The translations under genes and the position numbers were made by a program. 64,000 nucleotides of DNA. Source: Candidatus Dormibacteria bacterium. GTDB lineage: Bacteria; Chloroflexota; Dormibacteria; Aeolococcales; Bog-877. The notes under the pieces were generated by a model, which saw only the letters and a list, made by a program, of their open reading frames with translations, did no database searches and had not been told where the DNA came from. How positions within the stretch are numbered: position 1 is the first letter of the stretch; every line of letters starts with the position of its first letter. The stretch spans positions 6,934-70,933 of the forward strand of contig JBOHUL010000083.1 of assembly GCA_050734425.1 (NCBI GenBank), in the 5' to 3' direction. This document shows, piece after piece, positions 1 to 64,000 of the stretch.

Positions 1-1038
1 CGCGGAGGCTGGCTGCTGCAGGGGGAAGTGGCAGGCGGCCAGGTGGCCGCGGCCGAACGACCGAAGAGGTGGCTCTTCCTCCGCGCAGAGGTCCTGGGCT
101 CGAGGGCACCTGGTGCGAAAGCGGCACCCTGACGGGGGGTTCATCGCCGAGGGCAACTCACCCTTGACCGGGGAGATCTCCTTGCCACGTTCGCGTTTGG
201 GATCCGGCTCGGGGATGGCATGGATGAGGCCCAGGGTGTAGGGGTGGGCTGGCTTCTCATAGATGGACTGCGCCGGTGCGATCTCGACCAGCTTGCCGAG
301 GTACATCACCCCGATGCGATCCGAGAGGTACTTGACCACGGACAGGTCATGGGAGATGACTATGTAGGTCAGGCCGTGGGTGTTCTGCAGGCTGTTCATC
401 AGGTTCAGGATCTGAGAGCGGATCGACACGTCGAGGGCGGAGACCGGCTCGTCGGCGACGATCAGCTTGGGGTTGAGGGTCAGAGCCCGGGCCAAACCGA
501 TGCGCTGGCGCTGGCCGCCGGAAAACTCATGGGGGTACCGATCCACGGAGTTGGCGCTGAGCCCCACCTCTCGCAGGATCTGGCGCACCCGAGCTCCCTG
601 CTCCTCACGGGATCCGATCTTCTGGATGGCCAGTGGCTCGCGGATGATGGTCCCCACGCGCATCCTCGGGTCGAGCGAAGCATAGGGATCCTGGAACATA
701 AGCTGCAGGTCCCGCCGCTGGCGACGGAACTCCGAGCCCTTCATATGGTTGAGGATCTTGCCGTCGTACCAGATGTCTCCGGATGTGGGCTTCTCCAGTC
801 CCACGATCAACCGTCCGATGGTGGTCTTGCCGCACCCGGACTCCCCCACCAGCCCGAAGGTCTCACCCTTGGCGATGGCGAAGGACACGTCGGAGACCGC
901 CTTGACGCTTCCGATCTTTCGCTGCAGCACGGCGCCGGCCGTGACCGGGAACTCCTTGACCACGTTGCGGAGCTCAAGGAAGGAGGAGCCGTCTGGGCTT
1001 ACCGTGGGCGCGGGGGACTCAGCGGTGGTTGTGGCCAT
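1..1038 (-). CDS. Oligopeptide/dipeptide ABC transporter ATP-binding protein (OppF-like), 5' part complete, runs off window start
   Basis: The minus-strand frame stays open from the ATG at 1038 to position 1. Its translation has a Walker A ([13 protein letters not shown]), an LSGGQ signature (FSGGQRQR) and the Opp-type C-terminal motif GCRFRTRCP..AACHF. The plus-strand ORF 220..1716 is its shadow. Confidence 0.8.
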   Translation of the reverse strand, partial: MATTTAESPAPTVSPDGSSFLELRNVVKEFPVTAGAVLQRKIGSVKAVSDVSFAIAKGETFGLVGESGCGKTTIGRLIVGLEKPTSGDIWYDGKILNHMKGSEFRRQRRDLQLMFQDPYASLDPRMRVGTIIREPLAIQKIGSREEQGARVRQILREVGLSANSVDRYPHEFSGGQRQRIGLARALTLNPKLIVADEPVSALDVSIRSQILNLMNSLQNTHGLTYIVISHDLSVVKYLSDRIGVMYLGKLVEIAPAQSIYEKPAHPYTLGLIHAIPEPDPKRERGKEISPVKGELPSAMNPPSGCRFRTRCPRAQDLCAEEEPPLRSFGRGHLAACHFPLQQPASA

Positions 1039-1059
1039 CTCAGATCGAAAACGGGGACA

Positions 1060-2061
1060 TCAGCTGGCGGCTGCGACGCGGCTGGCCGAAGCTCGGCCTA
1101 CCGGGTTGAAGCACGCGTAGAGATGCTCCTGGGTCTGGCCCTCGAGTGGCGGCTCCTCCTCGGCGCAGCGGGCGGTGGCGTAGCGGCAACGGGGCTGGAA
1201 GCGGCAGAAGCTCGGCGGATGAGACAGGTCAGGAGGCAGACCGGGAATGCTGTAGAGCACTTGGGCCGCGTCCTGGGTCAGCCGCGGGATCGAGGCCAAG
1301 AGCGCTTCAGTGTAGGGGTGGCGCATGCTCTCGAAGAGTTCGGCGGTCGGCGCGGTCTCGACGATCTTGCCGGCGTACATCACGTTGACGCGGTCGGCGC
1401 GGCCGGCGATCACCCCCATGTCGTGGGTGATCAGCAGAACCGCCATCCCCAGCCGCTGCTTGAGGGAGTAGAGGAGCTCCAAGATCTGCAACTGGATGGT
1501 CACGTCCAGGGCAGTCGTCGGCTCGTCGGCGATCAGCAGCTTGGGATCGCAGGCGAGGGCCATGGCGATCATCACCCGCTGCCTCAGGCCCCCAGAGAGG
1601 TGATGGGGATAGTCCTTGAGGCGCTCCTTGGGCTTGGGCATCCCTACCAGCCCGAGCACCTCCCCCGCCCGGTCCATCGCCTCCTGCTTGTTGGCGTGAC
1701 GGTGGATGCGCACTGACTCGGCAATCTGGTTTCCGATGGTCATGGTGGGGTTGAGCGAGGTCATCGGGTCCTGGAAGATGACGGACACGTCGTTGCCGCG
1801 AACGTGGCGCATCGCCTTGTCCGGGAGCCCCACCAGCTCCCGTCCGTCCAGGCGGATGCTGCTCCCCGGGACCACGTATCCTCCCGGCGGCAGCAGATTC
1901 ATGATCGACATCCCGGTCATGGTCTTGCCGCAGCCGGACTCACCGACCAGGCCCAAGGTCTCGCCGGCTTCGATGTAGAGGGACACGCCATCGACGGCGT
2001 GAACTTCCCCCCTCCGCTGGCGGATCGAGGTCCGCAGATTGTCGATCTCGAGAAGTGGCAT
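1060..2061 (-). CDS. Oligopeptide/dipeptide ABC transporter ATP-binding protein (OppD-like)
   Basis: Within ORF 1060..2292 the homologous start is the ATG at 2061 (MPLLEIDNL...). The product has Walker A ([11 protein letters not shown]) and an ABC signature (LSGGLRQR) and ends [14 protein letters not shown], typical of OppD/DppD. Confidence 0.85.
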
Positions 2062-2203
2062 GCTCTCGACTAGCCGTTGCTGGCAGCCCCGGGACCTCCC
2101 CGGAGCCAAGGTGCTCGGAGTATAGCCGCGCCCGGTGGTGGCCGTGGTTCCTCCTGGCAGGGGACCGACAGGCTCGATCACCCCGTATTGTCCAATTGAG
2201 ACC

Positions 2204-3178
2204 ATGAGCACCATCACGGCACCGCGCCGTCGCTCGCTACTGCGCCGACTCCTGCCCGCCCTCATCAGCCTCGCCTTCCTGGGGCTGATCATCGGTTACG
2301 CACGACCGCAGGATCTGGGTCACGCCCTGAGCCGCTTCCACCTCGCGTATCTGCCGCTGGTGCTGGCGCTGTCGATGGCGTATTACCTGCTCAAGGGCTA
2401 CCAGTGGCACCTCTTCCTCAAGCCTCTGAAGCTGGATCACGGCGCCATCGAGACGGTGCTCATATACCTGGCGGGGCAGCCCACCGCGATCCTGCCGCTG
2501 GGGGAGCTGAGCCGGGCGTTTCTCCTGCGCCAGCACGCCAGGGTCAGCCTGGGGGAGGTTTCGGCCACGGTTGTGGTCCAGGAGCTCCTCTATCCCATGG
2601 GGCTGGTGGCGGCGGCACTGCCAGGCGCCGGTCGCTTCCCGGGGGTCCAAGCGGCGGTGGTGCTGGCGCTGATCGCAATCTCCGGCATCTCCACAGTCCT
2701 TCTCTGGCCGCGAGCCTTCCGATTGGTTCTGGGCCTTGCGGTGCGGATTCGGCTGGTGCGCCGCTACTCCTCTGAGCTGGAGGCGCTGCACCGCGATGTG
2801 ATCTTCATCGCCCGGCGTCCGGCGACGTTGATGCCGGCCCTCCTGGGGCCGGTAGCGGCGGCGATCGCCATCGCCATGTTCTACTTCACCGCCCGCAGCG
2901 TCGGCGTCGAGATAGGCACCTATCAGATCGCCTTTGTCTATGCCGTCGCCCACCTGGCCGGCGGGGTCAGCCTGCTCCCGGGAGGAATCGGCGCCTATGA
3001 GGGTTCGATGACCTTCCTCCTGGTGGCCTTCGGGGTTGCGGCGCCGGTGGCGGCGGCGGTTGCGATCCTGAACCGCGCCTTCGACCGCCTGCTGGTGACG
3101 CTGGTGGGAACGGCCGTCTTCTTCGCCGCCAGGCGCCCACTGCACCTTAGGGGGGTCACCCTCCAGCCCGACCAATAG
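2204..3178 (+). CDS. Polytopic membrane protein, flippase-like/UPF0104 (lysylphosphatidylglycerol-synthase TM-region-like)
   Basis: ORF 2135..3178, with the probable start at the ATG at 2204 (MSTITAPRRRS). It has multiple hydrophobic helices and a C-terminal GGIGAYEG motif recalled from this family. Confidence 0.5.
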   Translation: MSTITAPRRRSLLRRLLPALISLAFLGLIIGYARPQDLGHALSRFHLAYLPLVLALSMAYYLLKGYQWHLFLKPLKLDHGAIETVLIYLAGQPTAILPLGELSRAFLLRQHARVSLGEVSATVVVQELLYPMGLVAAALPGAGRFPGVQAAVVLALIAISGISTVLLWPRAFRLVLGLAVRIRLVRRYSSELEALHRDVIFIARRPATLMPALLGPVAAAIAIAMFYFTARSVGVEIGTYQIAFVYAVAHLAGGVSLLPGGIGAYEGSMTFLLVAFGVAAPVAAAVAILNRAFDRLLVTLVGTAVFFAARRPLHLRGVTLQPDQ

Positions 3179-3220
3179 CGATAGGCTTGGCTGGGGTTGA
3201 GCTGAGTCGAGGAGGCTTAG

Positions 3221-4333
3221 ATGCAGGCGATCGTCACCACGCCCGGGAAGCAGGGAAGCGTCCGCCTGGGGCAGATCGAGCAGCCCTCCGGCCAAGGGAT
3301 GGTGGTGGGTGCCGACGGCAAGCCCGGGAAGGAGGTCCTGGTCGAGGTGGTCGAGGTCGGGGTCTGCGGCACCGACCTCGAGATCGCCAACGATGGCTAC
3401 GGAGCCGCGCCCACGGGTCGTGAGACGCTGGTCCTGGGCCACGAGAACCTGGGCCGCGTGGTCTCGGCTCCGGACGGCGTCGACCTCGCCCCGGGACAGC
3501 TGGTGGTGGCCACGGTGCGCCGCCCCTGCCCCGAGCGCTGTCCCCCCTGCGCCGCCGGTCAGAGCGACGACTGCCTGACCGGCAACTACACCGAACGGGG
3601 AATCAAGGGCCGGGACGGCTACATGGCCGAGCGCTACGTCGAGTCGGCCGACTACCTGATCCCGCTACCCAAGACCCTGAACCAGGTCGGCGTCCTGATG
3701 GAGCCCAGCAGCATCGTGGAGAAGGGTCTGATCCAAGCCTTCGCCATCCAGCGCCAGCGGATGCCCTGGGAGCCGCGCCAGGCCCTGGTCTGCGGAGCGG
3801 GCGCGGTGGGGCTCCTGGCCGCCATCTTCCTGCGCCTCCGCGACCTGGACGTCCATCTGGTGGCCAAGGCCGAGCCGGACTCCGCTCCGGCGCGTCTGGC
3901 CCAGGCGGTGGGGGCCAACCTGCTCGACGCCGACCAGCACCCGGTTGCCCAGCTGGGCCACGAGCTCGGGCACCTCGACCTCATCTTCGAGGCCACCGGG
4001 GCCTCGACCGTGGCCATGGACGCCATCGCCGCGACCGGCCACGACGGCGTCTGCTGCCTCAGCTCGGTCACGGCGGGCAGCCGCACCGTCTCCATCGACG
4101 CCGCCTCGCTCAACCTGGACATGGTCCTCGGCAACAAGCTGGTCTTCGGCACCGTCAATGCCAACCGCCGCCACTTCGAGGCAGCGGCTCGGATGCTGGG
4201 GGCGGCTGTGCGGAAGTGGCCCGGGGTCCTGGACCAGGTCATCACCCGCCGGGTCGACGCCGACCACTTCCAGGATGCCTTCAGCCGCCAGGTCCAGGAC
4301 ATCAAGACGGTGATCAGCTTCAGCGGAGGTTGA
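3221..4333 (+). CDS. Zn-dependent dehydrogenase, archaeal-type glucose 1-dehydrogenase family
   Basis: The 370-aa product carries GVCGTDLEI, LVLGHENLGRV and the structural-zinc Cys cluster RRPCPERCPPCAAGQSDDC, a pattern recalled from Sulfolobus/Thermoplasma glucose dehydrogenases. Confidence 0.6.
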   Translation: MQAIVTTPGKQGSVRLGQIEQPSGQGMVVGADGKPGKEVLVEVVEVGVCGTDLEIANDGYGAAPTGRETLVLGHENLGRVVSAPDGVDLAPGQLVVATVRRPCPERCPPCAAGQSDDCLTGNYTERGIKGRDGYMAERYVESADYLIPLPKTLNQVGVLMEPSSIVEKGLIQAFAIQRQRMPWEPRQALVCGAGAVGLLAAIFLRLRDLDVHLVAKAEPDSAPARLAQAVGANLLDADQHPVAQLGHELGHLDLIFEATGASTVAMDAIAATGHDGVCCLSSVTAGSRTVSIDAASLNLDMVLGNKLVFGTVNANRRHFEAAARMLGAAVRKWPGVLDQVITRRVDADHFQDAFSRQVQDIKTVISFSGG

Positions 4334-4338
4334 GCGGG

Positions 4339-5472
4339 ATGTTCCCTCAGTCACGGGGGCAATTCAGCCGCCAGGCGCACTGCGACCTGCCCGAGGGCAC
4401 CTACGAAGAGGAGTTCGGCCGCCAGGGCTTCTTCGGGCCCGCGTCGCACCTGTACCATGCCCACGCCCCAACCGAGTGGCTCCGGATCGAGGGCCCGCTG
4501 CGACCTCACGCCTACGACCTGCGCCAGGTCCGGGCCCAGGACCAGTCGGACGCCGGCGCTGCACCGACCCCGGTCCTGGGCAACCAGGACCTCCGGATCC
4601 ACGTCTCCCGCCGCACCGCGGCCATGCCCCACGCCTACCGCAACGCCGACAGCGATCTCATCTACTTCGTGCACCGGGGCGGGGGAGAGATGCGCACCGA
4701 CTTCGGCAGCCTCACCTACGAGCAGGGCGACTACCTGGTGCTGCCCCGGGGCACCACCCATCGCATCTTCCCCGAGGGCGGGGAGAGCTTCCTTCTGCTC
4801 ATCGCCGCGGCCGAGATGCCCCAGCTGCCCGGGGGGGACCGCATGGGCCAGCACTCGCCCTACGACCGGGCGGTGCTGCGCCTGCCGGAGATCCCCTTGG
4901 CCGACGGGCCGGCCAACGCCGACGGGGAGTGGGAGCTGGTGATCGAGCGCGAGGGTCAGTGGACGCGGGTCTTCTACCCCTTCGACCCCATCGACACCGT
5001 GGGCTGGAAGGGGGACCTCAGCGCCTTCGCCCTCAACGTAAGAGACATCCGCCCCGTCACCTCCGGCCGCTACCACCTGCCGCCCTCGGTCCACACCACC
5101 CTCAAGACCTCGGGCTTCGTGCTCTGCACCTTCTGTCCCAGGCGGGTCGAGGGGATCGACGACGAGGGGGCGGTCCGCCTGCCCTTCTACCACCGCAACA
5201 TCGACTACGACGAGGTGCTCTTCTACCACGCTGGTCAGTTCATGAGCCGGGCCGGGATCGACGCCGGGATGATGACGTGGCACCCGCAGGGGATCCACCA
5301 CGGGCCCCAGCCCAAGGCGGTGGAGCGCGACCAGCAGCGGACCAAGACCCACCACGACGAGGTCGCCGTGATGCTGGACGCGGTCCGCCCCCTGCACCCG
5401 CTGCCAGGCTCGGAGGGGGCCGAGATCCTGGAGTACGCCGAGTCCTGGATGCCCCATCTCGACGACGACTGA
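4339..5472 (+). CDS. hmgA: Homogentisate 1,2-dioxygenase
   Basis: ORF 4216..5472. A good SD (GGAGGT) precedes the ATG at 4339. The 377-aa product shows the cupin pattern of HGO (DSDLIYFVHRGGGEMRTDFG..LPRGTTHRIF) and a C-terminal FYHRN...HPQGIHHGP segment. Confidence 0.65.
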   Translation: MFPQSRGQFSRQAHCDLPEGTYEEEFGRQGFFGPASHLYHAHAPTEWLRIEGPLRPHAYDLRQVRAQDQSDAGAAPTPVLGNQDLRIHVSRRTAAMPHAYRNADSDLIYFVHRGGGEMRTDFGSLTYEQGDYLVLPRGTTHRIFPEGGESFLLLIAAAEMPQLPGGDRMGQHSPYDRAVLRLPEIPLADGPANADGEWELVIEREGQWTRVFYPFDPIDTVGWKGDLSAFALNVRDIRPVTSGRYHLPPSVHTTLKTSGFVLCTFCPRRVEGIDDEGAVRLPFYHRNIDYDEVLFYHAGQFMSRAGIDAGMMTWHPQGIHHGPQPKAVERDQQRTKTHHDEVAVMLDAVRPLHPLPGSEGAEILEYAESWMPHLDDD

Positions 5473-5481
5473 GGGTCCTCG

Positions 5482-6519
5482 GTGCGGCTGGCGACGGTAG
5501 GGGTTAGGGGACCGCTGGGGCTGACCGCCCGGGTGGTGGCCGAGGTCGCCGACTCCCTCTCTGGGACACCCCGCCTGATCGACGTCACCGCCGCCGCCGA
5601 GCTCCACTGGCTGAGACAGGGCTGCGAGGACCCCGGACGCTGGTCCAGAGCCACCTCCCCTCCCGACCTGGCGCTGCTGCTCAAGGGCGGCAGGCGGGCC
5701 CTGGAGCTGGCCCAAGAGGCGGTCCAGCTGGCGGCGCAGGAGCCGGAGGCGGCGCTGAGCCCCTCGGGCGGGCGCCTCCGCTACCGTCCCCAGGAGGTGG
5801 AGCGTCTGCCGCTGCTGCGGCCCCCGCTGCTGCGCGACTTCTATGCCTTCGAGGGGCATGTTGCCGCGGGGGCGGCCCGCCGGGGCGAGCCCATTCCCGA
5901 GCCCTGGTTCCGGCGGCCGGTGTACTACAAGGGCAACCCCGCCACCCTGCTGCCCCCGGGAGCTGAGGTGCCCTGGCCCAGCTACACCGACGCCCTCGAC
6001 TACGAGCTGGAGGTGGCCTGCGTCCTCGGCCAGGGGGGCCAGGACCTGGACCCGCGCCGGGCGAGCGCGGCCATCGCCGGGTACGCAGCCTTCTGCGACT
6101 TCTCTGCCCGGGACATCCAGGGTGAGGAGATGCAGGTCCGGTTGGGCCCCGCCAAGGCCAAGGACTTCGCCTCCGGGCTGGGGCCCTGGCTGGTCACCGC
6201 CGACGAGCTGGGCGACCCCTCTCAGCTCCTGGTCCGGGCCTTCCTCAACGGGGAGCAGGTGGCGGAGGCCAAGGTGGGTGAGGCGCGCTGGTCGTTTCCG
6301 GAGATGGTCGCCTACGCCTCGGGGGCGGAGCCGCTCCAGGCGGGCGAGGTGCTGGCCAGCGGCACCGTCACCGGTGGCAGCGGTCAGGAGCGGGGCCGGT
6401 TGCTGGAGCCGGGCGACCGGATCGAGTGCGAGCTGGAGGGGGCGGGACGGCTGGTGCACCAGATCGGGCCTCGCCATGGGGGTGGCGGAGGTACGGTCGC
6501 CCCTCCCCGGAAGGGCTGA
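5482..6519 (+). CDS. Fumarylacetoacetate hydrolase (FAH) family protein, likely the downstream step of homogentisate catabolism
   Basis: GTG start at 5482. The C-terminal half resembles FAH-fold hydrolases (PWPSYTDALDYELEVACVLG...ARD). It lies immediately after hmgA. Confidence 0.6.
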   Translation: MRLATVGVRGPLGLTARVVAEVADSLSGTPRLIDVTAAAELHWLRQGCEDPGRWSRATSPPDLALLLKGGRRALELAQEAVQLAAQEPEAALSPSGGRLRYRPQEVERLPLLRPPLLRDFYAFEGHVAAGAARRGEPIPEPWFRRPVYYKGNPATLLPPGAEVPWPSYTDALDYELEVACVLGQGGQDLDPRRASAAIAGYAAFCDFSARDIQGEEMQVRLGPAKAKDFASGLGPWLVTADELGDPSQLLVRAFLNGEQVAEAKVGEARWSFPEMVAYASGAEPLQAGEVLASGTVTGGSGQERGRLLEPGDRIECELEGAGRLVHQIGPRHGGGGGTVAPPRKG

Positions 6520-6589
6520 GAGGGGCGGCAGGATACAATCTGTCGCCCGGGCGGGCGCTCCTTACCGCTTCGGCTCTTGGAGGTAGGAA

Positions 6590-6886
6590 TTGGCCAGACG
6601 CTCGATGGGAAGGCGCCCCCGGCGCCGACCCTCGCGCCCCCGCGTCCCCCGGCCCACCCCCGTGGAGGAGCGCAAGGAGGAGACCATCGAGATCGAGGGC
6701 ACGGTCGTCGAGCCCCTGCCCAATGCCCAGTTCCGGGTCGAACTGCAGACGGGCCAGGTCATCCTCGCCTACATCTCCGGCAAGATGCGCAAGCACTACA
6801 TCCGCACCCTGATCGGAGACAAGGTCAAAGTCGAGCTCAGCCCCTACGACCTGACCCGGGGCCGGATCACCTTCCGCTACAAGTAG
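6590..6886 (+). CDS. infA: Translation initiation factor IF-1 with a 24-aa Arg/Pro-rich N-terminal extension
   Basis: The C-terminal 72 aa ([69 protein letters not shown]) is near-identical to canonical IF-1. The TTG at 6590 has GGAGGT 5 nt upstream, whereas the internal GTG at 6662 has no SD. Confidence 0.8.
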
Positions 6887-6948
6887 CGCGCTCGGGGGGC
6901 GTCGCTCGGTAACGCTCTGTTGCCTGGCTCGCCCCTACAGTTGGCCGG

Positions 6949-8733
6949 ATGGGCGAGGGGACACCTCGGGGGTGGGGCCGGCGAGGTCGCCCGCCCCAGG
7001 GACGGCGGTCGGCCGGCGACCGCTGGCGGTTGGTTCCTGGGGAGAACGCGATCGACGCGCCGCAGTGGGCCGGAGGCATCCCCCAACAGGGGGGCGTGGC
7101 CCCGAGGCTCCGCCTGGGCCGCGGCCGCTGGTTCAACCTGCTCTGGCTTCTACCCCTGGGCCTGCTGGCGCTGGTCGTGGCGGTCGCCGCCGCCAAGGGG
7201 CTGCGCACCGAGCCGGCGGTCCAGCAGTTCATCCGGACCTTCCCCGGGACCGCGGCCGTCAGCCGGTCGGTGGCTGGGCTGGGCTTCCCCTGGTGGCTCC
7301 GCTGGCAGCATTTCCTCAACGCCCTGTTCATGGTCTTCATCGTCCGGGCCGGCTGGCAGATCGTCGCCGACCATCCGCGGCTCTACTGGACCCGCCACTC
7401 CACCCCGGGACGGGAGTGGCTGCGGTTCCAAAAGCCGGTTCCAGAGGACCCGCTCTGGACCGCCAAGCAGGACTCGATCGCCCTCCCCCGACACGTGGGC
7501 CTCCCTGGCCTGCGTCACTCCATCGGCCTGGCGCGCTGGTGGCATCTCTCTTTCGACATGCTCTGGTTGCTCAACGGCGCGCTCTTCTACGGCCTCATCT
7601 CTGCCACCGGTCAGTGGCAGCGCATCGTCCCCACGTCCTGGCAGGTGTTCCCCCAGGCGGCCTCGGCGTTGCTGCAATACCTGTCCCTGCAGTGGCCCGC
7701 CAACCACGGCTGGGTCGCCTACAACGGCCTGCAGCTGCTGGCCTATTTCGTCACCGTCTTCGTCGCCGCCCCGCTGGCGCTCCTGACCGGGCTCGGCATG
7801 TCTCCCGCTCTCTCTGCCAGGTTCCGGCTGGTCAGCTCGCCGCTCAGCATCCAGGTCGCCCGCTCGGTCCACTTTCTGGTGATGGTGTGGTTCGTAGTCT
7901 TCGTCGCGGTCCATATCGGCCTCGTCATGTCCACGGGCATCCAGGGCAACCTCAACCACATCTACACCGGCGTCAACTCGGGCGGCTGGGCCGGGGTCGG
8001 CCTCTTCTGCCTGTCGGTGTTGGTCGTCACCGCTGCCTGGCTGGTCGCGAGTCCCTTCACCCTGCGCCATCCGCGGGCGGTGCAGGCGATGGGTCAGCGC
8101 CTAGTCGGACCGCTGCAGCACCTCTTCGAGCATCTGGACCCGCGACCGGGGCAGTATTCGGAGAAGGACATCTCACCGTACTTCTGGCACAACGGCCAAT
8201 ATCCCAACTCGGACGAGTACCGGCGGCTGGAAGCGGGAAGCTTCGCCGCCTACCGGCTGCGGATCGGAGGCGCCGTCTCGCAACCCCAGGAGCTGGACCT
8301 GGATCAGATCCGGGCCCTCCCCTTCCACCAGCAGATCACGCAACACTTCTGCATCCAGGGCTGGTCCGGCGTGGCGCGCTGGGGTGGGGTGGCGATGAGC
8401 ACCATCGTCGAGCTGGTGCAGCCCGATCCCGAGGCCCGCTGGGTCGCCTTCTACTCGCTAGCCGACGGTCCGGACGGCGGCGCCTACTACGACGCCCACC
8501 CCATCGAGCACATGCGCCACCACCTCACCATGCTGGCGTACGAGATGAACGGCAAACCTCTGTCCTTTGGTCATGGCGCCCCGCTGCGCCTGCGCAACGA
8601 GCTGGAGCTGGGCTTCAAGCAGGTCAAGTGGATCCGGTCGATCGAGTTCCTGCGCCACTTTTCCGAGCTGGGCGGTGGCTTCGGCGGCTATAACGAGGAC
8701 CACGAGTTCTTCGGCTACCGCCAGACGATCTAG
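6949..8733 (+). CDS. Fusion of a b-type-cytochrome-like membrane domain with a molybdopterin oxidoreductase (sulfite-oxidase/MsrP-like) domain
   Basis: The N-terminal roughly 330 aa form several TM helices with conserved His (WQHFLNALF, VHFLVMVWFVVFVAVHIG). The C-terminal roughly 230 aa match the Mo-co oxidoreductase fold (FCIQGWSG...GAPLRLR..ELGFKQVKWIRSIEF). The start is uncertain. Confidence 0.6.
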   Translation: MGEGTPRGWGRRGRPPQGRRSAGDRWRLVPGENAIDAPQWAGGIPQQGGVAPRLRLGRGRWFNLLWLLPLGLLALVVAVAAAKGLRTEPAVQQFIRTFPGTAAVSRSVAGLGFPWWLRWQHFLNALFMVFIVRAGWQIVADHPRLYWTRHSTPGREWLRFQKPVPEDPLWTAKQDSIALPRHVGLPGLRHSIGLARWWHLSFDMLWLLNGALFYGLISATGQWQRIVPTSWQVFPQAASALLQYLSLQWPANHGWVAYNGLQLLAYFVTVFVAAPLALLTGLGMSPALSARFRLVSSPLSIQVARSVHFLVMVWFVVFVAVHIGLVMSTGIQGNLNHIYTGVNSGGWAGVGLFCLSVLVVTAAWLVASPFTLRHPRAVQAMGQRLVGPLQHLFEHLDPRPGQYSEKDISPYFWHNGQYPNSDEYRRLEAGSFAAYRLRIGGAVSQPQELDLDQIRALPFHQQITQHFCIQGWSGVARWGGVAMSTIVELVQPDPEARWVAFYSLADGPDGGAYYDAHPIEHMRHHLTMLAYEMNGKPLSFGHGAPLRLRNELELGFKQVKWIRSIEFLRHFSELGGGFGGYNEDHEFFGYRQTI

Positions 8734-9677
8734 CCCTTTCGCTCCCGGCGGCCCATGAACCAGATGGCCGTCTCCTTCAATCCCCGGGCGAGGTCGGTCT
8801 CCGCCTGCCAGCCCAGCTGAGTTCGGGCCAAGGAGGTGTCGAGGCAGCTGCGCTGCTGCTCCCCGGCCCGGGCCGGCCCGTGCCCTGGCGGGGGCAGGTC
8901 CAGGTCGGGGCGGAGGCTCTTAATCGCCCGCACCAGCTCCGCCGCCAGCTCCAGGACGGTGGTCTCCCGGCCGGTGCCTGCGTTGAAGGTGCCACCAGTT
9001 CCATCGAGGAGTCGGAGCAGCGCGTCGACCAGGTCCAGGACGAAGACGAAGTCGCGCGTCTGGCGACCGTCTCCGTTGATGAGGAGGGCCTGGCCCTGGA
9101 GCAGCCGCTTTAGGAAGATGGCCACCACTCCCGCCTCGCCGTCTGGGGCCTGGCGCGGCCCGTAGACGTTGGCTGGCCGCAGCACCGCCCCCTCCAGGCC
9201 GAAGCTCTCCCGGAAGGCGCTGAGGTAGGCCTCGGCCGCCGCCTTGGCTGCGCCGTAGGGTGAGGCGGGCCGCAGGGGGTGGGACTCCTCGGTCGGCACC
9301 AGCTGGGTGTCGCCGTAGATCGCCCCTCCGGTGGAGACGAAGACCACCCGCCGCACCGACGCCGCCACCGCCGCCCGCAGCAGCCGCACCGTCCCCAGCA
9401 CGTTGACCTCACCGTCCAGGAGCGGGTCTCGGACCGAGGCCCTGACGTCGATCTGAGCCGCCAGGTGATAGATCACCTCTGGACGCTCCGCTTCGACCAC
9501 CCGCCCGAGCCAGGGGCTGCGGATGTCGAGGCGGTGGAAGGCGACCTCCGGCCCCAGGCGCTGGCGTCGGCCGCTGCTGAGGTCGTCGACCACCGCGACT
9601 TGGTGTCCCTCTCGCAGCAGCCGGTCGCAGAGGTGGCTGCCGATGAACCCGGCGCCGCCCGTGACCAGGACCCTCAC
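8730..9677 (-). CDS. NAD-dependent epimerase/dehydratase (GalE family)
   Basis: Within ORF 8730..10331 the real start is the GTG at 9677 (VRVLVTGGAGFIGSHL, a Rossmann GxxGxxG motif). The product also has a YGAAK catalytic motif. The 5' part of the long ORF is low-complexity shadow. Confidence 0.8.
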   Translation of the reverse strand: MRVLVTGGAGFIGSHLCDRLLREGHQVAVVDDLSSGRRQRLGPEVAFHRLDIRSPWLGRVVEAERPEVIYHLAAQIDVRASVRDPLLDGEVNVLGTVRLLRAAVAASVRRVVFVSTGGAIYGDTQLVPTEESHPLRPASPYGAAKAAAEAYLSAFRESFGLEGAVLRPANVYGPRQAPDGEAGVVAIFLKRLLQGQALLINGDGRQTRDFVFVLDLVDALLRLLDGTGGTFNAGTGRETTVLELAAELVRAIKSLRPDLDLPPPGHGPARAGEQQRSCLDTSLARTQLGWQAETDLARGLKETAIWFMGRRERKG

Positions 9678-10375
9678 TGGGGCTCCGGGTCCTCCGGTGG
9701 CTGTTGGGGTCGCCGCCGGCCCCGGCCCCTCGGGGCCCCGGGCCCCCCTTCGACCCGTCCCAGAAGTCCCGAGCCCGGCCGCTTCAAACGGCCCAGCATC
9801 CCCTCCCGGTTGCGGCGGGCCTGGATCTCGGCCAGGCGCCGCCGCTGCTGCGCGTTGACCCCGCCCACCGAGGACGTCCGCTCCAGGGGGGGGCGGGTGT
9901 CCCAGTGACGGACGTAGAAGGCGCCCTTGAGGGCGGTGTAAGGGATGGCGCAGACCTTGTGCTCCTGGCTGTTGGCATCGACGATGTCCCAGATCGCGCC
10001 GAAGCGCTGGAGCGAGGCCGGGCTCAGGACGTGGGCCCGGACCACCTGGCCGTCGATGAAGTGAAGCGCGACCCGGGGCGTCTGCTCCAGGTCCAGGTCC
10101 GGGCTCTGGGGATCGACCTTGGCCAGCTCGATCTGGCGCACACCGCTCACCGGCACCAGCGCCTGGCGGGAGTTGCCGTCGAGGGTGTTCAGGTCCAGGT
10201 CGACGAAGGGGTCGTCCATCTGCAGCTGGGGCAGCTCTCCGTAGAGGATCTCCCCATCCAGAAAGGAGACCACCACCTCCGGCACCGGCGCTCCACCTCC
10301 CACTTCGCCAGGGACCTCCGGCGGTCGCCAACGGGTCCCCTGGCCCCCGTCATCGGACCGTCGGGCCGGTGTCAC
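9674..10375 (-). CDS. Hypothetical protein with two internal beta-rich repeats and a basic C-terminus
   Basis: GTG start. The protein repeats two segments (VVVSFLDGEILYGELPQL and VALHFIDGQVVRAHVLSP). Its stop overlaps the epimerase start by 4 nt. Confidence 0.5.
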   Translation of the reverse strand: MTPARRSDDGGQGTRWRPPEVPGEVGGGAPVPEVVVSFLDGEILYGELPQLQMDDPFVDLDLNTLDGNSRQALVPVSGVRQIELAKVDPQSPDLDLEQTPRVALHFIDGQVVRAHVLSPASLQRFGAIWDIVDANSQEHKVCAIPYTALKGAFYVRHWDTRPPLERTSSVGGVNAQQRRRLAEIQARRNREGMLGRLKRPGSGLLGRVEGGPGAPRGRGRRRPQQPPEDPEPQ

Positions 10376-10543
10376 CCCTTCGCTACCCGCCCGGCCCCAG
10401 GTATCCGATCTGGGCGACTACGGTGGGAGACATCATAGGGCCGGTGCCCAAGAGCGGTCCTGGGTTCTCCACTCACCTTCCTACCTGGCCCAGAACGACC
10501 GGGGCGTCGGCACCGCCCGTCCGCTGACAGGTAGGGCACAAGA

Positions 10544-12673
10544 TTGGCCGAGCAACCAGCAGGGCGCCACCTCCCGGGGAGGTCGTTCACCGCCCGCTTC
10601 GCGCTCCTGCTGCTGCTGGTGGGCCTCGCGGCGGCGGTGGTGGTGGGGGTGCTGGCCTGGGTCCAAACCCAGGGGGCGCAGCAGCAGCGGCAGCTCCAGG
10701 CGGGCCAGGGCGGGGCGCGCCTGGCGCAGACCCTGGTGGCGTCCCAGACGACGGCCGTCTCCCAGCGCTTCGCCTGCGAGGTTGCCGCCCTACCTGCCAC
10801 CCGCGCCGCCTACCAGGGAGGCGGGAGCCAGCTCGCCGGCCTGGCCCGGGCGGCGGTTGAGGACGCCCAGCGCGGCCAGGCGCTCCTGCTCCTGGGCCAG
10901 GGCGGGCAGGTGCGGGGCGAATCCGGTGCCCCGGGCTCGGGCGGCCCGGGTCCGCTGCTCCACCTCCCCGTGACCCCGGGCGACTGCGCCGGCACCGCCT
11001 CCTCCGGCGGCTACTTCGCCCTCGCGGGCGGTCACCGGGTGCTGGGGTTGGGCGTGGCCCGGGTGGCGGCGGCCGGGGGCACCCTGGGCTACGTCGAGGT
11101 CCAAACCCCCCTGGCGGAGACCACCCTGGGCTATGTGCGGCGCTTGCTCCGGACCTCCGGGTTGGGGGGCTCGCTGGGGCTTGTGCTAGGGGGGCGCCTG
11201 GCTCTACCGGCGGAGCTCGGGGGAACCGACTTCGCCGCCGGAGCTCGCCTGCCCCCGGCGCTGCTGGCGGCGTCTCGGGACCGGGGCGGTGTGGGCCAGG
11301 CCCAGCTGGGTGGGCGGACGAGGGTCGTGGCCATGAGGAGCCTCCCGGGGCCCAGAGGGGAAGAGGTGGCGGCGCTGCTCTTCCTAGGCCCCGGGCCCGC
11401 CCCCGGAGTGACCGTTGCCGGGCTGGCCTGGCCGCTGGCACTGGCGGTGGCGGGGGTCCTCCTGCTGGGGCTGGTCTTGGTCTTCCTCCTGGTCGAGCGG
11501 AACCTCAACCGGCCGCTGCGGCGGCTGGACTTGGCGGTGCAGCGCCTCGGCGCCGACGCCTACGCCGAGCCGGTGCAGGTGGGGCCGGGGGCGGAGGAGA
11601 TAACCCGGCTCGCCGCCAACGTGGAGCTGGTGCGACGCCAGCTCCGGCGCCAGCTCCTGATGGCCACCGGCCGCACCGTGATCGCCTCGACCCTGACCGG
11701 CAGCGCTCCCGTGGAGCAGGCGCTGTCCCAGGTGCTGCGGAGCCTGGCCGATCTCCTCGACGCCGACCTGGGCCTGATCCTGCTCAGGCCCCAGGCGCAG
11801 AGCCCCAAGGGGCTCGTCCTCAGCGCCCCGGAGCTGGCCTGGGAGCTCTCCTGGGCTGAGGTGGAGTCCGGGTTCGGCCTCCTCGGGGGGCTGGTCCGCG
11901 AGCCCCGCTTTGTGGTGCGCAGCCACCTGGCCCAAGAGGAGCGGCACCAGGTGGAGGAGCGGCTCCGCCTGCGCGACTGTCTGGTGGAGCCGCTGCGCTC
12001 CGGCGACAAGGACCTGGGGTTGCTCCTGGTCGGCAACAAGCGCCAGCCCTACCAGGATGAGGATTACACCCTCTGCCGCAGCGTCGCGGACCAGGTGGTG
12101 GTGGCGGTGGAGAAGAGCGCTCGGCTGGAGCTGACGCTGCGGGAGGCTACCACTGACGAGATGACGGGCCTCTACAACTACCGCTTCCTCGTGGGCTATC
12201 TCGACCAGCAGGTCAACGTCGCCGACCGCGCCCGATCCCCCCTGTCGGTCCTGATGCTGGACCTGGACCACTTCAAAGAGGTCAACGACACCCACGGCCA
12301 CCCCGCCGGCGACCGTCTGTTGCGCCATTTCGCCGCTCTGCTGGTGGAGACCATCCGCAAATCGGACCTGGCCGCCCGCTACGGCGGCGAGGAGTTCGTC
12401 GTGGTCATGGCCAACACCCAGCACGACGACGCGGCGCTGGTGGCGGAGAAGATCCGCCAGGCGGTGGAGCGGATGCGGGTGGGCCTGGAGGACGAGACCA
12501 CGCTCCAGGTCACGGTCAGCGTCGGCGGGGTCACATTCCCCGATGGCTCCAAGGGCGCCCGCAATCTGCTGGACCTGGCGGACAGGGCCCTCTACTCCGC
12601 CAAGCGCAACGGCCGCAACCGGGTGCAGTTCCTGGACTCGGGCCAGCCTCAGAGCGAGGCCCTCGGCGGCTGA
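10544..12673 (+). CDS. Membrane sensor diguanylate cyclase (TM-HAMP-GAF-GGDEF)
   Basis: TTG start. The protein has N-terminal TM segments, a second TM plus HAMP-like linker, a GAF-like middle and a C-terminal GGDEF domain with an intact RYGGEEF active-site motif. Confidence 0.8.
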
Positions 12674-12696
12674 GGCCGCTCTCGACACCGCCTACG

Positions 12697-13743
12697 ATGG
12701 GTGCCAGGGTGGAGCGACTCATCGACCTCCGCAGCGATACCGTCACCCGGCCCTCGGCGGGGATGCGCCAGGCGATGGCCCGGGCCGAGGTCGGTGACGA
12801 CGTGTTCGGCGAGGATCCCACCGTCAACCAGCTGGAGGAGCGGGTGGCGGAGCTCCTGGGCAAGGAGTCCGCCCTGTTCTGTCCCAGCGGGACCATGGCC
12901 AATCTCATCGCGGTCGTGAGCCCGACCTCGCCCGGGGATGAGGTGCTGGTGGATGGCGAGGCCCACATCCTCCACTACGAGCTGGCGGGATCGGCGGTCA
13001 TCGGAGGCGTGCAACTGCGCAACTTCGACGCGCCCCCCAGCGGTTGTCCCTCGCCGGCGCAACTGCAGCGTCTCAACCGCTTGGGCGACCCCGACCACGA
13101 ACCCAGGACCAGGCTCCTCTGCCTGGAGCAGAGCCACAACCGCCGCGGGGGGACCGTGGCTGCGGTGGAGGAGCTGGAGCGGAGCACCGCGGCCGCTCAC
13201 GCGCTGGGGCTCTCGGTCCACCTCGACGGCGCCCGCCTCGCCAACGCGGCCGCCAGCCTGGGCGTGGCCGTCTGCCGCCTGGCGGAGTCGGCCGACTCGG
13301 TGACCTTCTCACTCTCCAAGGGGCTGGGGTGCCCCGCGGGCAGCCTCTGGGTCGGGCCCAGCGCAGGCAGGGTTCAGGCCCACACCTGGCGCAAGCGCCT
13401 CGGCGGCGGCATGCGCCAGGTGGGGATCCTGGCGGCGGCGGGCCTGTGGGCCCTGGACCACAACCTGGACCGCATCGCAGAGGATCAGCTCAAGGCGCAG
13501 CGGCTGGCGCAGTCACTCCACGACTGCCGCGGGCTGCGCCGTCCGCCCGCCAACGCCGCCACCAACATCGTTCTCCTGGAGACTGAGCAGGAGGCGGAGG
13601 TGGTGGTGGCGGAGGCGGCCCGGCTGGGCGTCCTGACCGTGCCCTTCAGTCAGCACACCGTGCGCTGCGTCACCCACCTCGATGTCAGCGATGCCGACGT
13701 CGCCGAGGCCGGGCGCCGTCTGGGACGAGTGCTCGCCGGCTGA
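12697..13743 (+). CDS. ltaE: Low-specificity L-threonine aldolase
   Basis: [11 protein letters not shown]...CPSGTMANL...SLSKGLG match the threonine aldolase / beta-eliminating lyase fold. Confidence 0.8.
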
Positions 13744-13766
13744 GGCGGCGGGGCACAAATAAAGAG

Positions 13767-13790
13767 GAGCGGGCTTTGGGCCCGCTCCTC
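13767..13790 (-). terminator. Intrinsic terminator for the minus-strand basic-protein gene
   Basis: A perfect 9-bp stem GGAGCGGGC/GCCCGCTCC with a 5-nt loop. On the minus strand it is followed by TCTTTATTTGTG (a U-tract), and on the plus strand by TCATCAAG. Confidence 0.6.
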
Positions 13791-13817
13791 ATCAAGATGC
13801 GCTGGGTTGCGGTCGAG

Positions 13818-14417
13818 TCAGCTGCCGCTGCTCAAGAGCACCCGACCTCCGCGCCGCCCCGTCCGCCGAGCGGGGGCCGCCGCAGAGGTTTTGGCCGGAG
13901 TGGTGCGGCGGCTGGTCGCCCGCGGCCGCCGGGTCCGCGGGGTTGCGCTGCGACGTGGTGTCGCCGCGGCGGTGCGACCGGTCCGGCGCCGACGTGTCGT
14001 AGTCGTGGTCGCCGGGCTGCGTCCGCGAGAGGTGCTGCGCGCCGCCGTCCGACGCCCGCCGGTGCTCGCGGTGCGACGCCGCACCGTCCGGCTTCCAGGG
14101 CGACGTGCGCTGGTGGTGCTGCTGGCGCGGCCCACGGCCGCGTCCAACTTCTTCTCGATTTCGACCAGGTGCTTCTCCAACGCCTTGAGCTGCGCGGTCA
14201 GCGCCCGCGTCGACGCCGCGCTCGAGGTCGCGGCCGCGGTGCTGCGCCGGGCGGCGGGGCGCCGGGCGGTGGTGCGCCGCACGCTGGTGCGCCTGCTGGC
14301 GGCACTGCGCACGCCAGTTCGCGCGCTGGCGCGCCTGGTGCTGGACCTTCGTGTGGTCCTAGAGGCAGGACGCGCGGCGGTGCGCCTTGTGCCTGTTCTC
14401 CTCGTCGTTCGGGGCAT
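13818..14417 (-). CDS. Highly basic Arg/Thr/Ala/Ser-rich low-complexity protein (199 aa) with one short amphipathic helix
   Basis: Within ORF 13818..14576 the ATG at 14417 is preceded by AGGAGG 10 nt upstream. The product is MPRTTRRTGTRRTAARPASRTTRR... with a single coiled-coil-like stretch, LTAQLKALEKHLVEIEKKLDAAV, and the gene is followed by an intrinsic terminator. Confidence 0.5.
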   Translation of the reverse strand: MPRTTRRTGTRRTAARPASRTTRRSSTRRASARTGVRSAASRRTSVRRTTARRPAARRSTAAATSSAASTRALTAQLKALEKHLVEIEKKLDAAVGRASSTTSARRPGSRTVRRRTASTGGRRTAARSTSRGRSPATTTTTRRRRTGRTAAATPRRSATPRTRRPRATSRRTTPAKTSAAAPARRTGRRGGRVLLSSGS

Positions 14418-14566
14418 CAGCTCTGATCCTCCTGTTGGCTTCGGGGGGAATGGTGTCGAGTGCACCCCGAAGTTCGGACTGTCTTTGGGAGTATTTCCGC
14501 TCGGTTGAGTTGTGACGTGGGCGGTGACTGCGCCAAGTGCGGTGTCGCGGCCGTCGACCGGACCTG

Positions 14567-14581
14567 ATTGTGTCACACAAT
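14567..14581. promoter_or_regulatory. 15-bp perfect palindrome ATTGTGTCACACAAT in the divergent region between the basic-protein gene and gdh
   Basis: Read directly from the sequence. It lies about 80 nt upstream of the gdh ATG. Confidence 0.35.
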
Positions 14582-14660
14582 CGCGGTTTGATGCCGCCGT
14601 GTCAACTAGTTCGGACGAATTGGTTGGGCGTCGGTCGTAGCTGATGGTGATCGGGTCGAG

Positions 14661-15971
14661 ATGCCAACCAGGTCACGGGGCGAGCCATATACTTCTCCTG
14701 TGACCGTCGCCGCGTCGACCTCGGGCAACGAAGACCTCTACACCACAGCACAGCATCGGGTCGACCAGGCGGCGGAGTTGCTCCATCTCGACGACGAGGC
14801 GCGCTTGGTCCTCCGTGAAGTCAAGCGCGTCTTTCAGGTCCACTTCCCCGTTGTGGCCGACGATGGCTCGGTAGAGGTCTTCGTCGGTAACCGGGTGCAC
14901 CACAGCATCGCCCTGGGCCCGGCCAAGGGAGGTGTTCGCTACGAGGCCGAGGCGACTCTGGATCAGACCAAGGCGCTGGCCATGTCCATGTCCTGGAAGA
15001 GTGCACTGATGTCACTTCCGTTCGGTGGAGCCGCCGGCGCCGTGTGCGTCGATCCGCATCGCATGAGTGCACGCGAGCTGGAGCGGCTGACTCGGCGCTA
15101 CACGACCGAAATCAGCCTGCTGCTCGGCCCGGAGCGGGACATCCCTGCGCCGGACATCGGCACGACCCCTCAGATCATGGCCTGGATCATGGACACGCTC
15201 TCGATGCACGCGGGGTACTCGGTGACCGCGTCGGTCACCGGCAAGCCCATCGAGGCGGGGGGGTCGTTCGGACGGGTGGAGGCCGCGGGCCGGGGCATGG
15301 CGACGATCCTGGTGCATGCTCTGCGCAACACCGGTCTCAGCCTGAACGGTGCGACAGTAGCGGTCGAGGGGTACGGCAAGGTCGGCAGGACCTGTGCCCG
15401 CCTGCTGTCCGAGGCTGGCTGCCGGGTTGTGGCGGTGTCGGACAGCCATGAGGGTTGGCACTGCGACGCCGGTCTGGACCTGCAACGGTTGGAAGAGGCC
15501 AAGGCGCATGGCGGCGGGCTGACCGATGCCCACGTCCCCGGTGAGCGGATCACCCGGGACGAGCTTCTGTCGCTCCCGGTTACTGTTCTGGTCCCGGCGT
15601 CGGTCGAGTCCACGATCAACAGTGCCAACGCCTCCAAGGTGCGGGCCCGCATCGTCGCCGAGGGTGCCAACAGCCCGATCACGCCGGCGGCCGAGGCGGC
15701 GCTGGCGGAGGATGGCATCGTCATCGTGCCCGACATCCTCGCCAATGCCGGCGGGGTGACAGTCTCCTACTTCGAGTGGGTGCAGGACCTGCAGTCGTTC
15801 TTCTGGGACGAGAACGAAATCAACTCACAGCTGCAGCAGGCCATGCTCCGAGCCAGCGAGCAGGTGTGGGCCTACCACGGCCAGAAGAAGGTGTCGCTGC
15901 GCCAGGCCGCCTACCTGATCGCGGTGGGGCGGGTGGCGCGGGCGTCCAAGGTCAGGGGTATCTACCCCTGA
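14661..15971 (+). CDS. gdhA: Glutamate dehydrogenase (Glu/Leu/Phe/Val dehydrogenase family)
   Basis: The 436-aa product has GPAKGGVRY, a catalytic Lys region and the NAD-binding VEGYGKVG motif. Confidence 0.85.
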   Translation: MPTRSRGEPYTSPVTVAASTSGNEDLYTTAQHRVDQAAELLHLDDEARLVLREVKRVFQVHFPVVADDGSVEVFVGNRVHHSIALGPAKGGVRYEAEATLDQTKALAMSMSWKSALMSLPFGGAAGAVCVDPHRMSARELERLTRRYTTEISLLLGPERDIPAPDIGTTPQIMAWIMDTLSMHAGYSVTASVTGKPIEAGGSFGRVEAAGRGMATILVHALRNTGLSLNGATVAVEGYGKVGRTCARLLSEAGCRVVAVSDSHEGWHCDAGLDLQRLEEAKAHGGGLTDAHVPGERITRDELLSLPVTVLVPASVESTINSANASKVRARIVAEGANSPITPAAEAALAEDGIVIVPDILANAGGVTVSYFEWVQDLQSFFWDENEINSQLQQAMLRASEQVWAYHGQKKVSLRQAAYLIAVGRVARASKVRGIYP

Positions 15972-16739
15972 TCAGTGCGCCAGGCGCAGGTAGGGCACCC
16001 GCTGGCGCCGGGACTCAGTGCGAGGTGGCTGATACTCGAAGCGATAGCCGGCGCCGATGACGGCGTGGAGGTAGCGGGCGCCATCGTGGCGTGGCTGGAT
16101 CTTGCGCCGTAGACGGTACAGGTGGGCGTCGAGGGAGTGGACCCGATAGGGGTCGCGGTTGCGCCAGACCTCGGCGATGAGCTGGGGTCGGGGAACCACG
16201 GCCCCGGCCTGCCGCGCCAGCGTCACCAGGATGCGGAACTCGGTTGGAGTCAGCCCCACCGGGCGGCCGTCCCTGCGGACCTCGTGGCGACCGACGTCGA
16301 TGCTGAGCCCGGGGTAGTGCAGCCGCTCGGTGCCGCCTGCCTCGCGGCTCAAGCGGGCCCGGCGCAGACGGGCGTTGATCCGGGCCACCAGCTCCCGCAC
16401 CTGAAAGGGCTTGCGCAGGTAGTCGTCGGCGCCGACCTCGAGGCCCACCACCACATCCTCGGGTTCGTGCAGGCAGCTGATCATGAGGACGGTTACCTTG
16501 ATTCCTGCAGACCGCAGCCGTCGGCAGACCTCGATGCCGCTCATGTCCGGCAGCACCAGGTCCAGCAGCACCAGGTCGGGGTCGCTCTCCATAGTCAGGC
16601 GTAGGCCTGCCGCGCCGGTGGTCGCGGTCACTACTTGATATCCGTTCTCGGCCGCGATCAGCTCGACCAGGCGCAGCAGCGCGGGGTCGTCGTCAATGAC
16701 GAGAATCTTGGACGCGGCCAGGTCCGGTGAGGCTGTCAC
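15972..16739 (-). CDS. OmpR-family response regulator (REC plus winged-helix)
   Basis: Within ORF 15972..17090 the GTG at 16739 (VTASPDLAASKILVIDDD) is preceded by GGAGGG. The product has a receiver domain followed by a winged helix (LTPTEFRIL...GYRF). Confidence 0.8.
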   Translation of the reverse strand: MTASPDLAASKILVIDDDPALLRLVELIAAENGYQVVTATTGAAGLRLTMESDPDLVLLDLVLPDMSGIEVCRRLRSAGIKVTVLMISCLHEPEDVVVGLEVGADDYLRKPFQVRELVARINARLRRARLSREAGGTERLHYPGLSIDVGRHEVRRDGRPVGLTPTEFRILVTLARQAGAVVPRPQLIAEVWRNRDPYRVHSLDAHLYRLRRKIQPRHDGARYLHAVIGAGYRFEYQPPRTESRRQRVPYLRLAH

Positions 16740-16860
16740 CGACCCCCGCCCTCCATCGGTGGCGGCGCTGGCGAATTGACTCACGCACCGATTGTGTCCG
16801 GGGGAGTCGAAATGCCAAGTTTTGGTATGGGCACGGCTGCGTAACAAGCTGCGCGGCGGA

Positions 16861-16879
16861 TGTGACACCCAAAGGTCAC
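16861..16879. promoter_or_regulatory. Inverted repeat TGTGAC-N8-GTCAC in the divergent regulator/sortase promoter region
   Basis: TGTGACACCCAAAGGTCAC. A related ATTGTGTCC half-site sits at 16791..16799. Both share a core with the gdh-upstream palindrome. Confidence 0.3.
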
Positions 16880-16925
16880 GATCCGAGTTCAGGTAGGATG
16901 GGGCGGGGAAAGCACGGAGCGGGCG

Positions 16926-17597
16926 ATGAAGAGTATTTGGCGCAATCTCGCGGGCGGCAGCCGCAGTCGGCGTGTGGCGACACTGCTGACGGCGGCCGGC
17001 GTTCTGCTGATCGTCGCCGGCCTGGCCGTCTTCATCCCGCCGCTGGTACAGCTGGGGCAGCGCGCCAACGCCGACAGCCAGGCGCTGCACCAGTGGAAGG
17101 ATCCGGGCTCCGCCCTGGCCAACCGCCTGCCCGAGAGCAAGACTGACACCCTTCCCAACTCAACCCCCGGAAGCACCTCTCCCAGCTGCGGCAGCGGCGC
17201 GCCCAGTTCCTCCTACGCCCTCATCGACTTCCCCAGCCTGTCGGGGATCGAGGGCGTCGCCGGCAACGGAACCTGGTCGATGCTCCACGTCCGCTCGGTG
17301 GTCCACTACGCCTCCAGCCCGGGCCCGGGCCAACCGGGCAACGGCATCTACGCCCTCCACCGGGAGCCCAACTTCGAGCCCCTCGGCACCCTCAAGGTCG
17401 GCGACACGATCGTTCTGACCGACCGGGACTGCCAGCAGTTCACCTACGTCATCCGCCAGACGTGGACCGAGTACCCCGCCCAGGTCACCCAGTTGCAGCC
17501 GCTGAGCCAGGGCACCTGGATCACGGTCATCACCTGCACCCCCCTGTGGCTCGACTACCAACGGCTGGTCCTCCGGGCCCAGCTTCAGGCCACCTGA
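16926..17597 (+). CDS. Sortase-family transpeptidase (class E-like)
   Basis: N-terminal TM anchor, a His in LHVRSVVHY, and the catalytic Cys in the TLxTC-like motif WITVITCTP. Confidence 0.65.
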   Translation: MKSIWRNLAGGSRSRRVATLLTAAGVLLIVAGLAVFIPPLVQLGQRANADSQALHQWKDPGSALANRLPESKTDTLPNSTPGSTSPSCGSGAPSSSYALIDFPSLSGIEGVAGNGTWSMLHVRSVVHYASSPGPGQPGNGIYALHREPNFEPLGTLKVGDTIVLTDRDCQQFTYVIRQTWTEYPAQVTQLQPLSQGTWITVITCTPLWLDYQRLVLRAQLQAT

Positions 17598-17639
17598 CCC
17601 GACCGGGCCACTAGATAGCGGGGTCTGGCGCGGAGTCGA

Positions 17640-17660
17640 CCACAACATGCGGCGTTGTGG
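17640..17660 (+). terminator. Hairpin CCACAAC-N7-GTTGTGG downstream of the sortase gene (weak; no U-tract)
   Basis: A 7-bp perfect stem read from the sequence, 43 nt after the sortase stop. Confidence 0.2.
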
Positions 17661-17755
17661 GGGCCTTGACGGGCGGTCGTCTGATATGCTGGCCCTCGGG
17701 TTGGCGAAAGATAACGGTGATCCCCGCGCACCTAGGCCGACCCAGGGAGCCCTGC

Positions 17756-18916
17756 TTGGACGTAGAACTGGGAAGAGGTAAGCGGGCTAGGCGGGCCTAC
17801 GGCTTCGACGAGGTGGCGCTGGTGCCGGGGAAGGTGACGATCAACCCCGAGGAGATCGACATCAGCCTCCGCCTGGGCGATGTGGAGCTGGCCCTCCCCA
17901 TCCTGGCGGCGGCGATGGACGGGGCCGTCGACGCCAACTTCGCCATCGAGATGGGCCGGCTCGGGGGGCTGGCGGTGCTCAACCTGGACGGGATCAACTG
18001 TCGCTACGACGACGTCCAGGCGGTATACGAGCAGGTCGCCGAGGCACCAAGGGAGCGGGTCAACGTCCTGCTCCAGGACCTCTACCGCGAGCCGGTCAAG
18101 GACCAGCTCATCGCCCAGCGGATCGAGGAGGTCAAGCGGGGCGGGGTCCTCTGCGCCGTCTCCAGCACCCCAAACGACGCCGAGCGGCGGCTGGGGATCA
18201 TCGGCGACGCCGGAGCCGACGTCTACTTCATCCAGGGCACGGTCCTGACCGCCCGCCACATCTCCCGTTCCTACCGTCAGCTCGACTTCAACCAGCTGGT
18301 GCGCAACTCCAAGCTGCCGGTGGTGGTGGGCAACTGCGTCGAGTACTACACCGCCCTGGAGCTGATGGGCACCGGGGTGGCGGGGATCCTGGTGGGGGTC
18401 GGCCCGGGCGCCGCCTGCACCACCCGCGGCGTCCTCGGGGTGGGGGTGCCCCAGGTCACCGCCACCGCCGACGTCGCCGCCGCCCGCCACGACCACCGGC
18501 GGGCCGGCGGTCAGCCGGTCACCGTGATCACCGACGGGGGCATGAGGGTCGGGGGCGATGTCACCAAGGCGCTGGCCTCGGGGGCAGACGGGGTCATGAT
18601 CGGTTCCGTGTTCGCCTCGGCCGAGGAGGCCCCCGGTCGGGGCAACCACTGGGGCATGGCCACACCCGACCCCAACCTGCCCCGGGGGACCCGGATCAAG
18701 GTGGGGGTGAAGGCGACCCTGAAGGAGCTGCTGCTGGGGCCGGCCCGGGTCGACGACGGCAGCCAGAACCTGGTCGGGGCGGTCAAGACGGCGATGGGCG
18801 TCTGTGGCGCCCGGACCATCGAGGAGTTCCAGCAGACCGAGCTCGTGATCGCGCCCGCGATCCTCACCGAGGGCAAGCTCTTTCAGCAGGCCCAGCAGGT
18901 GGGGATGGCCCGCTGA
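17756..18916 (+). CDS. guaB3: IMP dehydrogenase family protein GuaB3-like (no CBS insert)
   Basis: Within ORF 17657..18916 the TTG at 17756 (MDVELGRGKRARRAYGFDEVALVPGK) matches the GuaB3 N-terminus. The product is a TIM barrel with GVGPGAACTTR and GGMRVGGDVTKA motifs. Confidence 0.75.
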   Translation: MDVELGRGKRARRAYGFDEVALVPGKVTINPEEIDISLRLGDVELALPILAAAMDGAVDANFAIEMGRLGGLAVLNLDGINCRYDDVQAVYEQVAEAPRERVNVLLQDLYREPVKDQLIAQRIEEVKRGGVLCAVSSTPNDAERRLGIIGDAGADVYFIQGTVLTARHISRSYRQLDFNQLVRNSKLPVVVGNCVEYYTALELMGTGVAGILVGVGPGAACTTRGVLGVGVPQVTATADVAAARHDHRRAGGQPVTVITDGGMRVGGDVTKALASGADGVMIGSVFASAEEAPGRGNHWGMATPDPNLPRGTRIKVGVKATLKELLLGPARVDDGSQNLVGAVKTAMGVCGARTIEEFQQTELVIAPAILTEGKLFQQAQQVGMAR

Positions 18917-18997
18917 GCTGAGCCTGGGGAGGTCGTGACCGCCGCTGCCCTCCCCCTCCAGAACAGGGCGGAGACGGATCCCAGCTCCTCCCCCAGG

Positions 18998-20530
18998 ATG
19001 GAGACGGTGCTGGTTTTGGACTTCGGGTCTCAATACAGCCAGCTGATCGCGCGGCGGATCCGAGAGCTCCGCGTCTACTGCGAGCTGGTCCCGGGCACGG
19101 TGAGTGCCGAGGAGGTCCGCCGCCGCCGCCCCAGGGGCCTGGTGCTGAGCGGGGGGCCCTCCAGCGTCTACGACGAGGGGGCGCTGCACCCCGACCAAGG
19201 GATCTACGGTCTGGGGCTGCCCATCCTCGGCATCTGCTACGGAATGCAGCTCCTGGCCAGCGACTTGGGGGGACGGGTCCGCCCCTCGGCGCGGCGGGAG
19301 TACGGGCTGGCCTCGGTGGTGGTGGACCAGCCGGACGGAGTCTTCGAGGGTCTCCCCCGGGAGATGCCGGTCTGGATGAGCCACGGCGACGTCATCGAGG
19401 AGCTGCCAAAGGGATTCCACCCGGTGGCCCACACCCTCAACAGCCCGGTCGCGGCCATGGCCGGGCCCAAGGGCCGGGTCGGGATCCAGTTCCACCCCGA
19501 GGTGGCCCACACCCCCCAGGGCCGGGAGCTCTTGCGCAACTTCCTCTTCCGGACCTGCGGCTGCCGCGGCTCCTGGGAGCCGGCTGGCTTCGTGGAGACG
19601 GCTGTCGCCGAGATCCGCCAGAGCGTGGGCGACGAGCGGGTCATCTGCGCTTTGTCCGGGGGGGTGGACTCGGCGGTGGCGGCGACCCTGGTGCACCGCG
19701 CCGTCGGCGACCAGCTCAGCTGCGTCTTCGTTGACAACGGCCTGCTGCGCAGGGGCGAGGGCGACCGGGTTATCGCCGCCTTGGCCAGGAGCATGCGGAT
19801 GCGGATCCTGCGGGTCGAGGCCCAGGACCGCTTCCTGGGCGCGCTCCGCGGCGTCGTCGACCCCGAGGAGAAGCGCCGGATCGTGGGCCGGGAGTTCATC
19901 GGAGCCTTCGAGGACGAGGCCCGGCGCCTGGGGCCGGTCCCATTCCTGGCCCAGGGGACGCTCTACCCCGACGTGATCGAGAGCACGGCCAAGGACACCT
20001 TCGGGGCGCACAAGATCAAGACCCACCACAACGTCGGTGGCCTGCCGGAGCTGATGCACTTCTCCTTGGTGGAGCCGCTGCGCTACCTGTTCAAGGACGA
20101 GGTGCGGCAGGTGGGTCGGGCCCTGGGAATGCCGGACGAGGTGGTCCAGCGTCAGCCGTTCCCCGGCCCCGGGCTTGCGATCCGGATCATCGGCGAGGTG
20201 ACCCGGGAGCGCTTGGAGACGGTGAGGGCCGCCGACTGGGTGGTCATCGACGAGATCAAGCGCAGCGGCCTCTACCACCAGGTCTGGCAGAGCTTCGCCA
20301 TCCTCACCCCCATCAGCAGCGTGGGGGTGATGGGGGACTACCGCACCTACGCCAACGTGGTCGCGGTCCGCATCGTGGAATCCGACGACGGCATGACCGC
20401 CGACTGGGCCCGGGTGCCCTACGACGTGCTCTCCGACATCGGCCGGCGCATCGTCAACGAGGTCAAAGGGGTCAACCGGGTCGTCTACGACATCAGCAGC
20501 AAGCCGCCCTCGACGATCGAGTGGGAGTGA
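18998..20530 (+). CDS. guaA: GMP synthase (glutamine-hydrolysing)
   Basis: [20 protein letters not shown] is the GATase start, SGGVDS is the ATP-PPase P-loop, and the protein ends KPPSTIEWE. The GTG at 18935 is an alternative start giving a 21-aa extension. Confidence 0.9.
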
Positions 20531-21810
20531 GCTTCAGGCCAACCCCCGAGGCGCTGCACGTCTTGGTGGTGGGCGGGGGAGGCCGGGAGCACGCCCTGGC
20601 CTGGGCTTGCGGCCGCAGCCCCCTGGTGCGCGGGGTCAGCTGCGCCCCGGGCAACGCCGGCACGGCTGAGATCGGCGCCAACCACCAGGTCGCGCCGACC
20701 GACGCCCAGGCGCTGCTGGGGCTGGTCAAACGAGAGGCAGTTGACCTGGTGCTGCTGGGGCCGGACGCCGCTGTCGCCGCCGGCGTCGCCGACGAGCTGC
20801 GGGACGCCGAGGTCCCGGTCTTCGGGGCGGGCCGGGAGGCTGGCCGGCTGGAGACCAGCAAGGCCTTCGCCAAGGGGGTGATGGACCAGGCCGGGGTCAG
20901 GACCGCCCCCTGGGCCGCCTTTCGGGATCACGCAGAGGCGCTGGCCCACCTCCGGCGGCGCGGGGCCCCGGTGGTGGTGAAGGCGGACGGGCTGGCTCTG
21001 GGCAAGGGGGCTTTCGTCTGCGCCACTGAGGAGGAGGCCGAGGGGGTTCTGGAGGCCCTCATGGTCCGGCGCTCTCTGGGTGGGGCCGGGGCCACGGTGG
21101 TGATCGAGGACTGCTTGGAGGGGGAGGAGATCTCGCTCTTCGCTTTGACGGACGGCGACCGGGTGGTGATGCTGCCCCCGGCCAGGGACTACAAGCGGGC
21201 CTGGGTCAAGGACCAGGGGCCCAACACCGGGGGCATGGGCGCCTTCGCTCCGGCTCCGGAGAGTGACTGGGCGGGGGTCAACCGCCGGGCGCGGGAGGAG
21301 GTGGTGGAGCCGGTCCTGCGCGAGATGCGGCGGCGGGGCACCCCCTTCCAGGGCTGCCTCTACGTGGGGGGAATCCTGACCGCCCAGGGGCTGAAGGTTC
21401 TGGAGTTCAACGCCCGCTTCGGCGACCCTGAGGCCGAGGTGCTGCTGCCGCTGCTGCCGGACCCGGTGCCCCTCTTCTGGCAGACCGCCCGGGGAGGGCT
21501 GGAGCCCCAGGACCTGGGGGCGCCCTCGGGCTTCTGCCTGGGGGTGGTGGCGGTGCGCCGGCCCTACCCCGAGCCGATCGAGGGCGGCGGCGAGATCTCG
21601 GGACTGGAGACCGCCGCCGAGCTGGGCTGCCAGGTCTTCCAGATGGGGACCCGGGTGGGGCCGAGCTCCCGGCCCGAGGTTTCGGGGGGCAGGGTGCTGA
21701 TCTGCACCGCCACCGGCGGGGGCCTGGAATCGGCGCGGCAACTGGCCTACTCCGGGATCGAGGCGGTCTCGTTCGCCGGGATGAGCTACCGTCCCGACAT
21801 CGGGGCCTGA
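20521..21810 (+). CDS. purD: Phosphoribosylamine--glycine ligase
   Basis: [15 protein letters not shown] and an ATP-grasp domain. The ORF overlaps the guaA stop by 10 nt. Confidence 0.85.
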
Positions 21811-21842
21811 CGCGGCCCGATCCTCGTGCCGGCTCCAGGGAG

Positions 21843-22229
21843 GTGACGATGGCGGGCAGAACTCCTGAGAAGGGGGTCGGCGCGGAGACGGGGCGGGTGC
21901 GGGAGCTGCTCCGGGAGAAGCTGCGTCAGCTGGAGGCGGAGCGCTCGTCGCTCTCGGCGCCGCCGTCGCGGGGGGAGCAGGTCCAGTACGGCAAACGGGC
22001 CGGGGACCACGTGGCCGAGGTCGCCGACAGCCTGGCGAGGTCCCGCACCGCCGGGGAGTTGGAGGGCGTCGCGGCCCAGGTCCAGCGAGCGTTGGCCAAG
22101 CTGGATGAGGGCAGCTACGGCCGCTGTGACGCCTGCGGCGGGGCGATCCCCGCTGGGCGGCTGGAGGTGCTGCCCTGGGCTGGCCGCTGCGTCTCCTGCG
22201 CCGGCAGGCAGCGCCCGGCCCGCGGCTGA
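21843..22229 (+). CDS. DksA/TraR-family C4 zinc-finger protein
   Basis: 128 aa with a coiled-coil N-terminus and a C-terminal CDACGGAIPAGRLEVLPWAGRCVSCAG (CxxC-N17-CxxC) finger. Confidence 0.7.
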   Translation: MTMAGRTPEKGVGAETGRVRELLREKLRQLEAERSSLSAPPSRGEQVQYGKRAGDHVAEVADSLARSRTAGELEGVAAQVQRALAKLDEGSYGRCDACGGAIPAGRLEVLPWAGRCVSCAGRQRPARG

Positions 22230-22376
22230 CCACGCCCGCCGCACCGCCCTGGGGAGCTGCTCCGCTGGACGCCCGGGCCTCGTCGGCCTGCGGCCGGAAG
22301 AGGTGCAGCCAGGCGGGCTCGCCAGCGCCCGCGGGTTCCGGCACCGCTCCACCTCCTCCGGGTACCCTGGCAGTTC

Positions 22377-24206
22377 ATGGGCCCGGTCGGACTGGTCGAA
22401 TGCTGCCTGCGCCACGGGCAGCAGACACTTCTCCTGAGCCGGCTCCGGACCCGTCACCTGGTCCCCCTCTTGGAGCAGCTGGACGGCATCGGCTTCAAGG
22501 CGCTTGACGTCTTCGGCGGGTCGACCTTCGAGACCGGCCTCAGCCACCTGGGAGAGGATCCCTTCGAGCGCCTGCGAGCGCTGCGCCAGGCGACCAAGTC
22601 CCCTCTTCTGGGCCTGGTTCGCGGACAGGCCCTGGTCGGCTACCGGCCCCTGGCCGACGACGCCGTCAAGGCCTTCGTCGCCGAGGCCGCCACCTGCGGC
22701 CTCGACATCTTCCGCTGCTTCGACCCCCTCAACGACCCCCGAAACCTGACCTCCCTGGTGGAGGCGGTGCTGGCCGAGGGGAAGCATCCCGAGGGGGCGC
22801 TGGTCTACACCGAGAGCCCGGTGCACTCGCTGGAGAGCTTTCTGGACCTGGGGGCGGAGCTGGGGCGCTTGGGCTGCCGCAGTCTCTGCGTCTTCGACCC
22901 GGCGGGCCTCCTCGGCGCAGGCGGCGCCCGCGACCTGGTCCAGGGGCTGCTCCAGCGCACGGGGCTGCCGGTCACGGTCCACTGCGCCACCATCACCGGC
23001 CAGGCGCCCTTCGCCTACCTGGCCGCAGCCGAGGCCGGAGCCGAGGCCCTGGACGTATGCCTCTCGCCTCTCGCGGGAGGGGCCTCTTTGCCCAGCACCG
23101 AAGGGGTCTGCTCGGCCCTGCGGGGCACCGAGCTGGAGCCAAAGCTGGAGCAACGCCGCCTCCTGGGGGCGGCGGATGCGCTGGAAGCGGTACTGCCCTT
23201 GTATCAGGCCATCGCCGACCCCAGCGGCTGGCAGTACGACTCCTCGACCATGCGGACCCAGCTGGCGCCGTCGGTGGTGGAGCACCTCCACCACGAGTGC
23301 GCCTCCCAGGGCGCTCAGGAGAAGCTGGCCCAGGTGATGGAGGAGATCCCCCGGGTCCGCCGGGAGATGGGCCATCCGCCGCTGGTGACCCCCGTGGCCC
23401 AGGTGGTGGTGACCCAGGCGGTGGCCAACGTAGCCTCGGGCCAGCGCTACCTGACCGTGGCCCAGGAGGTCAAGGACTACTTCCTCGGCCTCTTCGGCCG
23501 ACCTCCGGGGCCCCTCGATCCCGAGATCCAGAAGCTCGTCATCGCCGGCGAGGCGCCGATCACAGTCCGCCCCGCCGAGGTCCTGGAGCCGGCCCTGGAG
23601 CCGGCCGGTCGGGCACTGAGGCGCCACGGCTTCGCGGAGCCCAGCCGGGCGCAGCTGCTGGACTTCCTCCTCTTTCCCCAGGCGACGCTGGCGCTGCTCC
23701 GGGGCCAGGCCAAGGTGGAGCGGCTCGAGGACGAGCCCGCGCCGGAGCCGCCGCCCACGGCCGTGGCGGAGCGGGAGTCTGACGCTGGCGATCTCTCCGA
23801 GCCGGTGGCCGCCGCCATCTCCCCGCCCCAGCCGCCCCCGGCGGCGGCGCCGGTCGCGGCGGCCGAGGTGGCGGCGCGGCGGGAGTTCTCGGTGGAGGTG
23901 GACGGCGAGGTTTTCCAGGTGGTGGTCAGTGCCACCGACGGAGGCGGCTTGGCGGCGGCCGCAGCCCCCCCGGCCGCGGCGCCGGCCCAGGCCGGCAGCG
24001 GGGTCAGGGCGCCGATGCAGGGGCTCATCGCCAGGATCGCGGTCAAGGTGGGAGACGCCGTCGAGCTCGGCCAGACGGTGGCGGTGCTGGAGGCGATGAA
24101 GATGCAGAACGACATCCCCAGCGACCGCGCCGGGCGCGTGGCCGCGGTCCTGGTCCAGGAGGGGCAGGTGGTGAGCCGGGGCGACGTGCTGGTCCAGGTC
24201 GCTTAG
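22377..24206 (+). CDS. OadA/PycB-like carboxyltransferase homolog with C-terminal biotinyl domain; catalytic residues apparently substituted
   Basis: Collinear with oxaloacetate decarboxylase alpha / pyruvate carboxylase subunit B (FRCFDPLNDPRN, LVRGQALVGYR, biotinyl EAMKMQN). The expected DTxxRD, KDMxG and HxH positions read ECCLRHGQQT, LCVFDPAGLL and VHCATITG. Confidence 0.7.
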   Translation: MGPVGLVECCLRHGQQTLLLSRLRTRHLVPLLEQLDGIGFKALDVFGGSTFETGLSHLGEDPFERLRALRQATKSPLLGLVRGQALVGYRPLADDAVKAFVAEAATCGLDIFRCFDPLNDPRNLTSLVEAVLAEGKHPEGALVYTESPVHSLESFLDLGAELGRLGCRSLCVFDPAGLLGAGGARDLVQGLLQRTGLPVTVHCATITGQAPFAYLAAAEAGAEALDVCLSPLAGGASLPSTEGVCSALRGTELEPKLEQRRLLGAADALEAVLPLYQAIADPSGWQYDSSTMRTQLAPSVVEHLHHECASQGAQEKLAQVMEEIPRVRREMGHPPLVTPVAQVVVTQAVANVASGQRYLTVAQEVKDYFLGLFGRPPGPLDPEIQKLVIAGEAPITVRPAEVLEPALEPAGRALRRHGFAEPSRAQLLDFLLFPQATLALLRGQAKVERLEDEPAPEPPPTAVAERESDAGDLSEPVAAAISPPQPPPAAAPVAAAEVAARREFSVEVDGEVFQVVVSATDGGGLAAAAAPPAAAPAQAGSGVRAPMQGLIARIAVKVGDAVELGQTVAVLEAMKMQNDIPSDRAGRVAAVLVQEGQVVSRGDVLVQVA

Positions 24207-24212
24207 ACCGAG

Positions 24213-25661
24213 GTGGCTCGCTTCGGGACGGTTCTGGTGGCCAACCGGGGCGAGATCGCGGCCCGGGTGATCCGCGGCTGCCGCGACCTGGGCCTGCGCA
24301 CGGTCGCGGTCTACTCCGAGGCCGACCGGGGTGCGCTCCACACCCGCCTCGCCGACGAGGCGGTGGGGATCGGTTCGGCGGCGCCCAGCGAGTCCTACCT
24401 CAATATCGGGCGGATCGTCGACGCCGCCCGCGGCAGCGGTGCCGAGGCGATCCACCCGGGCTACGGCTTCCTCTCCGAGAATCCGCGCCTGGCCGAGGCC
24501 TGCCGGGAGGCGGGCCTGGTCTTCGTCGGCCCCCCGCCCGAGGCCATGGCGGCCATGGGCGACAAGGTCCGGGCGCGGGAGCGGATGCGCAAGGCCGGGG
24601 TTCCGGTGGTGCCCGGGACCGGTGCCATCTCGGACGAGCAGGAGGCGGTCAGGGCCGCCCGGGAGATCGGCTTCCCCATCCTGGTCAAGGCCTCGGCCGG
24701 CGGCGGCGGCATCGGGATGAAGACGGCCGAGGACGAGGCCCAGCTGCTCCCCGCCATCCGCAGCTGCCAGGACTCGGCCAAGCGCTCCTTCGGCGACTCG
24801 CGGGTCTTCCTGGAGCATCTGGTCGCCGATCCCCGGCACATCGAGATCCAGGTGCTGGCCGACAGCCGCGGCCACACCCTCCATCTGGGGGAGCGTGAGT
24901 GCTCGATCCAGCGCCGGCACCAGAAGCTCTTCGAGGAGTGTCCCTCGACCGCACTCCGCCCGGAGCAGCGGGAACAGATGGGTCTGGCGGCGGTGAAGGC
25001 GGCCGAGGCCGTCGGCTACGTCAACGCGGGCACGGTGGAGTTCATCGAGTCCCACGGCTCCTTCTACTTCCTGGAGATGAACACCAGGCTCCAGGTGGAG
25101 CACCCGGTGACGGAGCTGGTGACCGGGATCGACCTGGTGGCGGCCCAGCTCGAGGTGGCCATGGGCGAGCCCTTGGACCTGACCCAGGAGCAGATCCACT
25201 GGCGCGGTTGGGCGATCGAGTGCCGGATCAACGCCGAGGACCCCTTCGAGGACTTTCGTCCCACCCCGGGGCGCGTCACCCGCTACCACGAGCCCACCGG
25301 CCCCGGGGTCCGGGTCGACAGCTCGCTTTCCGGACCGGGGCTGGTCAGCCCCTACTACGACCCCATGATCGCCAAGCTGGTCGTCTCGGGCCAGACCCGG
25401 CGGCAGGCGCTGGAGCGTGGTCGCCGGGCCCTCTACGAGTACGTGATCGGGGGCATCCCCACCAACATCCCCTTCCACGCCGCCCTGCTCCAGGACGAGG
25501 ACTTCGTCGGGGGGCGGCTGACCACGGCCTACATCCCCTCCCACCCCGAGCTCTTTGAGCGGGCCCGGGCCTGGCGCGACCAGCAGCCACAGCAGCTGGG
25601 TGGAGGCGGCGGTGCCCGACGGGTGGCAGCGGTGGCGGGGGCGCTGGCGGCGCTGCAGTAG
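24213..25661 (+). CDS. Biotin carboxylase (AccC/PycA-type)
   Basis: VLVANRGEIA, an ATP-grasp domain, GGGGIGMK and ECSIQRRHQKLFEE. The gene lies directly downstream of the carboxyltransferase-like gene. Confidence 0.85.
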   Translation: MARFGTVLVANRGEIAARVIRGCRDLGLRTVAVYSEADRGALHTRLADEAVGIGSAAPSESYLNIGRIVDAARGSGAEAIHPGYGFLSENPRLAEACREAGLVFVGPPPEAMAAMGDKVRARERMRKAGVPVVPGTGAISDEQEAVRAAREIGFPILVKASAGGGGIGMKTAEDEAQLLPAIRSCQDSAKRSFGDSRVFLEHLVADPRHIEIQVLADSRGHTLHLGERECSIQRRHQKLFEECPSTALRPEQREQMGLAAVKAAEAVGYVNAGTVEFIESHGSFYFLEMNTRLQVEHPVTELVTGIDLVAAQLEVAMGEPLDLTQEQIHWRGWAIECRINAEDPFEDFRPTPGRVTRYHEPTGPGVRVDSSLSGPGLVSPYYDPMIAKLVVSGQTRRQALERGRRALYEYVIGGIPTNIPFHAALLQDEDFVGGRLTTAYIPSHPELFERARAWRDQQPQQLGGGGGARRVAAVAGALAALQ

Positions 25662-25679
25662 GGGCGGCGACCCGCCGGC

Positions 25680-28046
25680 TCAGGGCGCCGGCGGCCCCGG
25701 CTGGAGCAGCACCTGGAAGGGGCTCTGGATCGGGGTGCCGTCGATGTCGGCGAGGGGCTGGGAGACGGTCAGGGTGAGTGCCCCTGCCGGCAGCTGGCCC
25801 AGGGTGCCGGTGACGGTGCGGGTCAGCCCCGAGTAAGCGAGACGCAGTCGCGAAACCGGCTGGCCCCCGGCGCTGAGCGTGATCGACTGCGGTCCGACCG
25901 TCGCCGGATCGAGGTCTGAGTCGAACTCGATGCTGATCACGGTGGTGCCGTCGGCCAGGGTGTGGCTGCCGACGCTCAAGACCTGCGGTCCCCGGCTCAC
26001 CGCGGTCCAGGTCCCGAGGGCGACGCCGCTGACGACCGGGCTGGCCCCTGCGGTGTCGACCGTGACCGTTTCCGGCAGGAAGCCAACGCCCTGACCGTCG
26101 TCGGCGACGCGCACCAGCCGGACCTGGACGGCGTAGGTCGCGGCCCCGGGGGAGGTGGCGGTGCTGGACACGGTGTAGAAGCGCTGGAACTTGCCCGGGA
26201 ACAGGGTGGTCGGGGCCAGGTCAGAGCCCGGCGCCAGCAGCGCGGTGATCTGGGTCAGCGCCAAGGGCCCCCCCGCCACCTGGATCTGGGCCAGCTCCGT
26301 CGCCAGGTTGCGAGCTGACGCCGCTGGCTGCTGCGGCGGGTTCACTACCTGCGGGGTCCCGGAGAGGAGCAGGGTGGTCACGGTCTGGACCCCGCTGGAG
26401 GGGTCGGTCACCAGCAGCGAGACCTGGCCCCCGGCGGGGGACCAGACGGGGTCCGAGACCTGGCCAAGGTTTCCCAGCTGGCGCTGAGCGCCGGATTGGA
26501 CGTCGACCACACCCAGCTGGCCGCCGCCGGCGGCGGCCGTGGCCACATATGACAGGTAGCTGCCGCTGGGGTCGAAGCTGAGCGAGCCCAGCTGGACTCC
26601 GGGGGGAGCGCCGAGGAGCGTCGTCACGTGGCCGCTTGGGAGCTGGTCCAGCTCCAGCGAGTCCACCCCCGCCTGCTGGTCCACGAACGCCAGGGCGGTG
26701 GACGTCGGTGACCAGGCGGCCCCAGGGGTGGTGCCGCTGGGAGCCGCCATCGAGCCGCCCTGGCCCAGCTGGTAGAGGGTGGGCACCCCCTGGGGCCAGG
26801 CCAGGACCCGGGTGCCATCGGGAGAGAGGCTGAAGGCGCCGCTGGGGCCGACTGGTATCTGGCGATAGAGCCCGCCGAACTGGCCCGCCAGGTTGACCTG
26901 GAGCAGCTCCCCAGCATCCGGGTAGAGGAGGTCGCCGTCGTCGAGCCAGGCCAAAGACGGATCGCGGTAGGCGGTGGTGGCCAGCTGCTCCGCGCTGCCC
27001 CCTCCCACGCCGACCACCTCTAGGTCCAGGGTGCCTGACGCTCCCGGGGCCCAGTAGGCGACCTGCTGCCCGTCCGGGGAGGGGAGCGCCCCGGAGGCGC
27101 CCTGGGCCAGCTGGGTCACCGCCGGGTCGAGGGTGTAGAGGTTGCCGACGGCGGACGGGGCACCTGATCCGCCGCCCGCCGGGGAGGGGGGGGCCGAGGG
27201 GCTGGGAGACTCAGTGGGCGTGGGCGATGGGCTGGGGCTGGCGGCCGCGATCTGGCCCGGCGGGGGGAGGAGCTGGACCCCGGAGCTCTGAACCAAGAGG
27301 GCGCCGTTGGGCAGGTAGGTCAGCGCGGTCTGACCGGTGCTGATCGCCACCGGGCTGGTCGATACCAGCTGCGGGACCTGCCCCTCAGGGGTGGTGGGCG
27401 CGTCCCCGGTGCCGAAGGGGATGACCACGTTGGCCGGAGCCTGAGCTCCGCTCTGGGCCTTGGCCGCCGGTTTGGCGATGGTGACGACGTAGCCCACGTT
27501 GGGAGCCAGTCCGTCGACCGGCGAAATCACGAGAGTCTTGCTGTTGGGCCAGCTGGTGCGGTAGGCGACGGCCGGCTCGATCTTGAGCCCGGCCACGACC
27601 GCCTGCTCGACCATGGGCTGGTTGAAGCTCACGGTTATGGCCTTTGTGGTGGCCACCTGCTGCTGGCCCGACACGCTGGCCTTTGCCTGCACCGCGGCCG
27701 TCGGAGCCTGCGGAGGCCGGGTCATGACCTGAGCCAGCACCAGGCTCAGCGCCGCCAGGGCCGCGACCCCGGCTCCGAACGAAAGCGGCAGGGTCAGGCC
27801 CCAGCGGCGGCGCTTCGGTCGGGGTTCCGCCTGGAGTCGGGCCCCGCGCACCAGCTCCCCTCGGAGCCGGCCCTGGAAGTTGGGGTCGGCCGCCGCCGGC
27901 GGATGCTGGCGGACGAGGTGCCGGATCGAGGCAGCCGACTCGAGGAACCCGGACCCGTCGGACTCACCCCCGGCGTGGGCGATGGCCCGGAGCTCGGCCT
28001 CGTCCCGGGCCGGCTCGGGGGCGCGGGGAGGCCTGAACTTAGGCAC
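25680..28046 (-). CDS. Anti-sigma factor-like membrane protein with a large extracytoplasmic domain (Pro/Ser linker, TolB-like beta-propeller repeats, Ig-like region)
   Basis: 788 aa. It has a cytoplasmic N-terminus, a single TM (LTLPLSFGAGVAALAALSLVLAQV), a PSPSPTPTESPSPS linker and repeated ...SPDG.../WSPxG motifs. It overlaps the ECF sigma stop by 8 nt. Confidence 0.65.
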   Translation of the reverse strand: MPKFRPPRAPEPARDEAELRAIAHAGGESDGSGFLESAASIRHLVRQHPPAAADPNFQGRLRGELVRGARLQAEPRPKRRRWGLTLPLSFGAGVAALAALSLVLAQVMTRPPQAPTAAVQAKASVSGQQQVATTKAITVSFNQPMVEQAVVAGLKIEPAVAYRTSWPNSKTLVISPVDGLAPNVGYVVTIAKPAAKAQSGAQAPANVVIPFGTGDAPTTPEGQVPQLVSTSPVAISTGQTALTYLPNGALLVQSSGVQLLPPPGQIAAASPSPSPTPTESPSPSAPPSPAGGGSGAPSAVGNLYTLDPAVTQLAQGASGALPSPDGQQVAYWAPGASGTLDLEVVGVGGGSAEQLATTAYRDPSLAWLDDGDLLYPDAGELLQVNLAGQFGGLYRQIPVGPSGAFSLSPDGTRVLAWPQGVPTLYQLGQGGSMAAPSGTTPGAAWSPTSTALAFVDQQAGVDSLELDQLPSGHVTTLLGAPPGVQLGSLSFDPSGSYLSYVATAAAGGGQLGVVDVQSGAQRQLGNLGQVSDPVWSPAGGQVSLLVTDPSSGVQTVTTLLLSGTPQVVNPPQQPAASARNLATELAQIQVAGGPLALTQITALLAPGSDLAPTTLFPGKFQRFYTVSSTATSPGAATYAVQVRLVRVADDGQGVGFLPETVTVDTAGASPVVSGVALGTWTAVSRGPQVLSVGSHTLADGTTVISIEFDSDLDPATVGPQSITLSAGGQPVSRLRLAYSGLTRTVTGTLGQLPAGALTLTVSQPLADIDGTPIQSPFQVLLQPGPPAP

Positions 28047-28611
28047 CGGACCGGGACACCTCGGACAGGCGCGGCCGCAGCTGGGAGCGGAGCGTAGCCG
28101 TCCCCCGGAAGATGAGCAGCTTGACCGCCCCTTCGCTCTTGCCCATGATCCGAGCGATCTCCAGCAGAGGAAGGTCCTCCTGGTACTTGAGGATCAAAGC
28201 CGTGCGCTGGTGCTCGGGCAGTGCGGCGATGGCCTGCCCGATCTCGTCCAGTCCCAGGCGGTTGCCGACCGCCTCGTCCACCCCGGGGCCCGGAGTCGGC
28301 CGCTCGGGCTGCTCCTCCAGGCTCTCCCCCTGGCGCCGGCGCGAGCGGTAGTGGTCGGTGATGCTGTTGACCGCGATCTGGTACAGCCAGGAGGAGAAGG
28401 GGTGGCCGCTGGGGCGGTAGCGAGGTATGGCCCGGAGCGCCTTGTAGAAGACGTCGCTGGTGACGGCCTCGGCCTGGTCCTGGCTCCCGACCCGGGAGGC
28501 CACGAAACGGTAGATCTGGGGGAAGTACTGGTCATACAGTTCGCCAAAGCCCTCGGGATCTGCCCGGGCCCGTGCAACTAGCGCCGCCTCCTGTTCCGGT
28601 GTCAGGGTCAA
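28039..28611 (-). CDS. ECF (sigma-70 family) RNA polymerase sigma factor
   Basis: TTG start. Region 2 (FVASRVGSQDQAEAVTSDVFYKALRAIPRY) and region 4 (LPEHQRTALILKYQEDLPLLEIARIMGKSEGAVK). Confidence 0.8.
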   Translation of the reverse strand: MTLTPEQEAALVARARADPEGFGELYDQYFPQIYRFVASRVGSQDQAEAVTSDVFYKALRAIPRYRPSGHPFSSWLYQIAVNSITDHYRSRRRQGESLEEQPERPTPGPGVDEAVGNRLGLDEIGQAIAALPEHQRTALILKYQEDLPLLEIARIMGKSEGAVKLLIFRGTATLRSQLRPRLSEVSRSGA

Positions 28612-28950
28612 GGGCGCCGACCCCGGACCGGAAGCCCAAACGCTGAGAGCACGGTGGCGGTTACGAGCGAGGCGGAGGGCGGCAAGCTGATCCGCTCACG
28701 GTACCGGCCGCACCGGCTCCGGGCGGCCCCCAGGGGAGCCTCAAAGACCGGCTCCGACTCGGCGTCGCCGCCACCGACGAGAGCCACTGCCTCCCCCATG
28801 CCGCAAGATGAAAAACGTCCGGCGGGGCAACCGGGTTCCAGAGTTTCGGCGCGGGTCCCGTCCCAGCCGGGGCCGCCCCCGCCGCCACCTATACTCAGCC
28901 CAGGTGACCACGGCCCTGCCCCAGCAGCGACCACTGCCCGGCGGTCGACC

Positions 28951-30285
28951 ATGATCGACCGCTACGCCCCGCAGGAGTTGCGGGAGCTGTGGTCGGACGG
29001 GACCCGGCTCGGGCTCTGGCTCGAGGTCGAGCTGGCGGTCTGTGAGGCCAGGGCCGAGCTGGGCCAGCTGGACGGCGAGGAGCTGCCGGCCCTGCGCCGG
29101 GCCCGCCCCCCTAGCCCGGCCCGGGTGGCTGAGCTGGAGGCCGAGCAGGGCCACGACCTGGCCGCCTTTGTCAGCGCGGTCCAGGAGCAGCTGGGCCGGG
29201 AGGGGGGCCAGATCCACCTGGGCCTGACCAGCCAGGACGTGGTCGACACCGCTTTGGCGCTGCAGCTGGTCCGTGCCAGCCGCTACATCGCGGACAGGCT
29301 GGAGGTGCTCCTGGGGCGGTTGGCGGAACTGGCCCGGGCCCACCGGGCGACCCCAATGGCCGGACGGACCCACGGGATGCACGCCGAGCCGGTGACCTTC
29401 GGCTTCGTCCTGGCCAACCACTACGACGAGCTGCGCCGTTCCGCCGAGCGCTTCCACCGGGCCGCGGCCGAGGTCGAGGTGGGCAAGCTCTCGGGGACGG
29501 TCGGGACCCACTCCACCGTCAGCCCCGAGGTCGAGAGCCTGGCCCTATCCCGGCTGGGACTGGCCCCGGCCGCGATCTCGACCCAGGTGGTGGCCCGCGA
29601 CCGCCACGCGGCCTATCTTTGCGCCCTGGCCCTGCTCGGCGGGGTGTCCGAGCGCCTGGCGGTGACACTGAGGCAGCTGCAAAGGACTGAGGTCGCCGAG
29701 GTCCAAGAGCCATTCGGGTCGCGGCAGAAGGGGTCGTCGGCCATGCCTCACAAGCGCAACCCGGTCAAGCTGGAGCAGGTCTCGGGCCTGGCCCGGCTGC
29801 TGCGGGGCTGGGCAGTGGCAGGTCTGGAGGACATCGCCCTCTGGCAGGAGCGTGACATCTCCCACTCCTCGGTGGAGCGGGTGGCGCTGCCGGACGCCAC
29901 CATGGTCACCGGCCACATCCTCAAGACCCTAGAGGGGGTGCTCGCGGGCCTGGTCGTGGACGAGGCCCAGATGAGGGCCAACCTGGAGCGCCGGGGCGGC
30001 ATCGCCCGGAGCCAGTCGCTGCTCTTGGCGCTGATCGAGAGAGGGGAGCCGCGGGAGAGCGCCTACCGCCTGGTCCAGGCTCTGGCCCACGAGGCCGACC
30101 GCCCCGGCGGGGACTTCCGGGCCCTGGCGCTGGGAAGTCCCCGGGTGCGGGAGCGGCTGAGCCCGGCCGAGGTCGAGGCCTGCTTCGACCTGGGGCCGTC
30201 CCTGGCCGGTGTGGAGGAGAGCTTCCGGCGCCTGGGCCTGGGGCTGAAGCAGCCGGCTCTGCTGGAGGTGTCGGGCGGTGGCTGA
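28951..30285 (+). CDS. purB: Adenylosuccinate lyase
   Basis: Within ORF 28654..30285 the start is the ATG at 28951 (MIDRYAPQELRELWSD). The product has fumarate-lyase signature regions (GSSAMPHKRNP). Confidence 0.85.
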   Translation: MIDRYAPQELRELWSDGTRLGLWLEVELAVCEARAELGQLDGEELPALRRARPPSPARVAELEAEQGHDLAAFVSAVQEQLGREGGQIHLGLTSQDVVDTALALQLVRASRYIADRLEVLLGRLAELARAHRATPMAGRTHGMHAEPVTFGFVLANHYDELRRSAERFHRAAAEVEVGKLSGTVGTHSTVSPEVESLALSRLGLAPAAISTQVVARDRHAAYLCALALLGGVSERLAVTLRQLQRTEVAEVQEPFGSRQKGSSAMPHKRNPVKLEQVSGLARLLRGWAVAGLEDIALWQERDISHSSVERVALPDATMVTGHILKTLEGVLAGLVVDEAQMRANLERRGGIARSQSLLLALIERGEPRESAYRLVQALAHEADRPGGDFRALALGSPRVRERLSPAEVEACFDLGPSLAGVEESFRRLGLGLKQPALLEVSGGG

Positions 30286-31168
30286 GTCGCCAACCGCCCC
30301 GGAGTCGGTTGGGGATATCGAGCTACTGGAGCTGCCGCTCTTCCGCCGCGGCAAGGTTCGGGACACCTTCGATCTAGGAGACCGGCTCCTGATGGTCGCC
30401 ACCGACCGCATCTCCGCCTTCGACTGCGTCCTCCAAGACCTCATCCCCCACAAGGGGGTGGTGCTGACGCAGATGTCCAAGCACTGGTTCCGCAAGACCC
30501 AGGACCTGGTGCCCAACCACCTGCTCCCCGACGACCCTCCCTCGGTGCCCGGGCTGCCCCCCGCCTACTGGGAGCGGACGATGCTGGTGCGCCGGGCGGA
30601 GCGGGTCGACATTGAGTGCGTGGTTCGAGGACGGCTGGCGGGGAGCGGCTGGGTGGAGTACCAGGAGAGGGGAACCCTGGCGGACGAACCCCTGCCCCCT
30701 GGACTCGTCTTCGGCCAGGAGCTGCCGGATTTGCGCTTCACCCCCGCCACCAAGAACGATGAGGGCCACGACGAGAACATCAGCCGGTCCCGATTGGGGC
30801 AGTTGGTGGGAGTGGAGCTGGGGCGGCGCCTGGAGGAGCTGAGCCTGCGACTGTTCCGTCTGGCCCGGGTCCAGTGCCAGGACGCGGGCTTCATCCTGGT
30901 GGACAGCAAGTTCGAGTTCGGCTTCATCGAGGGCCAGCTCTGTCTCATCGACGAGGTGCTCACCCCCGACTCCTCTAGGCTCTGGGAGGTGGGAGCGGAG
31001 GCCGAGGCCCAGCCCCACGGTTTCGACAAGCAGCCGGTGCGGGACTATCTGATCTCAACAGGATGGGACCGGCGCCCGCCCGCACCCCGGCTGCCGCAGC
31101 AGCTGATCCAGGACACCAGCCGCCGCTACCAGGAGGCCGCCCGGCGGGTCACCAAGAGCGATTCCTAG
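30278..31168 (+). CDS. purC: Phosphoribosylaminoimidazole-succinocarboxamide synthase
   Basis: SAICAR synthetase motifs (GKVRDTFDLGDRLLMVATDRISAFD). GTG start overlapping the purB end. Confidence 0.85.
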   Translation: MAESPTAPESVGDIELLELPLFRRGKVRDTFDLGDRLLMVATDRISAFDCVLQDLIPHKGVVLTQMSKHWFRKTQDLVPNHLLPDDPPSVPGLPPAYWERTMLVRRAERVDIECVVRGRLAGSGWVEYQERGTLADEPLPPGLVFGQELPDLRFTPATKNDEGHDENISRSRLGQLVGVELGRRLEELSLRLFRLARVQCQDAGFILVDSKFEFGFIEGQLCLIDEVLTPDSSRLWEVGAEAEAQPHGFDKQPVRDYLISTGWDRRPPAPRLPQQLIQDTSRRYQEAARRVTKSDS

Positions 31169-31173
31169 CCGAC

Positions 31174-31416
31174 GTGGTGGTCCGCCTCAAGGAGACGGTC
31201 AACGATCCCCAGGGCCTGGTGGTGCAGGAGGGCCTGCACGCCCTGGGCCACCCGGGCGTGCTCTCGGCCCGGGTGGGGAAGTTCATCTCCCTGGAGCTGG
31301 AGGGGGAGGACGAGGAGGTGGTCCGCGAGGAGGTGGAGGAGATGTGCCGCCAGCTCCTCTGCAACGGGGTGGTCGAGGACTACCAGTTCAAGCTCCGCCG
31401 CAGCGAGGTCAGGTGA
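31174..31416 (+). CDS. purS: Phosphoribosylformylglycinamidine synthase subunit PurS
   Basis: 81 aa starting at the GTG at 31174 (MVVRLKETVNDPQGLVVQEGLHALGHPGV...). It lies within the larger ORF 31063..31416, and the stop overlaps the purQ start (GTGA). Confidence 0.8.
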   Translation: MVVRLKETVNDPQGLVVQEGLHALGHPGVLSARVGKFISLELEGEDEEVVREEVEEMCRQLLCNGVVEDYQFKLRRSEVR

Positions 31417-32108
31417 GCTCTCGGGTGGGGGTCGCCGTCTTCCCCGGGACCTGGAGCGACCGCGACTGCCTCTACGCGGCCCGGCTGCTGGGGGCCGATG
31501 CCGTGCCTTTGTGGCACCAGGACCGCGACCTCCAGGGCTCGGAACTGGTGATCCTGCCCGGCGGCTTCGCCTACGGCGACTACCTGAGGGCGGGCGCCGT
31601 CGCCCGCTTCGCCCCCTTGATGGAGGCGGTGGCGGACCACGCCAGGGCGGGCGGAGCGGTGCTTGGGATCTGCAACGGCTTCCAGATCCTCTGTGAGGCT
31701 GGGCTCTTGCCAGGGGCGCTCCTGCGCAACCAGAGCCTCCAGTTCCGCTGCCAGCCGACCACACTTCGGATCACGAGCCCCCGGGGACTCCTGGCGGGGC
31801 TGGCCGACGGGGAGCGGCTCACCCTGCCCATCTCCCACGGGGAGGGGCGCTACCACGCCTCCTTGGAGACCCTGGCCCAGCTTGAGGCCGAGGGTCGCGT
31901 GGCACTGCGGTACTGCGACGAGGGCGGGCGGCTGACCGCCGCGGCCAATCCCAACGGCTCTTTGGCAAACATCGCCGGCGTCCTCAACGAGACGGGCAAC
32001 GTGCTCGGGATGATGCCCCATCCGGAGCGGGCCTGCGAGCCCCTCCTGGGCTCCTCTGACGGCCTGCGCCTGCTCCGATCCGCTCTGCGTCAGCCCAGCC
32101 TCGCTTGA
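31413..32108 (+). CDS. purQ: Phosphoribosylformylglycinamidine synthase I (glutaminase subunit)
   Basis: GTG at 31413 (MSSRVGVAVFPGTWSDRDC). Class-I GATase with GICNGFQIL and MMPHPER. Confidence 0.85.
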   Translation: MSSRVGVAVFPGTWSDRDCLYAARLLGADAVPLWHQDRDLQGSELVILPGGFAYGDYLRAGAVARFAPLMEAVADHARAGGAVLGICNGFQILCEAGLLPGALLRNQSLQFRCQPTTLRITSPRGLLAGLADGERLTLPISHGEGRYHASLETLAQLEAEGRVALRYCDEGGRLTAAANPNGSLANIAGVLNETGNVLGMMPHPERACEPLLGSSDGLRLLRSALRQPSLA

Positions 32109-34369
32109 GTCCGGAGCCCGACTTCCGGGTCCCCGACCCCCTTGAGCTGCGCCGGCTGGGCCTGACCCGAGAGGAGTACCTGGCCGCGGCCCGGGAGCTT
32201 CGACGCCAACCCAATCCCCTGGAGCTGGGGATGCTGGCGGCGCTCTGGTCGGAGCACTGCAGCTACAAGACCTCCAAGCGGCTCTTGCGCCAGCTGCCGA
32301 GCCGCTCGCCGCGGGTGGTCCAGGGACCGGGCGAGAACGCTGGGGTGGTGGACCTGGGCGACGGGCTCTGCTGCTGCTTCAAGATCGAGTCTCACAACCA
32401 TCCCAGCGCGGTGGAACCGGTCCAGGGGGCGGCAACCGGGGTGGGGGGCATCCTCCGCGACGTCTTCGCCATGGGCGCCCGGCCGGTCGCCATCCTCGAC
32501 TCGATCTGGTTCGGCGAGCTGGAGCGACCGGAGCAGCGGCTGCGACTGCGGCGGGTGGTGGAAGGGGTGGGCGGCTACGGTAACTGCGTTGGTGTGGCCA
32601 CCGTAGGGGGGGAGACTCGCTTCCTTCCCGGCTACCGGGACAACTGCCTGGTCAACGCAATGTGCCTGGGGCTGGTGCGGACTGAGGAGGTGGTCCGGGC
32701 TCGCGCTGCCGGGAAGGACAACCCCGTCCTGCTGGTGGGCGCCGACACCGGCCGCGACGGCATCCACGGTGCCGCATTCGCTTCCGAGCGGCTGGAGCCC
32801 GGCGCCGCTCGGCGGCCCCAGGTCCAGATCGGCAACCCCTTCCTGGAGAAGTGCCTGCTCGAGGTGTGCCTGGAGCTGGCCCGCGACCCCGACCTGGTCG
32901 GCCTCCAGGACTGCGGCGCGGCCGGGCTCACCAGCAGCTGCGTCGAGATGGCGGGACGGGGTGGGGTGGGGCTGGAGCTCCAGGTGGACCGTGTCGCCCG
33001 CAGGGAGCGGGGCATGACCCCCTACGAGGTGATGCTGAGCGAGTCCCAGGAGCGCATGGTGCTGGTGGTGCGGCGGGGCAGCGAGGAGCGCTTCCAGGGC
33101 CGCTTCCGGCGTTGGGGCCTGCACAGCGACGTCATCGGGCGGGTGACCCAGGATGGGGTCCTCCGGGTGAGGGATGGGGAAGAGGAGGTCGCCGGGCTGC
33201 CGGTAGCGCTTTTGGTCTCGGGCTGTCCCGAGCGCCGGCCTCCGTCCCGGGCCCCGGAGCTGTCGTCGGTTCTGAGCGCTGATCCGCTCTTGGCCAAGCC
33301 GCCCTGGCCGGCGGCCGAGGCCTGGTTGCGGCTCCTGGCCTCGCCCAACTGTGGCGACAGTCGCTGGGTCTGGCGCCAGTACGACCACCAGGTCGGCGAC
33401 GACACCGTCCTGGGGCCGGGTGGCGACGCCGCCGTCCTGCGCCTCAAGGGGCGCCGCGACGGACTCGCCGTCACCGTCGACGGCGCCCACCGCTCGGCCG
33501 CCCTCGACCCGGCGAGGGGTACGGCCATCGCCGTGGCCGAGGCGGTCCGCAACCTGGCCTGCGTCGGGGCCGAGCCCCTGGCGCTGACCAACTGCCTCAA
33601 CTTCGCGGACCCCGAGAGGCCGGAGGTGATGTGGCAGCTGGAGCAGGCGGTGGCGGGTCTGGCCCAGGCCGCCCGCGCTCTGGGGATACCGGTGGTCAGC
33701 GGCAACGTCAGCCTCTACAACGAGTTCGGAGGGACCGGGATCCCGCCCACCCCCACCATCGGGGTGGTGGGCCAGATCCCCGAGCTGACCAGCGGCCCAC
33801 GGCTCGGCTTCCGGCTGGCGGGCGACCTGGTCGCCCTGGTGGGGAAGGTGGGGGCCGGGCCGGCGGGGGTGGAGCTCGGCGGTTCCGAGTACCAGCTCCT
33901 CAGCTCGGGCCGGCTGGAGGGGCGGCCTCCGGAGCTCGACCTGGAGCGGGAGCGGCAGGCGGCCCAGGCGGTCAGGACCGCAGTCGGCCGAGGCCTGCTC
34001 CAATCGGCGCACGACTGCTCCATGGGAGGGTTGGCGCTGGCGCTGGCCGAGTGCGCCATCCAGGGAGGGGTGGGGGCCAGCATCAAAAGTCCGCTCCCCC
34101 GTCCAGGGACGGCCGGGCCCTCCTGGGAGATGGGCCTGCTCTTCGGCGAGACCCAGGGTCGCTACCTGATCAGCTACGACGAGGGCGACCGGGAGCCTCT
34201 GGTCCGGCTGCTGGCGGAGCTCGGGGTTCCCCTGACCGAGCTGGGACGGGTTGGGGGCGAGGAGGTAGAGCTCCAGGGATTGGCCCGCCTGCCGCTGGGC
34301 GAGGCCCGGAGGGCGTGGGAGGGGGCGATCGCCGGCCAGATGGACCGGCCCGCCCAGCCTGGGGGCTGA
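32105..34369 (+). CDS. purL: Phosphoribosylformylglycinamidine synthase II
   Basis: 754 aa. The TTG start overlaps the purQ stop. SEHCSYKTSK and duplicated AIR-synthase-related domains. Confidence 0.9.
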   Translation: MSPEPDFRVPDPLELRRLGLTREEYLAAARELRRQPNPLELGMLAALWSEHCSYKTSKRLLRQLPSRSPRVVQGPGENAGVVDLGDGLCCCFKIESHNHPSAVEPVQGAATGVGGILRDVFAMGARPVAILDSIWFGELERPEQRLRLRRVVEGVGGYGNCVGVATVGGETRFLPGYRDNCLVNAMCLGLVRTEEVVRARAAGKDNPVLLVGADTGRDGIHGAAFASERLEPGAARRPQVQIGNPFLEKCLLEVCLELARDPDLVGLQDCGAAGLTSSCVEMAGRGGVGLELQVDRVARRERGMTPYEVMLSESQERMVLVVRRGSEERFQGRFRRWGLHSDVIGRVTQDGVLRVRDGEEEVAGLPVALLVSGCPERRPPSRAPELSSVLSADPLLAKPPWPAAEAWLRLLASPNCGDSRWVWRQYDHQVGDDTVLGPGGDAAVLRLKGRRDGLAVTVDGAHRSAALDPARGTAIAVAEAVRNLACVGAEPLALTNCLNFADPERPEVMWQLEQAVAGLAQAARALGIPVVSGNVSLYNEFGGTGIPPTPTIGVVGQIPELTSGPRLGFRLAGDLVALVGKVGAGPAGVELGGSEYQLLSSGRLEGRPPELDLERERQAAQAVRTAVGRGLLQSAHDCSMGGLALALAECAIQGGVGASIKSPLPRPGTAGPSWEMGLLFGETQGRYLISYDEGDREPLVRLLAELGVPLTELGRVGGEEVELQGLARLPLGEARRAWEGAIAGQMDRPAQPGG

Positions 34370-34375
34370 CTGACC

Positions 34376-35914
34376 TTGTCGCTGGCGGCGTGGATGGCGC
34401 CGCTTGCGGGTATTCTTGTGATGGTGAGAGCCCAGGCAGGCCCCCCCGCGGCCCGGTCCCCGGTCGGTCCGGGTGGGACGGCCGAGCCCGACAAGCTGCA
34501 CGAGGCGTGCGGCATCTTCGGGATATTCCTCCCTGAGGAGGAGGTCGCCAACCTCTGCTATCTCGGGCTCTACGCGCTCCAGCACAGGGGCCAGGAGTCC
34601 GCTGGGATCTGCACCTCCGACGGGGAGCGGCTCCACCTCCACCGGGACATGGGGCTGGTGGGGCAGGTCTTCTCAGGTGAGGAGCTGGCCCAGCTGCGGG
34701 GGGGGCTGGGGATAGGCCACACCCGCTATTCCACGACCGGTTCCTCGCGACTCAGCAACGCCCAACCCTTCACGTTCGAGCACGGCCAGCTGGGGCCGGT
34801 GGCCCTGGCCCACAACGGCAACCTGACCAATACCGCCACGCTCAAGGAAGGGCTGGTGGAGGAGGGCCAGGAGTTCCATACCTCCAGCGACACCGAGATC
34901 CTGGCGACCCTCCTGTCCCGGACCCCGGGGGAGAGCCTGGCAGTGGTGCTGGAGCGGGCCCTGCCCCGGGCCCAGGGCGCCTACTCCCTGGGGTTCATCA
35001 CCAAAGACAGCCTGGTCGCCGCCCGCGACCCGCTGGGAATCCGGCCGCTGTGCATCGGCCGCCTGGGGCCAGAGGACGCCCCCGGGGGTAGTGGCTACAT
35101 CGTCGCCAGCGAGACCTGCGCCCTGGATGTTGTCGGGGCCCGGCTGATCCGCGAGGTCCGCCCGGGAGAGATCGTCACCATCGACCGTGAGGGACTCCGC
35201 TCCGCCCAGTTCGGCGAGCGCCGCCACCCGGCCATGTGCTCCTTCGAGTTCATCTACTTTGCCCGCCCGGACTCGGTGCTGCAGCAGCGCAGCCTCTACG
35301 AGGCCCGGCGGGAGATGGGGGCGCAGCTGGCCCGGGAGTCGCCGGTGGAGGCGGATCTGGTGATACCCCTGCCAGACTCCGGCACCCCCGCCGCGATCGG
35401 CTACGCGGAGGAGAGCCGGCTGCACTTCGCCGAGGGCATGATCAAGTCGCGCTACATCAACCGCACCTTCCTGCAGCCGGAGCAGGGCCTGCGCGACGCC
35501 GGGGTCCGACTCAAATTCAACCCCATGCGCCATGTGCTCGAGGGCAAGCGAGTGATCCTGGTGGACGACTCCATAGTGCGCGGCTCCACCTCAAGGCGGA
35601 TCGTCGAGGCCCTGCGCCGGGCGGGAGCCCTCCAGGTGCACGTCCGGGTGGCGTCACCGCCGATCCGCTTCCCCTGCTTCATGGGCATCGACATCGCCAG
35701 CCGCAGCGAGCTCATCGCGGCCGGTCGCAGCCTGCAGGAGGTGCGCCAGCTGATCGGGGCCGATTCCCTCGCCTATCTCAGCCTCAAGGGGTTGCGCCAG
35801 GCTCTGCGGGCCAACCAGAACGGCTCGGGTTTCTGCTTCGCCTGCCTGGACGGCGCCTACCCGATCCAGGTCCCGCAGCAACTGGAGATGGACAAGCTGG
35901 CACTTGAAAGCTGA
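34376..35914 (+). CDS. purF: Amidophosphoribosyltransferase
   Basis: The Ntn Cys in HEACGIFGIF follows a propeptide. The protein has a PRTase motif (VILVDDSIVRGSTS) and Fe-S cluster Cys residues near the C-terminus. The start is uncertain (34376 or 34421). Confidence 0.85.
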   Translation: MSLAAWMAPLAGILVMVRAQAGPPAARSPVGPGGTAEPDKLHEACGIFGIFLPEEEVANLCYLGLYALQHRGQESAGICTSDGERLHLHRDMGLVGQVFSGEELAQLRGGLGIGHTRYSTTGSSRLSNAQPFTFEHGQLGPVALAHNGNLTNTATLKEGLVEEGQEFHTSSDTEILATLLSRTPGESLAVVLERALPRAQGAYSLGFITKDSLVAARDPLGIRPLCIGRLGPEDAPGGSGYIVASETCALDVVGARLIREVRPGEIVTIDREGLRSAQFGERRHPAMCSFEFIYFARPDSVLQQRSLYEARREMGAQLARESPVEADLVIPLPDSGTPAAIGYAEESRLHFAEGMIKSRYINRTFLQPEQGLRDAGVRLKFNPMRHVLEGKRVILVDDSIVRGSTSRRIVEALRRAGALQVHVRVASPPIRFPCFMGIDIASRSELIAAGRSLQEVRQLIGADSLAYLSLKGLRQALRANQNGSGFCFACLDGAYPIQVPQQLEMDKLALES

Positions 35915-35921
35915 GAGGGAA

Positions 35922-36959
35922 GTGGTGGGGGGCGGGGCTCTGAACCGCTATGCCGAGGCGGGGGTGGACCGCGCCCGGGCCCGGCTCGCGGTCAGCCGCA
36001 TCGCCGAGTTGGCCCAGGGCACCCAGGGCGCCCATGTCCTCGGGGGGATCGGGCCCTTCGCCGCCCTCTGGCAGCTGGGGCCGGACCTGCCGAAGGACCC
36101 GATTCTGGTCAGCTCCACCGACTCGGTCGGCACCAAGGTCAAGGTGGCGGTGGCCCTGGGGCGGCACCGGGGTATAGGCGAGGACGTGGTCAACCACTGC
36201 GTCAACGACGTGCTCACCACCGGAGCCAGTCCTCTCTTCTTCCTCGACTACTTCGCGAGCGGGCACCTGGAGGAGTCGGTGCTGCAGCAGCTGGCGGAGG
36301 GCATGGCCCTGGCCTGCCGCCAGAACGGCTGCGCTCTGATCGGGGGGGAGACCGCCGAGATGCCCGGGGTCTACGGCCTCGGCGACTACGACCTGGCCGG
36401 GTTCGTCGTCGGCCTGAGCGCCAAGGAGGACCTGCTGGGGCCGTCGCGCGTGTGCCCCGGTGACCGGCTCCTGGGTCTCGCCTCGACCGGGCTCCACACC
36501 AACGGGTACTCTCTGGTCCGTCACCTGCTGACCGAGCGGGAGATGGACTACGGTGCCACCCTGCCCGGAACCGACGCCCCCTTGGGGGCCCTGCTCCTGG
36601 CCGTGCACGCCTCCTACCTGGAGCCGGTGCGGGAGTTGCGGCGGCTGGGGGAGGTGCACTCGCTGGCCCACATCACCGGCGGGGGCATCCCGGAGAACCT
36701 GCCCCGGGCGCTGCCGGAGTCGCTGGAGGGGGCGGTGGACCTGGGCGCCTGGACGGTGCCGCCCCTCTTCTCCGCCCTGGGGGAGCTGGGGGCCGTGCCC
36801 GAGGACGAGCTCTGGCGCACCTTCAACATGGGGGTGGGCATGATCGCGGCCGTCCCCGAGGCGACCTGCCGGGCGGCCCTCGGCCGACCTGAGCTGGGGT
36901 TCTTCGAGATGGGCCGGGTCGGGGAACGTCAAGGCCCCGACCGGGTCCGCCTCCTCTGA
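35922..36959 (+). CDS. purM: Phosphoribosylformylglycinamidine cyclo-ligase (AIR synthase)
   Basis: ORF 35904..36959. The GTG at 35922 follows GAGAGGG. The AIR synthase N- and C-domains are present (SSTDSVGTKVKVA, LIGGETAEMPG). Confidence 0.85.
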   Translation: MVGGGALNRYAEAGVDRARARLAVSRIAELAQGTQGAHVLGGIGPFAALWQLGPDLPKDPILVSSTDSVGTKVKVAVALGRHRGIGEDVVNHCVNDVLTTGASPLFFLDYFASGHLEESVLQQLAEGMALACRQNGCALIGGETAEMPGVYGLGDYDLAGFVVGLSAKEDLLGPSRVCPGDRLLGLASTGLHTNGYSLVRHLLTEREMDYGATLPGTDAPLGALLLAVHASYLEPVRELRRLGEVHSLAHITGGGIPENLPRALPESLEGAVDLGAWTVPPLFSALGELGAVPEDELWRTFNMGVGMIAAVPEATCRAALGRPELGFFEMGRVGERQGPDRVRLL

Positions 36960-36970
36960 CCGCCACGCCG

Positions 36971-37597
36971 GTGGAGCGCATCGGCCTGGGGGTTCTGATC
37001 TCAGGCAACGGCACCAACCTCAGGGCCCTGATCCAGGCCCAAGACCAGGAGGCGTACCCGGCCCGGCTGGTCGGCGTGGCCAGCAACCGCCCCAAGTGCC
37101 CGGGCCTGGAGGTGGCGCGCCAAGCGGGCCTGCCCGAGCGCTCCTTTCCCCAGACCACTTTCTCCGGCGACGCGGAGGCCAGGGACCAGGCAGTCGCGTC
37201 GTGGCTCCTGTCCCAGGGGACGGAGATCCTGATCTTGGCCGGCTACGACCGGATCCTGACCCGACCTTTGCTGCGCGCCTTTCCCGGCCGGATCCTCAAC
37301 CTCCACAACAGCCTTCTGCCGGCCTTCGCAGGGACCATGGACGCGGTCGAGCAGGCGCTCGAGCATGGGGTCAAGGTCACCGGCTGCACCGTCCACTTGG
37401 TGGACGAGGACTACCTTGACGGGGGGCCGATCGTGGCCCAGGCCCCAGTCGAGGTCAGAGAGGGCGACACCCCGGACTCGCTGCTGCAGCGGATCCACCA
37501 GGAGGAGTGGCGGATCCTGCCCCAGGCGGTGGCCCTGCTGGCCACCGGCCGGCTGCGGGTCGAGGGGCGCAAGGTCCACCTCGAGGCTGCGCCCTGA
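36971..37597 (+). CDS. purN: Phosphoribosylglycinamide formyltransferase
   Basis: LISGNGTNLRAL, a catalytic NLHNSLLP motif and HLVDEDYLDGGPI. Confidence 0.85.
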   Translation: MERIGLGVLISGNGTNLRALIQAQDQEAYPARLVGVASNRPKCPGLEVARQAGLPERSFPQTTFSGDAEARDQAVASWLLSQGTEILILAGYDRILTRPLLRAFPGRILNLHNSLLPAFAGTMDAVEQALEHGVKVTGCTVHLVDEDYLDGGPIVAQAPVEVREGDTPDSLLQRIHQEEWRILPQAVALLATGRLRVEGRKVHLEAAP

Positions 37598-39135
37598 CCC
37601 GCCGCGCCCTACTCGGCCCGGACGACAAGGAGGGCCTGGCTGACTTCGCCCGAGGGCTGGTCGCGCTGGGCTTCGAGCTGGTGGCGACCGGGCGCACCGA
37701 GCGGCTCCTGCGGGAGTCCGGGATCCCGGTCCTGGCCGTGGCCCAGGTGACCGGAACCGAGGAGATGCTGGAGGGGCGGGTCAAGACCCTGCACCCCGCC
37801 ATTCACGCCGGCATCCTGGCCCGACGCGACCACCCTGAGGACATGACCGAGCTGGGGCGGCTGGGCTTCGCCCCCATAGACCTGGTCTGCTGCAACCTCT
37901 ACCCCTTCGCCAATGTGGTGGCTGGAGGAGGTGTGGAGGCGGAGGCGCTGGCGGCGATCGACATCGGGGGTCCCACCCTGCTCAGGGCAGCCGCCAAGAA
38001 TTTCGCCTCGGTCCTGGTCGTCTCCTCCCCGGGGCAATACCCAGAGGTGCTGCAGGGGCTGCGCCAGGGCGGACCTGGCTCGGAGCTGCGCCGGCGCCTG
38101 GCCCACGACGCCTTCCGCCTGGTCTCCGAGTACGACAGACGGATCGCGGACTACCTGGCGCCGGGCGCGCTCGAAGAGGGCGGCTGCCCCACGGAGCTGA
38201 GCCTGAGCGCCCGGCTGGTCGCCCCTCTCCGCTACGGCGAGAACCCCCACCAGTCGGGCGGCCTGTACCAGACCGGGTACCCACCTCGGGCGCTGGCCCA
38301 GTTGCACCAGGTCCAGGGAGATCCCCTCTCCTATATCAACTGGCTCGACCTGGACGCGGCGCGGGCCCTGGCCTACTCGCTGCCGGTCCCCGCGGCGGTG
38401 ATCGTCAAGCACGCCAACCCCTGCGGGGTGGCGCTCGGCTCAGATCCGGCCAAGGCCTTCGCTGCTGCCTACGAGTGTGACCCCCGCTCCGCCTACGGCG
38501 GGATCGTCGCCCTCAACTGCGAGTTAGACGAGGAGGCGGCGAAGTCGATTGCCGGCCACTTCCTCGAGGTCCTGGTGGTGCCCAAGCTGGGGCGCGGGGC
38601 CGGGGACAGGCTCCAGACCAGACCGCGGCTGCGGGTGCTGGAGGACCCTGGGGGCGTCCACTCGCGCCCAGAGCGGTCGGAGGTGGAGGTGCGCAGTGTC
38701 GACGGCGGCCTCCTGGCCCAGACCCCCGACTGGGGGTTGGACGACGAGGCGGCCTTCCAGGTGACCTCCGGGCGCCAGCCGACGGACCGGGAGTGGTCGC
38801 AGCTGCGCCTGGCCTGGGCCGTCTGCCGGGCCGTCCGTTCCAATGCCATCGTCCTCTGCCGCGACGACCGGGCGATGGGCATCGGGGCGGGCCAGATGTC
38901 CCGGGTCGAGGCGGTGGAGCTGGCGGTCAGGCGGGCGGGCGAGCAGGCCCAGGGCTCGGTCTTGGCCTCGGACGCCTTCTTTCCCATGGCCGACGGCCTG
39001 GAGGTGGCGGCTGAGGCAGGTGTCTCCGCCGCGATCCATCCGGGTGGGTCCAAGCGGGACCCCGAGGTGATCGCGGCTGCGGACCGCCACGGCATGGCCC
39101 TGGTCGCTACCGGTCGGCGCCACTTCCGCCACTGA
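37507..39135 (+). CDS. purH: Bifunctional AICAR transformylase / IMP cyclohydrolase
   Basis: The homologous N-terminus (ALLGPDDKEGLADFARGLVALGFELVATG) begins about 37600. The only canonical in-frame start is the ATG at 37507, which would overlap purN by 91 nt, so the true start is uncertain. Confidence 0.8.
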   Translation: MADPAPGGGPAGHRPAAGRGAQGPPRGCALTRRALLGPDDKEGLADFARGLVALGFELVATGRTERLLRESGIPVLAVAQVTGTEEMLEGRVKTLHPAIHAGILARRDHPEDMTELGRLGFAPIDLVCCNLYPFANVVAGGGVEAEALAAIDIGGPTLLRAAAKNFASVLVVSSPGQYPEVLQGLRQGGPGSELRRRLAHDAFRLVSEYDRRIADYLAPGALEEGGCPTELSLSARLVAPLRYGENPHQSGGLYQTGYPPRALAQLHQVQGDPLSYINWLDLDAARALAYSLPVPAAVIVKHANPCGVALGSDPAKAFAAAYECDPRSAYGGIVALNCELDEEAAKSIAGHFLEVLVVPKLGRGAGDRLQTRPRLRVLEDPGGVHSRPERSEVEVRSVDGGLLAQTPDWGLDDEAAFQVTSGRQPTDREWSQLRLAWAVCRAVRSNAIVLCRDDRAMGIGAGQMSRVEAVELAVRRAGEQAQGSVLASDAFFPMADGLEVAAEAGVSAAIHPGGSKRDPEVIAAADRHGMALVATGRRHFRH

Positions 39136-39204
39136 TCCCGGGTGGGTCCCACCGCGCCACCGTTTGTGTATGGTGCGCCCGGGGAGTCCCAGGAGGTGAC
39201 TGCG

Positions 39205-39930
39205 ATGCGTATCCCCCGACGGGCGATGGCGTGGGCGACCGAGGGGACTGCCCTGGTGGTGGCGGGGGTCCTCTATTTCGTGGACCTGTTCCTTCCCTGG
39301 ACCACGCAGCCCTCGCAGGTAATCTTCCCCATCCCGCGCGCGCCCTTCCCGAACGTCCCCAACCTCGGCAGCGCCAGCAGCGTGATCACCGCCCACTCCC
39401 TGTTCCAGACCGGTGGCTGGGGTGGAGTGGGGACGGTGGCCGGGGTGCTGGTGGCGCTGCTAGTGGTCTGGGAGGCCACCCGCGTGGCCCGGGTGGAGTT
39501 CAGTCTGGGGCCGGGCCATCGCAGCCTGCTCAGCGCCATGCTCGCCTTCGGAGTCGCCCTCTTCACCGCCATCAACGTCGCTGGCCGCCTGACCTGGATG
39601 CAGCCCCAGGTGGGACCGCTCGTCTACGGCGGCACCTTCCTCTGGATCTCGGTGGGGCTCGGGGTGGCCATCCTCATCGGGGGCTGGCTGCACTGGGTCA
39701 ACTGGCTCGAGCAGGCGCCCCCGCCTGCGGGCGCCCTGGCGGCGGTCCCGCCCGAACCCCAGGCCTCGCCTCCAGGCACCTGCTTCGCCTGCGGGCACCG
39801 CAACACCGAGGATGCCCGCTTCTGCTCGGCGTGCGGCGCCCAGCTCCGGCCGCCAGGAGGGGGGAGAGTTCCGCACCGGAGAGGTCCGCGCGGAGCGGGC
39901 ACTGGTCCAGGAGCGCCTCCCGCGGGCTGA
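39205..39930 (+). CDS. 4-TM membrane protein with C-terminal zinc ribbon (paralog 1)
   Basis: Within ORF 39142..39930 the ATG at 39205 follows AGGAGGTG. The product has hydrophobic helices and a C-terminal CFACGHRNTEDARFCSACG finger. Confidence 0.65.
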   Translation: MRIPRRAMAWATEGTALVVAGVLYFVDLFLPWTTQPSQVIFPIPRAPFPNVPNLGSASSVITAHSLFQTGGWGGVGTVAGVLVALLVVWEATRVARVEFSLGPGHRSLLSAMLAFGVALFTAINVAGRLTWMQPQVGPLVYGGTFLWISVGLGVAILIGGWLHWVNWLEQAPPPAGALAAVPPEPQASPPGTCFACGHRNTEDARFCSACGAQLRPPGGGRVPHRRGPRGAGTGPGAPPAG

Positions 39931-40043
39931 GCCCCGGTCGTCGCCGGCGCCTGGTTGCGCCACTTCGGCTAGTGATCGCCAGCGCTACACCGGGCCTGGG
40001 CTTGTGTATGGTGCCCCCGGGGGACCCCTGGGAGGTGACTGCG

Positions 40044-40721
40044 ATGCCGATCCGCCGACGCGCGCTGGCCTGGGCTCTGGACGGGACGGCCCTGGTGGTG
40101 GTCGGCGTCCTCTATTTCGTGGACCTCTTCCTCCCCTGGACCGTGCCGCAACCGGCCGGCTGGACGGGGTACCGGCCGCTGGTGATGGCCGGGTTGGGCC
40201 AGACCGGTGGCTGGGGTGGTGCGGGGACGGTGGCGGGGGTGCTCGTCGCCGTCTTGGTGGTCTGGGAGGCCACCCGGGTGGCCCGGGTGGAGTTCGGTCT
40301 GGGGAACGGCCACCGCAGCCTGCTCAGCGCCATGCTCGCGTTCGGGGTGGCCCTCTTCACCGCCGTCAACGTCGCCGGGCGCCTGACCTGGATGCAGCCC
40401 CAGGTGGGACCACTGGTCTACGGCGGTACCTTCCTCTGGATCTCGGTGGCCCTGGGGGTGGTCGTCCTCATCGGGGGCTGGTTGCACTGGGTCAACTGGA
40501 TTGAGAACGCGCCCATGCCGCAGCGGGCACCGCTGGCGGTGCCCCCCGAACCCGTGGCCCTACCCCCAGGAACCTGCCCCAGCTGCGGACGTGGCAATAG
40601 CCCCGAGGCGTCGTTCTGCTCCTGGTGCGGCGCTCGCCTCGGGCAATCGCCAGCCCGGCGCCCCCCGTCGCGCCGAGAGCCGCCTCCGACCCCTCCGTCT
40701 CCCGGCCCGGCCAGCGGCTGA
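40044..40721 (+). CDS. 4-TM membrane protein with C-terminal zinc ribbon (paralog 2, roughly 80% identical to paralog 1)
   Basis: ATG at 40044 inside ORF 39231..40721, with the same SD context. C-terminal CPSCGRGNSPEASFCSWCG finger. Confidence 0.65.
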   Translation: MPIRRRALAWALDGTALVVVGVLYFVDLFLPWTVPQPAGWTGYRPLVMAGLGQTGGWGGAGTVAGVLVAVLVVWEATRVARVEFGLGNGHRSLLSAMLAFGVALFTAVNVAGRLTWMQPQVGPLVYGGTFLWISVALGVVVLIGGWLHWVNWIENAPMPQRAPLAVPPEPVALPPGTCPSCGRGNSPEASFCSWCGARLGQSPARRPPSRREPPPTPPSPGPASG

Positions 40722-40874
40722 TTAGACGCGGGGGACGCTTGTTTCACCCGGTGCAATTTGGCTCTGCCCGCGCGCTGGGCGCCGCCGCAACGCCCTGGTA
40801 GCGACCGGCCGCCCCCAGTTTCGCCACTGGTCCGCAGTGCGGACTCTGCGGGGGAGCCCTGGGAGGTGGCCGCG

Positions 40875-41058
40875 ACGCCGATCCACGGAGGCGCGCTGGC
40901 CCGGGCCTTGGCCGGGCCGGCCCTTGTGGTGGTGAGGGTGCTACGGTTCATGAACCTCTTCCTTCCCTGGACGGCGCAGCAGCCTGCTGGCTGGAGGGGG
41001 TACGGTCTCCGGGGCGGGTCGCGTTGGGCCAGACGGGCGGCGGGGGGTCCGGGTGCAA
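40875..41058 (+). pseudogene. Decayed third copy of the membrane zinc-ribbon gene (N-terminal fragment only)
   Basis: Homologous DNA (GGGAGGTGGCCGCG ACG CCG ATC CAC...) with the start codon ATG changed to ACG. Only about 60 codons remain (ALARALAGPALVVVRVLRFMNLFLPWTAQQPAGW), ending in a fragment resembling the GLGQTGGWGG motif. Confidence 0.5.
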
Positions 41059-41059
41059 G

Positions 41060-42169
41060 ATGCTGCGGAGCCGATCATGGGAGCCGCCAAGACCAGCCCG
41101 ACCCTCGGTTGGCGCCGGCACTCTGGGCAGGGGCCTCAGCCTGCGCGCGCTCACCTGCCACCTACTGACCGCCAGCCTGGTGTTGCTCGCCGGATGCGCC
41201 GCTACCAAAGGCCCCACAGCACCTCGTGCGGTTCCTTGGGCCGCTCTCCCGGTGCATCCCGCCGCCAGCCCCAGTGCCTCGTTGAGCGCCGACCTGCCGT
41301 CCTGTAGTGGCAGTCAGCTGGCGGGGTCGGTGGGCCGCGACGTGGGCCTGACCGGCCAGATGCTCGCACTCCCGATTACCGTCTGGGACCGTAGCCCGCA
41401 GCCTTGCGAGTTGGAGGGAGCGCCGACCGTGACCTTGCTGGACCGGGACGGAGCCCAACTGCCGGAGACTCTGGAGTCCGATTGGGGGCAGATCGCCTCG
41501 CCCACTGAGTTGCCCGTCCGTCTCACCCCAGATCTAACCGGTACAGCACCCAACGGATCGCCAGCGGCGGGCGAAGCAGTGACCGCACTTGTCTGGAGTC
41601 CGGTGCTCGACGACGGGCCCGACTGCCCCTTGGGCGCACCCACGGTGACCACGCTTGCCCTCGGTCTCAGTGGACCAGCTGTCGCCGTCAGCCTCCCTGT
41701 GGGTGGTTCCACTCAACCGAGCTTCGCGCCATGCGGGGGGATGCTCGGAATCGGGACCTTCCAGGCCGTGGCCGCGCCACCCACTGTCCTCGCGCCGGTG
41801 GCGGTCAAAGGCCGTCTGCGCGCCCCCCGGGAGGTTGTGGCCGGTACGACGCTGGCATACGACGTCGTGCTCACCAACCCTGCCCGGCACGCCATCGCCG
41901 AGGCGTGTCCCGCCTACGCCGAGGCCCTGGTGTCGGGCGGACACCGGTACAAGGTGATCGACACCTACCGGCTCAACTGTGGGCCGCGGCTGCGACTTGG
42001 ACCCCGCGCTTCGCGGACGTTTGCGATGCGGCTCGCCACCCACGTGGCGGTTGGCTCCTTCCGCGTCCGGCTGACGTGGTCCTTCTGGGCTCCCAGCGGA
42101 CCTCTGACCCTCGAGCCCCGCTCGGGGCTCGAGGCAGTGATCACAGTGCAGGGACGGCGGGCCGCCTGA
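41060..42169 (+). CDS. Putative secreted lipoprotein (possible DUF4232-like repeats)
   Basis: Within ORF 41024..42169 the start is the ATG at 41060. It has a signal peptide with a lipobox (LLAGC). The product is Ala/Pro-rich with several conserved Cys residues. Confidence 0.55.
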   Translation: MLRSRSWEPPRPARPSVGAGTLGRGLSLRALTCHLLTASLVLLAGCAATKGPTAPRAVPWAALPVHPAASPSASLSADLPSCSGSQLAGSVGRDVGLTGQMLALPITVWDRSPQPCELEGAPTVTLLDRDGAQLPETLESDWGQIASPTELPVRLTPDLTGTAPNGSPAAGEAVTALVWSPVLDDGPDCPLGAPTVTTLALGLSGPAVAVSLPVGGSTQPSFAPCGGMLGIGTFQAVAAPPTVLAPVAVKGRLRAPREVVAGTTLAYDVVLTNPARHAIAEACPAYAEALVSGGHRYKVIDTYRLNCGPRLRLGPRASRTFAMRLATHVAVGSFRVRLTWSFWAPSGPLTLEPRSGLEAVITVQGRRAA

Positions 42170-42408
42170 GCGACTGCGCGGTCTCGCCACCCCCTATCGC
42201 CGGGGGGTCGCCGCGGCTGACGGAACTGTTCGGCAGCCATGCAGCAGGGGGTCGCACCATGCGACCTGAGAGCACCCCCTACCGCCGCCCATCACAGCAG
42301 CCACCGGCTGATCGCGTCCGGTCCCGGCGACCCACTCCGTGGGTCTCGCCAGGCTGTAGGGAAGGTCTCACGTCGGGGTCACGAGCCCTGAATTTTCCAG
42401 ATGCTCAG

Positions 42409-42437
42409 TTGACAGCTTCCACCGCTACCCCTAGGAT
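42409..42437 (+). promoter_or_regulatory. Sigma-70-like promoter (TTGACA-N17-TAGGAT) roughly 160 nt upstream of aceA
   Basis: -35 TTGACA at 42409..42414, a 17-nt spacer, and -10 TAGGAT at 42432..42437. Confidence 0.45.
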
Positions 42438-42596
42438 CTGCCGATGATCCAGGGACCTGGACCCAAATACTGCGCCCTTTGGACTTCGCCCGGGAGCCCC
42501 ATGCGCCCCGGAGCCGGCCTGACGTGCTGCGGCTTGTGAAACCGAACCGCAACTGAGCCGTACTACCACTCGCATCCCAAGAGGAGGAGGTGGCCA

Positions 42597-43909
42597 ATGA
42601 CCATGAGTCCGAATTCTTCCAACGGCAGGCCCGCGACCGCGGCCCAGGAGCTTGAGCGGAGTTGGTCCTTGGAGCGCTGGCAGGGGGTCACCCGGCCCTA
42701 CACCGCCGCTGACGTGGTCCGGCTCCGGGGCTCGATCCAGGTGGAGTACACCCTGGCCCGCCGCGGCGCCGAGCGGCTTAATCAAATGCTGACTACAACC
42801 GGGTATGTCCCCGCCCTGGGGGCGCTCACCGGCCAGCAGGCGGTGCAGATGGTCAAGGCCGGGCTCAAGGCCATCTACCTCTCCGGGTGGCAGGTCGCCG
42901 CCGACGCCAATCTCTCGGGAGAGACCTACCCGGACCAGAGCCTCTACCCCGCCAACAGCGCCCCGGCGTTGGCCCGGCGGCTGAACAACGCCATGCTCCG
43001 GGCGGACCAGATCGCCTGGGCCGAGGGGAACCACGACGGGGACTGGGTGGTGCCTATCGTGGCCGACGCCGAGGCAGGCTTCGGCGGCCCGCTCCACGCC
43101 TTCGAGCTGATGAAGGCGATGATCGAGAACGGGGTCGCTGGGGTCCATTTTGAGGACCAGCTGGCCTCGGAGAAGAAGTGCGGCCATCTGGGCGGCAAGG
43201 TGTTGGTGCCCACCAGCCAGTTTGAGCGCACCCTGGTGGCGGCGCGCCTCGCCAGCGACGTCCTAGACGTGCCCACGGTGCTGGTGGCCCGGACCGACGC
43301 TCTCAGCGCCACCCTGATGACCCAGGACGTCGACCCCCGCGACCAGCCCTTCCTCTCGGGTGAGCGCACCACAGAGGGGTACTTTCGGGTCCGGCCGGGG
43401 ATCGAGCCGGTCGTCGCCAGGGGGCTGGCCTTCGCCCCCTTGGTCGACGCCCTCTGGTTCGAGACCTCGACCCCCAACATCGAGGAGGCCGCCCAGTTCG
43501 CCGAGGCCATCCACGGCCGTTATCCCAACAAGATCCTGGCCTACAACTGCTCCCCCTCCTTCAACTGGAAGAAGCACCTGAGCGACAAGGACGTGGCCGA
43601 CTTCCAGTGGCGGCTCGGGGAACTGGGCTACAAGTTCCAGTTCGTGACCCTGGCCGGGTTCCACGTCGCCAACAGCTCCATGTTCGAGCTGGCCCGGGGC
43701 TACGCCGAGGAGGGCATGAGCGCCTACGTCCGCTTGCAGCAGCGGGAGTTGCAGCTGGAGCAGCACGGCTACACCTCGACCCGGCACCAGACCGAGGTCG
43801 GCGCCGGCTACTTCGACTCGGTACTGGAGACCGTCACCGGTGGCGCCAGCGCGACCTTGGCCCTCCAGGGATCGACAGAGGAGCAGCAGTTCGAGAAGAC
43901 CCCGGCGGC

Positions 43910-43913
<4 letters not shown>
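42597..43913 (+). CDS. aceA: Isocitrate lyase
   Basis: A strong SD (AAGAGGAGGAGGTGGCCA ATG). The ICL signature KKCGHLGGK is present, and the length and N-terminus fit aceA. Confidence 0.9.
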
Positions 43914-45463
<1,550 letters not shown>

Positions 45464-45605
45464 CCCTGACGTTCTGGTGACAAGGCCTTTAGTTCTCGCC
45501 ACCGAGGTTGTCGGCCCGAAACCCCTCTGCTATGTTCGGCCCGAGTTGGGCCTCGGCACGTGACTCGCCACACCTGGCGACACGGATCGTGCCCACGGAG
45601 GCGTT

Positions 45606-46334
45606 GTGAAGATGGTGAGACGGTCCAAGCAGATCCTGGAGCTGCCGCAGGTGGTGCGTTACGGCGAGCCCGAGGGAGGCGGTTGCGACCACCGCGGCTG
45701 CTCGGAAAAGGAGGCCTACCGCTGCCTCTACCGCGACCGCCGGGCGGTGGACTGCTCCTTTGCCGCCTGCAAGGAGCACCTGCGCCAGGTCTCAGGCCGT
45801 GCGTACTGTCCCCGCCACGCCAGCACCGTCGAGGTGATGCAGCTGGCCCAGGAGCGGGGCACCGAGGTGCTCCCCCCCGACCTGGACAACCGCTGCGCTT
45901 CTTTGGTCATGTGGGTCTCCCGCGACCTCAGCGAGCCGGTACTGGAGCGGTTGATCCGCTGGGGCGACTCCGACATGAGCATCATCAACGACCCCGCCGT
46001 CCGCTACACCCGGCCCGACCGGCTGCGCAAGCGGCCGGGCCACTGGGAGCGGATCTGGGCCTTGGCCAACCGCACCGGGATCCTGATCCGGATCGGGGTG
46101 ATGGTGGAAGACGAGCTCCCTGAGACCCTGATCCTCACCGGGGGCACCAACCACCTCGTCACCGCGGTCCCACCCTGGATCCAGAGCCACCTCGCGGGCA
46201 AGGTGGTCGGCAGCTCGCAGTCCGACCTGGTTGAGCGCCTCGCCTTCCAGCAGCAGCTGCTCCTGGCCCTGGACACCTACTACGAGAGATACGGGGTCAC
46301 CTACTCCAAGCTCTTGGTCCCAGTGGGTATCTGA
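45606..46334 (+). CDS. Hypothetical protein with Cys/His-rich N-terminal region
   Basis: 242 aa. The N-terminus carries CDHRGC...C..........C....CKEH......CPRH. No family is recognised. Confidence 0.5.
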   Translation: MKMVRRSKQILELPQVVRYGEPEGGGCDHRGCSEKEAYRCLYRDRRAVDCSFAACKEHLRQVSGRAYCPRHASTVEVMQLAQERGTEVLPPDLDNRCASLVMWVSRDLSEPVLERLIRWGDSDMSIINDPAVRYTRPDRLRKRPGHWERIWALANRTGILIRIGVMVEDELPETLILTGGTNHLVTAVPPWIQSHLAGKVVGSSQSDLVERLAFQQQLLLALDTYYERYGVTYSKLLVPVGI

Positions 46335-46366
46335 GACCCCCGGGCCGCGGGCCGCATAATCGGCCC

Positions 46367-48370
46367 ATGGCCTATGAGGCGATCGTGCCGCCGCCGCCGA
46401 TTGGCGCCACCCGGCACCAGCCTCAGTACCACCAGGGCTACCTCACCTTCAGCCGCAGCTACACCGTAGACATCACCTACCGCTGCCTGCGGCGCTGTGG
46501 CTACTGCGAGTACCGCAAGGACTCGGGCGGCATCACCCCGCTCAGCGACGTGGAGCGGCAATTGGAGACCGCGAGGCGACTGGGCTGCCGCGAGGTCCTG
46601 ATCATGAGCGGGGAGCAACCCTGGCGGCTTCCGGATCTGGGGCTCAAGGACGAGGGCGCATTCGTTGACATCGTCTTGGAGGTCTGCCAGAGGGCGATGC
46701 GGCTGGGGCTTCTGCCCCACAGCAACGTCGGGCTTCTGAGCAAGGAGAGCCTGCGCCGGCTCCAGCCCCTCAACGCCTCCATGGGGCTGATGCTGGAGAC
46801 GGGGACGGACGAGCTCAGAGCCCACGCCTTCGGCGGGGGCAAGCGCCACCTGGAGCGGCTCCGGCACCTGGAGGCGGCGGGCGAGCTGGGCATCCCCTTC
46901 ACCACCGGCATCCTGGTCGGGATCGGGGAGGAGGAGGCGGACCGGCGCCGCGCCCTGGAGCTGATCCGCGACTGTCACCTGCGCCACCACCACATCCAGG
47001 AGGTCATCGTCCAGAACTTCATCCCCAAGCCCAACACCCCCATGGCGGGCCATCCCGCCCCCACAGGCGAGGAGATCCTGGCAGCCGTGCGCCTGGCCCG
47101 GGAGATCCTGCCAGAGGAGGTCGCGGTCCAGGTTCCCCCCAACCTCAACTTCGAGACCTGGCCCGCGCTGGTGGAGGCCGGGGCCTTGGACCTGGGCGGG
47201 ATCTCTTTGGACGGGGACTCGGTCAGCCCCCAGTTCGCCTGGCCCAAAGAGGGGGATCTGGCCGAGAAGGCGAGGTCTTTGGGCTTACGGCTCCAGGAGC
47301 GGCTCCCCGTCTATCAGGAGTCACTGGCGGATCTTCAGCCGGCGGCGGATCGGATGCGCATGGAGCTGGTCGGCGACACCGTCACCTACGTCGTCAACCG
47401 CAACGTCAACATCAGCAACGTCTGCGTTGGCAGCTGCTCCTTCTGCGGCTTCCGCCGCAGCTCGATTCGGGCCAAGGGCGCCTACTTCCATGACCACGAC
47501 ACCGTCTTCCTCAAGATCGCGGACGCCGTCCGCCGCGGCGCCACCGAGATCTGCATGCAGTCGGGCCTGACCCCGGAGCTCAACCTCGACTTCTACGACA
47601 CCCTCTTTCGGGAGATCAAGGAGCGCTGGCCCGCGCTCCACCTGCACGCGCTCTCACCGGAGGAGATCCGCTATATCGCCCTGGAGGCGGGCCGCAGCGT
47701 CGAGGACACGCTCCGGCAGCTCCAGGACGCCGGCCTAGGCACGCTCCCCGGCACCGCTGCCGAGATCTTGGTGCCCGAGGTGAGGCGAATCCTCTGCCCG
47801 GAGAAGCTGAGCGGAGAGGAGTGGCTCCGGATCGTCAAGACCGCCCACAAGGTGGGGATCCGGACCACCTCGACGATCATGTACGGCCACATCGAGACCC
47901 CCTGGCACCGGCTCCAGCACCTGGAGCTGATCCGCAACCTGCAGCGGGAGACGGGGGGCATCACGGAGTTCGTGCTCCTGCCCTTCCAGGTGCAGCACAA
48001 CACCCTCGGCAAGTACTACGGCATCGCCAAGCCGCTGCAGCTGGAGGACTCGCTCCGCTTCACTGCCTACTGTCGGCTCTACTTTGGCAAGGACATCCCC
48101 AACATCCAGACCAGCTGGGTCAAGCTGGGCAAAGGGGGGGTGGCGGAGTCGCTGCGCTGGGGGGCCAACGACTTCGGTGGCACCCTGATGGAAGAGTCGA
48201 TCACCCGCATGAGCGGCGCCGACCATGGCCAGAACCTGGAGCCCAGCGAGATCGAGGCCGCCATCCGCTCGGTGGGACGCATTCCTCGGGAACGCGACAC
48301 CCTCTACCGCGAGGTCAGCGAGAGACCGCGGGACCGCGACCGGGCCCTGGCTGGCGCCGCCGCCTCCTGA
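46367..48370 (+). CDS. fbiC: FO synthase (bifunctional CofG/CofH, F420 biosynthesis)
   Basis: Two radical-SAM modules (CLRRCGYCEY and CVGSCSFCGF) in one 667-aa polypeptide. Confidence 0.8.
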   Translation: MAYEAIVPPPPIGATRHQPQYHQGYLTFSRSYTVDITYRCLRRCGYCEYRKDSGGITPLSDVERQLETARRLGCREVLIMSGEQPWRLPDLGLKDEGAFVDIVLEVCQRAMRLGLLPHSNVGLLSKESLRRLQPLNASMGLMLETGTDELRAHAFGGGKRHLERLRHLEAAGELGIPFTTGILVGIGEEEADRRRALELIRDCHLRHHHIQEVIVQNFIPKPNTPMAGHPAPTGEEILAAVRLAREILPEEVAVQVPPNLNFETWPALVEAGALDLGGISLDGDSVSPQFAWPKEGDLAEKARSLGLRLQERLPVYQESLADLQPAADRMRMELVGDTVTYVVNRNVNISNVCVGSCSFCGFRRSSIRAKGAYFHDHDTVFLKIADAVRRGATEICMQSGLTPELNLDFYDTLFREIKERWPALHLHALSPEEIRYIALEAGRSVEDTLRQLQDAGLGTLPGTAAEILVPEVRRILCPEKLSGEEWLRIVKTAHKVGIRTTSTIMYGHIETPWHRLQHLELIRNLQRETGGITEFVLLPFQVQHNTLGKYYGIAKPLQLEDSLRFTAYCRLYFGKDIPNIQTSWVKLGKGGVAESLRWGANDFGGTLMEESITRMSGADHGQNLEPSEIEAAIRSVGRIPRERDTLYREVSERPRDRDRALAGAAAS

Positions 48371-48803
48371 ATCGCAGGCGGCCCGCCAGAGCCCCGAAAC
48401 GGATGCCGACCAGAAGACACAGCGCCTCCACCAGCCGGCTGAACAGCTCGTTAGAGCCCTGGACCGGGATCAGCACCACCGCCACCAGGACGGGGAAGAC
48501 GTACCAGCGCCAGTGGTAGCGGCTGCGGTAGATGCGAGCCCCGTAGAAGACGCCGAAGGCGACCCCGAGCAGGAGGCAGAGGATCCCAAGCGCCAGGTAT
48601 CCCACCAGGTACTGGCTCACCGCGGGGCTGCCGAGGCCGACGCTGAAGCGCACCGCCAGTGGGGGGAGGTAGTCGGTGGCGTAGAAGGCGAGCAGGATCC
48701 AGGCCATGCCGTGGAGACAGAACGTGGAGACCTGGAGGCTGCGCCGGCGCAGGTCCTCCTTGACCTCCTCCTCCTCCCGGCTGAGCGGCTTCCGGCGCCT
48801 CAC
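48315..48803 (-). CDS. Putative small membrane protein (low confidence)
   Basis: The GTG at 48803 follows AAGAGGAAA. The product has an acidic stretch and then three hydrophobic helices. It overlaps the fbiC 3' end by 56 nt in a convergent arrangement. Confidence 0.3.
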   Translation of the reverse strand: MRRRKPLSREEEEVKEDLRRRSLQVSTFCLHGMAWILLAFYATDYLPPLAVRFSVGLGSPAVSQYLVGYLALGILCLLLGVAFGVFYGARIYRSRYHWRWYVFPVLVAVVLIPVQGSNELFSRLVEALCLLVGIRFGALAGRLRFRRRRRQPGPGRGPAVSR

Positions 48804-48888
48804 CCCACCAGTTTCCTCTTTGAGGGCTCTGGCACGGGCTAGAATCGGGCACCGGTGAACCGCTGCCTGTGCCCGGGATGACACGCGA

Positions 48889-50559
48889 TTGAAGCGGGCG
48901 ATCCGGGAGTGGCGGCTCCCGCCTCCGGGGGGCGCGGACGGGATCGTGGAGCGGATCGCGACCGCCAGGGGGCTGGGATCGCTCCTCCTGCCCGAGGCGG
49001 AGGTGGCCGAGTCCGACCCCATGCTCCTGCAGCAGATGGATCGTGCCCTGGAACTGATCCGGGAGGCGTGCCAGAGCCGGGGGCGGATCGCAATCTACGG
49101 CGACTACGACGCCGACGGGGTCACCGCCACCGCCCTTTTGGTAGGGGGCCTGCGGGGGTTGGGGCCGGAGCCGCTCGCCTACATCCCCGATCGTCAGAGC
49201 GAGGGCTACGGACTCCACCAAGAGGCGCTGCGAGAGCTTCATGCCCGGGGCGTGACCCTGGTGATCACGGTTGACTGTGGCACGAGCGCCGTCGAGGTGG
49301 CCCGAGAACGTCCCTCCGACCTCCGCCTCGTCATCACCGACCACCACCTGCCTCACCTGGGGGAGACTGGCCAGCTGGAGCTGCCAAAGGTGGACGCCCT
49401 GATCAATCCCCGCGTGCCCCAGGACAGCTATCCGTTCAAGGGACTCGCCGGGGTAGGGGTCGCCTACCAGCTGCTTCGTGCGCTCGAACTCCAGGGGATG
49501 CTTCCTGCCGGCGGCGCCTCCCGCCAGCTCCCGCTGGTGGCCCTCGGGACGGTGGCCGACATGATGCCCCTCCAGGACGAGAACCGCCGTCTGGTCCAGG
49601 GCGGGCTCCGTGTCTGGTCGGAGTTCGCCCCCCCGGGGCTGCGGCTGCTGGCTGGCGCGGGCTCGGTGACCAGCCAGGACCTGGCCTTTCGGCTGGCGCC
49701 TAGGATCAACGCCGCCGGCCGGATGGGTGACGCCCGACCGGCACTCGACTGCTGCCTGGCGGACGACGAATCGAAGGCACGGGCTGCGGTCGCCCGGCTG
49801 GAGGAGCTGAACCGGGCCCGCAAGGAGTCGCTCACCCGGGCGTTGGCCCAGGCCCGAGCCCAAGCCGCCCTGCTCCCCGAGGAGCTGCCGCTGCTGTTTT
49901 TGGGCTCGGCCGACTTCCACCCCGGGGTGGTCGGGCTGGTTGCCGGCCGCCTGGTCGAGGAGTTCGGTCGTCCTGCCTTCGTCTTCAGCCGTCAGGGCGA
50001 CGGGGCCTGGCGGGGCTCCGCCCGAGGGGTGGCGGGGCTCAACGTGGTCGCCGCCCTCGCTGCCTGCGCCGACCAGCTCCTGACCTTCGGCGGTCACCTC
50101 AGCGCGGGCGGCTTCAGCCTGGCTCCCAGCGAAGATTCGGTCGCCGCCCTGGCCCGGGAGCTGGAGCTAGCTGTGACCAAGCAGCTGGGGGGGAGGAGCC
50201 CCGTGCGCACCTTCCAGGTAGATGCCGAGGTGCGACTGGGCCAGTGTGACCTGGAGCTGGCGGACCAGCTCCTCCGCCTCCAGCCGTGCGGCAGCGGCAA
50301 CCCCCAGGCGTTGCTCTGCGCCAGCGGGCTCCGAGTCGAGGCGACGAGGAGCCTGGGGGCCGGTGGCAACCACCTCAAGGTGATCCTCCAGGACGGGACC
50401 GGGACCGCCGAAGCCATCACCTTCAACCGCCCCCACCTGCGCCGCCACCTACCAGAGGGACGGCTGGTGGACGCCATCTTCGAGTTGGAGGTCGACTGCT
50501 GGCTGGGACGGCGCCGGCCCCGGCTGCTGCTCCGGGACCTGCGGCCGGCGAGGTCCTGA
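48889..50559 (+). CDS. recJ: Single-stranded-DNA-specific exonuclease RecJ
   Basis: DHH motifs (IAIYGDYDADGVT, ITDHH), DHHA1 (GGHLSAGG) and a C-terminal OB-like region. Confidence 0.85.
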   Translation: MKRAIREWRLPPPGGADGIVERIATARGLGSLLLPEAEVAESDPMLLQQMDRALELIREACQSRGRIAIYGDYDADGVTATALLVGGLRGLGPEPLAYIPDRQSEGYGLHQEALRELHARGVTLVITVDCGTSAVEVARERPSDLRLVITDHHLPHLGETGQLELPKVDALINPRVPQDSYPFKGLAGVGVAYQLLRALELQGMLPAGGASRQLPLVALGTVADMMPLQDENRRLVQGGLRVWSEFAPPGLRLLAGAGSVTSQDLAFRLAPRINAAGRMGDARPALDCCLADDESKARAAVARLEELNRARKESLTRALAQARAQAALLPEELPLLFLGSADFHPGVVGLVAGRLVEEFGRPAFVFSRQGDGAWRGSARGVAGLNVVAALAACADQLLTFGGHLSAGGFSLAPSEDSVAALARELELAVTKQLGGRSPVRTFQVDAEVRLGQCDLELADQLLRLQPCGSGNPQALLCASGLRVEATRSLGAGGNHLKVILQDGTGTAEAITFNRPHLRRHLPEGRLVDAIFELEVDCWLGRRRPRLLLRDLRPARS

Positions 50560-50647
50560 GAGGGTCTGCCTCCGGGTCTTGAGGCCGACTATTGTGGAGG
50601 GGGGCGCTTCGGCGCCCGGGGATCGGAGAAGTGAGGAGGCGCTCTCT

Positions 50648-51340
50648 ATGGCGGGTCGATCTGTCACGTATCCCAGTAACGGAAGCTCGGCCGGCGGCTA
50701 CCTGAGCGTCCCTGAGGCCGGCCCCGGTCCCGGCCTGGTGGTGATCCAGGAGTGGTGGGGGGTCAACGACCAGATCAAGAGGACGGCCGACCGCTTCGCC
50801 GCCCAGGGCTACACCGCTTTGGTCCCGGACCTGTACCACGGCCGGGTGGTGGGTTTTCACGAGCCCGACCAGGCTCAGAAGGAGCTGATGGCGATGGACG
50901 AGGCCCGGGCCGCCCGGGAGCTCCGGGGGGCGGTGGATTACCTGATCAGCTCAGGTGACGCCACCGGCGAATACGTCGGTGTCGTCGGCTACTGCATGGG
51001 CGGAGGGCTGGCTCTCAGCCTTGCCGCCGGCCACGAGAAGGTTCGGGCGGCGATTTCCTTCTACGGAACCCCGGCTCAGGGCACGGATCTGGGCAATATC
51101 ACCGGCGCGGTGCAGGTTCACTTCGGCGAGGCGGACGAGTATGCGCCGCCAGAGGCGGTGCAGCAGCTACGGGACGGGCTTCAGGCAACCAAGGTGCCGC
51201 ATGCGATTTACACCTATCCTGGCGCCCACCACGCCTTCGCCAACGAGGACCGCCCCGATGCCCATGACGCCGACGCGGACCGCCTGGCCTGGCAGCGCTC
51301 CCTGGACTTCCTGCAAGAGCAGCTGCCTCGGTCCATGTGA
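50648..51340 (+). CDS. Dienelactone hydrolase family protein
   Basis: Within ORF 50579..51340 the start is the ATG at 50648, after AGGAGG. The product has an alpha/beta hydrolase fold with a nucleophile elbow GYCMGG. Confidence 0.75.
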   Translation: MAGRSVTYPSNGSSAGGYLSVPEAGPGPGLVVIQEWWGVNDQIKRTADRFAAQGYTALVPDLYHGRVVGFHEPDQAQKELMAMDEARAARELRGAVDYLISSGDATGEYVGVVGYCMGGGLALSLAAGHEKVRAAISFYGTPAQGTDLGNITGAVQVHFGEADEYAPPEAVQQLRDGLQATKVPHAIYTYPGAHHAFANEDRPDAHDADADRLAWQRSLDFLQEQLPRSM

Positions 51341-51435
51341 TATCGGGAATCTGCCCGAAGCTGAGCCACGCTGCGTAGCACCGTCCCTGTGTCGTCAGAG
51401 TGGTCGAAGTGTCGGGCGCTCCTCTCGCCTAGATC

Positions 51436-51447
51436 GTGAACGTTCAC
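51436..51447. promoter_or_regulatory. 12-bp perfect palindrome GTGAACGTTCAC in the 290-nt thrC leader
   Basis: Read directly from the sequence. Confidence 0.3.
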
Positions 51448-51630
51448 TGCTCGTCAGCGACTGGGCCGCGTACGAGGCGGTGAACCGCGTCTCTCTGAGC
51501 GTGATCGGCGAGGCAGGCCTTGCCCGGTCAATTTCCGACGGCAGCAGCGGCCGAGGGTAGTACTGGTGGAAGTCGAGATCGCTCTGCAGGTCGCGCCGAA
51601 GCCGGCGCAGGGGAGCGACGGTGCGATGAA

Positions 51631-52881
51631 GTGACCAAGTACAGCTACCTCACCCATTTGTGCTGCAGTCGATGCGCCAAGGAGTACGACGCCGACGTGG
51701 TCCAGGGCGTTTGCGAGTGCTCGGCCCCGCTGCTTGCCCAGTACGATCTCCATGCCCTTGCCAGAGAGACCAACCCGACGCAGTTTGTCGACCGCCCATA
51801 CAGCCTGTGGCGCTACCACGAGCTGCTTCCCGTACGAGCAGCGACTTGCGTCGTCAGCCTCGGCGAGACGATTACACCACTGCTGTCGCTGTCACGATTG
51901 GGGCGTGAGATCGACCTGGAGCGGCTCAGCCTAAAGGACGAGGGGCTGCTTCCGACAGGAACCTTCAAGGCCCGCGGCGCCGCCGTTGGAGTTTCCAGGG
52001 CACGAGAGCTCGGTGTCTCGCGGATAGCGATGCCCACCAACGGCAACGCCGGGGCTGCGTGGGCGGCCTACGGGGCTCGGGCGGGTATGCAGTCCCTGGT
52101 GGTGATGCCGCACGATGCCCCGACGGTTCCGCGGACCGAGTGCGCGATCACTGGCTCTCGGATCTATCTGGTGGACGGGCTGATCGGCGATGCAGGCGTA
52201 GCGGTGTCACAAGCCGTCATTGGCCAGGGCTATATGGAGACATCGACGTTGAAGGAGCCCTATCGCCTCGAAGGGAAAAAGACGATGGGGCTTGAGCTCT
52301 TTGAGCAGTTGGGATGGCGCGTGCCAGATGTGATCATGTATCCAACGGGGGGAGGCGTCGGGCTCATAGGCATCTTCAAGGCCCTTAGGGAGTGCCAGCA
52401 TCTTGGATGGATCGCGTCGAAGGTGCCTAGAATCGTGGCGGTGCAGGCCAGCGGCTGCGCACCGGTCGTCAAGGCGTGGGAGAGTGGTGCGAAAGTGGTA
52501 GAACCATGGCCCAACGCCTCTACTGTCGCGTTCGGGATCACCGTGCCAAAGCCCCTTGGGGACTTCATAATTCTGGAGGCGCTGCGCGCGACCGATGGCT
52601 GCGCCGTTGCGGTGGATGACCCCGATATTGTGTCCGCACAGAGGCGCCTCGCCACCACCGAGGGACTGTTTGTCTGCCCGGAGGGAGCCGCATGCGTCGC
52701 GGCGGCGTCCACGTTGCGCAAGAGGGGTTGGCTCAGCGGTTCTGAGGAAGTTGTGATCTTCAACACGGGCACTGGTCTGCTCTACGCCGGTGGAGTGGAC
52801 CAAAGCTATGTCACCTTGCACAAGGGCGAACCCATCCCGCCGCAGACTAGCGAATTAGACGCGGGCGACTCGCAAGGATAG
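51631..52881 (+). CDS. thrC: Threonine synthase with N-terminal zinc-ribbon
   Basis: Within ORF 51520..52881 the start is the GTG at 51631. A Cys cluster (CCSRC...CEC) is followed by the PLP Lys in TGTFKARGAAV and a tryptophan-synthase-beta-like fold. Confidence 0.8.
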   Translation: MTKYSYLTHLCCSRCAKEYDADVVQGVCECSAPLLAQYDLHALARETNPTQFVDRPYSLWRYHELLPVRAATCVVSLGETITPLLSLSRLGREIDLERLSLKDEGLLPTGTFKARGAAVGVSRARELGVSRIAMPTNGNAGAAWAAYGARAGMQSLVVMPHDAPTVPRTECAITGSRIYLVDGLIGDAGVAVSQAVIGQGYMETSTLKEPYRLEGKKTMGLELFEQLGWRVPDVIMYPTGGGVGLIGIFKALRECQHLGWIASKVPRIVAVQASGCAPVVKAWESGAKVVEPWPNASTVAFGITVPKPLGDFIILEALRATDGCAVAVDDPDIVSAQRRLATTEGLFVCPEGAACVAAASTLRKRGWLSGSEEVVIFNTGTGLLYAGGVDQSYVTLHKGEPIPPQTSELDAGDSQG

Positions 52882-52953
52882 GCCGACGCCAGCGCGCACT
52901 CTGCAGCTGCGAAGAACAGGGGGGGAACCGAGGCTCATCACATTTCAGGGTGA

Positions 52954-52979
52954 GAGGGATGGCACGGAGGGATGGCACG
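52954..52979. repeat. Perfect tandem duplication of the 13-mer GAGGGATGGCACG
   Basis: Read directly from the sequence. It lies in the 220-bp convergent intergenic gap between thrC and yggS. Confidence 0.6.
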
Positions 52980-53102
52980 TAGGTTTGGCGGTCTCGGACC
53001 CTTGCTAGTGGTGCCAACCAAATAGGACGTCGCCGGCACCGTCGGGGTGTTCACGCGGGCTTCGCCCTGCATCCACGGCGCGGCGAGTCGGCGTACTCGC
53101 TC

Positions 53103-53786
53103 TCACCTCGGTCCAAATAGGCGGGTTCCGATGCGCACCTCAGTGCTGCCTTCCTGGATCGCCACCGGGAAGTCCTGGCTCATGCCCATGCTGAGCGTCG
53201 GGAGAGTGCGGCCGCTGCGGTGGCGGAGCTGCTCCAACAGCTGCCGGCAGGCTTGGAACGCCGGAGCCGGATTGCCGGATAGTGCGACGGTCATGAGGCC
53301 TTCGATGACGATCCCCTCGACTGCCAGCAGGTCGTCGAGTTGGCCAAGAAGCGCCTCCGGAACGAGCCCGGAGCGCCCGGGCAGTCCGGTCAGGGCCACC
53401 TCCAGGAGCGCCGGCAGCGGTGGCAGTCCCACGCGCGCCCGACCCAGGCGCCGGGCCAACTCCAGGCTGTCCACGCTTTCCACGGTCTGAAAGAGCCTGG
53501 CCGCACGCCCTGTCTTGTTGCTCTGGAGATGGCCCAGGAGATGCCAGCCGACCTGGGGCGATCCCTGGAGCTCGAGCTCGGACGCCTTGGCCCGACACTC
53601 CTGGACGTAGCTCTCGCCCAACTCCGTGAGCCCCAGTCCCAGAGCCAGCGTGACCAGTTCCAGAGGCTGGCCCTTGGTCACGGGCAGGAGATGGACGCTG
53701 CCGGCGGGTCGTCCGGCGTCGCGTTCGGCCTGCCGTATCTCGTCGGTCAGCTCCTCGAACCGCTGGCGGAGCTCCTCCTCGCTCAG
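53103..53786 (-). CDS. yggS: PLP homeostasis protein YggS family (UPF0001)
   Basis: The conserved N-terminus (TLSEEELRQRFEELTDEIRQAERDAGRPAGSVHLLPVTKGQP, including the PLP Lys) lies upstream of the only canonical start, the GTG at 53681. The minus-strand frame is open as far as 53786 and contains no ATG, GTG or TTG. A CTG overlaps the nrdR stop (CTGA). Confidence 0.6.
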   Translation of the reverse strand: MSEEELRQRFEELTDEIRQAERDAGRPAGSVHLLPVTKGQPLELVTLALGLGLTELGESYVQECRAKASELELQGSPQVGWHLLGHLQSNKTGRAARLFQTVESVDSLELARRLGRARVGLPPLPALLEVALTGLPGRSGLVPEALLGQLDDLLAVEGIVIEGLMTVALSGNPAPAFQACRQLLEQLRHRSGRTLPTLSMGMSQDFPVAIQEGSTEVRIGTRLFGPR

Positions 53787-54286
53787 CGTGGCTGGGACCG
53801 CCGCGAGCTCTTGGCCTTGGAACCGGCCGCCGCGGCACCGGACAGCAAATGGTCGATCTCATTGCGGACCTCGGAGACGTCACGAAAGGAGCGGTAGACC
53901 GAGGCGAAGCGGACGTAGGCCACATCGTCGAGATGGCGCAAGCGCTCCATCACCAACTCCCCAACCTCGACGCTGGCCAGCTCCGACTGACCTCTTCCTC
54001 TGAGCTCCGCCTCCACCTCCTCCACCACCTGCGAGATGACGGTGGGGGAGATGTCGCGCTTGGCGCAGGCGTGCATCAATCCCTGAAAGAGCTTGGCCCG
54101 GTCGAAATTCTCGCGGCGTCCGTCCTTCTTGACGATGTAGAAGGGGACGGATTCGATCCGCTCGTAGGTGGTGAAGCGCTTGTTGCAGTTGTTGCAGGCC
54201 CGGCGGCGGCGGATAGCCTCACCCGTCTCCGAGTCGCGGGAGTCGACCACCCGCTGGTCGTCGTGGTTGCAGTAGGGGCAGCGCAC
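53783..54286 (-). CDS. nrdR: Transcriptional repressor NrdR
   Basis: The GTG at 54286 (VRCPYCNHDDQRVVDSRDSE) follows GGAGG. The product has a zinc ribbon followed by an ATP-cone. It lies within the larger ORF 53783..54424. Confidence 0.85.
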   Translation of the reverse strand: MRCPYCNHDDQRVVDSRDSETGEAIRRRRACNNCNKRFTTYERIESVPFYIVKKDGRRENFDRAKLFQGLMHACAKRDISPTVISQVVEEVEAELRGRGQSELASVEVGELVMERLRHLDDVAYVRFASVYRSFRDVSEVRNEIDHLLSGAAAAGSKAKSSRRSQPR

Positions 54287-54491
54287 GGCCTGAGCCTCCA
54301 GAGATCCATAGCGCCCGACATGTGGGGCCTGTGGACAAATTGTATACCTCATCTTGTGGTCGAGCCCCTGCTGGGGGATTGCTTGTGGTCTCGGCCGCGG
54401 CCGCTGAGATCGGCCTGGTGTCACTGCAAGCGTGATGCCACCCCATGGGTGGAACAGGTCCGCGCTCGCTCCGTGGGTGTGAGCCTAGTTG

Positions 54492-55475
54492 CTACAGGTT
54501 GACGCCGCTCATGTCGCTATAGCGGTCGCCACTGGCGGCGCCCGGCGGGAGCGCCTCATCGATCTGAAGCAGCGTCTCTTGATCGAGGCGGAGCTCAGTC
54601 GCGGCGACGTTCTCCTCCAGATAACGGCGGCGCTTGGTGCCTGGGATCGGGGCGATGTCCTGGCCCTGGTGCAGCAGCCAGGCCAGCGCCAGCTGGGCCG
54701 GGGTCGCGCCCTTGGCCCGGGCCAGCTCGCGCACCTTGTCGGCAAGCTCCAGGTTGTGCTGGCGATGCTCATCCATGAAGCGGGGGTAGCGTCGGCGGCG
54801 GAAGTCGCCTTCGCCGATCTCGGCCAGCTCAGGGGGCGCCGCCGCCAGCAGACCCCGGCCCAGGGGGCTGTAGGCGACGAAGCCGATCCCGAGCTCGCGC
54901 AGGGTCGGCAGCAGCTCCGCCTCCGGATCCCTGGAGAAGAGGGAGAACTCGGTCTGGAGCGCCGAGATTGGATGGACGGCGTGAGCCCGGCGCACGGTCG
55001 TGGGCGAGGCCTCGGAGAGGCCCAGGTAGCGAACCTTTCCCTGGTCCACGAGCTGGGCCATGGCCCCCACCGTCTCCTCGATCGGGACCTTGGGGTCGAC
55101 CCGATGCTGGTAGTAGAGGTCGATGTGGTCCAGCTGGAGCCGGGTCAGCGATGCCTCACAGGCGCGGCGGACATACTCAGGCCGGCCGTTGACGCCGACG
55201 AAGGAGCCGTCGTCGCGGCGTTCGTTGCCGAACTTGGTGGCCACTACCGCCTGCTCGCGCCGCCCCAGGAGCGCCTCGCCCAGGAGCCGCTCGTTGCTGA
55301 AGGGCCCGTACATGTCGGCGGTGTCGAAGAAGTCGACGCCAAGCTCCAGGGCCCGCTGGATGGTGGCCGCCGACTCCCGATCGTCGGTTGGTCCATAGAA
55401 CTCGGACATGCCCATGCAGCCCAACCCCAGCGCGCTCACCACCAGACCCTGGCGGCCCAGGCTTCGTCTCTCCAA
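54492..55475 (-). CDS. Aldo/keto reductase
   Basis: The TTG at 55475 ([24 protein letters not shown]) follows GGGAG. The AKR catalytic tetrad context is present (DTADMYG, KFG). It lies within the shadow-extended ORF 54492..56336. Confidence 0.8.
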
Positions 55476-55634
55476 CCGGCACTCCCGCTTTGAGTTCGAC
55501 CCAACTCTGATGGTAACCCCCGGGGGGGATTGCCCCGGCTTGGGACCTGACCTGACCCGCCGCCGGCATGGGGAACGTCGAGGGTGTGCTTTGCTCGCCC
55601 AGTGTCTGTGCGATTGCGACGCCCACGAGCGTTG

Positions 55635-56207
55635 ATGGAGCAGGTGGATACCGTGCCCGTCGTGGACAAGACCCTGCCCGCCTGGACCCGGCCCGAGCGG
55701 CGGGAGGCGGCACCGCTTTCCTTCGATGAGGTGTACCAGCGGCACCAGCTTGCCGTCTATCGCTACTGCCTCGCCCGTTTGGCCGACCCCGAGGCCGCCC
55801 GGGACGCCGCCGCCACCACCTTTGTGAAGGCGCTGCGCGCCTATGGCCGCGCTCGGCCCGATGCCACCGGGGTGCGGCTCTGGCTTCTCCGCATCGCCGG
55901 CAACGTGGTCAAAGACGAGGTGCGCCATCGCCGCCGCTCCTGGCGGCTCCTGGGTGCTCTGCTCCGGAGCGTCCCTGCACCTCCGGACCCCGAGGAACGC
56001 GTCTTGCTGGGGTCCGAGGTGGAGCAGGTCATGGACGCCCTGACCCAGCTCTCCGACCGCGACCAACGCCTTGTCGCGCTTCGCTGTGGCGCCGGGCTCG
56101 CCTACCGGGACGTGGCTCAGGCCATGGGCATGACCGAGAACGCCGCCCGGGTGGCCACGGGCCGAGCCCTGGGGCGGCTGCGGCAGACGGTCGAGGGACG
56201 AGGGTGA
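55635..56207 (+). CDS. ECF sigma factor
   Basis: Within ORF 55584..56207 the start is the ATG at 55635. The product has sigma region 2 ([25 protein letters not shown]) and region 4 ([35 protein letters not shown]). Confidence 0.75.
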
Positions 56208-57496
56208 CGGACCCTCGAACTCCCGACGAGCGTTGGCTGGAACGGGTGCTGGACCGGATGGCCCAGGGACGTCCCCTGGGCCCGGCGCCAACTCCGTCGC
56301 GCAACCGCGGCCAGAGCCAGCGCCGCTGGGTTGCACCCCTCGCCGGCGTGCTCGTGGCCGCGCTCGTGACTGGCGCGGTGCTTGTACCCCGGCTGCTGGA
56401 GCCGCTGGGGGGAAGCGCCGCTGGTGCGTCGGCCCGATCCTGCCGGGTGAGCCTGCCCCAGAGCTGGCGCCGTGCCATTCGAGACGGCGGGCACGCGGAC
56501 CCCGAGGGCAACGCCCAGAACGGAGTTTTGGTCTTCCCCGGGGGCATCTATCCCCCGACGGGGACGTACTTCGACGCCGACGGCACGGGGGTCTTCGAAG
56601 TCAACATCACCTCCGGCGCGACCGAGCCCATCTACCAGTTCCCTCAGACGCTCACAGGGTCTGAGGCAGTCAACCTGGATTCGAGCTTCAACGGCAGCTG
56701 GCTGGTTTTCGGTCTGACGCGGGGGCGGGGTGGCTCTGGACCCACGACCCTCTTGGCCTGGAACCGGGCCAGCGGGGCCGTGACCACGGTTGTTCCCGAG
56801 GTGGCCAAGGGCGAGTCGATCCGCTTCGGACTGGACCTGGGCCAGCCCAAGGCGGGCTACCTGTGGTGGACCGACTCCCCGCTAAAGGGGTTGGGAGTGC
56901 TGCACCTCATGCGGTTGTCCACTGGCTCCAGCAGAGCGTTCCGGGTCACGTTCCACTATGTCACCCGCCTCGAGCCGGTCGCGTACCTCCACGGGCGCCT
57001 GCTCTACACCTACACCTATCTCGACCGCCAAGGCATCCACACTGCCGTCGCCGGGATTCGGCTGAGCAACGGGTCTCGAGTGCGTCTATCTGGGCACCTG
57101 GCTGCCCAGCTGCGTGAACTCGGCCCCGGCACGACCTTCGACCAGGTGGATGGGGCCGGAGCCAGCTGGATCGGCCACAAGGGTTACCTCCACCTCTGGC
57201 CCACGGGTTCGCGCAAGCCCAGCCGGACCCTGCTGCTGGGGAGCGGCCAACCGGCAACGCTGGCTGACGGGTTCGCCGTCTTCGGCCAAGCCCTGCCCCC
57301 CACCGGTGTGGAGGTTGCCGAGGTGGCGGACTTTGGTTCCCGGTCCTACGCCATTCTCGGCCAAGGGATTGCTGCGACGTCGGGGAGCTGGATCTCGCTG
57401 CTGATCCAGCCGCCGGCAACCCAACAATTTGGGACAGACACGATTGCCGTCTTCAACACCGCCGGCCTCCCTCCACTTCCGAGCTGCCACGCCTGA
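56204..57496 (+). CDS. Anti-sigma factor-like membrane protein
   Basis: The GTG overlaps the sigma stop (GTGA). The protein has a cytoplasmic N-terminus, a TM ([20 protein letters not shown]) and a roughly 350-aa extracytoplasmic domain. Confidence 0.65.
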
Positions 57497-57726
57497 CCTG
57501 CCGTTGTGAGCGCCGAGCGGACTCAGATGGCGGAGAATGCGCCACGGGCAGCTGCCCGGGTGCCACGGAGGCCGTAGCAGTCCCGAGGTCCCGTCCCAAC
57601 CGCTGGCGTGCTCGCCGGGGGCGGTCTCAGGGGGGCTGTCAGCCTGACGCTCTACCCGGACAGCTTCGAGATCATCAAGGACCTGGTCGATGTTCGGCGA
57701 GGGTGAGCGGCTGCCCCGGGGCGGGA

Positions 57727-58380
57727 TCAGGGAGGGGCGAGAATCCCCGCCGGGCAGCTGACCCCGGTGCCGTGGACTCCGCAGTAGCCCTGGGGATTCT
57801 TCTCCAGGTACTGCTGGTGGTACTCCTCGGCGTAGTAGAAGGGCCCGGCCCCGACGATCTCGGTCGTGATCTCACCCAGGCCCGCCCGGGACAGGGACCC
57901 CTGGTATTCGTCCCGGGAGCGCTCCGCCAGCCGGCGCTGCTCTTCACTGAGGAAGTAGATGGCGGAGCGGTACTGCGTGCCCGCGTCCGCGCCCTGGCGC
58001 ATCCCTTGGGTGGGGTCGTGGTTCTCCCAGAAGGTCTTGAGCAGTGTGGGGTAGTTGAGACGCTTGGGGTCGTAGACGACGAGCACCGACTCGGCATGGC
58101 CGGTGCGGCTGGAGCAGACCTCCTCGTAGGTGGGGTTGGGCGTCAGACCACCGCTGTATCCGACCGCGGTGGCGTGCACCCCCGGCAGGCGCCAGAAGGT
58201 GGGTTCGGAACCCCAGAAGCAGCCCATGGCGAAGATCGCCTGCTGGCTCCCCTCCGGGAAGGGCGGCCGCAGCCCGGTCCCGAGGACAGCGTGGAGACGG
58301 CTCAGCGGCATCTCCAGGGTCCGGCCCGGGAGCGTCCGCTCCGGCGCCGGCATCGCAGTCCTGGCGGTATCCGAGCTCAT
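57727..58380 (-). CDS. msrA: Peptide methionine sulfoxide reductase MsrA
   Basis: The active-site GCFWG is present. An imperfect hairpin overlaps the stop. Confidence 0.85.
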
Positions 58381-58467
58381 TCTGGCCCCATCTCCACTGA
58401 AAACACCCGCAGTCTAAGGTAGCACCGCGTCCGGCCCTCCCCACCGTATTCCCCGGCGGAGCCCGAC

Positions 58468-59244
58468 CTACTCCCAGCGGAAGAAGAGGACGGCGGCGAG
58501 CACCGCCGCCGCGGCCCAGCCCCCTAGCAGCGCCAGGTCCGAGGCCTGAGGCACTGTTCCCCCCATCACCGCCCGCAGCGACGAGCTCATCGCCGCGGCC
58601 GGCAGGACGTGGGCCAGGGGCTGGATCCAGAGCGGGAGGTGGTCCACCGGCAGCACAACGCCTCCCAGGACCAGGAACAGGATGAAGATCCCGTTGGCGC
58701 CGCCCAAGGTGAGCTCGGCCCGGAGCGCCCCGGCCAGTGTCAGGCCCATGGCGGCGAAGAGGATCGCGCCCCCGAAGAGGACCAGGACCGTCAGAGCCGG
58801 CGAGCCCTGCCCCCGCCAGCCCAGTCCCAGCATGGCGATCAGTACCAAGAGCACCACCTGGAGCACCTCCACCACCAGCACCCCAGCGGCCTTGGCCGCG
58901 GCCAAGGCCGACCGGGGCAGTGGGGTTCCTCCGAGCCGCTTCAGGACCTGGTAGTAGCGCTGGTAGGCGGTCGAGATGCCCAGGGTGACGAGGCCGGTGG
59001 ACATCAGGGCCACGGTCAGGATCCCCGGGAGCAGGAACTGGACGGGCTTGACCCCGCCCACGGGGAAGATTCGGGCGCTGGTGAAGAGCACCAGCAAGAG
59101 CACCGGGAGGATGACGATCACCAGGAGGTTCTCCCCCTGACGCAGCAGCAGGGTCAGCTCCACGCGGAACTGGGCCACAAAGACCCGGCTCCAGGGGGCT
59201 GCCTGTGGCGTCCGCTCTCGCCCCAACGAGGTCGCCGGGTTCAC
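58468..59244 (-). CDS. ABC-2 type transporter permease
   Basis: Six hydrophobic helices. The GTG start overlaps the ATPase stop (GTGA). Confidence 0.75.
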   Translation of the reverse strand: MNPATSLGRERTPQAAPWSRVFVAQFRVELTLLLRQGENLLVIVILPVLLLVLFTSARIFPVGGVKPVQFLLPGILTVALMSTGLVTLGISTAYQRYYQVLKRLGGTPLPRSALAAAKAAGVLVVEVLQVVLLVLIAMLGLGWRGQGSPALTVLVLFGGAILFAAMGLTLAGALRAELTLGGANGIFILFLVLGGVVLPVDHLPLWIQPLAHVLPAAAMSSSLRAVMGGTVPQASDLALLGGWAAAAVLAAVLFFRWE

Positions 59245-60167
59245 CTCGGGGTCTCGGTCAGGCGCAGGTAGACCTCCTCAAGCGAGCTCCGCCCCAGCCT
59301 CAGCGCGGCCAGCTGCGGGCCCTCGCCGCGGAGCAGTTCCGTGATCTGGGCGGCCGCGTCCCGGGGCGAGGGGCTGCGGAGCTCGTAGGCGGCCCGACCC
59401 AGATCGGTCACCTCGGCCACCGCCGGCAGCCCGCGCAGGCGCTCCAGCAGGAACGGTGCCAACTCGCCGTCCAGCTCCAAGCGGATGCGGTCGCCGCCAC
59501 CGTCCTGGCGCAGCCGACTCGGGGAGTCGAAGGCCATCAGCCGGCCCCGGTTGAGGATCGCCACCCGGTCGGCCAGACGCTCGGCCTCCTCCATCGAGTG
59601 GGTGGTCAGGATGATGGTCGTACCGCCGCTGCGGGCCTGTTCCACGATCTCCCAGGTCAGCAGCCGGGCCCGGGGGTCCATGCCCGCCGTGGGCTCGTCC
59701 AAGAAGAGCAGCCTGGGCCGCCCCACCAGGGCCAGGGCCAAGGCTAGGCGCTGCTTCTCCCCGCCGGAGAGCTGACGATAGCGGGCGCCGGCCCTCTGGC
59801 TCAGACCCACCCGTTCCAGGAGCTCGAGCTGGTCCAGGGGATCGGCGAAGAAGCTGGCGAAGAGCCGCAGCGTCTCCCTCACCTTGAGAGTGGGGTAGAC
59901 GCCTCCCTCCTGGAGCATCAGGCCCACCAGCGGCCGGAGCTGGCGTCCCTGCTGCCGGGGATCGAGGCCCAGGACCCGGACCCGACCCAAGTCGGGCCGT
60001 CGATACCCCTCCAGGATCTCGACCGTCGTGGTCTTGCCGGCGCCGTTGGGGCCCAGGATGGCGACCGCCTCGCCGGAGGCGATCTCCAGGTCGAGACCCT
60101 CCAGCGCCAGGAGGGCGCCATAGGACTTGCGCAGCCCACTGACCGAGACCGCCGGCCCCGCGTTCAA
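59241..60167 (-). CDS. ABC transporter ATP-binding protein (ABC-2 exporter type)
   Basis: Walker A (GPNGAGKTT), signature LSGGEKQR and Walker B (LLFLDEPT). The TTG start overlaps the regulator stop (TTGA). Confidence 0.85.
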   Translation of the reverse strand: MNAGPAVSVSGLRKSYGALLALEGLDLEIASGEAVAILGPNGAGKTTTVEILEGYRRPDLGRVRVLGLDPRQQGRQLRPLVGLMLQEGGVYPTLKVRETLRLFASFFADPLDQLELLERVGLSQRAGARYRQLSGGEKQRLALALALVGRPRLLFLDEPTAGMDPRARLLTWEIVEQARSGGTTIILTTHSMEEAERLADRVAILNRGRLMAFDSPSRLRQDGGGDRIRLELDGELAPFLLERLRGLPAVAEVTDLGRAAYELRSPSPRDAAAQITELLRGEGPQLAALRLGRSSLEEVYLRLTETPR

Positions 60168-60904
60168 AGGCCGCCCTCGACCCCCTTGGCCAGATCCAGG
60201 CGGTAGCCGACCCCGAAGACGGTCCCGATCCTGAAGGGCAGGGTGGGGAAGCTCTCGAACTTCTCCCGGAGCCAGCGGATGTGCACCGCCACCGTCTGGT
60301 CGTCGCCACCGAAGTCCTGGCCCCAGACCGCTCGGAGCAACGCCTTGCGGCTGTGGGCCCGGCCCGGGTTTTGGAGCAGGTAGTGGAGCAGGCTGAACTC
60401 CTTGGGGCTCATCTTGACCTCCTGGCCGGCGACGGTGAGGCGGCGGGCGGCTGGGTCCAGCACCAGTTCCCCCAGCTCCAGCCGTGCCGCCGCAGCCCGG
60501 GGGCGGGCGGGTCGCTCGGCCCGTCGCAGCAGGGCCTCGACCCGGGCCAGGAACTCCTTGATCCCAAAGGGCTTGGTCATATAGTCGTCTGCGCCCAGCT
60601 CCAGCCCCTCGACCTTCTCAGGCTCAGAGGCCCGCGCGGTGAGCATCAGGATGGGCACGTCCGACTCGCGCCGGAGGATGCGGCAGACCTCCTCGCCGCC
60701 CAGCTCCGGCAGCATCAGGTCCAGAACCACCAGGTCCGGCGGCCGCCGCCGGGCCTGCTCCAGGCCCCGCGTGCCACTGCCGGCCTCGGCCACCACGTAG
60801 CCGTGGGCGGCCAGGTTGTAGCGGAGCGTCATCCGCACCGTCTCGTCGTCTTCGACGATGAGGATCCGGCGCCCCCGGCCGGCGTTGGCGCCTTCCAGGG
60901 CCAC
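60164..60904 (-). CDS. OmpR-family response regulator (RegX3/PhoP-like)
   Basis: The GTG at 60904 overlaps the phoU stop (TAGTG). The product has REC (RILIVEDDETV...DLVVLDLMLP) and a winged helix (LSPKEFSLL...GVGYRL). It lies within ORF 60164..61030. Confidence 0.85.
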   Translation of the reverse strand: MALEGANAGRGRRILIVEDDETVRMTLRYNLAAHGYVVAEAGSGTRGLEQARRRPPDLVVLDLMLPELGGEEVCRILRRESDVPILMLTARASEPEKVEGLELGADDYMTKPFGIKEFLARVEALLRRAERPARPRAAAARLELGELVLDPAARRLTVAGQEVKMSPKEFSLLHYLLQNPGRAHSRKALLRAVWGQDFGGDDQTVAVHIRWLREKFESFPTLPFRIGTVFGVGYRLDLAKGVEGGL

Positions 60905-61566
60905 TAGCCGAGCTCGGTCATCCGGCCCGTGGCCAGGAAGACCAGGTCCTCGGCGATGTTGGTCACCCGGTCGGCGATTCGCTCCAGGTTGTGGGCGATG
61001 AAGATCAAGTTGGTGCCGGCGTAGGCCCACTCCGGCTGCTCCCGCATGGTCTCGACCATGTCGTCGAAGACCCGGTGGTAGATGCGGTCGATCCGGTCGT
61101 CGCGGGCGGCGATGTCCTGGGCCCGCCGGTGGTCCCCGGTGGTGACGGCGCCCAGGATGTCGCGCACCTGCTCCTCGACGTAGCCGCCCATGCGCAAGAT
61201 GGTCTCCAGCTTGGGCCGGGTGCTGAGTTCGATCAGGGGCAGGGCGTAGCGGGCGCAGCTCTTGGCGTGGTCCCCCATCCGCTCCAGCTCCGAGGTCATC
61301 AGCATCAGGCCGAAGACCTCGTTCAGCTCACTGCCGGTGGGGTGCTGCTGGGCCAGCACCGCCAGTCCCCGGATCCGCTCCTGGCGGTGGCGTTCGTTGA
61401 GCACCAGGTCACCCTCGACCACCGCCCGGAGCCGGTCGCCGTCTCGCTCCTCCAGCCCGGACATGGCGCCCGCGACGCCGGCCGCCACCATCCCGCCCAG
61501 GACCCGGACGCCGTCTCGCAGCGCCGCCAGGTCCGCCTCCAGTCCCTTCGAGGTCGAGGTCGCCAT
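60904..61566 (-). CDS. phoU: Phosphate-specific transport system accessory protein PhoU
   Basis: Two PhoU repeats with conserved E..R..D.. motifs (ELERMGDHAK, LERIADRVTNIAEDL). Confidence 0.8.
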   Translation of the reverse strand: MATSTSKGLEADLAALRDGVRVLGGMVAAGVAGAMSGLEERDGDRLRAVVEGDLVLNERHRQERIRGLAVLAQQHPTGSELNEVFGLMLMTSELERMGDHAKSCARYALPLIELSTRPKLETILRMGGYVEEQVRDILGAVTTGDHRRAQDIAARDDRIDRIYHRVFDDMVETMREQPEWAYAGTNLIFIAHNLERIADRVTNIAEDLVFLATGRMTELG

Positions 61567-61610
61567 CTGCCCGATGGTAGACCAGGCAGATGGGCCCGGA
61601 CTCCGGGGCC

Positions 61611-62690
61611 TCAGGGCGCCTGCAGGACGATCCGGACCACGGTCCCCACTCCAGGAGTGCTGCGCACCCGGATCTCGCCCCCCTGGAGCTCGACCGCCTG
61701 CTTGGCGATCGAGAGTCCCAAACCGCTGCTGCGGCCGCTGCGGGAGCGGTCGCCGGTGTAGAAGCGGTCGAAGATCCGGGGGAGCTGGCTCCTGGTGATC
61801 CCCGAGCCCGTGTCGCGGACCGAGATGGTGGGGCGGCCGGTGGACCGGCCCGCGGTCACCGTGACCGAGCCTGGGGCGCTGGTGAACTTGAGAGCGTTGT
61901 CGAGGACGTTGACCAGCGCCCGCTCCAGCCGGCCGGGGTCGGCCAGGGCGGGAGCCGGCTTCCCCCGGATCTGCAGCTGGAGACGGCGCTCCTTGGCCTG
62001 GGGCCGCAACTCCCGGACCGCCTGGCGGGCCACCTGGAGCAGGTCCACCTCCGCGATCTCGGTCCGCTCAGCCCCCGCCTCCAGTCGGCTCAGATCGAGG
62101 ATGGCCGCGACCAGGCCGTGCAGCCGCTGAACCTCCTTGGCGATGCGGCCAGCGAAGAGCCGCACCGCCTGGGGATCGTCCTGAGCCTGGCCGGTCAAGG
62201 TCTCGGCCATCAGCTGCAGGCTGGCGAGGGGAGTGCGGAGATCGTGGGAGAGGTTGGCGATCAGCTCGTGGTGAGCTCGGCCCAGCCGCCGCTCCGAGGT
62301 GATGTCGCTCAAGATCAGGGCCACCCGGCGGCCCTGGGGGCCGGCCTCGAGTGGGGCTGCCACCGCCCGCAGAATCCGGCGCCAGTCGCTCTGCCTCAGC
62401 TCCTGCCGCAGCGTTCGGTCCTTGTCCAGGACCCGGGCGACCAGGTCACCCGCCTTGGGATCGTCCAGGACCTGGGCCAGCGGCGTCCCCTCCGCGATCG
62501 GGGTGGGGTCGGAGCCTGACTCCGAGGTGCCGCTGGCGGCCAGCAAAGCCGGTGCGTTGGGGCTGGACCACAGCACCCGGCGGGAATCGTCGACCAGCAG
62601 CAGGGCGTCGGAGCCCAGGGCGGTCAGAAGCTCCAGCAGTCGTTGGGCTTGGGCGCCGCCCAACGGAGACGGGGCGGACGGTGCCCTCAA
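61611..62690 (-). CDS. Sensor histidine kinase (PAS-HisKA-HATPase; SenX3/PhoR-like, no obvious TM)
   Basis: The TTG at 62690 overlaps the upstream gene's stop (TTGA). H-box LSHDLRTPL, N-box VLDNALKF and G-boxes DTGSGI...GLGLSIAK. The 5' 1 kb of ORF 61611..63704 is shadow or another gene. Confidence 0.75.
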   Translation of the reverse strand: MRAPSAPSPLGGAQAQRLLELLTALGSDALLLVDDSRRVLWSSPNAPALLAASGTSESGSDPTPIAEGTPLAQVLDDPKAGDLVARVLDKDRTLRQELRQSDWRRILRAVAAPLEAGPQGRRVALILSDITSERRLGRAHHELIANLSHDLRTPLASLQLMAETLTGQAQDDPQAVRLFAGRIAKEVQRLHGLVAAILDLSRLEAGAERTEIAEVDLLQVARQAVRELRPQAKERRLQLQIRGKPAPALADPGRLERALVNVLDNALKFTSAPGSVTVTAGRSTGRPTISVRDTGSGITRSQLPRIFDRFYTGDRSRSGRSSGLGLSIAKQAVELQGGEIRVRSTPGVGTVVRIVLQAP

Positions 62691-63214
62691 CTGAGGTCCC
62701 AGCCCCCGTCCCCGCCCGGACGGCCCAAATAGACGGCTCCCTCGACCCGATCCAGGTCCCGACCGAGGTCGAGCCTCCAGACTCCTCCCTTGGGACAGCG
62801 GCGGCTGCCCGAGACCCCGGCGCCCTCTAGGAGTTGGGGGATCCGATCCCCGTGAGTGCAGGTAGTGACCCCATCCAACGTCCCGCCCAAGGCCTCCCGA
62901 ACGAAAAGGCTCGACAGTAATTCCCTGAGCAGCCGGGCCCTGTCCCCCCCGGGACCGCCGATCCCCTCCGCCAGTTGGGGGTCCGCGGTCACGCCCTGCC
63001 CCAGCCGGTGGGCCAGGGGCAACAGGGTGTCGCGACAGCGGCGGGCGGGGCTGCTGTAGTGCGCCCGGACGGCTAGAGAGCCCAGCAGCTCCGCCAGCGC
63101 CAGCGCCTGGCGCCACCCGGCAGGACTGAGTGGCCTGAGATCGTCGGGCCCCTCCCAGCTGTCCCGCTCTAGAGCCATCGCGTGGCGGACGAGGTAGAGG
63201 CTGCGTGCGGCGAT
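62687..63214 (-). CDS. Phosphohistidine phosphatase SixA-like (histidine phosphatase superfamily)
   Basis: The canonical ATG at 63178 lies 2 residues downstream of the catalytic RH(A) motif (SLYLVRHA MALERD...RPLSPAGWRQA...YSSPARRCRDT). The in-frame ATC at 63214 would give MAARSLYLVRHA. The stop overlaps the kinase start. Confidence 0.6.
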   Translation of the reverse strand: MAARSLYLVRHAMALERDSWEGPDDLRPLSPAGWRQALALAELLGSLAVRAHYSSPARRCRDTLLPLAHRLGQGVTADPQLAEGIGGPGGDRARLLRELLSSLFVREALGGTLDGVTTCTHGDRIPQLLEGAGVSGSRRCPKGGVWRLDLGRDLDRVEGAVYLGRPGGDGGWDLS

Positions 63215-63287
63215 CTGGCGAGTATAGGCAGGGGCGTACGGGCGACATCGCGCAAACTACCCCGGTGGCCCTCGCCTCTTCACCGCT

Positions 63288-64000
63288 GTGAGTTCCCTCC
63301 CCGCCCTGACCAGGGATGCGGGCCCTCGCTTCGGGGCCATCGACATTGGCAGCAACACCGTCCACCTGCTGGTGGCCAGTTGTCCCCCCAGACGGCTGCC
63401 GATCCCGCTCTTCCACCACCGGGAATTCGTCCAGCTGGGACTGGATGTGAGCCGGCAGGGTGCCATCGGCGAGGAGCGGCTGGGGCTGGCGATCAGGGCC
63501 CTGCGCCGGCAGGTGGATGACGCCCGCAAGGCGCAGGTGGACGAGATCGCGATCGGGGCTACCGAGGCCCTGCGGGCCGCCAGCAACGGGGCCGAGGTGG
63601 CCAAGCGGTTGGGGGCGGTCACCGGGGGGGGGGCGGTCCACGTCCTCCCCTCCCAGGTCGAGGCCCAGCTGACCTTCGACGGCGCGACCATGACGGTGGC
63701 CCAAGGTCGGTCAGCCTTGGTCCTGGACATCGGTGGCGCCTCCTCCCAGGTGGCCTGGGGCCCGGCCGGCGGGGTCTGCCAGCGGGCGTCTCTGCGCCTG
63801 GGCTCGGGGTCGCTCGCGGCCATGGCCACGTCCGAGCCACCTGATGCGTCCGAGTGGGACGCCATGGTGGAGTCGGTCTCCCGGGGGATCTCGCTGCCCC
63901 ACCTTGGCTCCACCTTTGAGGTGGCGTTGGGCACCGGGGGCACCGTCACCAACCTGCCCCGGCTGCTTGGCCTCGATGGTACCCAGGGCCTGACCCGGAC
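63288..64000 (+). CDS. ppx: Ppx/GppA-family phosphatase (exopolyphosphatase), 3' end beyond window
   Basis: Not listed in the ORF track because it runs off the end. The plus frame from the GTG at 63288 gives RFGAIDIGSNTVHLLVA...LVLDIGGASSQVAWG (Ppx/GppA ASKHA-fold motifs). Confidence 0.7.
   Translation, partial: MSSLPALTRDAGPRFGAIDIGSNTVHLLVASCPPRRLPIPLFHHREFVQLGLDVSRQGAIGEERLGLAIRALRRQVDDARKAQVDEIAIGATEALRAASNGAEVAKRLGAVTGGGAVHVLPSQVEAQLTFDGATMTVAQGRSALVLDIGGASSQVAWGPAGGVCQRASLRLGSGSLAAMATSEPPDASEWDAMVESVSRGISLPHLGSTFEVALGTGGTVTNLPRLLGLDGTQGLTR

What the first reader, a model, noticed from the sequence alone, without database searches (positions are those of the whole stretch)
13767..14440. 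Extremely basic Arg/Thr-rich intrinsically disordered protein with a strong SD and a clean intrinsic terminator
The minus-strand ORF from the ATG at 14417 has AGGAGG 10 nt upstream. It encodes 199 aa made almost entirely of R, T, A and S (RTTRRTGTRRTAARPASRTTRRSSTRR...), with a single amphipathic helix (LTAQLKALEKHLVEIEKKLDAAV). It ends in a textbook hairpin plus T-tract terminator that is oriented for this strand only. High-GC DNA yields such low-complexity frames on both strands, and the plus-strand ORF 13807..14508 is the mirror image, so the terminator and SD are the main evidence this one is real. If real, it resembles protamine-like or nucleoid-associated polycationic proteins, RNA chaperones, or polyphosphate/nucleic-acid binders.
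Basis: partly seen in the sequence, partly recalled or inferred. Interest (0 to 1): 0.55.

Follow-up and report, generated by a model that had tools for sequence, protein, structure and literature searches.

The report
Unannotated polycationic zipper protein of Dormibacterota
The minus-strand ORF is a real, conserved gene of an uncultured soil phylum (Dormibacterota) that encodes a very positively charged, mostly disordered protein with a central leucine zipper, probably a nucleic-acid or polyanion binder, and NCBI records annotate its locus on the wrong strand.

Summary
ATG 14417, AGGAGG 10 nt upstream, a 199-aa R/T/A/S-rich product (net charge +53), one amphipathic helix and a minus-strand hairpin plus T-tract terminator are all present.

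The gene is real. Seventeen distinct intact orthologues occur in Candidatus Dormibacterota MAGs and soil metagenomes. All lie in the same place: GAF-GGDEF > aldolase > < this gene, gdh > < response regulator. Only this frame is open in all 17. Its dN/dS (0.26) is the lowest of the six frames. Start codon, GGAGG and terminator are conserved.

Three protein motifs are conserved:
- N-terminus: MPRTxRRTG
- Centre: a 4-3-4-3 leucine zipper, QLKALEKRLxDIEKKLD
- C-terminus: RRGRVTL
Between them lie fast-evolving TTARR-type pentapeptide repeats.

No curated family matched (Pfam, NCBIfam, PHROGs), and the PDB gave nothing meaningful. A scan of 1.84 billion protein representatives found only two frameshifted copies. 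NCBI annotates the mirror ORF instead; that frame shares the wobble position and has the more "gene-like" GC pattern.

Most likely function (inferred, untested): a self-associating polycation that binds DNA, RNA or polyphosphate. It would be an Arg/Thr analogue of the histone-H1-like proteins AlgP, PhaF and Hc2. I rate it a new family of a known kind, of moderate interest.

The parts
13818..14417 (-). Coding sequence (199 aa plus TGA) of the Arg/Thr/Ala/Ser-rich polycationic protein
   Evidence: The ORF is present. There are 17 distinct intact orthologues. dN/dS is 0.26, the lowest of the six frames. It is the only frame open in all orthologues. Within each amino acid, codon choice resembles that of neighbouring genes.
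14428..14433 (-). Shine-Dalgarno AGGAGG, 10 nt before the ATG
   Evidence: Read from the sequence. GGAGG is invariant in the 10-locus intergenic alignment and lies within 25 nt of the start in all 23 loci examined.
14370..14417 (-). Conserved N-terminal motif MPRTTRRTGTRRTAAR (family consensus MPRTxRRTGxxRxxxR)
   Evidence: Alignments. M1, P2, R3, T4, R12 and R16 are invariant.
14133..14201 (-). Central amphipathic helix and leucine zipper, residues 73-95. Hydrophobic residues fall at 73, 77, 80, 84, 87, 91 and 94. It holds the only acidic residues in the protein.
   Evidence: Q76, L77, K78, L80, E81, L84, I87, E88, K90, L91, D92 and A94 are invariant. Changes between orthologues are synonymous or conservative. 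AlphaFold2 pLDDT is 96-97 here.
14236..14293 (-). 15-nt (pentapeptide) tandem repeat inside the N-terminal basic region, coding RRTTARRPAARR-type units
   Evidence: Tandem Repeats Finder: period 15, 2.3-2.4 copies. L003 carries 4.7 copies of an ARKTT-type unit. Repeat and indel differences are in frame: L084 vs L087, and a 24-nt in-frame gap between the window and L094.
13833..13856 (-). Conserved C-terminal motif RRGGRVLL (family consensus RRGRVTL), followed by a short tail of small residues
   Evidence: Alignments.
13757..13790 (-). Intrinsic terminator: GAGGAGCGGGC-CCAAA-GCCCGCTCCTC followed by TTTATTT
   Evidence: Terminator scan. A hairpin sits at the same position in 8 orthologues with differing stem sequences. 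It is followed by a T-rich tail in all but L008.
14566..14605 (-). Conserved promoter-like block. It reads TTGACA (14605-14600), 17 nt, then GATTGTGTGACACAATC (14582-14566). The second element is a perfect 8-1-8 palindrome that also reads as an extended -10, TGTGnCACAAT.
   Evidence: Intergenic alignment. The spacing is fixed in 20 of 23 loci. The palindrome occurs once in the 64-kb window. In L008, where another ORF separates the gene from gdh, TGTGcCACAAT stays with this gene. The consensus scan tool did not call it a promoter. The transcription start is not determined.
14418..14565 (-). Putative 5' leader of about 150 nt with conserved sequence blocks (CACGTCACAAC...) and a G+C-rich hairpin (14472-14439) 5 nt upstream of the SD
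   Evidence: Conserved columns in the intergenic alignment. Every orthologue folds a hairpin just upstream of the SD, with different stems: GGCGC/GCGCC, CTTCGGGG/CCCCGAAG, GGTGTTGC/GCAGCACC. RNAalifold support is weak. No Rfam match.
13807..14508 (+). Mirror (shadow) ORF. It is not a gene, but it is what NCBI annotates as 'hypothetical protein' in related records.
   Evidence: P0003 and P0004 are NCBI 'hypothetical protein' entries on the opposite strand. The two antisense frames that are fully open in the window are each broken by an internal stop in several orthologues. dN/dS is 0.43 for the wobble-sharing antisense frame, against 0.26 for the true frame.

Best explanation
Window 14417-13818 (minus strand) is a real, single-gene transcription unit with a promoter-like block, a leader of about 150 nt, a strong SD, the coding sequence and an intrinsic terminator. 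It encodes a lineage-specific protein of a clade of Candidatus Dormibacterota.

The protein consists of two long Arg/Thr/Ala-rich arms, probably disordered, with a net charge of +53 to +62. The arms flank a short central leucine zipper. Short conserved motifs sit at both ends (MPRTxRRTG and RRGRVTL).

Shown here: the gene is real, it is under purifying selection, and the architecture is conserved.

Inferred: the zipper makes the protein dimerise or form higher oligomers, and the polycationic arms bind polyanions without sequence specificity. DNA or RNA is most likely; polyphosphate is possible. One oligomer could then bridge or condense nucleic acid. This is the way the histone-H1-like bacterial proteins AlgP, PhaF and Hc2 are thought to work, here with TTARR-type Arg/Thr pentapeptides in place of KPAA-type Lys/Ala/Pro repeats.
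For: The gene is real:
- Orthologues with identical local synteny occur in 10 GTDB-genome loci and 12 JGI metagenome loci, plus L094 and L095.
- ATG and GGAGG are conserved.
- Differences between orthologues by codon position are 0.38/0.21/0.55.
- dN/dS is 0.26. The mirror frame gives 0.43 and the other four frames 0.88-3.4.
- It is the only frame open in all 17 orthologues.
- The terminator is conserved with changed stems.
- Synonymous codon choice matches that of neighbouring genes.

Architecture:
- Zipper residues are invariant and spaced 4-3-4-3.
- AlphaFold2 pLDDT is 96-97 on the zipper and below 55 on the C-terminal half.
- Net charge is +53 to +62, and all acidic residues lie in the zipper.
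- Pentapeptide repeats show in-frame copy-number changes.

Analogy to known proteins:
- AlgP carries a net charge of +55 and has a disordered KPAA-repeat domain. The domain binds DNA and associates with polyP granules (PMC9239181).
- PhaF combines a short leucine zipper for oligomerisation with a histone-like tail (PMC3574117). Its KPAA region also binds RNA (PMC12818456).

Expression signals: exact TTGACA, a TGTGnCACAAT element, AGGAGG and a strong terminator are consistent with an expressed gene.
Against: - No binding, oligomerisation or expression data exist. The function rests on composition and analogy.
- There is no detectable homology to any characterised family. DUF5320 reaches 21.9 bits against a cut-off of 27. 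HC2 matches only 2 of 8 orthologues. NCBIfam and PHROGs give nothing. The PDB gives only a coiled-coil-like hit to SEC20 at E = 0.0026.
- Thr at 19-24% is unlike known histone-H1-like tails and is unexplained.
- The conserved end motifs suggest specific partners that a plain polyanion-coating model does not explain.
- The AlphaFold2 model came from a single sequence. It also makes residues 18-70 helical, which may be over-prediction.
- All orthologues come from one fairly narrow clade (gdh 72-85% identical).
Confidence: 0.6

Rival explanations
1. The protein is chiefly an RNA-binding or ribosome-associated factor rather than a chromosome-binding protein. It could be an RNA chaperone, a translation regulator or a condensate scaffold. 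It may regulate itself through its long conserved 5' leader.
For: The KPAA disordered region of PhaF binds mRNAs upstream of the SD and activates translation (PMC12818456). This gene has a conserved leader of about 150 nt with a hairpin just upstream of the SD in every orthologue. That arrangement recalls self-regulating ribosomal-protein operons (general knowledge). Arg-rich disordered regions are typical RNA binders (general knowledge).
Against: No RNA-binding domain was found. There is no Rfam family in the leader. The consensus structure of the leader is weak. The gene is not in a ribosomal or translation gene cluster.
Confidence: 0.2
2. The protein tethers or organises a polyanionic or storage inclusion, such as polyphosphate or PHA granules, relative to the nucleoid. 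The conserved end motifs would be docking sites.
For: AlgP, with the same net charge of about +55, localises to polyP granules and spaces them (PMC9239181). PhaF tethers PHA granules to DNA (PMC3574117). Conserved terminal motifs on an otherwise fast-evolving protein suggest specific partners.
Against: No polyP or PHA gene lies among the annotated neighbours. There is no phasin-like or other granule-binding domain. Nothing is known about such inclusions in these organisms.
Confidence: 0.1
3. The protein is a nitrogen-responsive product co-regulated with the divergent gdh gene. One version is an Arg-rich nitrogen reserve. Another is a nitrogen-status regulator.
For: The head-to-head arrangement with gdh is conserved, and the intergenic palindrome is shared. 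The protein carries 1.7-1.84 nitrogen atoms per residue, against 1.36-1.41 in neighbouring proteins.
Against: In L008 the gene is separated from gdh by another ORF and keeps its own promoter-like element and leader, so linkage to gdh is not obligatory. Conserved synteny in a narrow clade is weak evidence of co-function. A zipper and conserved end motifs would be unnecessary for a storage polymer.
Confidence: 0.04
4. The plus-strand mirror ORF (13807-14508), which NCBI annotates as a hypothetical protein in relatives, is the real gene. Alternatively, neither strand is coding and the open frames are a by-product of 70% GC.
For: The mirror frame has the GC1 > GC2 pattern typical of this genome's genes. 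It was called by NCBI's pipeline in two records. Its dN/dS of 0.43 is below 1.
Against: The mirror frame shares wobble positions with the true frame, which by itself lowers its dN/dS. It is interrupted by stops in several orthologues. The conserved ATG plus GGAGG and the T-tract terminator all belong to the minus strand. The minus frame has the lowest dN/dS. The minus frame shows conserved motifs separated by in-frame repeat indels.
Confidence: 0.03

Closest known systems
AlgP and PhaF of Pseudomonas (histone-H1-like KPAA-repeat proteins)
   Same: Both have a long, disordered, polycationic low-complexity region built from short tandem peptide repeats whose copy number varies. Net charge is of the same size: AlgP +55 (PMC9239181) against +53 to +62 here. 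PhaF also has a short leucine zipper used for oligomerisation (PMC3574117). Their ligands are DNA, polyP granules and RNA (PMC9239181, PMC12818456).
   Different: No sequence homology. The repeats here are Arg/Thr/Ala pentapeptides (TTARR, TTARK) rather than Lys/Pro/Ala (KPAA). Here the zipper sits in the middle between two basic arms, with no folded or phasin-like N-terminal domain. The conserved MPRTxRRTG and RRGRVTL end motifs have no counterpart. Ligand binding is untested here.
Chlamydial histone-like Hc2 (Pfam PF07382 HC2) and Hc1
   Same: Small, extremely basic, repeat-containing proteins that condense DNA in a dormant cell form (general knowledge). Two of 8 orthologues give weak HC2 matches, best E = 4.7e-4.
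   Different: The window protein has no HC2 match at E <= 0.1. Hc2 is Lys/Ala-rich (general knowledge), and no zipper is known in it to my knowledge. The weak matches look compositional.
Pfam DUF5320 (PF17253, function unknown)
   Same: It is the best-scoring family: 6 of 8 orthologues match, best E = 4.2e-4. The match spans the basic N-terminal half and the helix (residues 2-92 against profile positions 14-97 of 99).
   Different: The match is below the curated cut-off (21.9 against 27 bits). The family has no known function, and the literature search found no functional data. The resemblance could be only a basic low-complexity region followed by a coiled coil.
C-terminal Lys/Ala/Pro tails of actinobacterial HU (HupB/Hlp/MDP1), and eukaryotic protamines, histone H1 and SPKK motifs
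   Same: These are polycationic, disordered DNA-condensing segments. Short TPRR, TPRK and TPAR-type tetrapeptides in this protein resemble S/T-P-K/R-K/R minor-groove motifs (general knowledge; sequences).
   Different: There is no HU fold or any other folded domain. Arg is only about 25%, against more than 50% in protamines (general knowledge). There is no homology, and this protein has a zipper.
bZIP transcription factors
   Same: A basic region lies N-terminal to a leucine zipper.
   Different: The 12-14 residues just before the zipper are not basic (TAPSAASLNRTLT) and include a conserved Pro in most orthologues. So there is no continuous basic helix feeding into the zipper. A second, longer basic arm follows the zipper.

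Membership tests
Pfam DUF5320 (PF17253) | Whole-protein HMM score at or above the curated gathering cut-off of 27 bits | tested here: not met
   The score is 21.9 bits, E = 4.2e-4, for the window protein. This is the best among 8 orthologues, and 6 of 8 match only below threshold.
Chlamydial Hc2 (Pfam PF07382) | HMM match to the HC2 profile | tested here: not met
   The window protein has no match at E <= 0.1. Only 2 of 8 orthologues match, best E = 4.7e-4.
Chlamydial Hc2 (Pfam PF07382) | Lys/Ala-rich repeat composition | tested here: not met
   Arg is 23-26% and Thr 19-24%. Where Lys is among the six commonest residues it is only 3-7%.
AlgP/PhaF histone-H1-like C-terminal domain | Tandem KPAA (or KPVA, KTAAA) repeats | tested here: not met
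   No KPAA repeats. The repeats are 15-nt pentapeptide units of the TTARR or TTARK type.
AlgP/PhaF histone-H1-like C-terminal domain | Long disordered polycationic region with a net charge of several tens | tested here: met
   Net charge is +53 to +62. pLDDT is below 55 over the C-terminal half. AlgP is +55 (PMC9239181).
AlgP/PhaF histone-H1-like C-terminal domain | Binding of DNA, RNA or polyP granules | not testable with these tools
   Needs recombinant protein (EMSA, microscopy).
PhaF-type phasin | N-terminal PHA-binding phasin domain | tested here: not met
   No phasin or any other Pfam domain was found.
PhaF-type phasin | Short leucine zipper that mediates oligomerisation | tested here: inconclusive
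   A 4-3-4-3 heptad pattern is present and invariant: L73, L77, L80, L84, I87, L91, A94. Oligomerisation itself cannot be tested here.
HU/IHF-type nucleoid proteins with basic tails (HupB/Hlp) | HU/IHF DNA-binding fold | tested here: not met
   No Pfam or NCBIfam match. The PDB profile search found only a weak SEC20 coiled-coil hit.
bZIP | Basic DNA-contacting region continuous with, and immediately N-terminal to, the zipper | tested here: not met
   The residues before the zipper are a non-basic linker, with a conserved Pro in most orthologues. No bZIP Pfam match.
Intrinsic (Rho-independent) terminator | G+C-rich hairpin followed directly by a T-tract on the transcribed strand, downstream of the stop codon | tested here: met
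   11-bp stem with 9 G-C pairs, then TTTATTT, starting 27 nt after the stop codon. A hairpin is conserved in 8 orthologues with changed stem sequences, followed by a T-rich tail in all but L008.

The most novel reading that the evidence does not exclude
The protein is a charge-switchable bacterial counterpart of protamines or SR proteins. The unusually high and conserved Thr content, set among Arg residues (RRxT and TPRR-type sites), would serve as phosphorylation sites. Ser/Thr kinases could then tune the polycation's grip on DNA or RNA. That would allow reversible nucleoid or ribosome shut-down during the long dormancy thought to characterise Dormibacterota. Expression might be coupled to nitrogen status through the promoter region shared with gdh.
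Probability: 0.08. Interest if true: 0.75.

Novelty: new variant of a known kind. Interest (0 to 1): 0.42.

Why it matters
Why it would matter if true:

1. It adds a conserved, probably well-expressed structural protein to the very thin functional knowledge of Candidatus Dormibacterota, an uncultured soil phylum. It is a candidate for how these organisms package DNA or RNA.

2. It shows a compositional solution not described for bacterial histone-H1-like proteins: Arg/Thr pentapeptides, a central zipper and conserved end motifs.

3. It is a clear case of a systematic annotation failure.
   - In 70% GC DNA the antisense frame that shares the wobble position looks more gene-like than the true frame.
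   - NCBI records carry the shadow ORF.
   - The intact protein is absent from a collection of 15 billion protein sequences.
   - Families of this type are therefore invisible to protein-centred surveys and may be under-counted in high-GC lineages.

Tried and rejected
Searches that found nothing useful:
- A profile search with a 45-column zipper alignment against the 5.8-billion-protein index returned nothing, not even P0001. An HMM built locally from the same eight zipper segments scores the L001 ORF that encodes P0001 at 79.6 bits. I treat this as a limit of the word prefilter, not as evidence of absence.
- The full-length search in the word-indexed database was swamped by low-complexity candidates and found only P0001.
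- The exhaustive phmmer scan found only P0001 and P0002. Both appear to be frameshifted versions of this gene.
- Pfam, NCBIfam, PHROGs and PDB gave no meaningful match. PADLOC was not run.
- Rfam has no family in the region 13000-15500.
- Exact-sequence look-ups of the window's proteins and of seven intact orthologues found none on record.
- More distant gdh loci (L012-L081) contain neither the family nor any comparable polycationic ORF. The window has no paralogue.

Tests that did not discriminate:
- GC by codon position cannot decide between the strands and, if anything, favours the wrong one.
- RNAalifold on the leader gives only weak consensus structure.

Readings considered and rejected:
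- An upstream in-frame GTG start at 14576 (252 aa). The extension is not conserved, orthologues have in-frame stops about 18 codons upstream of MPRT, and indels in the leader are not multiples of 3.
- Sigma-54 promoter, CRP, TnrA/GlnR or Fur-box readings of the palindrome. Spacing and key bases do not fit. This rests on my own reading against remembered consensus sequences, not on a tool test.
- A Tat signal peptide. No hydrophobic segment follows the Arg residues.

Not attempted: a fold search of the AlphaFold2 model. A single long helix plus disorder would match any coiled coil.
Full report
**1. What is in the sequence**

On the minus strand, AGGAGG (14433-14428) lies 10 nt before an ATG (14417). 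The frame runs to TGA at 13820-13818 and encodes 199 aa.

The product is R 26%, T 19%, A 18%, S 13%. Its net charge is +53. It has no aromatic residue and no Cys. All four acidic residues lie within residues 81-92.

Twenty-seven nt after the stop comes an 11-bp hairpin with 9 G-C pairs (13790-13764), followed by TTTATTT. This was the only terminator-like site in 13300-15000, and it is oriented for the minus strand. The description is accurate.

**2. Sequence statistics do not settle the strand**

GC by codon position:

| Frame | GC1 | GC2 | GC3 |
|---|---|---|---|
| Minus-strand frame (this gene) | 0.59 | 0.87 | 0.82 |
| Mirror ORF 13807 (+) | 0.82 | 0.59 | 0.79 |
| Four neighbouring genes (approx.) | 0.75 | 0.50 | 0.88 |

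The coordinates show that the mirror frame shares its third codon positions with the minus frame. GC3 therefore cannot discriminate between them, and the GC1/GC2 pattern favours the wrong strand. One terminator-like site against 0.7 expected by chance is not significant either.

**3. Comparative evidence that the gene is real**

Finding the relatives:
- A first protein search found one relative, P0001. It is identical over the first 16 residues and 72% identical over the helix. Its 1.5-kb contig has the same layout, gdh < > this gene > < aldolase. The gene there is frameshifted after the helix.
- Using the neighbouring GDH as a handle identified the organism as Candidatus Dormibacterota. It also gave ten close loci, L002-L011, with GDH 72-85% identical.
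- Nine of these carry an orthologue on the strand opposite to gdh. L010 holds no sequence upstream of gdh, so it cannot be assessed.
- A metagenome scan with zipper-derived patterns added 12 more loci. Two NCBI contigs, L094 and L095, came from the mirror-ORF search.
- The gene order is the same everywhere: GAF-GGDEF > beta-eliminating lyase (threonine-aldolase-like) > < this gene, gdh > < OmpR-type response regulator.

Tests across 17 distinct intact orthologues, which are 38-56% identical to the window protein apart from the 98% identical L094:
- Pairwise differences by codon position are 0.38/0.21/0.55.
- Nei-Gojobori dN/dS over 108 ungapped codons is 0.26 in this frame, 0.43 in the wobble-sharing mirror frame and 0.88-3.4 in the other four.
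- This is the only frame open from end to end in every orthologue. The two antisense frames that are open in the window are each broken by a stop in several others.
- The closest relative, L094, differs by 10 substitutions (3/0/7 by codon position) and one in-frame 24-nt repeat indel.
- ATG and GGAGG are invariant.
- The terminator hairpin recurs at the same place with different stem sequences.
- Synonymous codon preferences match those of neighbouring genes.

I consider the gene real, with probability of about 0.97.

**4. Anatomy of the protein**

Three short segments are conserved in an otherwise fast-evolving low-complexity chain:
- N-terminus: MPRTxRRTGxxRxxxR.
- Centre: QLKALEKRLxDIEKKLDxA. 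Hydrophobic residues fall at 73, 77, 80, 84, 87, 91 and 94, a regular 4-3-4-3 leucine-zipper spacing of about 3.5 heptads.
- C-terminus: RRGRVTL, followed by 3-9 small residues.

Between them lie Arg/Thr/Ala-rich arms of about 60-70 and 100-150 residues. The arms are built partly from pentapeptide (15-nt) tandem repeats such as TTARR and TTARK. They show in-frame repeat and indel differences between close relatives.

Across orthologues, net charge is +53 to +62, Thr is 19-24% and Arg is 23-26%.

AlphaFold2 on the single sequence gives pLDDT 96-97 on the zipper and below 55 on the C-terminal half. It also extends the helix back to residue 18. I do not rely on that extension, given the single-sequence input and the Pro and Gly residues in that stretch.

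**5. Regulatory surroundings**

The region between this gene and gdh (243 nt in the window) carries a conserved block in this gene's orientation. It reads TTGACA (14605-14600), exactly 17 nt, then GATTGTGTGACACAATC (14582-14566).

- The spacing is fixed in 20 of 23 loci.
- The second element is a perfect 8-1-8 palindrome in the window and a 7-3-7 palindrome in most relatives. It occurs once in 64 kb.
- It can be read as TTGACA-N17-GATTGT, as an extended -10 (TGTGnCACAAT), or as an operator.
- Its right half is the better conserved.
- In L008 a methyltransferase-like ORF separates the gene from gdh. There, TGTGcCACAAT and the leader motifs stay with this gene.

I therefore assign the block to this gene's promoter. 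The scan tool did not call it, and the transcription start is unknown.

This implies a leader of about 150 nt. The leader has conserved sequence blocks and a G+C-rich hairpin just upstream of the SD in every orthologue, with differing stems. Consensus-structure support is weak and there is no Rfam match.

**6. Relationship to known families**

- Curated libraries: no Pfam match reached its curated cut-off, and NCBIfam and PHROGs gave no match at E <= 0.01.
  - The best Pfam match is DUF5320, at 21.9 bits against a cut-off of 27, in 6 of 8 orthologues. Its function is unknown, and the literature search found no functional data.
  - HC2 matches 2 of 8 orthologues weakly.
- Structures: a family profile against PDB sequences finds only a coiled-coil-like hit to SEC20 at E = 0.0026.
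- Exhaustive search: phmmer over 1.84 billion cluster representatives finds only P0001 and P0002. Both appear to be frameshifted calls of this same gene.
- Exact look-ups: none of seven intact orthologue sequences is present among about 15 billion proteins.
- Mirror ORF: searching with it finds two NCBI 'hypothetical protein' entries, P0003 and P0004. They lie on the opposite strand of this gene in L094 and L095. In L095 the minus-strand gene is not called at all.
- Distribution: more distant Dormibacterota or Chloroflexota gdh loci lack the family and any comparable ORF.

The family is therefore narrow, uncharacterised and effectively unannotated.

**7. Most likely mechanism (inferred)**

The architecture is two polycationic flexible arms joined by a zipper. 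This predicts a self-associating, multivalent polyanion binder. The closest functional analogues are:
- AlgP: net charge +55, with a disordered KPAA-repeat domain that binds DNA and associates with polyP granules (PMC9239181).
- PhaF: a short leucine zipper for oligomerisation plus a histone-like tail (PMC3574117). The tail also binds mRNA leaders (PMC12818456).
- Chlamydial Hc1/Hc2 and the basic tails of actinobacterial HU (general knowledge).

By analogy, an oligomer would coat and bridge DNA or RNA.

Three observations remain unexplained: the high conserved Thr content, the invariant N-terminus and the C-terminal RRGRVTL motif. They suggest specific partners or modification, for example phosphorylation of RRxT sites.

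Rivals, with my estimates:
- A mainly RNA- or ribosome-directed role: 0.2.
- Granule tethering: 0.1.
- A nitrogen-linked role with gdh: 0.04.
- The mirror ORF or no gene: 0.03.

**8. Verdict**

This is a new, lineage-restricted family of a known kind, the polycationic disordered nucleic-acid or polyanion binders. Its composition and architecture are unusual.

Interest is moderate. There are no functional data and the likely function is not surprising. Against that, the gene is conserved, probably well expressed and belongs to an uncultured phylum. It also documents a reproducible wrong-strand annotation in high-GC DNA.

Noticed in passing
L094:254-886 (+) against L094:172-795 (-); L095:3234-3929 (+) against L095:3161-3784 (-): NCBI records annotate the antisense shadow ORF as 'hypothetical protein' (P0003, P0004) and, in L095, do not call the conserved minus-strand gene. 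None of seven intact orthologue sequences is in a collection of 15 billion proteins.
   Followed up: yes
L001:696-1258; P0001 and P0002: The only database proteins from this family appear to be frameshifted versions. P0001 switches frame after the zipper, and P0002 begins in another frame. Intact versions of the same gene type exist in L082 and L083. This suggests assembly or sequencing errors in the GC-rich repeats.
   Followed up: partly
window 14566-14605 (minus-strand reading): A conserved TTGACA-N17-GATTGTGTGACACAATC block lies between this gene and gdh. The 17-bp palindrome occurs once in 64 kb. It could be an operator shared by the divergent genes or an extended -10 promoter (TGTGnCACAAT). 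No binding factor was identified.
   Followed up: partly
window 14439-14472 (minus strand), and the same position in orthologues: A G+C-rich hairpin lies just upstream of the SD in every orthologue, with different stem sequences: CTTCGGGG/CCCCGAAG, GGCGC/GCGCC, GGTGTTGC/GCAGCACC, GCGGCG/CGCCGC. This suggests a conserved leader structure, but it was not supported statistically.
   Followed up: partly
L008:2767-4000: In one MAG a methyltransferase-like ORF (…DIGCGTGTLACLLAQRG…) is inserted between this gene and gdh. The polycationic gene keeps its leader and TGTGcCACAAT element but loses TTGACA and the left arm of the palindrome.
   Followed up: partly
window 15972-17090 (minus strand): The mechanical ORF for the OmpR-type response regulator is 372 aa, but the receiver domain starts at residue 129. 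NCBI aa in L095, and most tblastn matches begin near residue 97. The true start is probably internal.
   Followed up: no
L094 (JBOGYO010001421.1); L003, L019, L024 record titles: Contigs carrying this Dormibacterota-type locus, or related gdh loci, are labelled Solirubrobacteraceae, Acidiferrales, Terriglobales or Sulfotelmatobacter MAGs. L094 is about 95% identical in nucleotide sequence to the window across this gene. Mis-binning of short contigs is likely.
   Followed up: no
window 13764-13790: The terminator hairpin lies 21 nt past the stop (13743) of the convergent aldolase-like gene. It could also stop that transcript, although the T-tract is only on the minus strand; the plus strand has an A-rich run before the stem.
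   Followed up: no
window 16926-17597 (+); L095:6289-6960: In L095 a sortase-family gene is annotated after the response regulator, followed by an IMPDH-like gene. The window has a 223-aa ORF at the corresponding position (its family not checked here), followed by IMPDH-like and GMP-synthase genes. This is a housekeeping-type neighbourhood with no obvious functional link to the polycationic gene.
   Followed up: no

What the first reader, a model, noticed from the sequence alone, without database searches (positions are those of the whole stretch)
22377..25661. Biotin carboxylase paired with a carboxyltransferase homolog whose catalytic/metal-ligand residues look substituted (a pseudo-PycB/OadA carrying an intact biotinyl domain)
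The 609-aa product of 22377..24206 is collinear with oxaloacetate decarboxylase alpha and two-subunit pyruvate carboxylase subunit B. It shares blocks such as FRCFDPLNDPRN and LVRGQALVGYRPLADD and a C-terminal biotinyl domain with EAMKM. At the three positions where I recall these enzymes carrying the metal-binding Asp (..LRD.HQS), the carbamylated Lys (..KDM.G) and the H-x-H pair (LH.H.HATTG), this protein reads ECCLRHGQQT, LCVFDPAGLL and VTVHCATITG, so Asp, Lys and the second His are all lost. The adjacent biotin carboxylase (24213..25661) looks fully canonical. That combination suggests either a dedicated biotin-carrier or scaffold protein derived from a carboxyltransferase, or a carboxylase with non-canonical chemistry, with its carboxybiotin supplied by its own biotin carboxylase.
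Basis: partly seen in the sequence, partly recalled or inferred. Interest (0 to 1): 0.7.

Follow-up and report, generated by a model that had tools for sequence, protein, structure and literature searches.

The report
Remodelled pyruvate-carboxylase pair in purine operon
A soil-bacterium (Dormibacterota) gene pair annotated as two-subunit pyruvate carboxylase keeps its biotin-loading machinery but has lost every residue needed to carboxylate pyruvate. Across the phylum the pair sits next to purE, where the purine gene purK normally lies, so it may be a new biotin-dependent route for the carboxylation step of purine synthesis.

Summary
ORF 22377-24206 is a full-length PycB/OadA/5S homologue with an intact biotinyl domain (EAMKM, Lys575). 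The adjacent biotin carboxylase (24213-25661) is canonical.

This is not decay. The substitutions occur in every one of more than 160 relatives, all from Candidatus Dormibacterota. dN/dS in the 'dead' barrel is 0.07-0.10, 123 of 609 positions are at least 97% conserved, and new invariant residues appear (Gln15, Pro298, His303, Glu307).

The Thr loop was lost first, in the whole Dormibacterota family. The metal site was then lost at least twice.

In most species the genes form a tight purD-purE-pycB*-BC block (gaps of 8-50 nt) inside an otherwise complete purine cluster. That cluster has a class I PurE and no PurK within 2.2 Mb of fetched loci.

My best reading (about 0.35) is a biotin-dependent substitute for PurK. 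The rivals are a non-catalytic carrier or scaffold, or an unrelated acceptor. Whether PurK is absent genome-wide could not be tested and is the decisive check.

The parts
22377..24206 (+). pycB* gene: 609-aa PycB/OadA/5S-like protein made of a CT-like TIM barrel, a funnel, a linker and a biotinyl domain
   Evidence: ORF and translation. Pfam and NCBIfam matches. Collinear with 5ks8_C over residues 3-608. AF2 model pLDDT 85, and the CT part superposes on 2nx9 and 1rqh at 1.7-1.9 A.
22377..23246 (+). CT-like TIM barrel (aa 1-290) with a remodelled active site. His13 (nt 22413-22415) replaces the metal Asp, Phe173 (22893-22895) replaces the carbamylated Lys, His202 (22980-22982) is kept, and Ala204 (22986-22988) replaces the second His. 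Arg12, Gln16 and Arg82 are kept.
   Evidence: Alignments to solved CT domains and family alignments. dN/dS 0.07-0.10.
23247..23726 (+). Funnel / PYC_OADA domain (aa 291-450). The former catalytic Thr loop now reads APSVVEH, with Glu302 (nt 23280-23282) at the Thr position and the family-invariant His303 (23283-23285).
   Evidence: PF02436 match 3.6e-33. Loop alignment. Pro298, His303 and Glu307 are invariant or nearly so.
23997..24206 (+). Biotinyl (BCCP) domain (aa 541-609) with EAMKM. The predicted biotinyl-lysine is Lys575 (nt 24099-24101).
   Evidence: PF00364 match 7.8e-19. EAMKM is invariant in all relatives.
24213..25661 (+). Biotin carboxylase (PycA/AccC type, 482 aa), 6 nt downstream of pycB*
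   Evidence: Three biotin carboxylase Pfam domains. 681 bits to NF006406. 552 bits to PDB 9eb7 and 494 bits to the 2-oxoglutarate carboxylase small subunit 7kbl. Lies within 60 nt of pycB* in 68 of 79 species loci.
20521..21810 (+). purD, the upstream member of the conserved purD-(purE)-pycB*-BC block. In this genome's clade purE is missing from the block.
   Evidence: GARS_N/A/C domains. Synteny.
21843..22229 (+). Small DksA/TraR-type zinc-finger ORF occupying the place where purE lies in other Dormibacterota
   Evidence: PF01258 match 1.4e-10. The same gene is present in L001. No purE remnant was found by tblastn.
28654..39135 (+). Rest of the purine cluster: purB, purC, purS, purQ, purL, purF, purM, purN, purH
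   Evidence: Pfam matches. No purE or purK anywhere in the 64-kb window.
17657..20530 (+). guaB-like (IMPDH/GMP reductase family) and guaA genes, immediately upstream of purD on the same strand
   Evidence: Pfam matches. Conserved upstream of purD across the phylum.

Best explanation
The pair descends from a two-subunit pyruvate carboxylase (PycA/PycB) and has changed its job.

Shown:
- The biotin carboxylase and the biotinyl domain are intact, so the complex should still use ATP and bicarbonate to make carboxybiotin on Lys575.
- The carboxyltransferase barrel keeps its fold and is under strong purifying selection.
- The barrel lacks the metal site and the catalytic Thr, so it cannot make oxaloacetate by the known mechanism.
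- The family is phylum-wide in Dormibacterota. In most species it forms a tightly packed purD-purE-pycB*-BC block, in the slot that purK holds in purEKBCSQLFMNHD-type operons, next to a class I (N5-CAIR-using) PurE.

Inferred: carboxybiotin swings into the remodelled, metal-free pocket (Arg12, Gln15, Gln16, Asp174, Thr207, His303). There it gives up CO2 to the amino group of aminoimidazole ribonucleotide (AIR), either directly or by releasing CO2 next to it. This would form N5-CAIR for PurE, making the pair a biotin-dependent functional replacement of PurK.

An amine acceptor needs no enolate-stabilising metal. That would explain why the metal site could be lost twice without loss of the gene.
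For: - Loss of PC chemistry: Asp, carbamylated Lys, the second His and the catalytic Thr are all replaced. The roles of these residues in PC are documented: metal ligands in PMC9581989, and Thr882 as 'catalytically essential' in PMC5895798.
- Retained function: dN/dS is 0.07-0.10 in the barrel, the same as in the BCCP domain. 123 of 609 positions are at least 97% conserved in 169 sequences. New invariant residues (Gln15, His27, Phe46, Pro298, His303, Glu307) have appeared, including in the former biotin/Thr loop. The fold is retained. The biotin carboxylase is canonical.
- Order of events: canonical enzymes, then subfamilies lacking the Thr loop but keeping the metal site, then metal-less forms. 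The metal-less crown group is monophyletic in 100/100 bootstraps. The metal-less L094 groups with metal-bearing clade M in 92/100 bootstraps, so the metal site was lost at least twice.
- Context in 78 informative, de-duplicated GTDB species loci: purE lies within 250 nt upstream in 44 and within 10 kb in 12 more. Typical spacing is a 4-nt purD/purE overlap, 8-53 nt from purE to pycB*, and 2-19 nt from pycB* to BC.
- The same block occurs in the P0127 clade from metagenomes. It also occurs in L094, where the downstream neighbours are entirely different.
- Across all loci (duplicates included), 114 proteins with the altered loop have purE within 10 kb upstream. None of the canonical-loop relatives with informative flanks has it (n=3).
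- The cluster contains purD, E, B, C, S, Q, L, F, M, N and H, but no purK.
- All 62 PurE proteins at the locus are class I (SAHR motif).
- No PurK-like ORF was found in 2.2 Mb of loci, and the positive control was recovered.
- Class I PurE without PurK, with a possible alternative N5-CAIR-forming enzyme, is a recognised open case in archaea (PMC3261824).
Against: - Genome-wide absence of PurK in Dormibacterota was not tested. Only about 10 kb either side of the locus could be read.
- In the window's own clade purE is not at the locus (15 species).
- In L010, L015, L037 and L008 the pair has no pur neighbours.
- In 12 species unrelated genes separate purE from pycB*, and in 11 they separate pycB* from BC. 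Co-transcription is therefore not obligatory.
- All cases belong to one phylum, so inherited gene order explains part of the association.
- The former ligand positions (13, 82, 173, 202, 204, 302) vary between clades. That fits relaxed constraint on the old site as well as it fits a new common substrate.
- The earliest-branching subfamilies still have a metal site, which an amine acceptor would not need.
- No biochemical precedent exists, and no paper was found.
Confidence: 0.35

Rival explanations
1. Non-catalytic scaffold or carrier. The barrel is a pseudoenzyme that survives only as the structural core that docks the biotin carboxylase and presents the biotinyl domain. Carboxybiotin is consumed by a separate carboxyltransferase encoded elsewhere, for example an acyl-CoA carboxylase beta subunit.
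For: All catalytic residues of the ancestral site are gone, and their positions now vary between clades (H/Q/A at 13, F/Y/L/H at 173, H/S at 202, R/G/A at 82). That looks like relaxed constraint on the old active site. The metal site was lost twice independently. In two-subunit PC the CT subunit forms the core that holds the BC subunits (the 5ks8 architecture is the top structural match). Another degenerate OadA-like biotinyl protein (L095) sits beside OAD_gamma and a biotin ligase, so carrier-type derivatives of this fold seem to exist elsewhere.
Against: The former biotin-binding/Thr loop has acquired new invariant residues (Pro298, His303, Glu307) rather than drifting. Pocket-lining Arg12, Gln15, Gln16, Asp174 and Thr207 are at least 98% conserved. 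dN/dS in the barrel is as low as in the BCCP domain. No partner carboxyltransferase is encoded in the window or in any of the 174 fetched loci (and gene tables). This model gives no reason for the persistent purE adjacency.
Confidence: 0.25
2. A biotin-dependent carboxylase (or decarboxylase) with a new acceptor unrelated to purines. In this reading the position beside purE is inherited gene order without functional meaning.
For: The pocket is conserved and remodelled, and BC and BCCP are intact. The pair also keeps other conserved but surely unrelated neighbours (glutamate dehydrogenase upstream, Big_5 protein and ECF sigma downstream). It occurs without pur genes in L010, L015 and L037, and directly after GDH in L008.
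Against: 44 of 78 informative species loci keep purE within 250 nt, across clades whose PycB-like proteins are only about 42% identical. L094 keeps the block although its downstream neighbours have all changed. No candidate substrate-supplying genes are consistently adjacent.
Confidence: 0.2
3. It is still a pyruvate carboxylase or oxaloacetate decarboxylase subunit that works by a non-canonical, metal-independent mechanism, as the public annotation ('pyruvate carboxylase subunit B') implies.
For: NCBIfam domain model NF006761 is passed (512.8 bits against a 402 cut-off). The pyruvate-contacting Arg12, Gln16 and Arg82 are present in the window protein. The BC is of PycA type.
Against: Three of four metal ligands and the essential Thr are missing. 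T882A alone abolishes CT activity in R. etli PC (PMC5895798). Every equivalog-level model fails by a wide margin (oadA 483 against 756; PycB 386 against 734 and 356 against 1182). Arg82 is lost in sister clades of the same family.
Confidence: 0.05
4. A decaying pseudogene, or an assembly or annotation artefact.
For: None beyond the missing catalytic residues.
Against: The 609-codon frame is intact and GC3 is 0.90. dN/dS is about 0.1. Full-length orthologues were seen in more than 160 sequences across independent genomes and metagenomes. The predicted fold is confident.
Confidence: 0.01

Closest known systems
Two-subunit pyruvate carboxylase PycA/PycB (Methylobacillus flagellatus, PDB 5ks8)
   Same: Same two-gene architecture: a separate BC subunit plus a CT-funnel-linker-BCCP subunit of about 600 aa. 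Best sequence match (3e-109, collinear over residues 3-608) and best structural match. The BC is of PycA type.
   Different: Asp becomes His13, carbamylated Lys becomes Phe173, the second His becomes Ala204, and the catalytic Ser/Thr becomes Glu302 within a rebuilt loop. Gene order is pycB* then BC. The pair is embedded in a purine operon next to purE.
Oxaloacetate decarboxylase alpha subunit OadA (Vibrio cholerae, 2nx9) and transcarboxylase 5S subunit (Propionibacterium shermanii, 1rqb/1rqh)
   Same: The CT barrel and funnel superpose at 1.7-1.9 A (TM 0.89-0.94 of target). 34-36% identity. OadA also carries a C-terminal biotinyl domain.
   Different: Those enzymes have the complete D/KCX/HxH metal site and the PGGML(T/S)N loop. 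They work without a dedicated biotin carboxylase. No OAD beta or gamma subunit, or 12S/1.3S partner, lies near the window gene.
2-oxoglutarate carboxylase CfiA/CfiB (Hydrogenobacter thermophilus)
   Same: A PycAB-derived two-subunit biotin carboxylase that changed its acceptor. The window BC scores 494 bits against its small subunit (7kbl).
   Different: From my own knowledge, not tested here: it still carboxylates a 2-oxoacid and keeps the metal-dependent CT site. It is not associated with purine genes.
PurK (N5-CAIR synthetase) with class I PurE
   Same: ATP-grasp chemistry on bicarbonate, homologous to biotin carboxylase. Same operon slot, directly after purE and ahead of purB-purC. A class I PurE partner is present.
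   Different: PurK is a single protein of about 355-380 aa that carboxylates AIR directly, without biotin. The window BC is not a PurK: PurK models score 29-37 bits against cut-offs of about 326, and E. coli PurK finds nothing in 2.2 Mb of loci.
Urea carboxylase (N-carboxylating biotin enzyme)
   Same: A precedent for a biotin-dependent carboxylase that carboxylates a nitrogen rather than an enolate carbon (established knowledge).
   Different: Its carboxyltransferase domain has an unrelated fold. Only the BC and BCCP parts are homologous (TIGR02712 partial matches).

Membership tests
PycB / OadA / 5S carboxyltransferase family (DRE-TIM barrel with carbamylated Lys) | Collinear CT TIM barrel plus funnel (HMGL-like and PYC_OADA domains) | tested here: met
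   PF02436 at 115 bits and PF00682 at 33 bits (just above the cut-off of 29). 370 bits to 5ks8_C. AF2 model superposes on 2nx9 and 1rqh at 1.7-1.9 A.
PycB / OadA / 5S carboxyltransferase family (DRE-TIM barrel with carbamylated Lys) | Divalent-metal site made of Asp (RDxHQS), carbamylated Lys (KDM) and His-x-His | tested here: not met
   His13, Phe173 and Ala204 replace three of the four ligands; only His202 remains. The same holds in all crown-group relatives.
PycB / OadA / 5S carboxyltransferase family (DRE-TIM barrel with carbamylated Lys) | Catalytic Thr/Ser in the PGG(M/Q)x(T/S)N loop (Thr882 of R. etli PC) | tested here: not met
   The loop reads APSVVEH, with Glu302 at the Thr position. 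It is altered in every Dormibacterota subfamily, including those that keep the metal site.
PycB / OadA / 5S carboxyltransferase family (DRE-TIM barrel with carbamylated Lys) | Substrate-carboxylate contacts (Arg of RD, Gln of HQS, Arg of RGQ) | tested here: met
   Arg12, Gln16 and Arg82 are present in the window protein. Arg82 is Gly or Ala in the L004-type sister clade.
PycB / OadA / 5S carboxyltransferase family (DRE-TIM barrel with carbamylated Lys) | Score above curated equivalog thresholds (NCBIfam PycB / OadA) | tested here: not met
   TIGR01108 scores 483 against 756.5, NF010644 scores 386 against 734, NF010645 scores 356 against 1182, and NF010643 scores 425 against 892. Only the domain-type model NF006761 passes (513 against 402).
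PycB / OadA / 5S carboxyltransferase family (DRE-TIM barrel with carbamylated Lys) | Pyruvate carboxylation or oxaloacetate decarboxylation activity | not testable with these tools
   Needs an enzyme assay.
Biotin carboxyl carrier domain | Biotinyl domain fold with the (A/V)MKM biotinylation motif | tested here: met
   PF00364 match 7.8e-19. EAMKM is invariant in all relatives. The confident beta-sandwich spans residues 541-609. Actual biotinylation was not tested.
Biotin carboxylase (AccC / PycA) | Three-domain ATP-grasp architecture with the catalytic motifs (Gly-rich loop, Lys238, Glu288/Asn290/Arg292/Glu296 and Arg338 equivalents) | tested here: met
   Pfam domains PF00289, PF02786 and PF02785. 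681 bits to NF006406 and 635 bits to NF006367, which exceeds its 597 cut-off. The motifs are visible in the translation and in the alignment to 9eb7. Residue numbering is from my own knowledge of E. coli BC.
PurK (N5-CAIR synthetase) | Sequence membership in the PurK family | tested here: not met
   PurK models NF004680 and NF004679 score 37 and 29 bits against cut-offs of about 326. E. coli PurK finds no ORF in the window or in 174 loci. The claim is functional analogy, not membership.
PurK (N5-CAIR synthetase) | Operon position next to a class I purE, and absence of another PurK in the genome | tested here: inconclusive
   The position is met in 44-56 of 78 informative species loci, but not in the window's own clade. 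PurE is class I in 62 of 62 cases. Genome-wide absence of PurK could not be examined.

The most novel reading that the evidence does not exclude
Dormibacterota lack PurK. They make N5-CAIR (or CAIR) with a biotin-dependent system: a PycA-type biotin carboxylase loads CO2 onto the biotinyl domain of a PycB-derived protein, and the metal-free, Thr-less barrel of that protein delivers it to aminoimidazole ribonucleotide for the neighbouring class I PurE. This would be the first biotin-dependent step in de novo purine biosynthesis, and a new substrate class (an aminoimidazole nitrogen) for the pyruvate-carboxylase-type carboxyltransferase fold.
Probability: 0.35. Interest if true: 0.9.

Novelty: new variant of a known kind. 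Interest (0 to 1): 0.7.

Why it matters
- Annotation. Automated pipelines name this protein 'pyruvate carboxylase subunit B' in every Dormibacterota genome, because one domain-level model passes. Metabolic reconstructions of this abundant, uncultured soil phylum therefore credit it with an anaplerotic pyruvate carboxylase that the sequence cannot support.
- Enzyme evolution. The family is a clean natural series: canonical enzyme, then loss of the catalytic Thr loop, then two independent losses of the metal site. All the while it stays under strong selection with an intact ATP-driven biotin-loading module. That makes it a good system for studying how a biotin enzyme changes acceptor or becomes a carrier.
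- Pathway biology. If the purE linkage is functional, it fills the 'class I PurE without PurK' gap with a non-orthologous, biotin-dependent solution. It would also add a new reaction to the short list of biotin-dependent carboxylations.
- Testability. The hypothesis can be checked cheaply by a genome scan for PurK and by E. coli purK complementation.

Tried and rejected
- Shifted ligands. I looked for Asp, Lys or HxH at nearby positions in the HMMER alignments to three solved CT domains. None were found.
- Paralogue hypothesis. I expected the 48-55% identical Dormibacterota hits to be intact PycB paralogues. They are degenerate too.
- purE and purK in the window. tblastn with Dormibacterota PurE, E. 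coli PurE and PurK, and the BC found nothing.
- Locating purE of the window's clade, and any PurK beside it. Two PurE homologue searches and context look-ups returned only PurE copies from the other clades. This remains unresolved.
- Genome-wide PurK presence.
- The third gene after BC in some clades (209-247 aa). It gives only weak methyltransferase-like hits and is absent from the window, so I judged it not part of the core system.
- Regulatory RNA. There are no Rfam matches in the window, hence no purine or ZTP riboswitch. The call on related loci exceeded the size limit.
- Promoter and terminator scan of 20400-28800. Uninformative in this 72% GC DNA.
- Literature. Searches for a biotin-dependent N5-CAIR/AIR carboxylase, for pseudo-PycB and for Dormibacterota pyruvate carboxylase found nothing relevant.
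- 'Directly adjacent to purB'. I first thought clade M had BC immediately followed by purB. Measured gaps are 3-4 kb, so purB starts a separate unit.
- Other carboxylase parts in the window. Pfam scans of 46 window ORFs found no carboxyltransferase, AccB or OAD subunit.

Full report
**1. The observation**

The window is about 70% GC. ORF 22377-24206 (609 aa) and ORF 24213-25661 (482 aa) lie on the + strand, 6 nt apart.

The first protein matches Pfam PYC_OADA (115 bits), Biotin_lipoyl (68 bits) and, only just, HMGL-like (33 bits against a cut-off of 29). The second has the three biotin-carboxylase domains.

Against solved structures the first protein is collinear over residues 3-608 with the beta subunit of the two-subunit pyruvate carboxylase of Methylobacillus flagellatus (5ks8_C, 3e-109). 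Its CT part matches V. cholerae OadA (2nx9, 4e-88) and the transcarboxylase 5S subunit (1rqb, 2e-81).

These alignments fix the register:

| Canonical motif | Window protein | Change |
|---|---|---|
| LRD(G/A)HQS | LRHGQQT | Metal Asp becomes His13; His becomes Gln15 |
| (I/L)KDMA | VFDPAG | Carbamylated Lys becomes Phe173; Met becomes Pro175 |
| LH(A/C)H | VHCA | His202 kept; second His becomes Ala204 |
| PGGM(I/L)(S/T)N | APSVVEH | Catalytic Thr/Ser becomes Glu302 |

The ligand set of PC (Asp, carboxy-Lys, two His) is described in PMC9581989. Thr882 of R. etli PC is called 'catalytically essential', and T882A is inactive, in PMC5895798.

Arg12, Gln16 and Arg82 (substrate contacts in PC) and the EAMKM biotinylation motif (Lys575) are present. 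The biotin carboxylase shows all canonical motifs and scores 552 bits against a solved BC.

**2. It is a conserved family, not decay**

The 120 best homologues among 5.8 billion proteins are nearly all named Candidatus Dormibacterota/Dormibacteria. They are 48-100% identical, and every one carries substitutions at the same positions: H/Q/A at 13, F/Y/L/H at 173, H/S at 202, A/S at 204. EAMKM is invariant.

- In 169 non-redundant 'crown' sequences, 123 of 609 positions are at least 97% conserved.
- These include pocket-lining Arg12, Gln16, Asp174, Thr207 and Gly208.
- They also include residues that differ from the canonical enzymes: Gln15, His27, Phe46, Pro298, His303 and Glu307.
- Nei-Gojobori dN/dS between orthologues is 0.07-0.10 in the barrel, 0.05-0.16 in the funnel and 0.04-0.19 in the biotinyl domain.
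- An AlphaFold2 model is confident (pLDDT 85). Its CT part superposes on OadA and 5S at 1.7-1.9 A. The former metal loop (residues 14-19) is the only low-confidence part of the barrel.

NCBIfam explains the public name. Only the domain-level model 'pyruvate carboxylase subunit B' passes (513 against 402), while every equivalog model fails by a factor of about two.

**3. Evolutionary series**

A search of 1.84 billion cluster representatives shows the nearest relatives with full D/K/HxH sites at 45% identity or less. Eighty GTDB species loci and eighty metagenome loci resolve the following Dormibacterota subfamilies.

| Subfamily | Metal ligands | Former Thr loop |
|---|---|---|
| M2 (L084/L085) | D, K, HxH, with KDM | IP(E/A)WML |
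| P0127 clade | D, E, HxH (Glu replaces the carbamylated Lys) | LPAPVLA |
| Clade M | D, K, HxH, with KDT | PG(F/L/Q)MLED |
| L094 | E, V, H, S | (not tabulated) |
| Metal-less crown (contains the window) | lost, variable | as in the window |

All of them lack the canonical Thr loop. Canonical PGGM(L/I)(S/T)N proteins found in the same scans come from other lineages (Dehalococcoidales, an archaeon, low-GC contigs).

In bootstrapped neighbour-joining trees:
- the crown is monophyletic (100/100);
- L094 groups with metal-bearing clade M (92/100);
- crown, M and L094 together form a clade (82/100).

So the Thr loop changed first, and the metal site was then lost at least twice. Whatever the family does, it stopped needing the metal after the first change.

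**4. Genomic context**

In the window the order is: guaB-like, guaA, purD, a small DksA-type zinc-finger ORF, pycB*, BC. Next come a Big_5-domain protein and an ECF sigma factor on the other strand. Then follow purB, purC, purS, purQ, purL, purF, purM, purN and purH. That is every de novo purine gene except purE and purK, neither of which is in the 64 kb.

In relatives purE is there. Examples are L004, L005 and L006. Of 78 informative, de-duplicated GTDB species loci:

| Context upstream of pycB* | Loci |
|---|---|
| purE within 250 nt | 44 |
| purE 0.25-10 kb upstream, behind inserted genes | 12 |
| purD but no purE (exactly the window's clade) | 15 |
| neither purD nor purE | 7 |

Typical spacing is a 4-nt purD/purE overlap, 8-53 nt from purE to pycB*, and 2-19 nt from pycB* to BC. 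BC follows pycB* within 60 nt in 68 of 79 loci.

The P0127 clade from metagenomes has the same guaB-guaA-purD-purE-pycB'-BC order. L094 keeps purD-purE-(8 nt)-pycB'-BC although everything downstream is different.

Over all loci, 114 altered-loop proteins have purE upstream. None of the canonical-loop relatives with informative flanks does, though that group has only three members.

All 62 PurE proteins at the locus have the class I SAHR signature. From established knowledge, class I PurE uses N5-CAIR, which PurK normally makes. E. coli PurK finds no ORF in 2.2 Mb of fetched Dormibacterota loci, while the positive control scores 818 bits.

The pair therefore occupies the slot after purE that purK holds in Bacillus-type purEKBCSQLFMNHD operons (established knowledge). 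The gene whose product it could replace is the only one missing from the cluster.

**5. Mechanism**

Shown: an intact BC and biotinyl carrier; a conserved but metal-less and Thr-less barrel; conserved adjacency to class I purE.

Inferred:
- BC makes carboxybiotin.
- The biotinyl-lysine visits the remodelled pocket.
- CO2 is passed, or released next to, the exocyclic amine of AIR, giving N5-CAIR for PurE.

Supporting background from established knowledge: PurK and BC are homologous ATP-grasp enzymes that both activate bicarbonate through carboxyphosphate. N5-CAIR forms spontaneously from AIR and CO2, and purK mutants are rescued by high CO2. PMC3261824 discusses class I PurE without PurK and allows for 'an alternate enzyme'.

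An amine acceptor needs no metal-stabilised enolate. That would rationalise the repeated loss of the metal site. The invariant His303, next to the old Thr position, could protonate the biotin enolate. I put this at about 0.35.

**6. Why not higher**

- I could not test whether PurK is absent genome-wide. This is the single decisive fact.
- The window's own clade has moved purE elsewhere, and I could not find where.
- Several lineages have the pair without pur neighbours (L010, L015, L037, L008) or with unrelated genes inserted.
- All cases are within one phylum. The equally unrelated Big_5/sigma pair is also conserved nearby, so part of the synteny is simple inheritance.
- The old ligand positions vary among clades, and Arg82 is lost in one clade. 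That fits a non-catalytic barrel as well.

The rivals are:
- a scaffold or carrier feeding a carboxyltransferase encoded elsewhere (0.25);
- a new acceptor unrelated to purines (0.2);
- residual PC/OAD activity (0.05);
- a pseudogene or artefact (about 0.01).

The remaining 0.14 is left to explanations not listed.

**7. Comparison with known systems**

It works like a two-subunit biotin carboxylase, and by descent it is a PycAB derivative. It fails the defining catalytic features of the PycB/OadA/5S family (metal site, Thr loop, equivalog scores), so it should not be filed as a pyruvate carboxylase subunit B.

It is not a PurK by sequence; the proposal is non-orthologous replacement. I found no paper describing a biotin-dependent AIR/N5-CAIR carboxylation, a pseudo-PycB, or this Dormibacterota feature.

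**8. Verdict**

This is a real, phylum-wide, strongly selected variant of the pyruvate-carboxylase system with an abolished ancestral active site. It is misannotated in public genomes and has a specific, cheaply testable and potentially important hypothesis attached.

- Interest: 0.7.
- Novelty: new variant of a known kind. It would approach categorically new chemistry for purine synthesis if the PurK-replacement reading holds.

Noticed in passing
window 25680-28611 (- strand): A 788-aa Big_5 (bacterial Ig-like) domain protein and an ECF-type sigma-70 factor sit on the opposite strand, between the BC gene and purB. They split the purine cluster. The same insertion is conserved in most Dormibacterota loci.
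   Followed up: partly
window 17657-18916: The gene upstream of guaA is an IMPDH/GMP-reductase-family protein of about 386-419 aa. Its Pfam match skips the CBS-pair region (profile 2-248 of 345). It is not a standard GuaB, and it is conserved at the head of the guaA-purD block across the phylum.
   Followed up: no
L095:8829-11815: In a 59% GC genome (2.37-Mb contig) another OadA/PycB-like biotinyl protein has a fully degenerate site (S, A, T, S at the ligand positions). It lies directly after a biotin-protein ligase gene and an OAD_gamma gene. This is an independent 'dead-CT plus BCCP' derivative in a decarboxylase-like context.
   Followed up: no
L096-L143 (e.g. L099:6001-7788): A Dormibacterota subfamily (P0127 clade) has Glu in place of the carbamylated Lys (IEDVAG) while keeping Asp and HxH. 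This may be a metal site rebuilt without lysine carbamylation.
   Followed up: partly
L003:5152-5658, also L028 and L032: Five PurE proteins at this locus read AAALPG instead of the near-universal AAHLPG. The conserved His of the 70s loop is replaced by Ala, while the catalytic SAHR motif is intact.
   Followed up: no
L003:19825-21765: A 646-aa gene product combines SAICAR synthetase (PurC) and the PurQ-type glutamine amidotransferase domain. This is an apparent purC-(purS)-purQ fusion, or a gene-calling merge.
   Followed up: no
L003:13270-13932, L004:13246-13896, L005:11792-12535, L010:11278-11907: A 209-247-aa protein with only weak class I methyltransferase similarity is translationally coupled to the BC gene (gaps of -4 to +14 nt) in several clades. 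It is absent from the window's clade.
   Followed up: partly
window 42597-45463: Isocitrate lyase and malate synthase genes are adjacent (glyoxylate shunt). They give this genome an anaplerotic route that does not depend on a pyruvate carboxylase.
   Followed up: no
window 46367-48370: A 667-aa protein with two radical-SAM domains and a CofH/MqnC C-terminal region looks like a fused FO synthase (FbiC) of F420 biosynthesis.
   Followed up: no
window 22413-22433 (residues 14-19 of PycB*): The loop after strand 1 (GQQTLL) is invariant in the family, yet it is the only part of the barrel that AlphaFold2 predicts with pLDDT below 50. It may be a mobile or ligand-ordered active-site loop.
   Followed up: no
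L014, L023, L026, L046, L049, L080 (record titles): Several GTDB genome records carrying this Dormibacterota-type locus are titled Micrarchaeaceae archaeon, Nanopelagicaceae, Saccharimonadales, Binatia or Acidiferrales.
   Followed up: no

What the first reader, a model, noticed from the sequence alone, without database searches (positions are those of the whole stretch)
39136..41060. Tandem triplication of a roughly 835-bp cassette carrying a conserved upstream element and a 4-TM plus zinc-ribbon membrane protein; the third copy has decayed
Copies start at 39205 and 40044 (proteins roughly 80% identical, both ending in a CxxC-N10-CxxC ribbon). Each is preceded by a near-identical 50-bp element (TTGTGTATGGTGC.CCCGGGG...GGGAGGTGACTGCG). 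A third unit at about 40845..41060 keeps the element and about 60 codons, but the ATG has become ACG and the ORF runs into an unrelated lipoprotein gene. Part of the decayed copy now forms the N-terminal extension of ORF 41024..42169 (the MGQTGGGGSG segment recalls the GLGQTGGWGG motif of the intact copies). This is the clearest recent-duplication and accessory signal in the window, lodged between purH and the aceAB operon.
Basis: seen in the sequence. Interest (0 to 1): 0.6.

Follow-up and report, generated by a model that had tools for sequence, protein, structure and literature searches.

The report
Old tandem duplication of membrane gene
An uncultured soil bacterium (Candidatus Dormibacteria) carries two working copies and one dead stub of a small membrane protein gene that all its known relatives keep as a single copy right after the purine gene purH, which is an ordinary old gene duplication and not a recent or mobile insertion.

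Summary
The repeat is real. Three head-to-tail units (start-to-start spacing 839 and 831 nt) lie between purH and a DUF4232 lipoprotein gene, and they are the only internal repeats in the 64-kb window. Each unit begins with a copy of the last 21-54 nt of purH. It then carries the native purH-to-gene spacer and the gene for a 4-TM protein with a C-terminal CxxC-N10-CxxC zinc ribbon.

Copies 1 and 2 (241 and 225 aa, 71% identical) are intact and under purifying selection (dN/dS 0.17 in the TM2-4 core). They are not recent: dS is about 0.57.

Copy 3 is a pseudogene stub. It has lost the -10-like half of the upstream element, its ATG is ACG, it has a -1 frameshift, family-invariant residues are changed, and homology ends about 10 nt before the lipoprotein ATG.

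A second, independent assembly (99.9% identical, 12 SNPs) shows the same array.

The gene is not accessory. In about 27 other Dormibacteria genomes it lies, as a single copy, immediately downstream of purH behind the same conserved motif, TTGTGTATGGTGC...GGGGAGCGG..GGAGG-N7-ATG. That motif looks like a gene-specific promoter plus ribosome-binding site, not a structured RNA.

The TM domain has no Pfam or NCBIfam family. It has remote homologues in Actinomycetota. Its function is unknown.

The parts
39085..39138 (+). Authentic 3' end of purH (last 17 codons plus stop). This segment was copied at the head of units 2 and 3, so the left breakpoint of the duplication lies inside purH.
   Evidence: Local alignments; repeat family D6; purH identified by tblastn and Pfam.
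39164..39207 (+). Upstream element of copy 1: TTGTGTATGGTGC (-10-like TATGGT), then GGGGAG..AGGAGG (Shine-Dalgarno), 7 nt, then ATG.
   Evidence: The same motif is conserved in more than 20 orthologous purH-gene spacers.
39205..39930 (+). Copy 1 (X1), 241 aa: 4 TM helices, Pro-rich linker, CxxC-N10-CxxC zinc ribbon, basic tail. Intact.
   Evidence: (Zn_Ribbon_1 27.3 bits, cut-off 25).
39957..39977 (+). Non-coding copy of the purH 3' end at the head of unit 2 (GCGCCACTTCGGCTAGTGATC, 86% identical to 39117-39137).
   Evidence: (D6).
40002..40046 (+). Upstream element of copy 2 (same 13-mer, same SD-to-ATG block).
40044..40721 (+). Copy 2 (X2), 225 aa, intact. It has a derived 15-aa (45-nt) deletion in extracytoplasmic loop 1.
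   Evidence: AF2 model with pLDDT 80.5 and four helices.
40722..40779 (+). 3' flank of copy 2, up to the unit 2|3 junction.
40780..40833 (+). Non-coding copy of the last 54 nt of purH at the head of unit 3 (78% identical to 39085-39138).
40849..41053 (+). Relic of copy 3. It keeps only the 3' half of the upstream element. Its ATG is ACG (40875-40877). It is in frame for 43 codons, has a -1 frameshift between 41004 and 41020, and homology ends at about 41046-41053. It shares the loop-1 deletion with copy 2.
   Evidence: Substitutions are spread over codon positions 9/7/12, and family-invariant D27 is N (compared).
41060..42169 (+). Neighbouring DUF4232 lipoprotein gene (lipobox LAGC). It is not part of the repeat. 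It abuts the truncated relic. The ORF-finder start at TTG 41024 would add relic-derived codons.
   Evidence: DUF4232 35 bits, cut-off 27. GC3 is 0.73-0.83 against 0.86-0.92 in neighbouring genes. Absent at this position in all relatives.

Best explanation
This is an old, lineage-specific tandem amplification of a conserved Dormibacteria gene.

**Ancestral state (shown).** The gene order was purN-purH-X, where X is a single-copy gene about 66 nt downstream of purH. X sits behind a gene-specific motif: a -10-like TATGGT inside TTGTGTATGGTGC, then GGGGAGCGG, a GGAGG Shine-Dalgarno sequence, and ATG.

**First duplication (inferred from anatomy).** A segment starting inside the last codons of purH and ending shortly after the X stop codon was duplicated head to tail. 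Each new copy therefore inherited the whole native upstream region.

**Second duplication (inferred).** One daughter copy then lost 45 nt in loop 1. That copy was duplicated again, most simply by unequal recombination between units. This gave units 2 and 3, which share the deletion.

**Fate of the copies (shown).** Copies 1 and 2 have been kept by purifying selection, so both are presumably expressed from their own promoter-like element. Their differences are concentrated in extracytoplasmic loop 1 and in the tail after the zinc ribbon, which suggests the two paralogues have diverged in function. Unit 3 is dead. It has lost its -10-like box and its start codon, has a frameshift and changed invariant residues, and lacks everything beyond about codon 60. 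It now ends just before a compositionally atypical DUF4232 lipoprotein gene, which lies in the variable slot between X and aceA.

**Protein (predicted).** X has four TM helices with both termini in the cytoplasm. Its conserved residues cluster at the outer membrane face (FxDLFLPW, GWGG, LTW, YGGxFxW). The cytoplasmic part carries a Pro-rich linker, one zinc ribbon and an Arg-rich tail.

**Likely role (inference only, roughly 30%).** A membrane scaffold or adaptor that uses the zinc ribbon and tail to hold a cytoplasmic partner. A role in the cell envelope or division is possible, by positional analogy with rv0954/perM next to purNH in Actinomycetota.
For: - **Repeat geometry and uniqueness in the window:**
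- **purH-tail copies at the unit heads:**
- **Independent assembly:** a second assembly with 12 SNPs in 12,678 nt and no indels has the same array. Consecutive NCBI protein accessions for the two copies exist in a further record.
- **Single copy elsewhere:** X lies directly after purH, once, in about 27 Dormibacteria MAGs, including 2.4-2.5 Mb chromosomes.
- **In-paralogues:** copies 1 and 2 are 71% identical to each other but at most 58% identical to any other member.
- **Age and selection:** dS 0.57 and dN/dS 0.42 overall; dN/dS 0.17 in the TM2-4 core and about 1.3 in loop 1.
- **Relaxed relic:** differences from copy 2 fall on codon positions 9/7/12, against 2/4/11 for X1 vs X2. D27 is N, G21 is R and Y24 is R.
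- **Shared derived loop deletion in units 2 and 3:** every other family member and X1 have the long loop.
- **Upstream motif:** conserved at sequence level in 22 spacers, with T-A-T..T and GGAG invariant. The 13-mer is found nowhere else in the window or in the 44 loci.
- **Fold:** AF2 model with four TM helices, pLDDT 80.5; positive-inside charge distribution.
- **Remote homology:** hhalign to an Actinomycetota family gives probability 99.5%, E 1e-22. Four of those loci lie beside purN-purH, sucD and a DUF6350 (PerM-type) gene.
Against: - No expression or transcription-start data exist, so the promoter reading of the motif rests on sequence alone. TGTG abuts TATGGT one base off the canonical extended -10 register, and there is no -35 box.
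- The two junctions keep different lengths of purH tail (21 vs 54 nt). The order and mechanism of the events are therefore not fully determined.
- Lower synonymous divergence in the core (22/82 vs 52/104, Fisher p = 0.0015; p = 0.08 against the well-aligned flanks only) may mean gene conversion. If so, dS underestimates the age there.
- Function is unsupported by any characterised homologue. There is no Pfam or NCBIfam family for the TM domain and no PDB fold match below E = 0.8.
- Homology to Rv0954 could not be tested.
Confidence: 0.8

Rival explanations
1. The array is an assembly artefact: a repeat expanded or mis-joined in a metagenome-assembled genome.
For: The source is a MAG. No read data were available to me.
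Against: The units differ by 10-28% at the nucleotide level, so they cannot be collapsed or inflated copies of one sequence. A separate assembly (GCA_974104925.1) has 12 SNPs and no indels over 12.7 kb and the identical array.
Confidence: 0.02
2. This is a recent duplication of an accessory or mobile cassette inserted between purH and aceAB.
For: The extra copies are lineage-specific. The slot between X and aceA varies in content among relatives. The neighbouring DUF4232 gene has atypical GC3.
Against: dS is about 0.57, and the purH-tail copies are 14-24% diverged. The gene is syntenic and single-copy after purH in all other Dormibacteria found. GC3 of both copies matches the host genes. No mobile-element genes are present and there are no PADLOC hits.
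Confidence: 0.05
3. The conserved upstream element is a structured cis-regulatory RNA (a riboswitch or leader), not a promoter plus ribosome-binding site.
For: The conservation is strong and specific to this gene, and extends past the -10-like box into GGGGAGCGG. The site is next to a purine gene, where ZTP or purine riboswitches occur.
Against: Rfam finds nothing in 38000-43000, even at E up to 1. RNAalifold predicts no consensus pairs in 22 sequences. The conservation is of sequence, with no covariation. Only about 25 nt would lie between a start site at this box and the ATG. A protein operator overlapping the promoter is not excluded.
Confidence: 0.07
4. Unit 3 is still functional, either as an N-terminal extension of the DUF4232 lipoprotein (start TTG 41024) or as a small one-TM peptide.
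For: ORF 41024-42169 is open through the relic-derived codons MGQTGGGGSG. ORF 40758-41168 is open through the TM1-like segment. The relic still has a GGGAGG box.
Against: - The ATG is lost, the -10-like box is lost, and there is a -1 frameshift.
- Arginines have been introduced into the former TM1, and invariant D27 is N.
- Substitutions are spread evenly over codon positions.
- The ATG at 41060 gives a normal n-region, h-region and LAGC lipobox.
- The public gene call omits the region.
Confidence: 0.08

Closest known systems
Ordinary tandem (segmental) gene duplication followed by loss of one copy to a pseudogene
   Same: The units are head to tail, in the same orientation and at near-constant period. 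Homology includes the non-coding flanks and a fragment of the upstream gene. Outgroup genomes have a single copy. One copy is decaying.
   Different: Nothing unusual. The array is old (dS about 0.6), and the two junctions retain different lengths of the purH tail.
Bacterial membrane proteins with a Pfam Zn_Ribbon_1 (PF13240) / DZR-type zinc ribbon ('zinc ribbon domain-containing protein' in NCBI annotation)
   Same: A single CxxC-N10-CxxC ribbon. Copy 1 passes the PF13240 cut-off (27.3 vs 25 bits) and most orthologues pass clearly.
   Different: The ribbon is only about 22 residues of the protein. The 150-aa 4-TM domain has no Pfam or NCBIfam model. Copy 2 scores 24.8 bits, just under the cut-off. 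The protein is not a double ribbon, except in one orthologue, P0019.
Mycobacterium tuberculosis Rv0954 (divisome-associated 4-TM protein encoded with perM upstream of purN-purH; PMC8093794)
   Same: Four predicted TM helices with cytoplasmic N- and C-termini and a Pro-rich cytoplasmic tail. The genes lie next to purN-purH. Remote Actinomycetota homologues of X lie between purN and a DUF6350/PerM-type gene and sucD.
   Different: Sequence homology was not tested, because no Rv0954 sequence was available. Rv0954 has no zinc ribbon. In Dormibacteria no perM-like gene is adjacent. Gene order and orientation differ from those in Mycobacterium.
Unnamed Actinomycetota 4-TM family (Gaiellaceae, Thermoleophilia, Jiangellaceae MAGs; about 155-210 aa)
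   Same: A homologous TM domain (hhalign probability 99.5%, E 1e-22). It shares the FxDLFLPW motif, the G-x-G before TM2 and the W-E motif in TM2, and has the same four helices.
   Different: It has no zinc ribbon and carries Pro/Ala-rich tails instead. Identity is 25-35%. Only 4 of 12 loci are near purNH.

Membership tests
Tandem segmental duplication with a pseudogene relic | Head-to-tail units in the same orientation, with near-constant period and homology that extends into non-coding flanks | tested here: met
   Spacing is 839 and 831 nt. purH-tail and spacer copies head each unit.
Tandem segmental duplication with a pseudogene relic | Single copy at the same locus in outgroup genomes | tested here: met
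   One copy lies after purH in about 27 Dormibacteria loci.
Tandem segmental duplication with a pseudogene relic | One copy carries disabling lesions and shows relaxed constraint | tested here: met
   ATG is ACG, there is a -1 frameshift, the copy is truncated, the -10-like box is lost, and substitutions fall on codon positions 9/7/12.
Pfam Zn_Ribbon_1 (PF13240) | HMM score at or above the gathering cut-off (25 bits), with four Cys in a CxxC...CxxC arrangement | tested here: met
   Copy 1 scores 27.3 bits. Copy 2 scores 24.8 bits, marginally below, but has the same CxxC-N10-CxxC. 37 of 37 Dormibacteria members match.
Pfam DZR (PF12773, double zinc ribbon) | Two consecutive ribbons covering the 45-position model, with a score of at least 27.3 bits | tested here: not met
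   Only model positions 1-23 match, at 25.7 and 22.7 bits.
   No TM-domain family was found, even at E up to 5-10.
Rv0954-type divisome membrane protein | Four TM helices with cytoplasmic N- and C-termini and a Pro-rich cytoplasmic tail | tested here: met
   AF2 helices at 2-29, 60-79, 88-115 and 127-155. Positive-inside charges and a Pro-rich C-terminus. The Rv0954 description is from PMC8093794. These features are generic.
Rv0954-type divisome membrane protein | Detectable sequence or profile homology to Rv0954/MSMEG_5518 | not testable with these tools
   No Rv0954 sequence was obtainable and the AFDB fold library was unavailable. No curated Pfam or NCBIfam model hits the TM domain.
Rv0954-type divisome membrane protein | Encoded with perM (DUF6350), next to purN-purH | tested here: inconclusive
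   In Dormibacteria the gene is next to purH but has no DUF6350 neighbour. In 3 Actinomycetota loci the remote homologue lies beside a DUF6350-like gene, though the Pfam score of 25.7 bits is below the 30.8 cut-off.
Rv0954-type divisome membrane protein | Mid-cell localisation and interaction with divisome proteins | not testable with these tools
   Experimental property only.
Known cis-regulatory RNA (Rfam) | Covariance-model match, or conserved base pairs with covariation | tested here: not met
   There is no relevant Rfam hit at E up to 1 and RNAalifold finds 0 consensus pairs.
Sigma-70-type promoter | -10 hexamer with A at position 2 and T at position 6, a suitable distance to the start codon, and a -35 box or extended -10 | tested here: inconclusive
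   TATGGT has T, A, T and the final T invariant in 22 spacers, 31-35 nt before the ATG. There is no -35 box, and the TG dinucleotide is one base off register. The simple scanner does not call it. No TSS data exist.
Anti-phage defence system (PADLOC) | HMM match to a known defence protein | tested here: not met
   0 hits for X1, X2 and the DUF4232 protein.

The most novel reading that the evidence does not exclude
The 4-TM domain (FxDLFLPW ... GWGG ... WE ... LTW ... YGGxFxW) defines an unrecognised, ancient membrane-protein family shared by Dormibacteria and Actinomycetota. The family has stayed linked to purN-purH, and in Actinomycetota also to sucD and a PerM-type gene. On this reading it is the remote counterpart of the mycobacterial divisome protein Rv0954, which is currently described as restricted to mycobacteria. 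The Dormibacteria version would recruit a cytoplasmic partner through a fused zinc ribbon, and the two paralogues here would be specialised variants. Its gene-specific 45-nt upstream motif would be a new dedicated regulatory site.
Probability: 0.15. Interest if true: 0.5.

Novelty: new member of a known kind. Interest (0 to 1): 0.25.

Why it matters
As a duplication it matters little. It is a clean, datable example of paralogue gain and loss in an uncultured phylum, useful mainly for correct annotation: two genes, one pseudogene, and the lipoprotein start at 41060.

The by-products are of modest value. One is a conserved but unnamed membrane-protein family that could be given a Pfam model. Another is its invariant position after purH across a whole class, with a remote echo in the sucD-perM-purNH neighbourhood of Actinomycetota. 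The third is a strongly conserved, gene-specific promoter/5'-UTR motif, one of the few candidate regulatory sequences definable for Dormibacteria, which have no cultured representative.

Tried and rejected
- **Riboswitch or structured leader:** Rfam search at E up to 1 and an RNAalifold consensus were both negative.
- **General promoter or PurR-type box:** the 13-mer and the 21-mer, with up to 3 mismatches, occur only before the X genes.
- **purH terminator hairpin plus T-run in front of the motif:** present in some relatives (L006 called by the scanner; L010 and L017). The z-scores are weak (-0.3 to -1.7), and the window's own units show none. I kept this as a weak observation only.
- **The B-box zinc-finger TM protein next to the Actinomycetota homologue as a split or 'Rosetta-stone' relative of X:** hhalign probability 1.2%, rejected.
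- **Exhaustive HMMER search with the full-length profile:** swamped by multi-zinc-ribbon proteins, with only about 14 TM-domain representatives in the top 150. A TM-only profile would have been better.
- **TM-domain family in Pfam:** scanning all 76 family members against Pfam at E up to 10 gave no consistent TM family. The weak YibE_F hits (best E 0.0035) are probably compositional.
- **Defence-system role:** no PADLOC hits.
- **Rv0954 sequence:** I looked in the paper's supplement and it is not there.
- **TRF:** cannot see a period above 500.
Full report

Yes. Self-BLASTN of the whole 64-kb window returns only three internal repeats, and all three belong to this array:

| Segment A | Segment B | Identity | Notes |
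|---|---|---|---|
| 39405-39783 | 40199-40577 | 86% | 386 columns, E 1e-113 |
| 39164-39303 | 40002-40142 | 84% | |
| 40018-40225 | 40849-41053 | 78% | E 6e-31 |

The repeat finder gives start-to-start spacings of 839 and 831 nt. TRF reports nothing only because its longest period is 500.

The two intact ORFs are 39205-39930 (241 aa, X1) and 40044-40721 (225 aa, X2). They are 71% identical, and both end in CxxC-N10-CxxC.

The 21-mer TTGTGTATGGTGCNCCCGGGG occurs exactly twice in the window, once before each ORF, against 0.01 matches expected by chance.

**2. Anatomy of a unit**

- 39117-39137 (the last purH codons plus TGA) recurs at 39957-39977 at 86% identity.
- 39085-39138 recurs at 40780-40833 at 78% identity.

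The left breakpoint of the duplication therefore lies inside purH, and every copy inherited the complete native upstream spacer.

A unit consists of four parts:
- the purH tail (21-54 nt);
- a spacer of about 66 nt carrying the conserved element;
- the ORF;
- a 3' flank of 26-58 nt.

The two junctions keep different lengths of purH tail. Either there were later deletions, or the two events had different end points. I could not resolve this.

**3. The third unit is a pseudogene stub**

- It retains only the 3' half of the upstream element (CGGGGGAGCCCTGGGAGGTGGCCGCGACG). The TTGTGTATGGTGC block is replaced.
- Its ATG is ACG, at 40875.
- It stays in frame for 43 codons, has a 1-nt deletion between 41004 and 41020, and continues for about 15 homologous codons (GLGQTGG).
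- Homology ends at 41046-41053.
- Its differences from X2 fall on codon positions 9/7/12. For X1 vs X2 over the first 33 codons the figures are 2/4/11.
- Family-invariant residues are changed: D27 to N, G21 to R and Y24 to R.

ORF 41024-42169 does begin with relic-derived codons. However, the ATG at 41060 gives a normal signal peptide with an LAGC lipobox, and the public gene call does not include the region. Translation of the relic is unproven and, I think, unlikely.

Units 2 and 3 share a 45-nt deletion in loop 1. X1 and all other family members lack it. Units 2 and 3 are therefore sister copies, which implies two rounds of duplication.

**4. Not an artefact**

- The copies differ by 10-28%, so they cannot be a collapsed or inflated repeat.
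- Locus L001, from a separate assembly (GCA_974104925.1), aligns to window 34044-46721 with 12 SNPs and no indels, and has the same 2-plus-relic structure.
- Cluster look-up shows consecutive NCBI accessions for the two copies on a further contig of 84,329 nt.

**5. Not recent**

| Region (X1 vs X2) | dS | dN/dS |
|---|---|---|
| Overall | 0.57 | 0.42 |
| TM2-4 core | 0.34 | 0.17 |
| TM1 | 0.49 | 0.22 |
| Loop 1 | 1.05 | about 1.3 |

These Nei-Gojobori estimates show that both copies are kept by purifying selection. Their differences are concentrated in the extracytoplasmic loop and the tail after the zinc ribbon.

Synonymous divergence is lower in the core: 22/82 vs 52/104, Fisher p = 0.0015. 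Against the well-aligned flanks only, p = 0.08. This may reflect gene conversion or unequal crossing-over, or nucleotide-level constraint.

The non-coding purH-tail copies are 14-24% diverged.

**6. Not accessory**

The organism is a Candidatus Dormibacteria MAG. A scan of GTDB species representatives, followed by tblastn, shows the following:
- In about 27 Dormibacteria genomes, including 2.4-2.5 Mb chromosomes, X lies immediately downstream of purH (purN-purH-X).
- It is always a single copy there.
- aceA follows at a variable distance of 0.2-3.4 kb.

The nearest relative (58% identity, L004) has one copy.

X1 and X2 are closer to each other (71%) than to any other member (58% or less). They are about equally distant from outgroups. 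They are therefore in-paralogues with no obvious asymmetry.

The DUF4232 gene is found next to X only here. It has lower GC3 (0.73-0.83) than purH, X1, X2 and ICL (0.86-0.92). It sits in the variable slot.

**7. The upstream element**

Aligning 22 purH-X spacers gives this consensus:

TTTTGTGTATGGTGCC-N2-6-CGGGGAGCGGTTGGAGGT-N7-ATG

The invariant positions are T-A-T..T, C, GGG and GGAG.

- The exact 13-mer occurs only at this position in the window and in the 44 fetched loci.
- RNAalifold predicts no consensus pairs, and Rfam finds nothing.
- I read the element as a gene-specific promoter (a TANNNT -10 box with no -35) followed by a 5' UTR of about 25 nt with a GGAGG Shine-Dalgarno sequence.
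- A protein operator overlapping the promoter is not excluded.
- Some relatives have a short GC hairpin and T-run just upstream, which resembles a purH terminator. The signal is weak, and the window's own units lack it.

All of this section is inference from sequence.

**8. The protein**

- Pfam and NCBIfam match only the C-terminal ribbon: Zn_Ribbon_1 at 27.3 bits for X1 and 24.8 bits for X2 (cut-off 25), DZR below its cut-off, and DUF7575 at 28.3 bits against a cut-off of 28.5.
- No family covers the TM domain, even when all 76 family members are scanned at E up to 10.
- AF2 with a 76-sequence alignment gives pLDDT 80.5 and pTM 0.63. The four helices are 2-29, 60-79, 88-115 and 127-155, followed by a small ribbon.
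- The charge distribution places both termini in the cytoplasm.
- Conserved residues cluster at the outer membrane face (FxDLFLPW, GWGG, LTW, YGGxFxW), plus W-E in TM2 and an Arg-rich C-terminal motif.
- Foldseek against PDB gives nothing below E = 0.86. The other fold libraries were unavailable.

**9. Remote relatives and context**

- A family of proteins of about 155-210 aa in Actinomycetota MAGs shares the TM domain: hhalign probability 99.5%, E 1e-22. Reciprocal tblastn gives E from 1e-5 to 1e-16.
- This family lacks the ribbon and has Pro/Ala-rich tails.
- It comprises at least 1,451 clusters at 90% identity, all annotated as hypothetical and without a Pfam domain.
- In four of twelve loci the homologue lies between purN-purH (divergently oriented) and sucD. 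Three of those four also have a DUF6350/PerM-like gene.
- That is the neighbourhood of rv0954-perM-purN-purH in M. tuberculosis.
- Rv0954 is a 4-TM, Pro-rich-tailed member of the divisome, described as restricted to mycobacteria (PMC8093794).

I could not obtain an Rv0954 sequence. Homology is therefore untested, and the link is positional and architectural only.

**10. Verdict**

This is an ordinary, old, lineage-specific tandem duplication of a conserved but uncharacterised Dormibacteria gene. It left two functional paralogues and one truncated pseudogene. The labels 'recent' and 'accessory' are not supported.

Interest is low for the duplication itself. The unnamed membrane-protein family, its fixed position after purH and its conserved upstream motif are the parts worth a note.

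Noticed in passing
window 39300-39405 and 40140-40200 (loop 1 of X1 and X2); alignment A3: All other family members have two conserved cysteines in extracytoplasmic loop 1, probably forming a disulfide. Both window copies and the relic lack both cysteines, so the loss predates the duplications.
   Followed up: partly
L004-L029 (Dormibacteria) and L030, L033, L034, L037 (Actinomycetota): The gene family is linked to purN-purH in two phyla. In Dormibacteria it always lies directly after purH. In four Actinomycetota MAGs it lies divergently beside purN, next to a B-box zinc-finger TM gene and sucD, and in three of the four next to a DUF6350/PerM-like gene.
   Followed up: partly
window 41060-42169: The DUF4232 lipoprotein ORF is open for 369-381 codons. 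The public gene call covers only its last 142 codons (41741-42169). Its GC3 (0.73-0.83) is below that of neighbouring genes, and no relative has it at this position.
   Followed up: partly
window 40830-40844: A perfect palindrome, GTCCGCAGTGCGGAC, sits in unit 3 exactly where the TTGTGTATGGTGC box would be.
   Followed up: no
L023 (protein P0019, 292 aa): One orthologue carries two consecutive zinc ribbons, an internal duplication of the C-terminal module.
   Followed up: no
L035 6007-6354 and 6743-7130: A Thermoleophilia MAG has a second, apparently degenerate tandem copy of the Actinomycetota homologue, next to radA. Tandem duplication therefore recurs in this family.
   Followed up: no
L002 10416-11485: In the 2.39-Mb relative, malate synthase is called as two fragments (140 and 136 aa) instead of one gene of about 520 aa. 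This is a possible frameshift or sequencing error.
   Followed up: no
window 42409-42437: The only canonical sigma-70-like promoter match in 38800-42700 (TTGACA-17-TAGGAT) lies about 160 nt upstream of the isocitrate lyase start codon.
   Followed up: no
window 37507-37680: The longest purH ORF starts at GTG 37507 and overlaps purN by 90 nt. The public call, and the homology, start at 37681.
   Followed up: no
purH stop codon region and the GGTGCC of the motif, in L010, L013 and L014: The last purH codons (CGG CAC) can pair with the conserved GGTGCC of the upstream motif in several orthologous spacers. Both sides are conserved, so there is no covariation to judge by.
   Followed up: no
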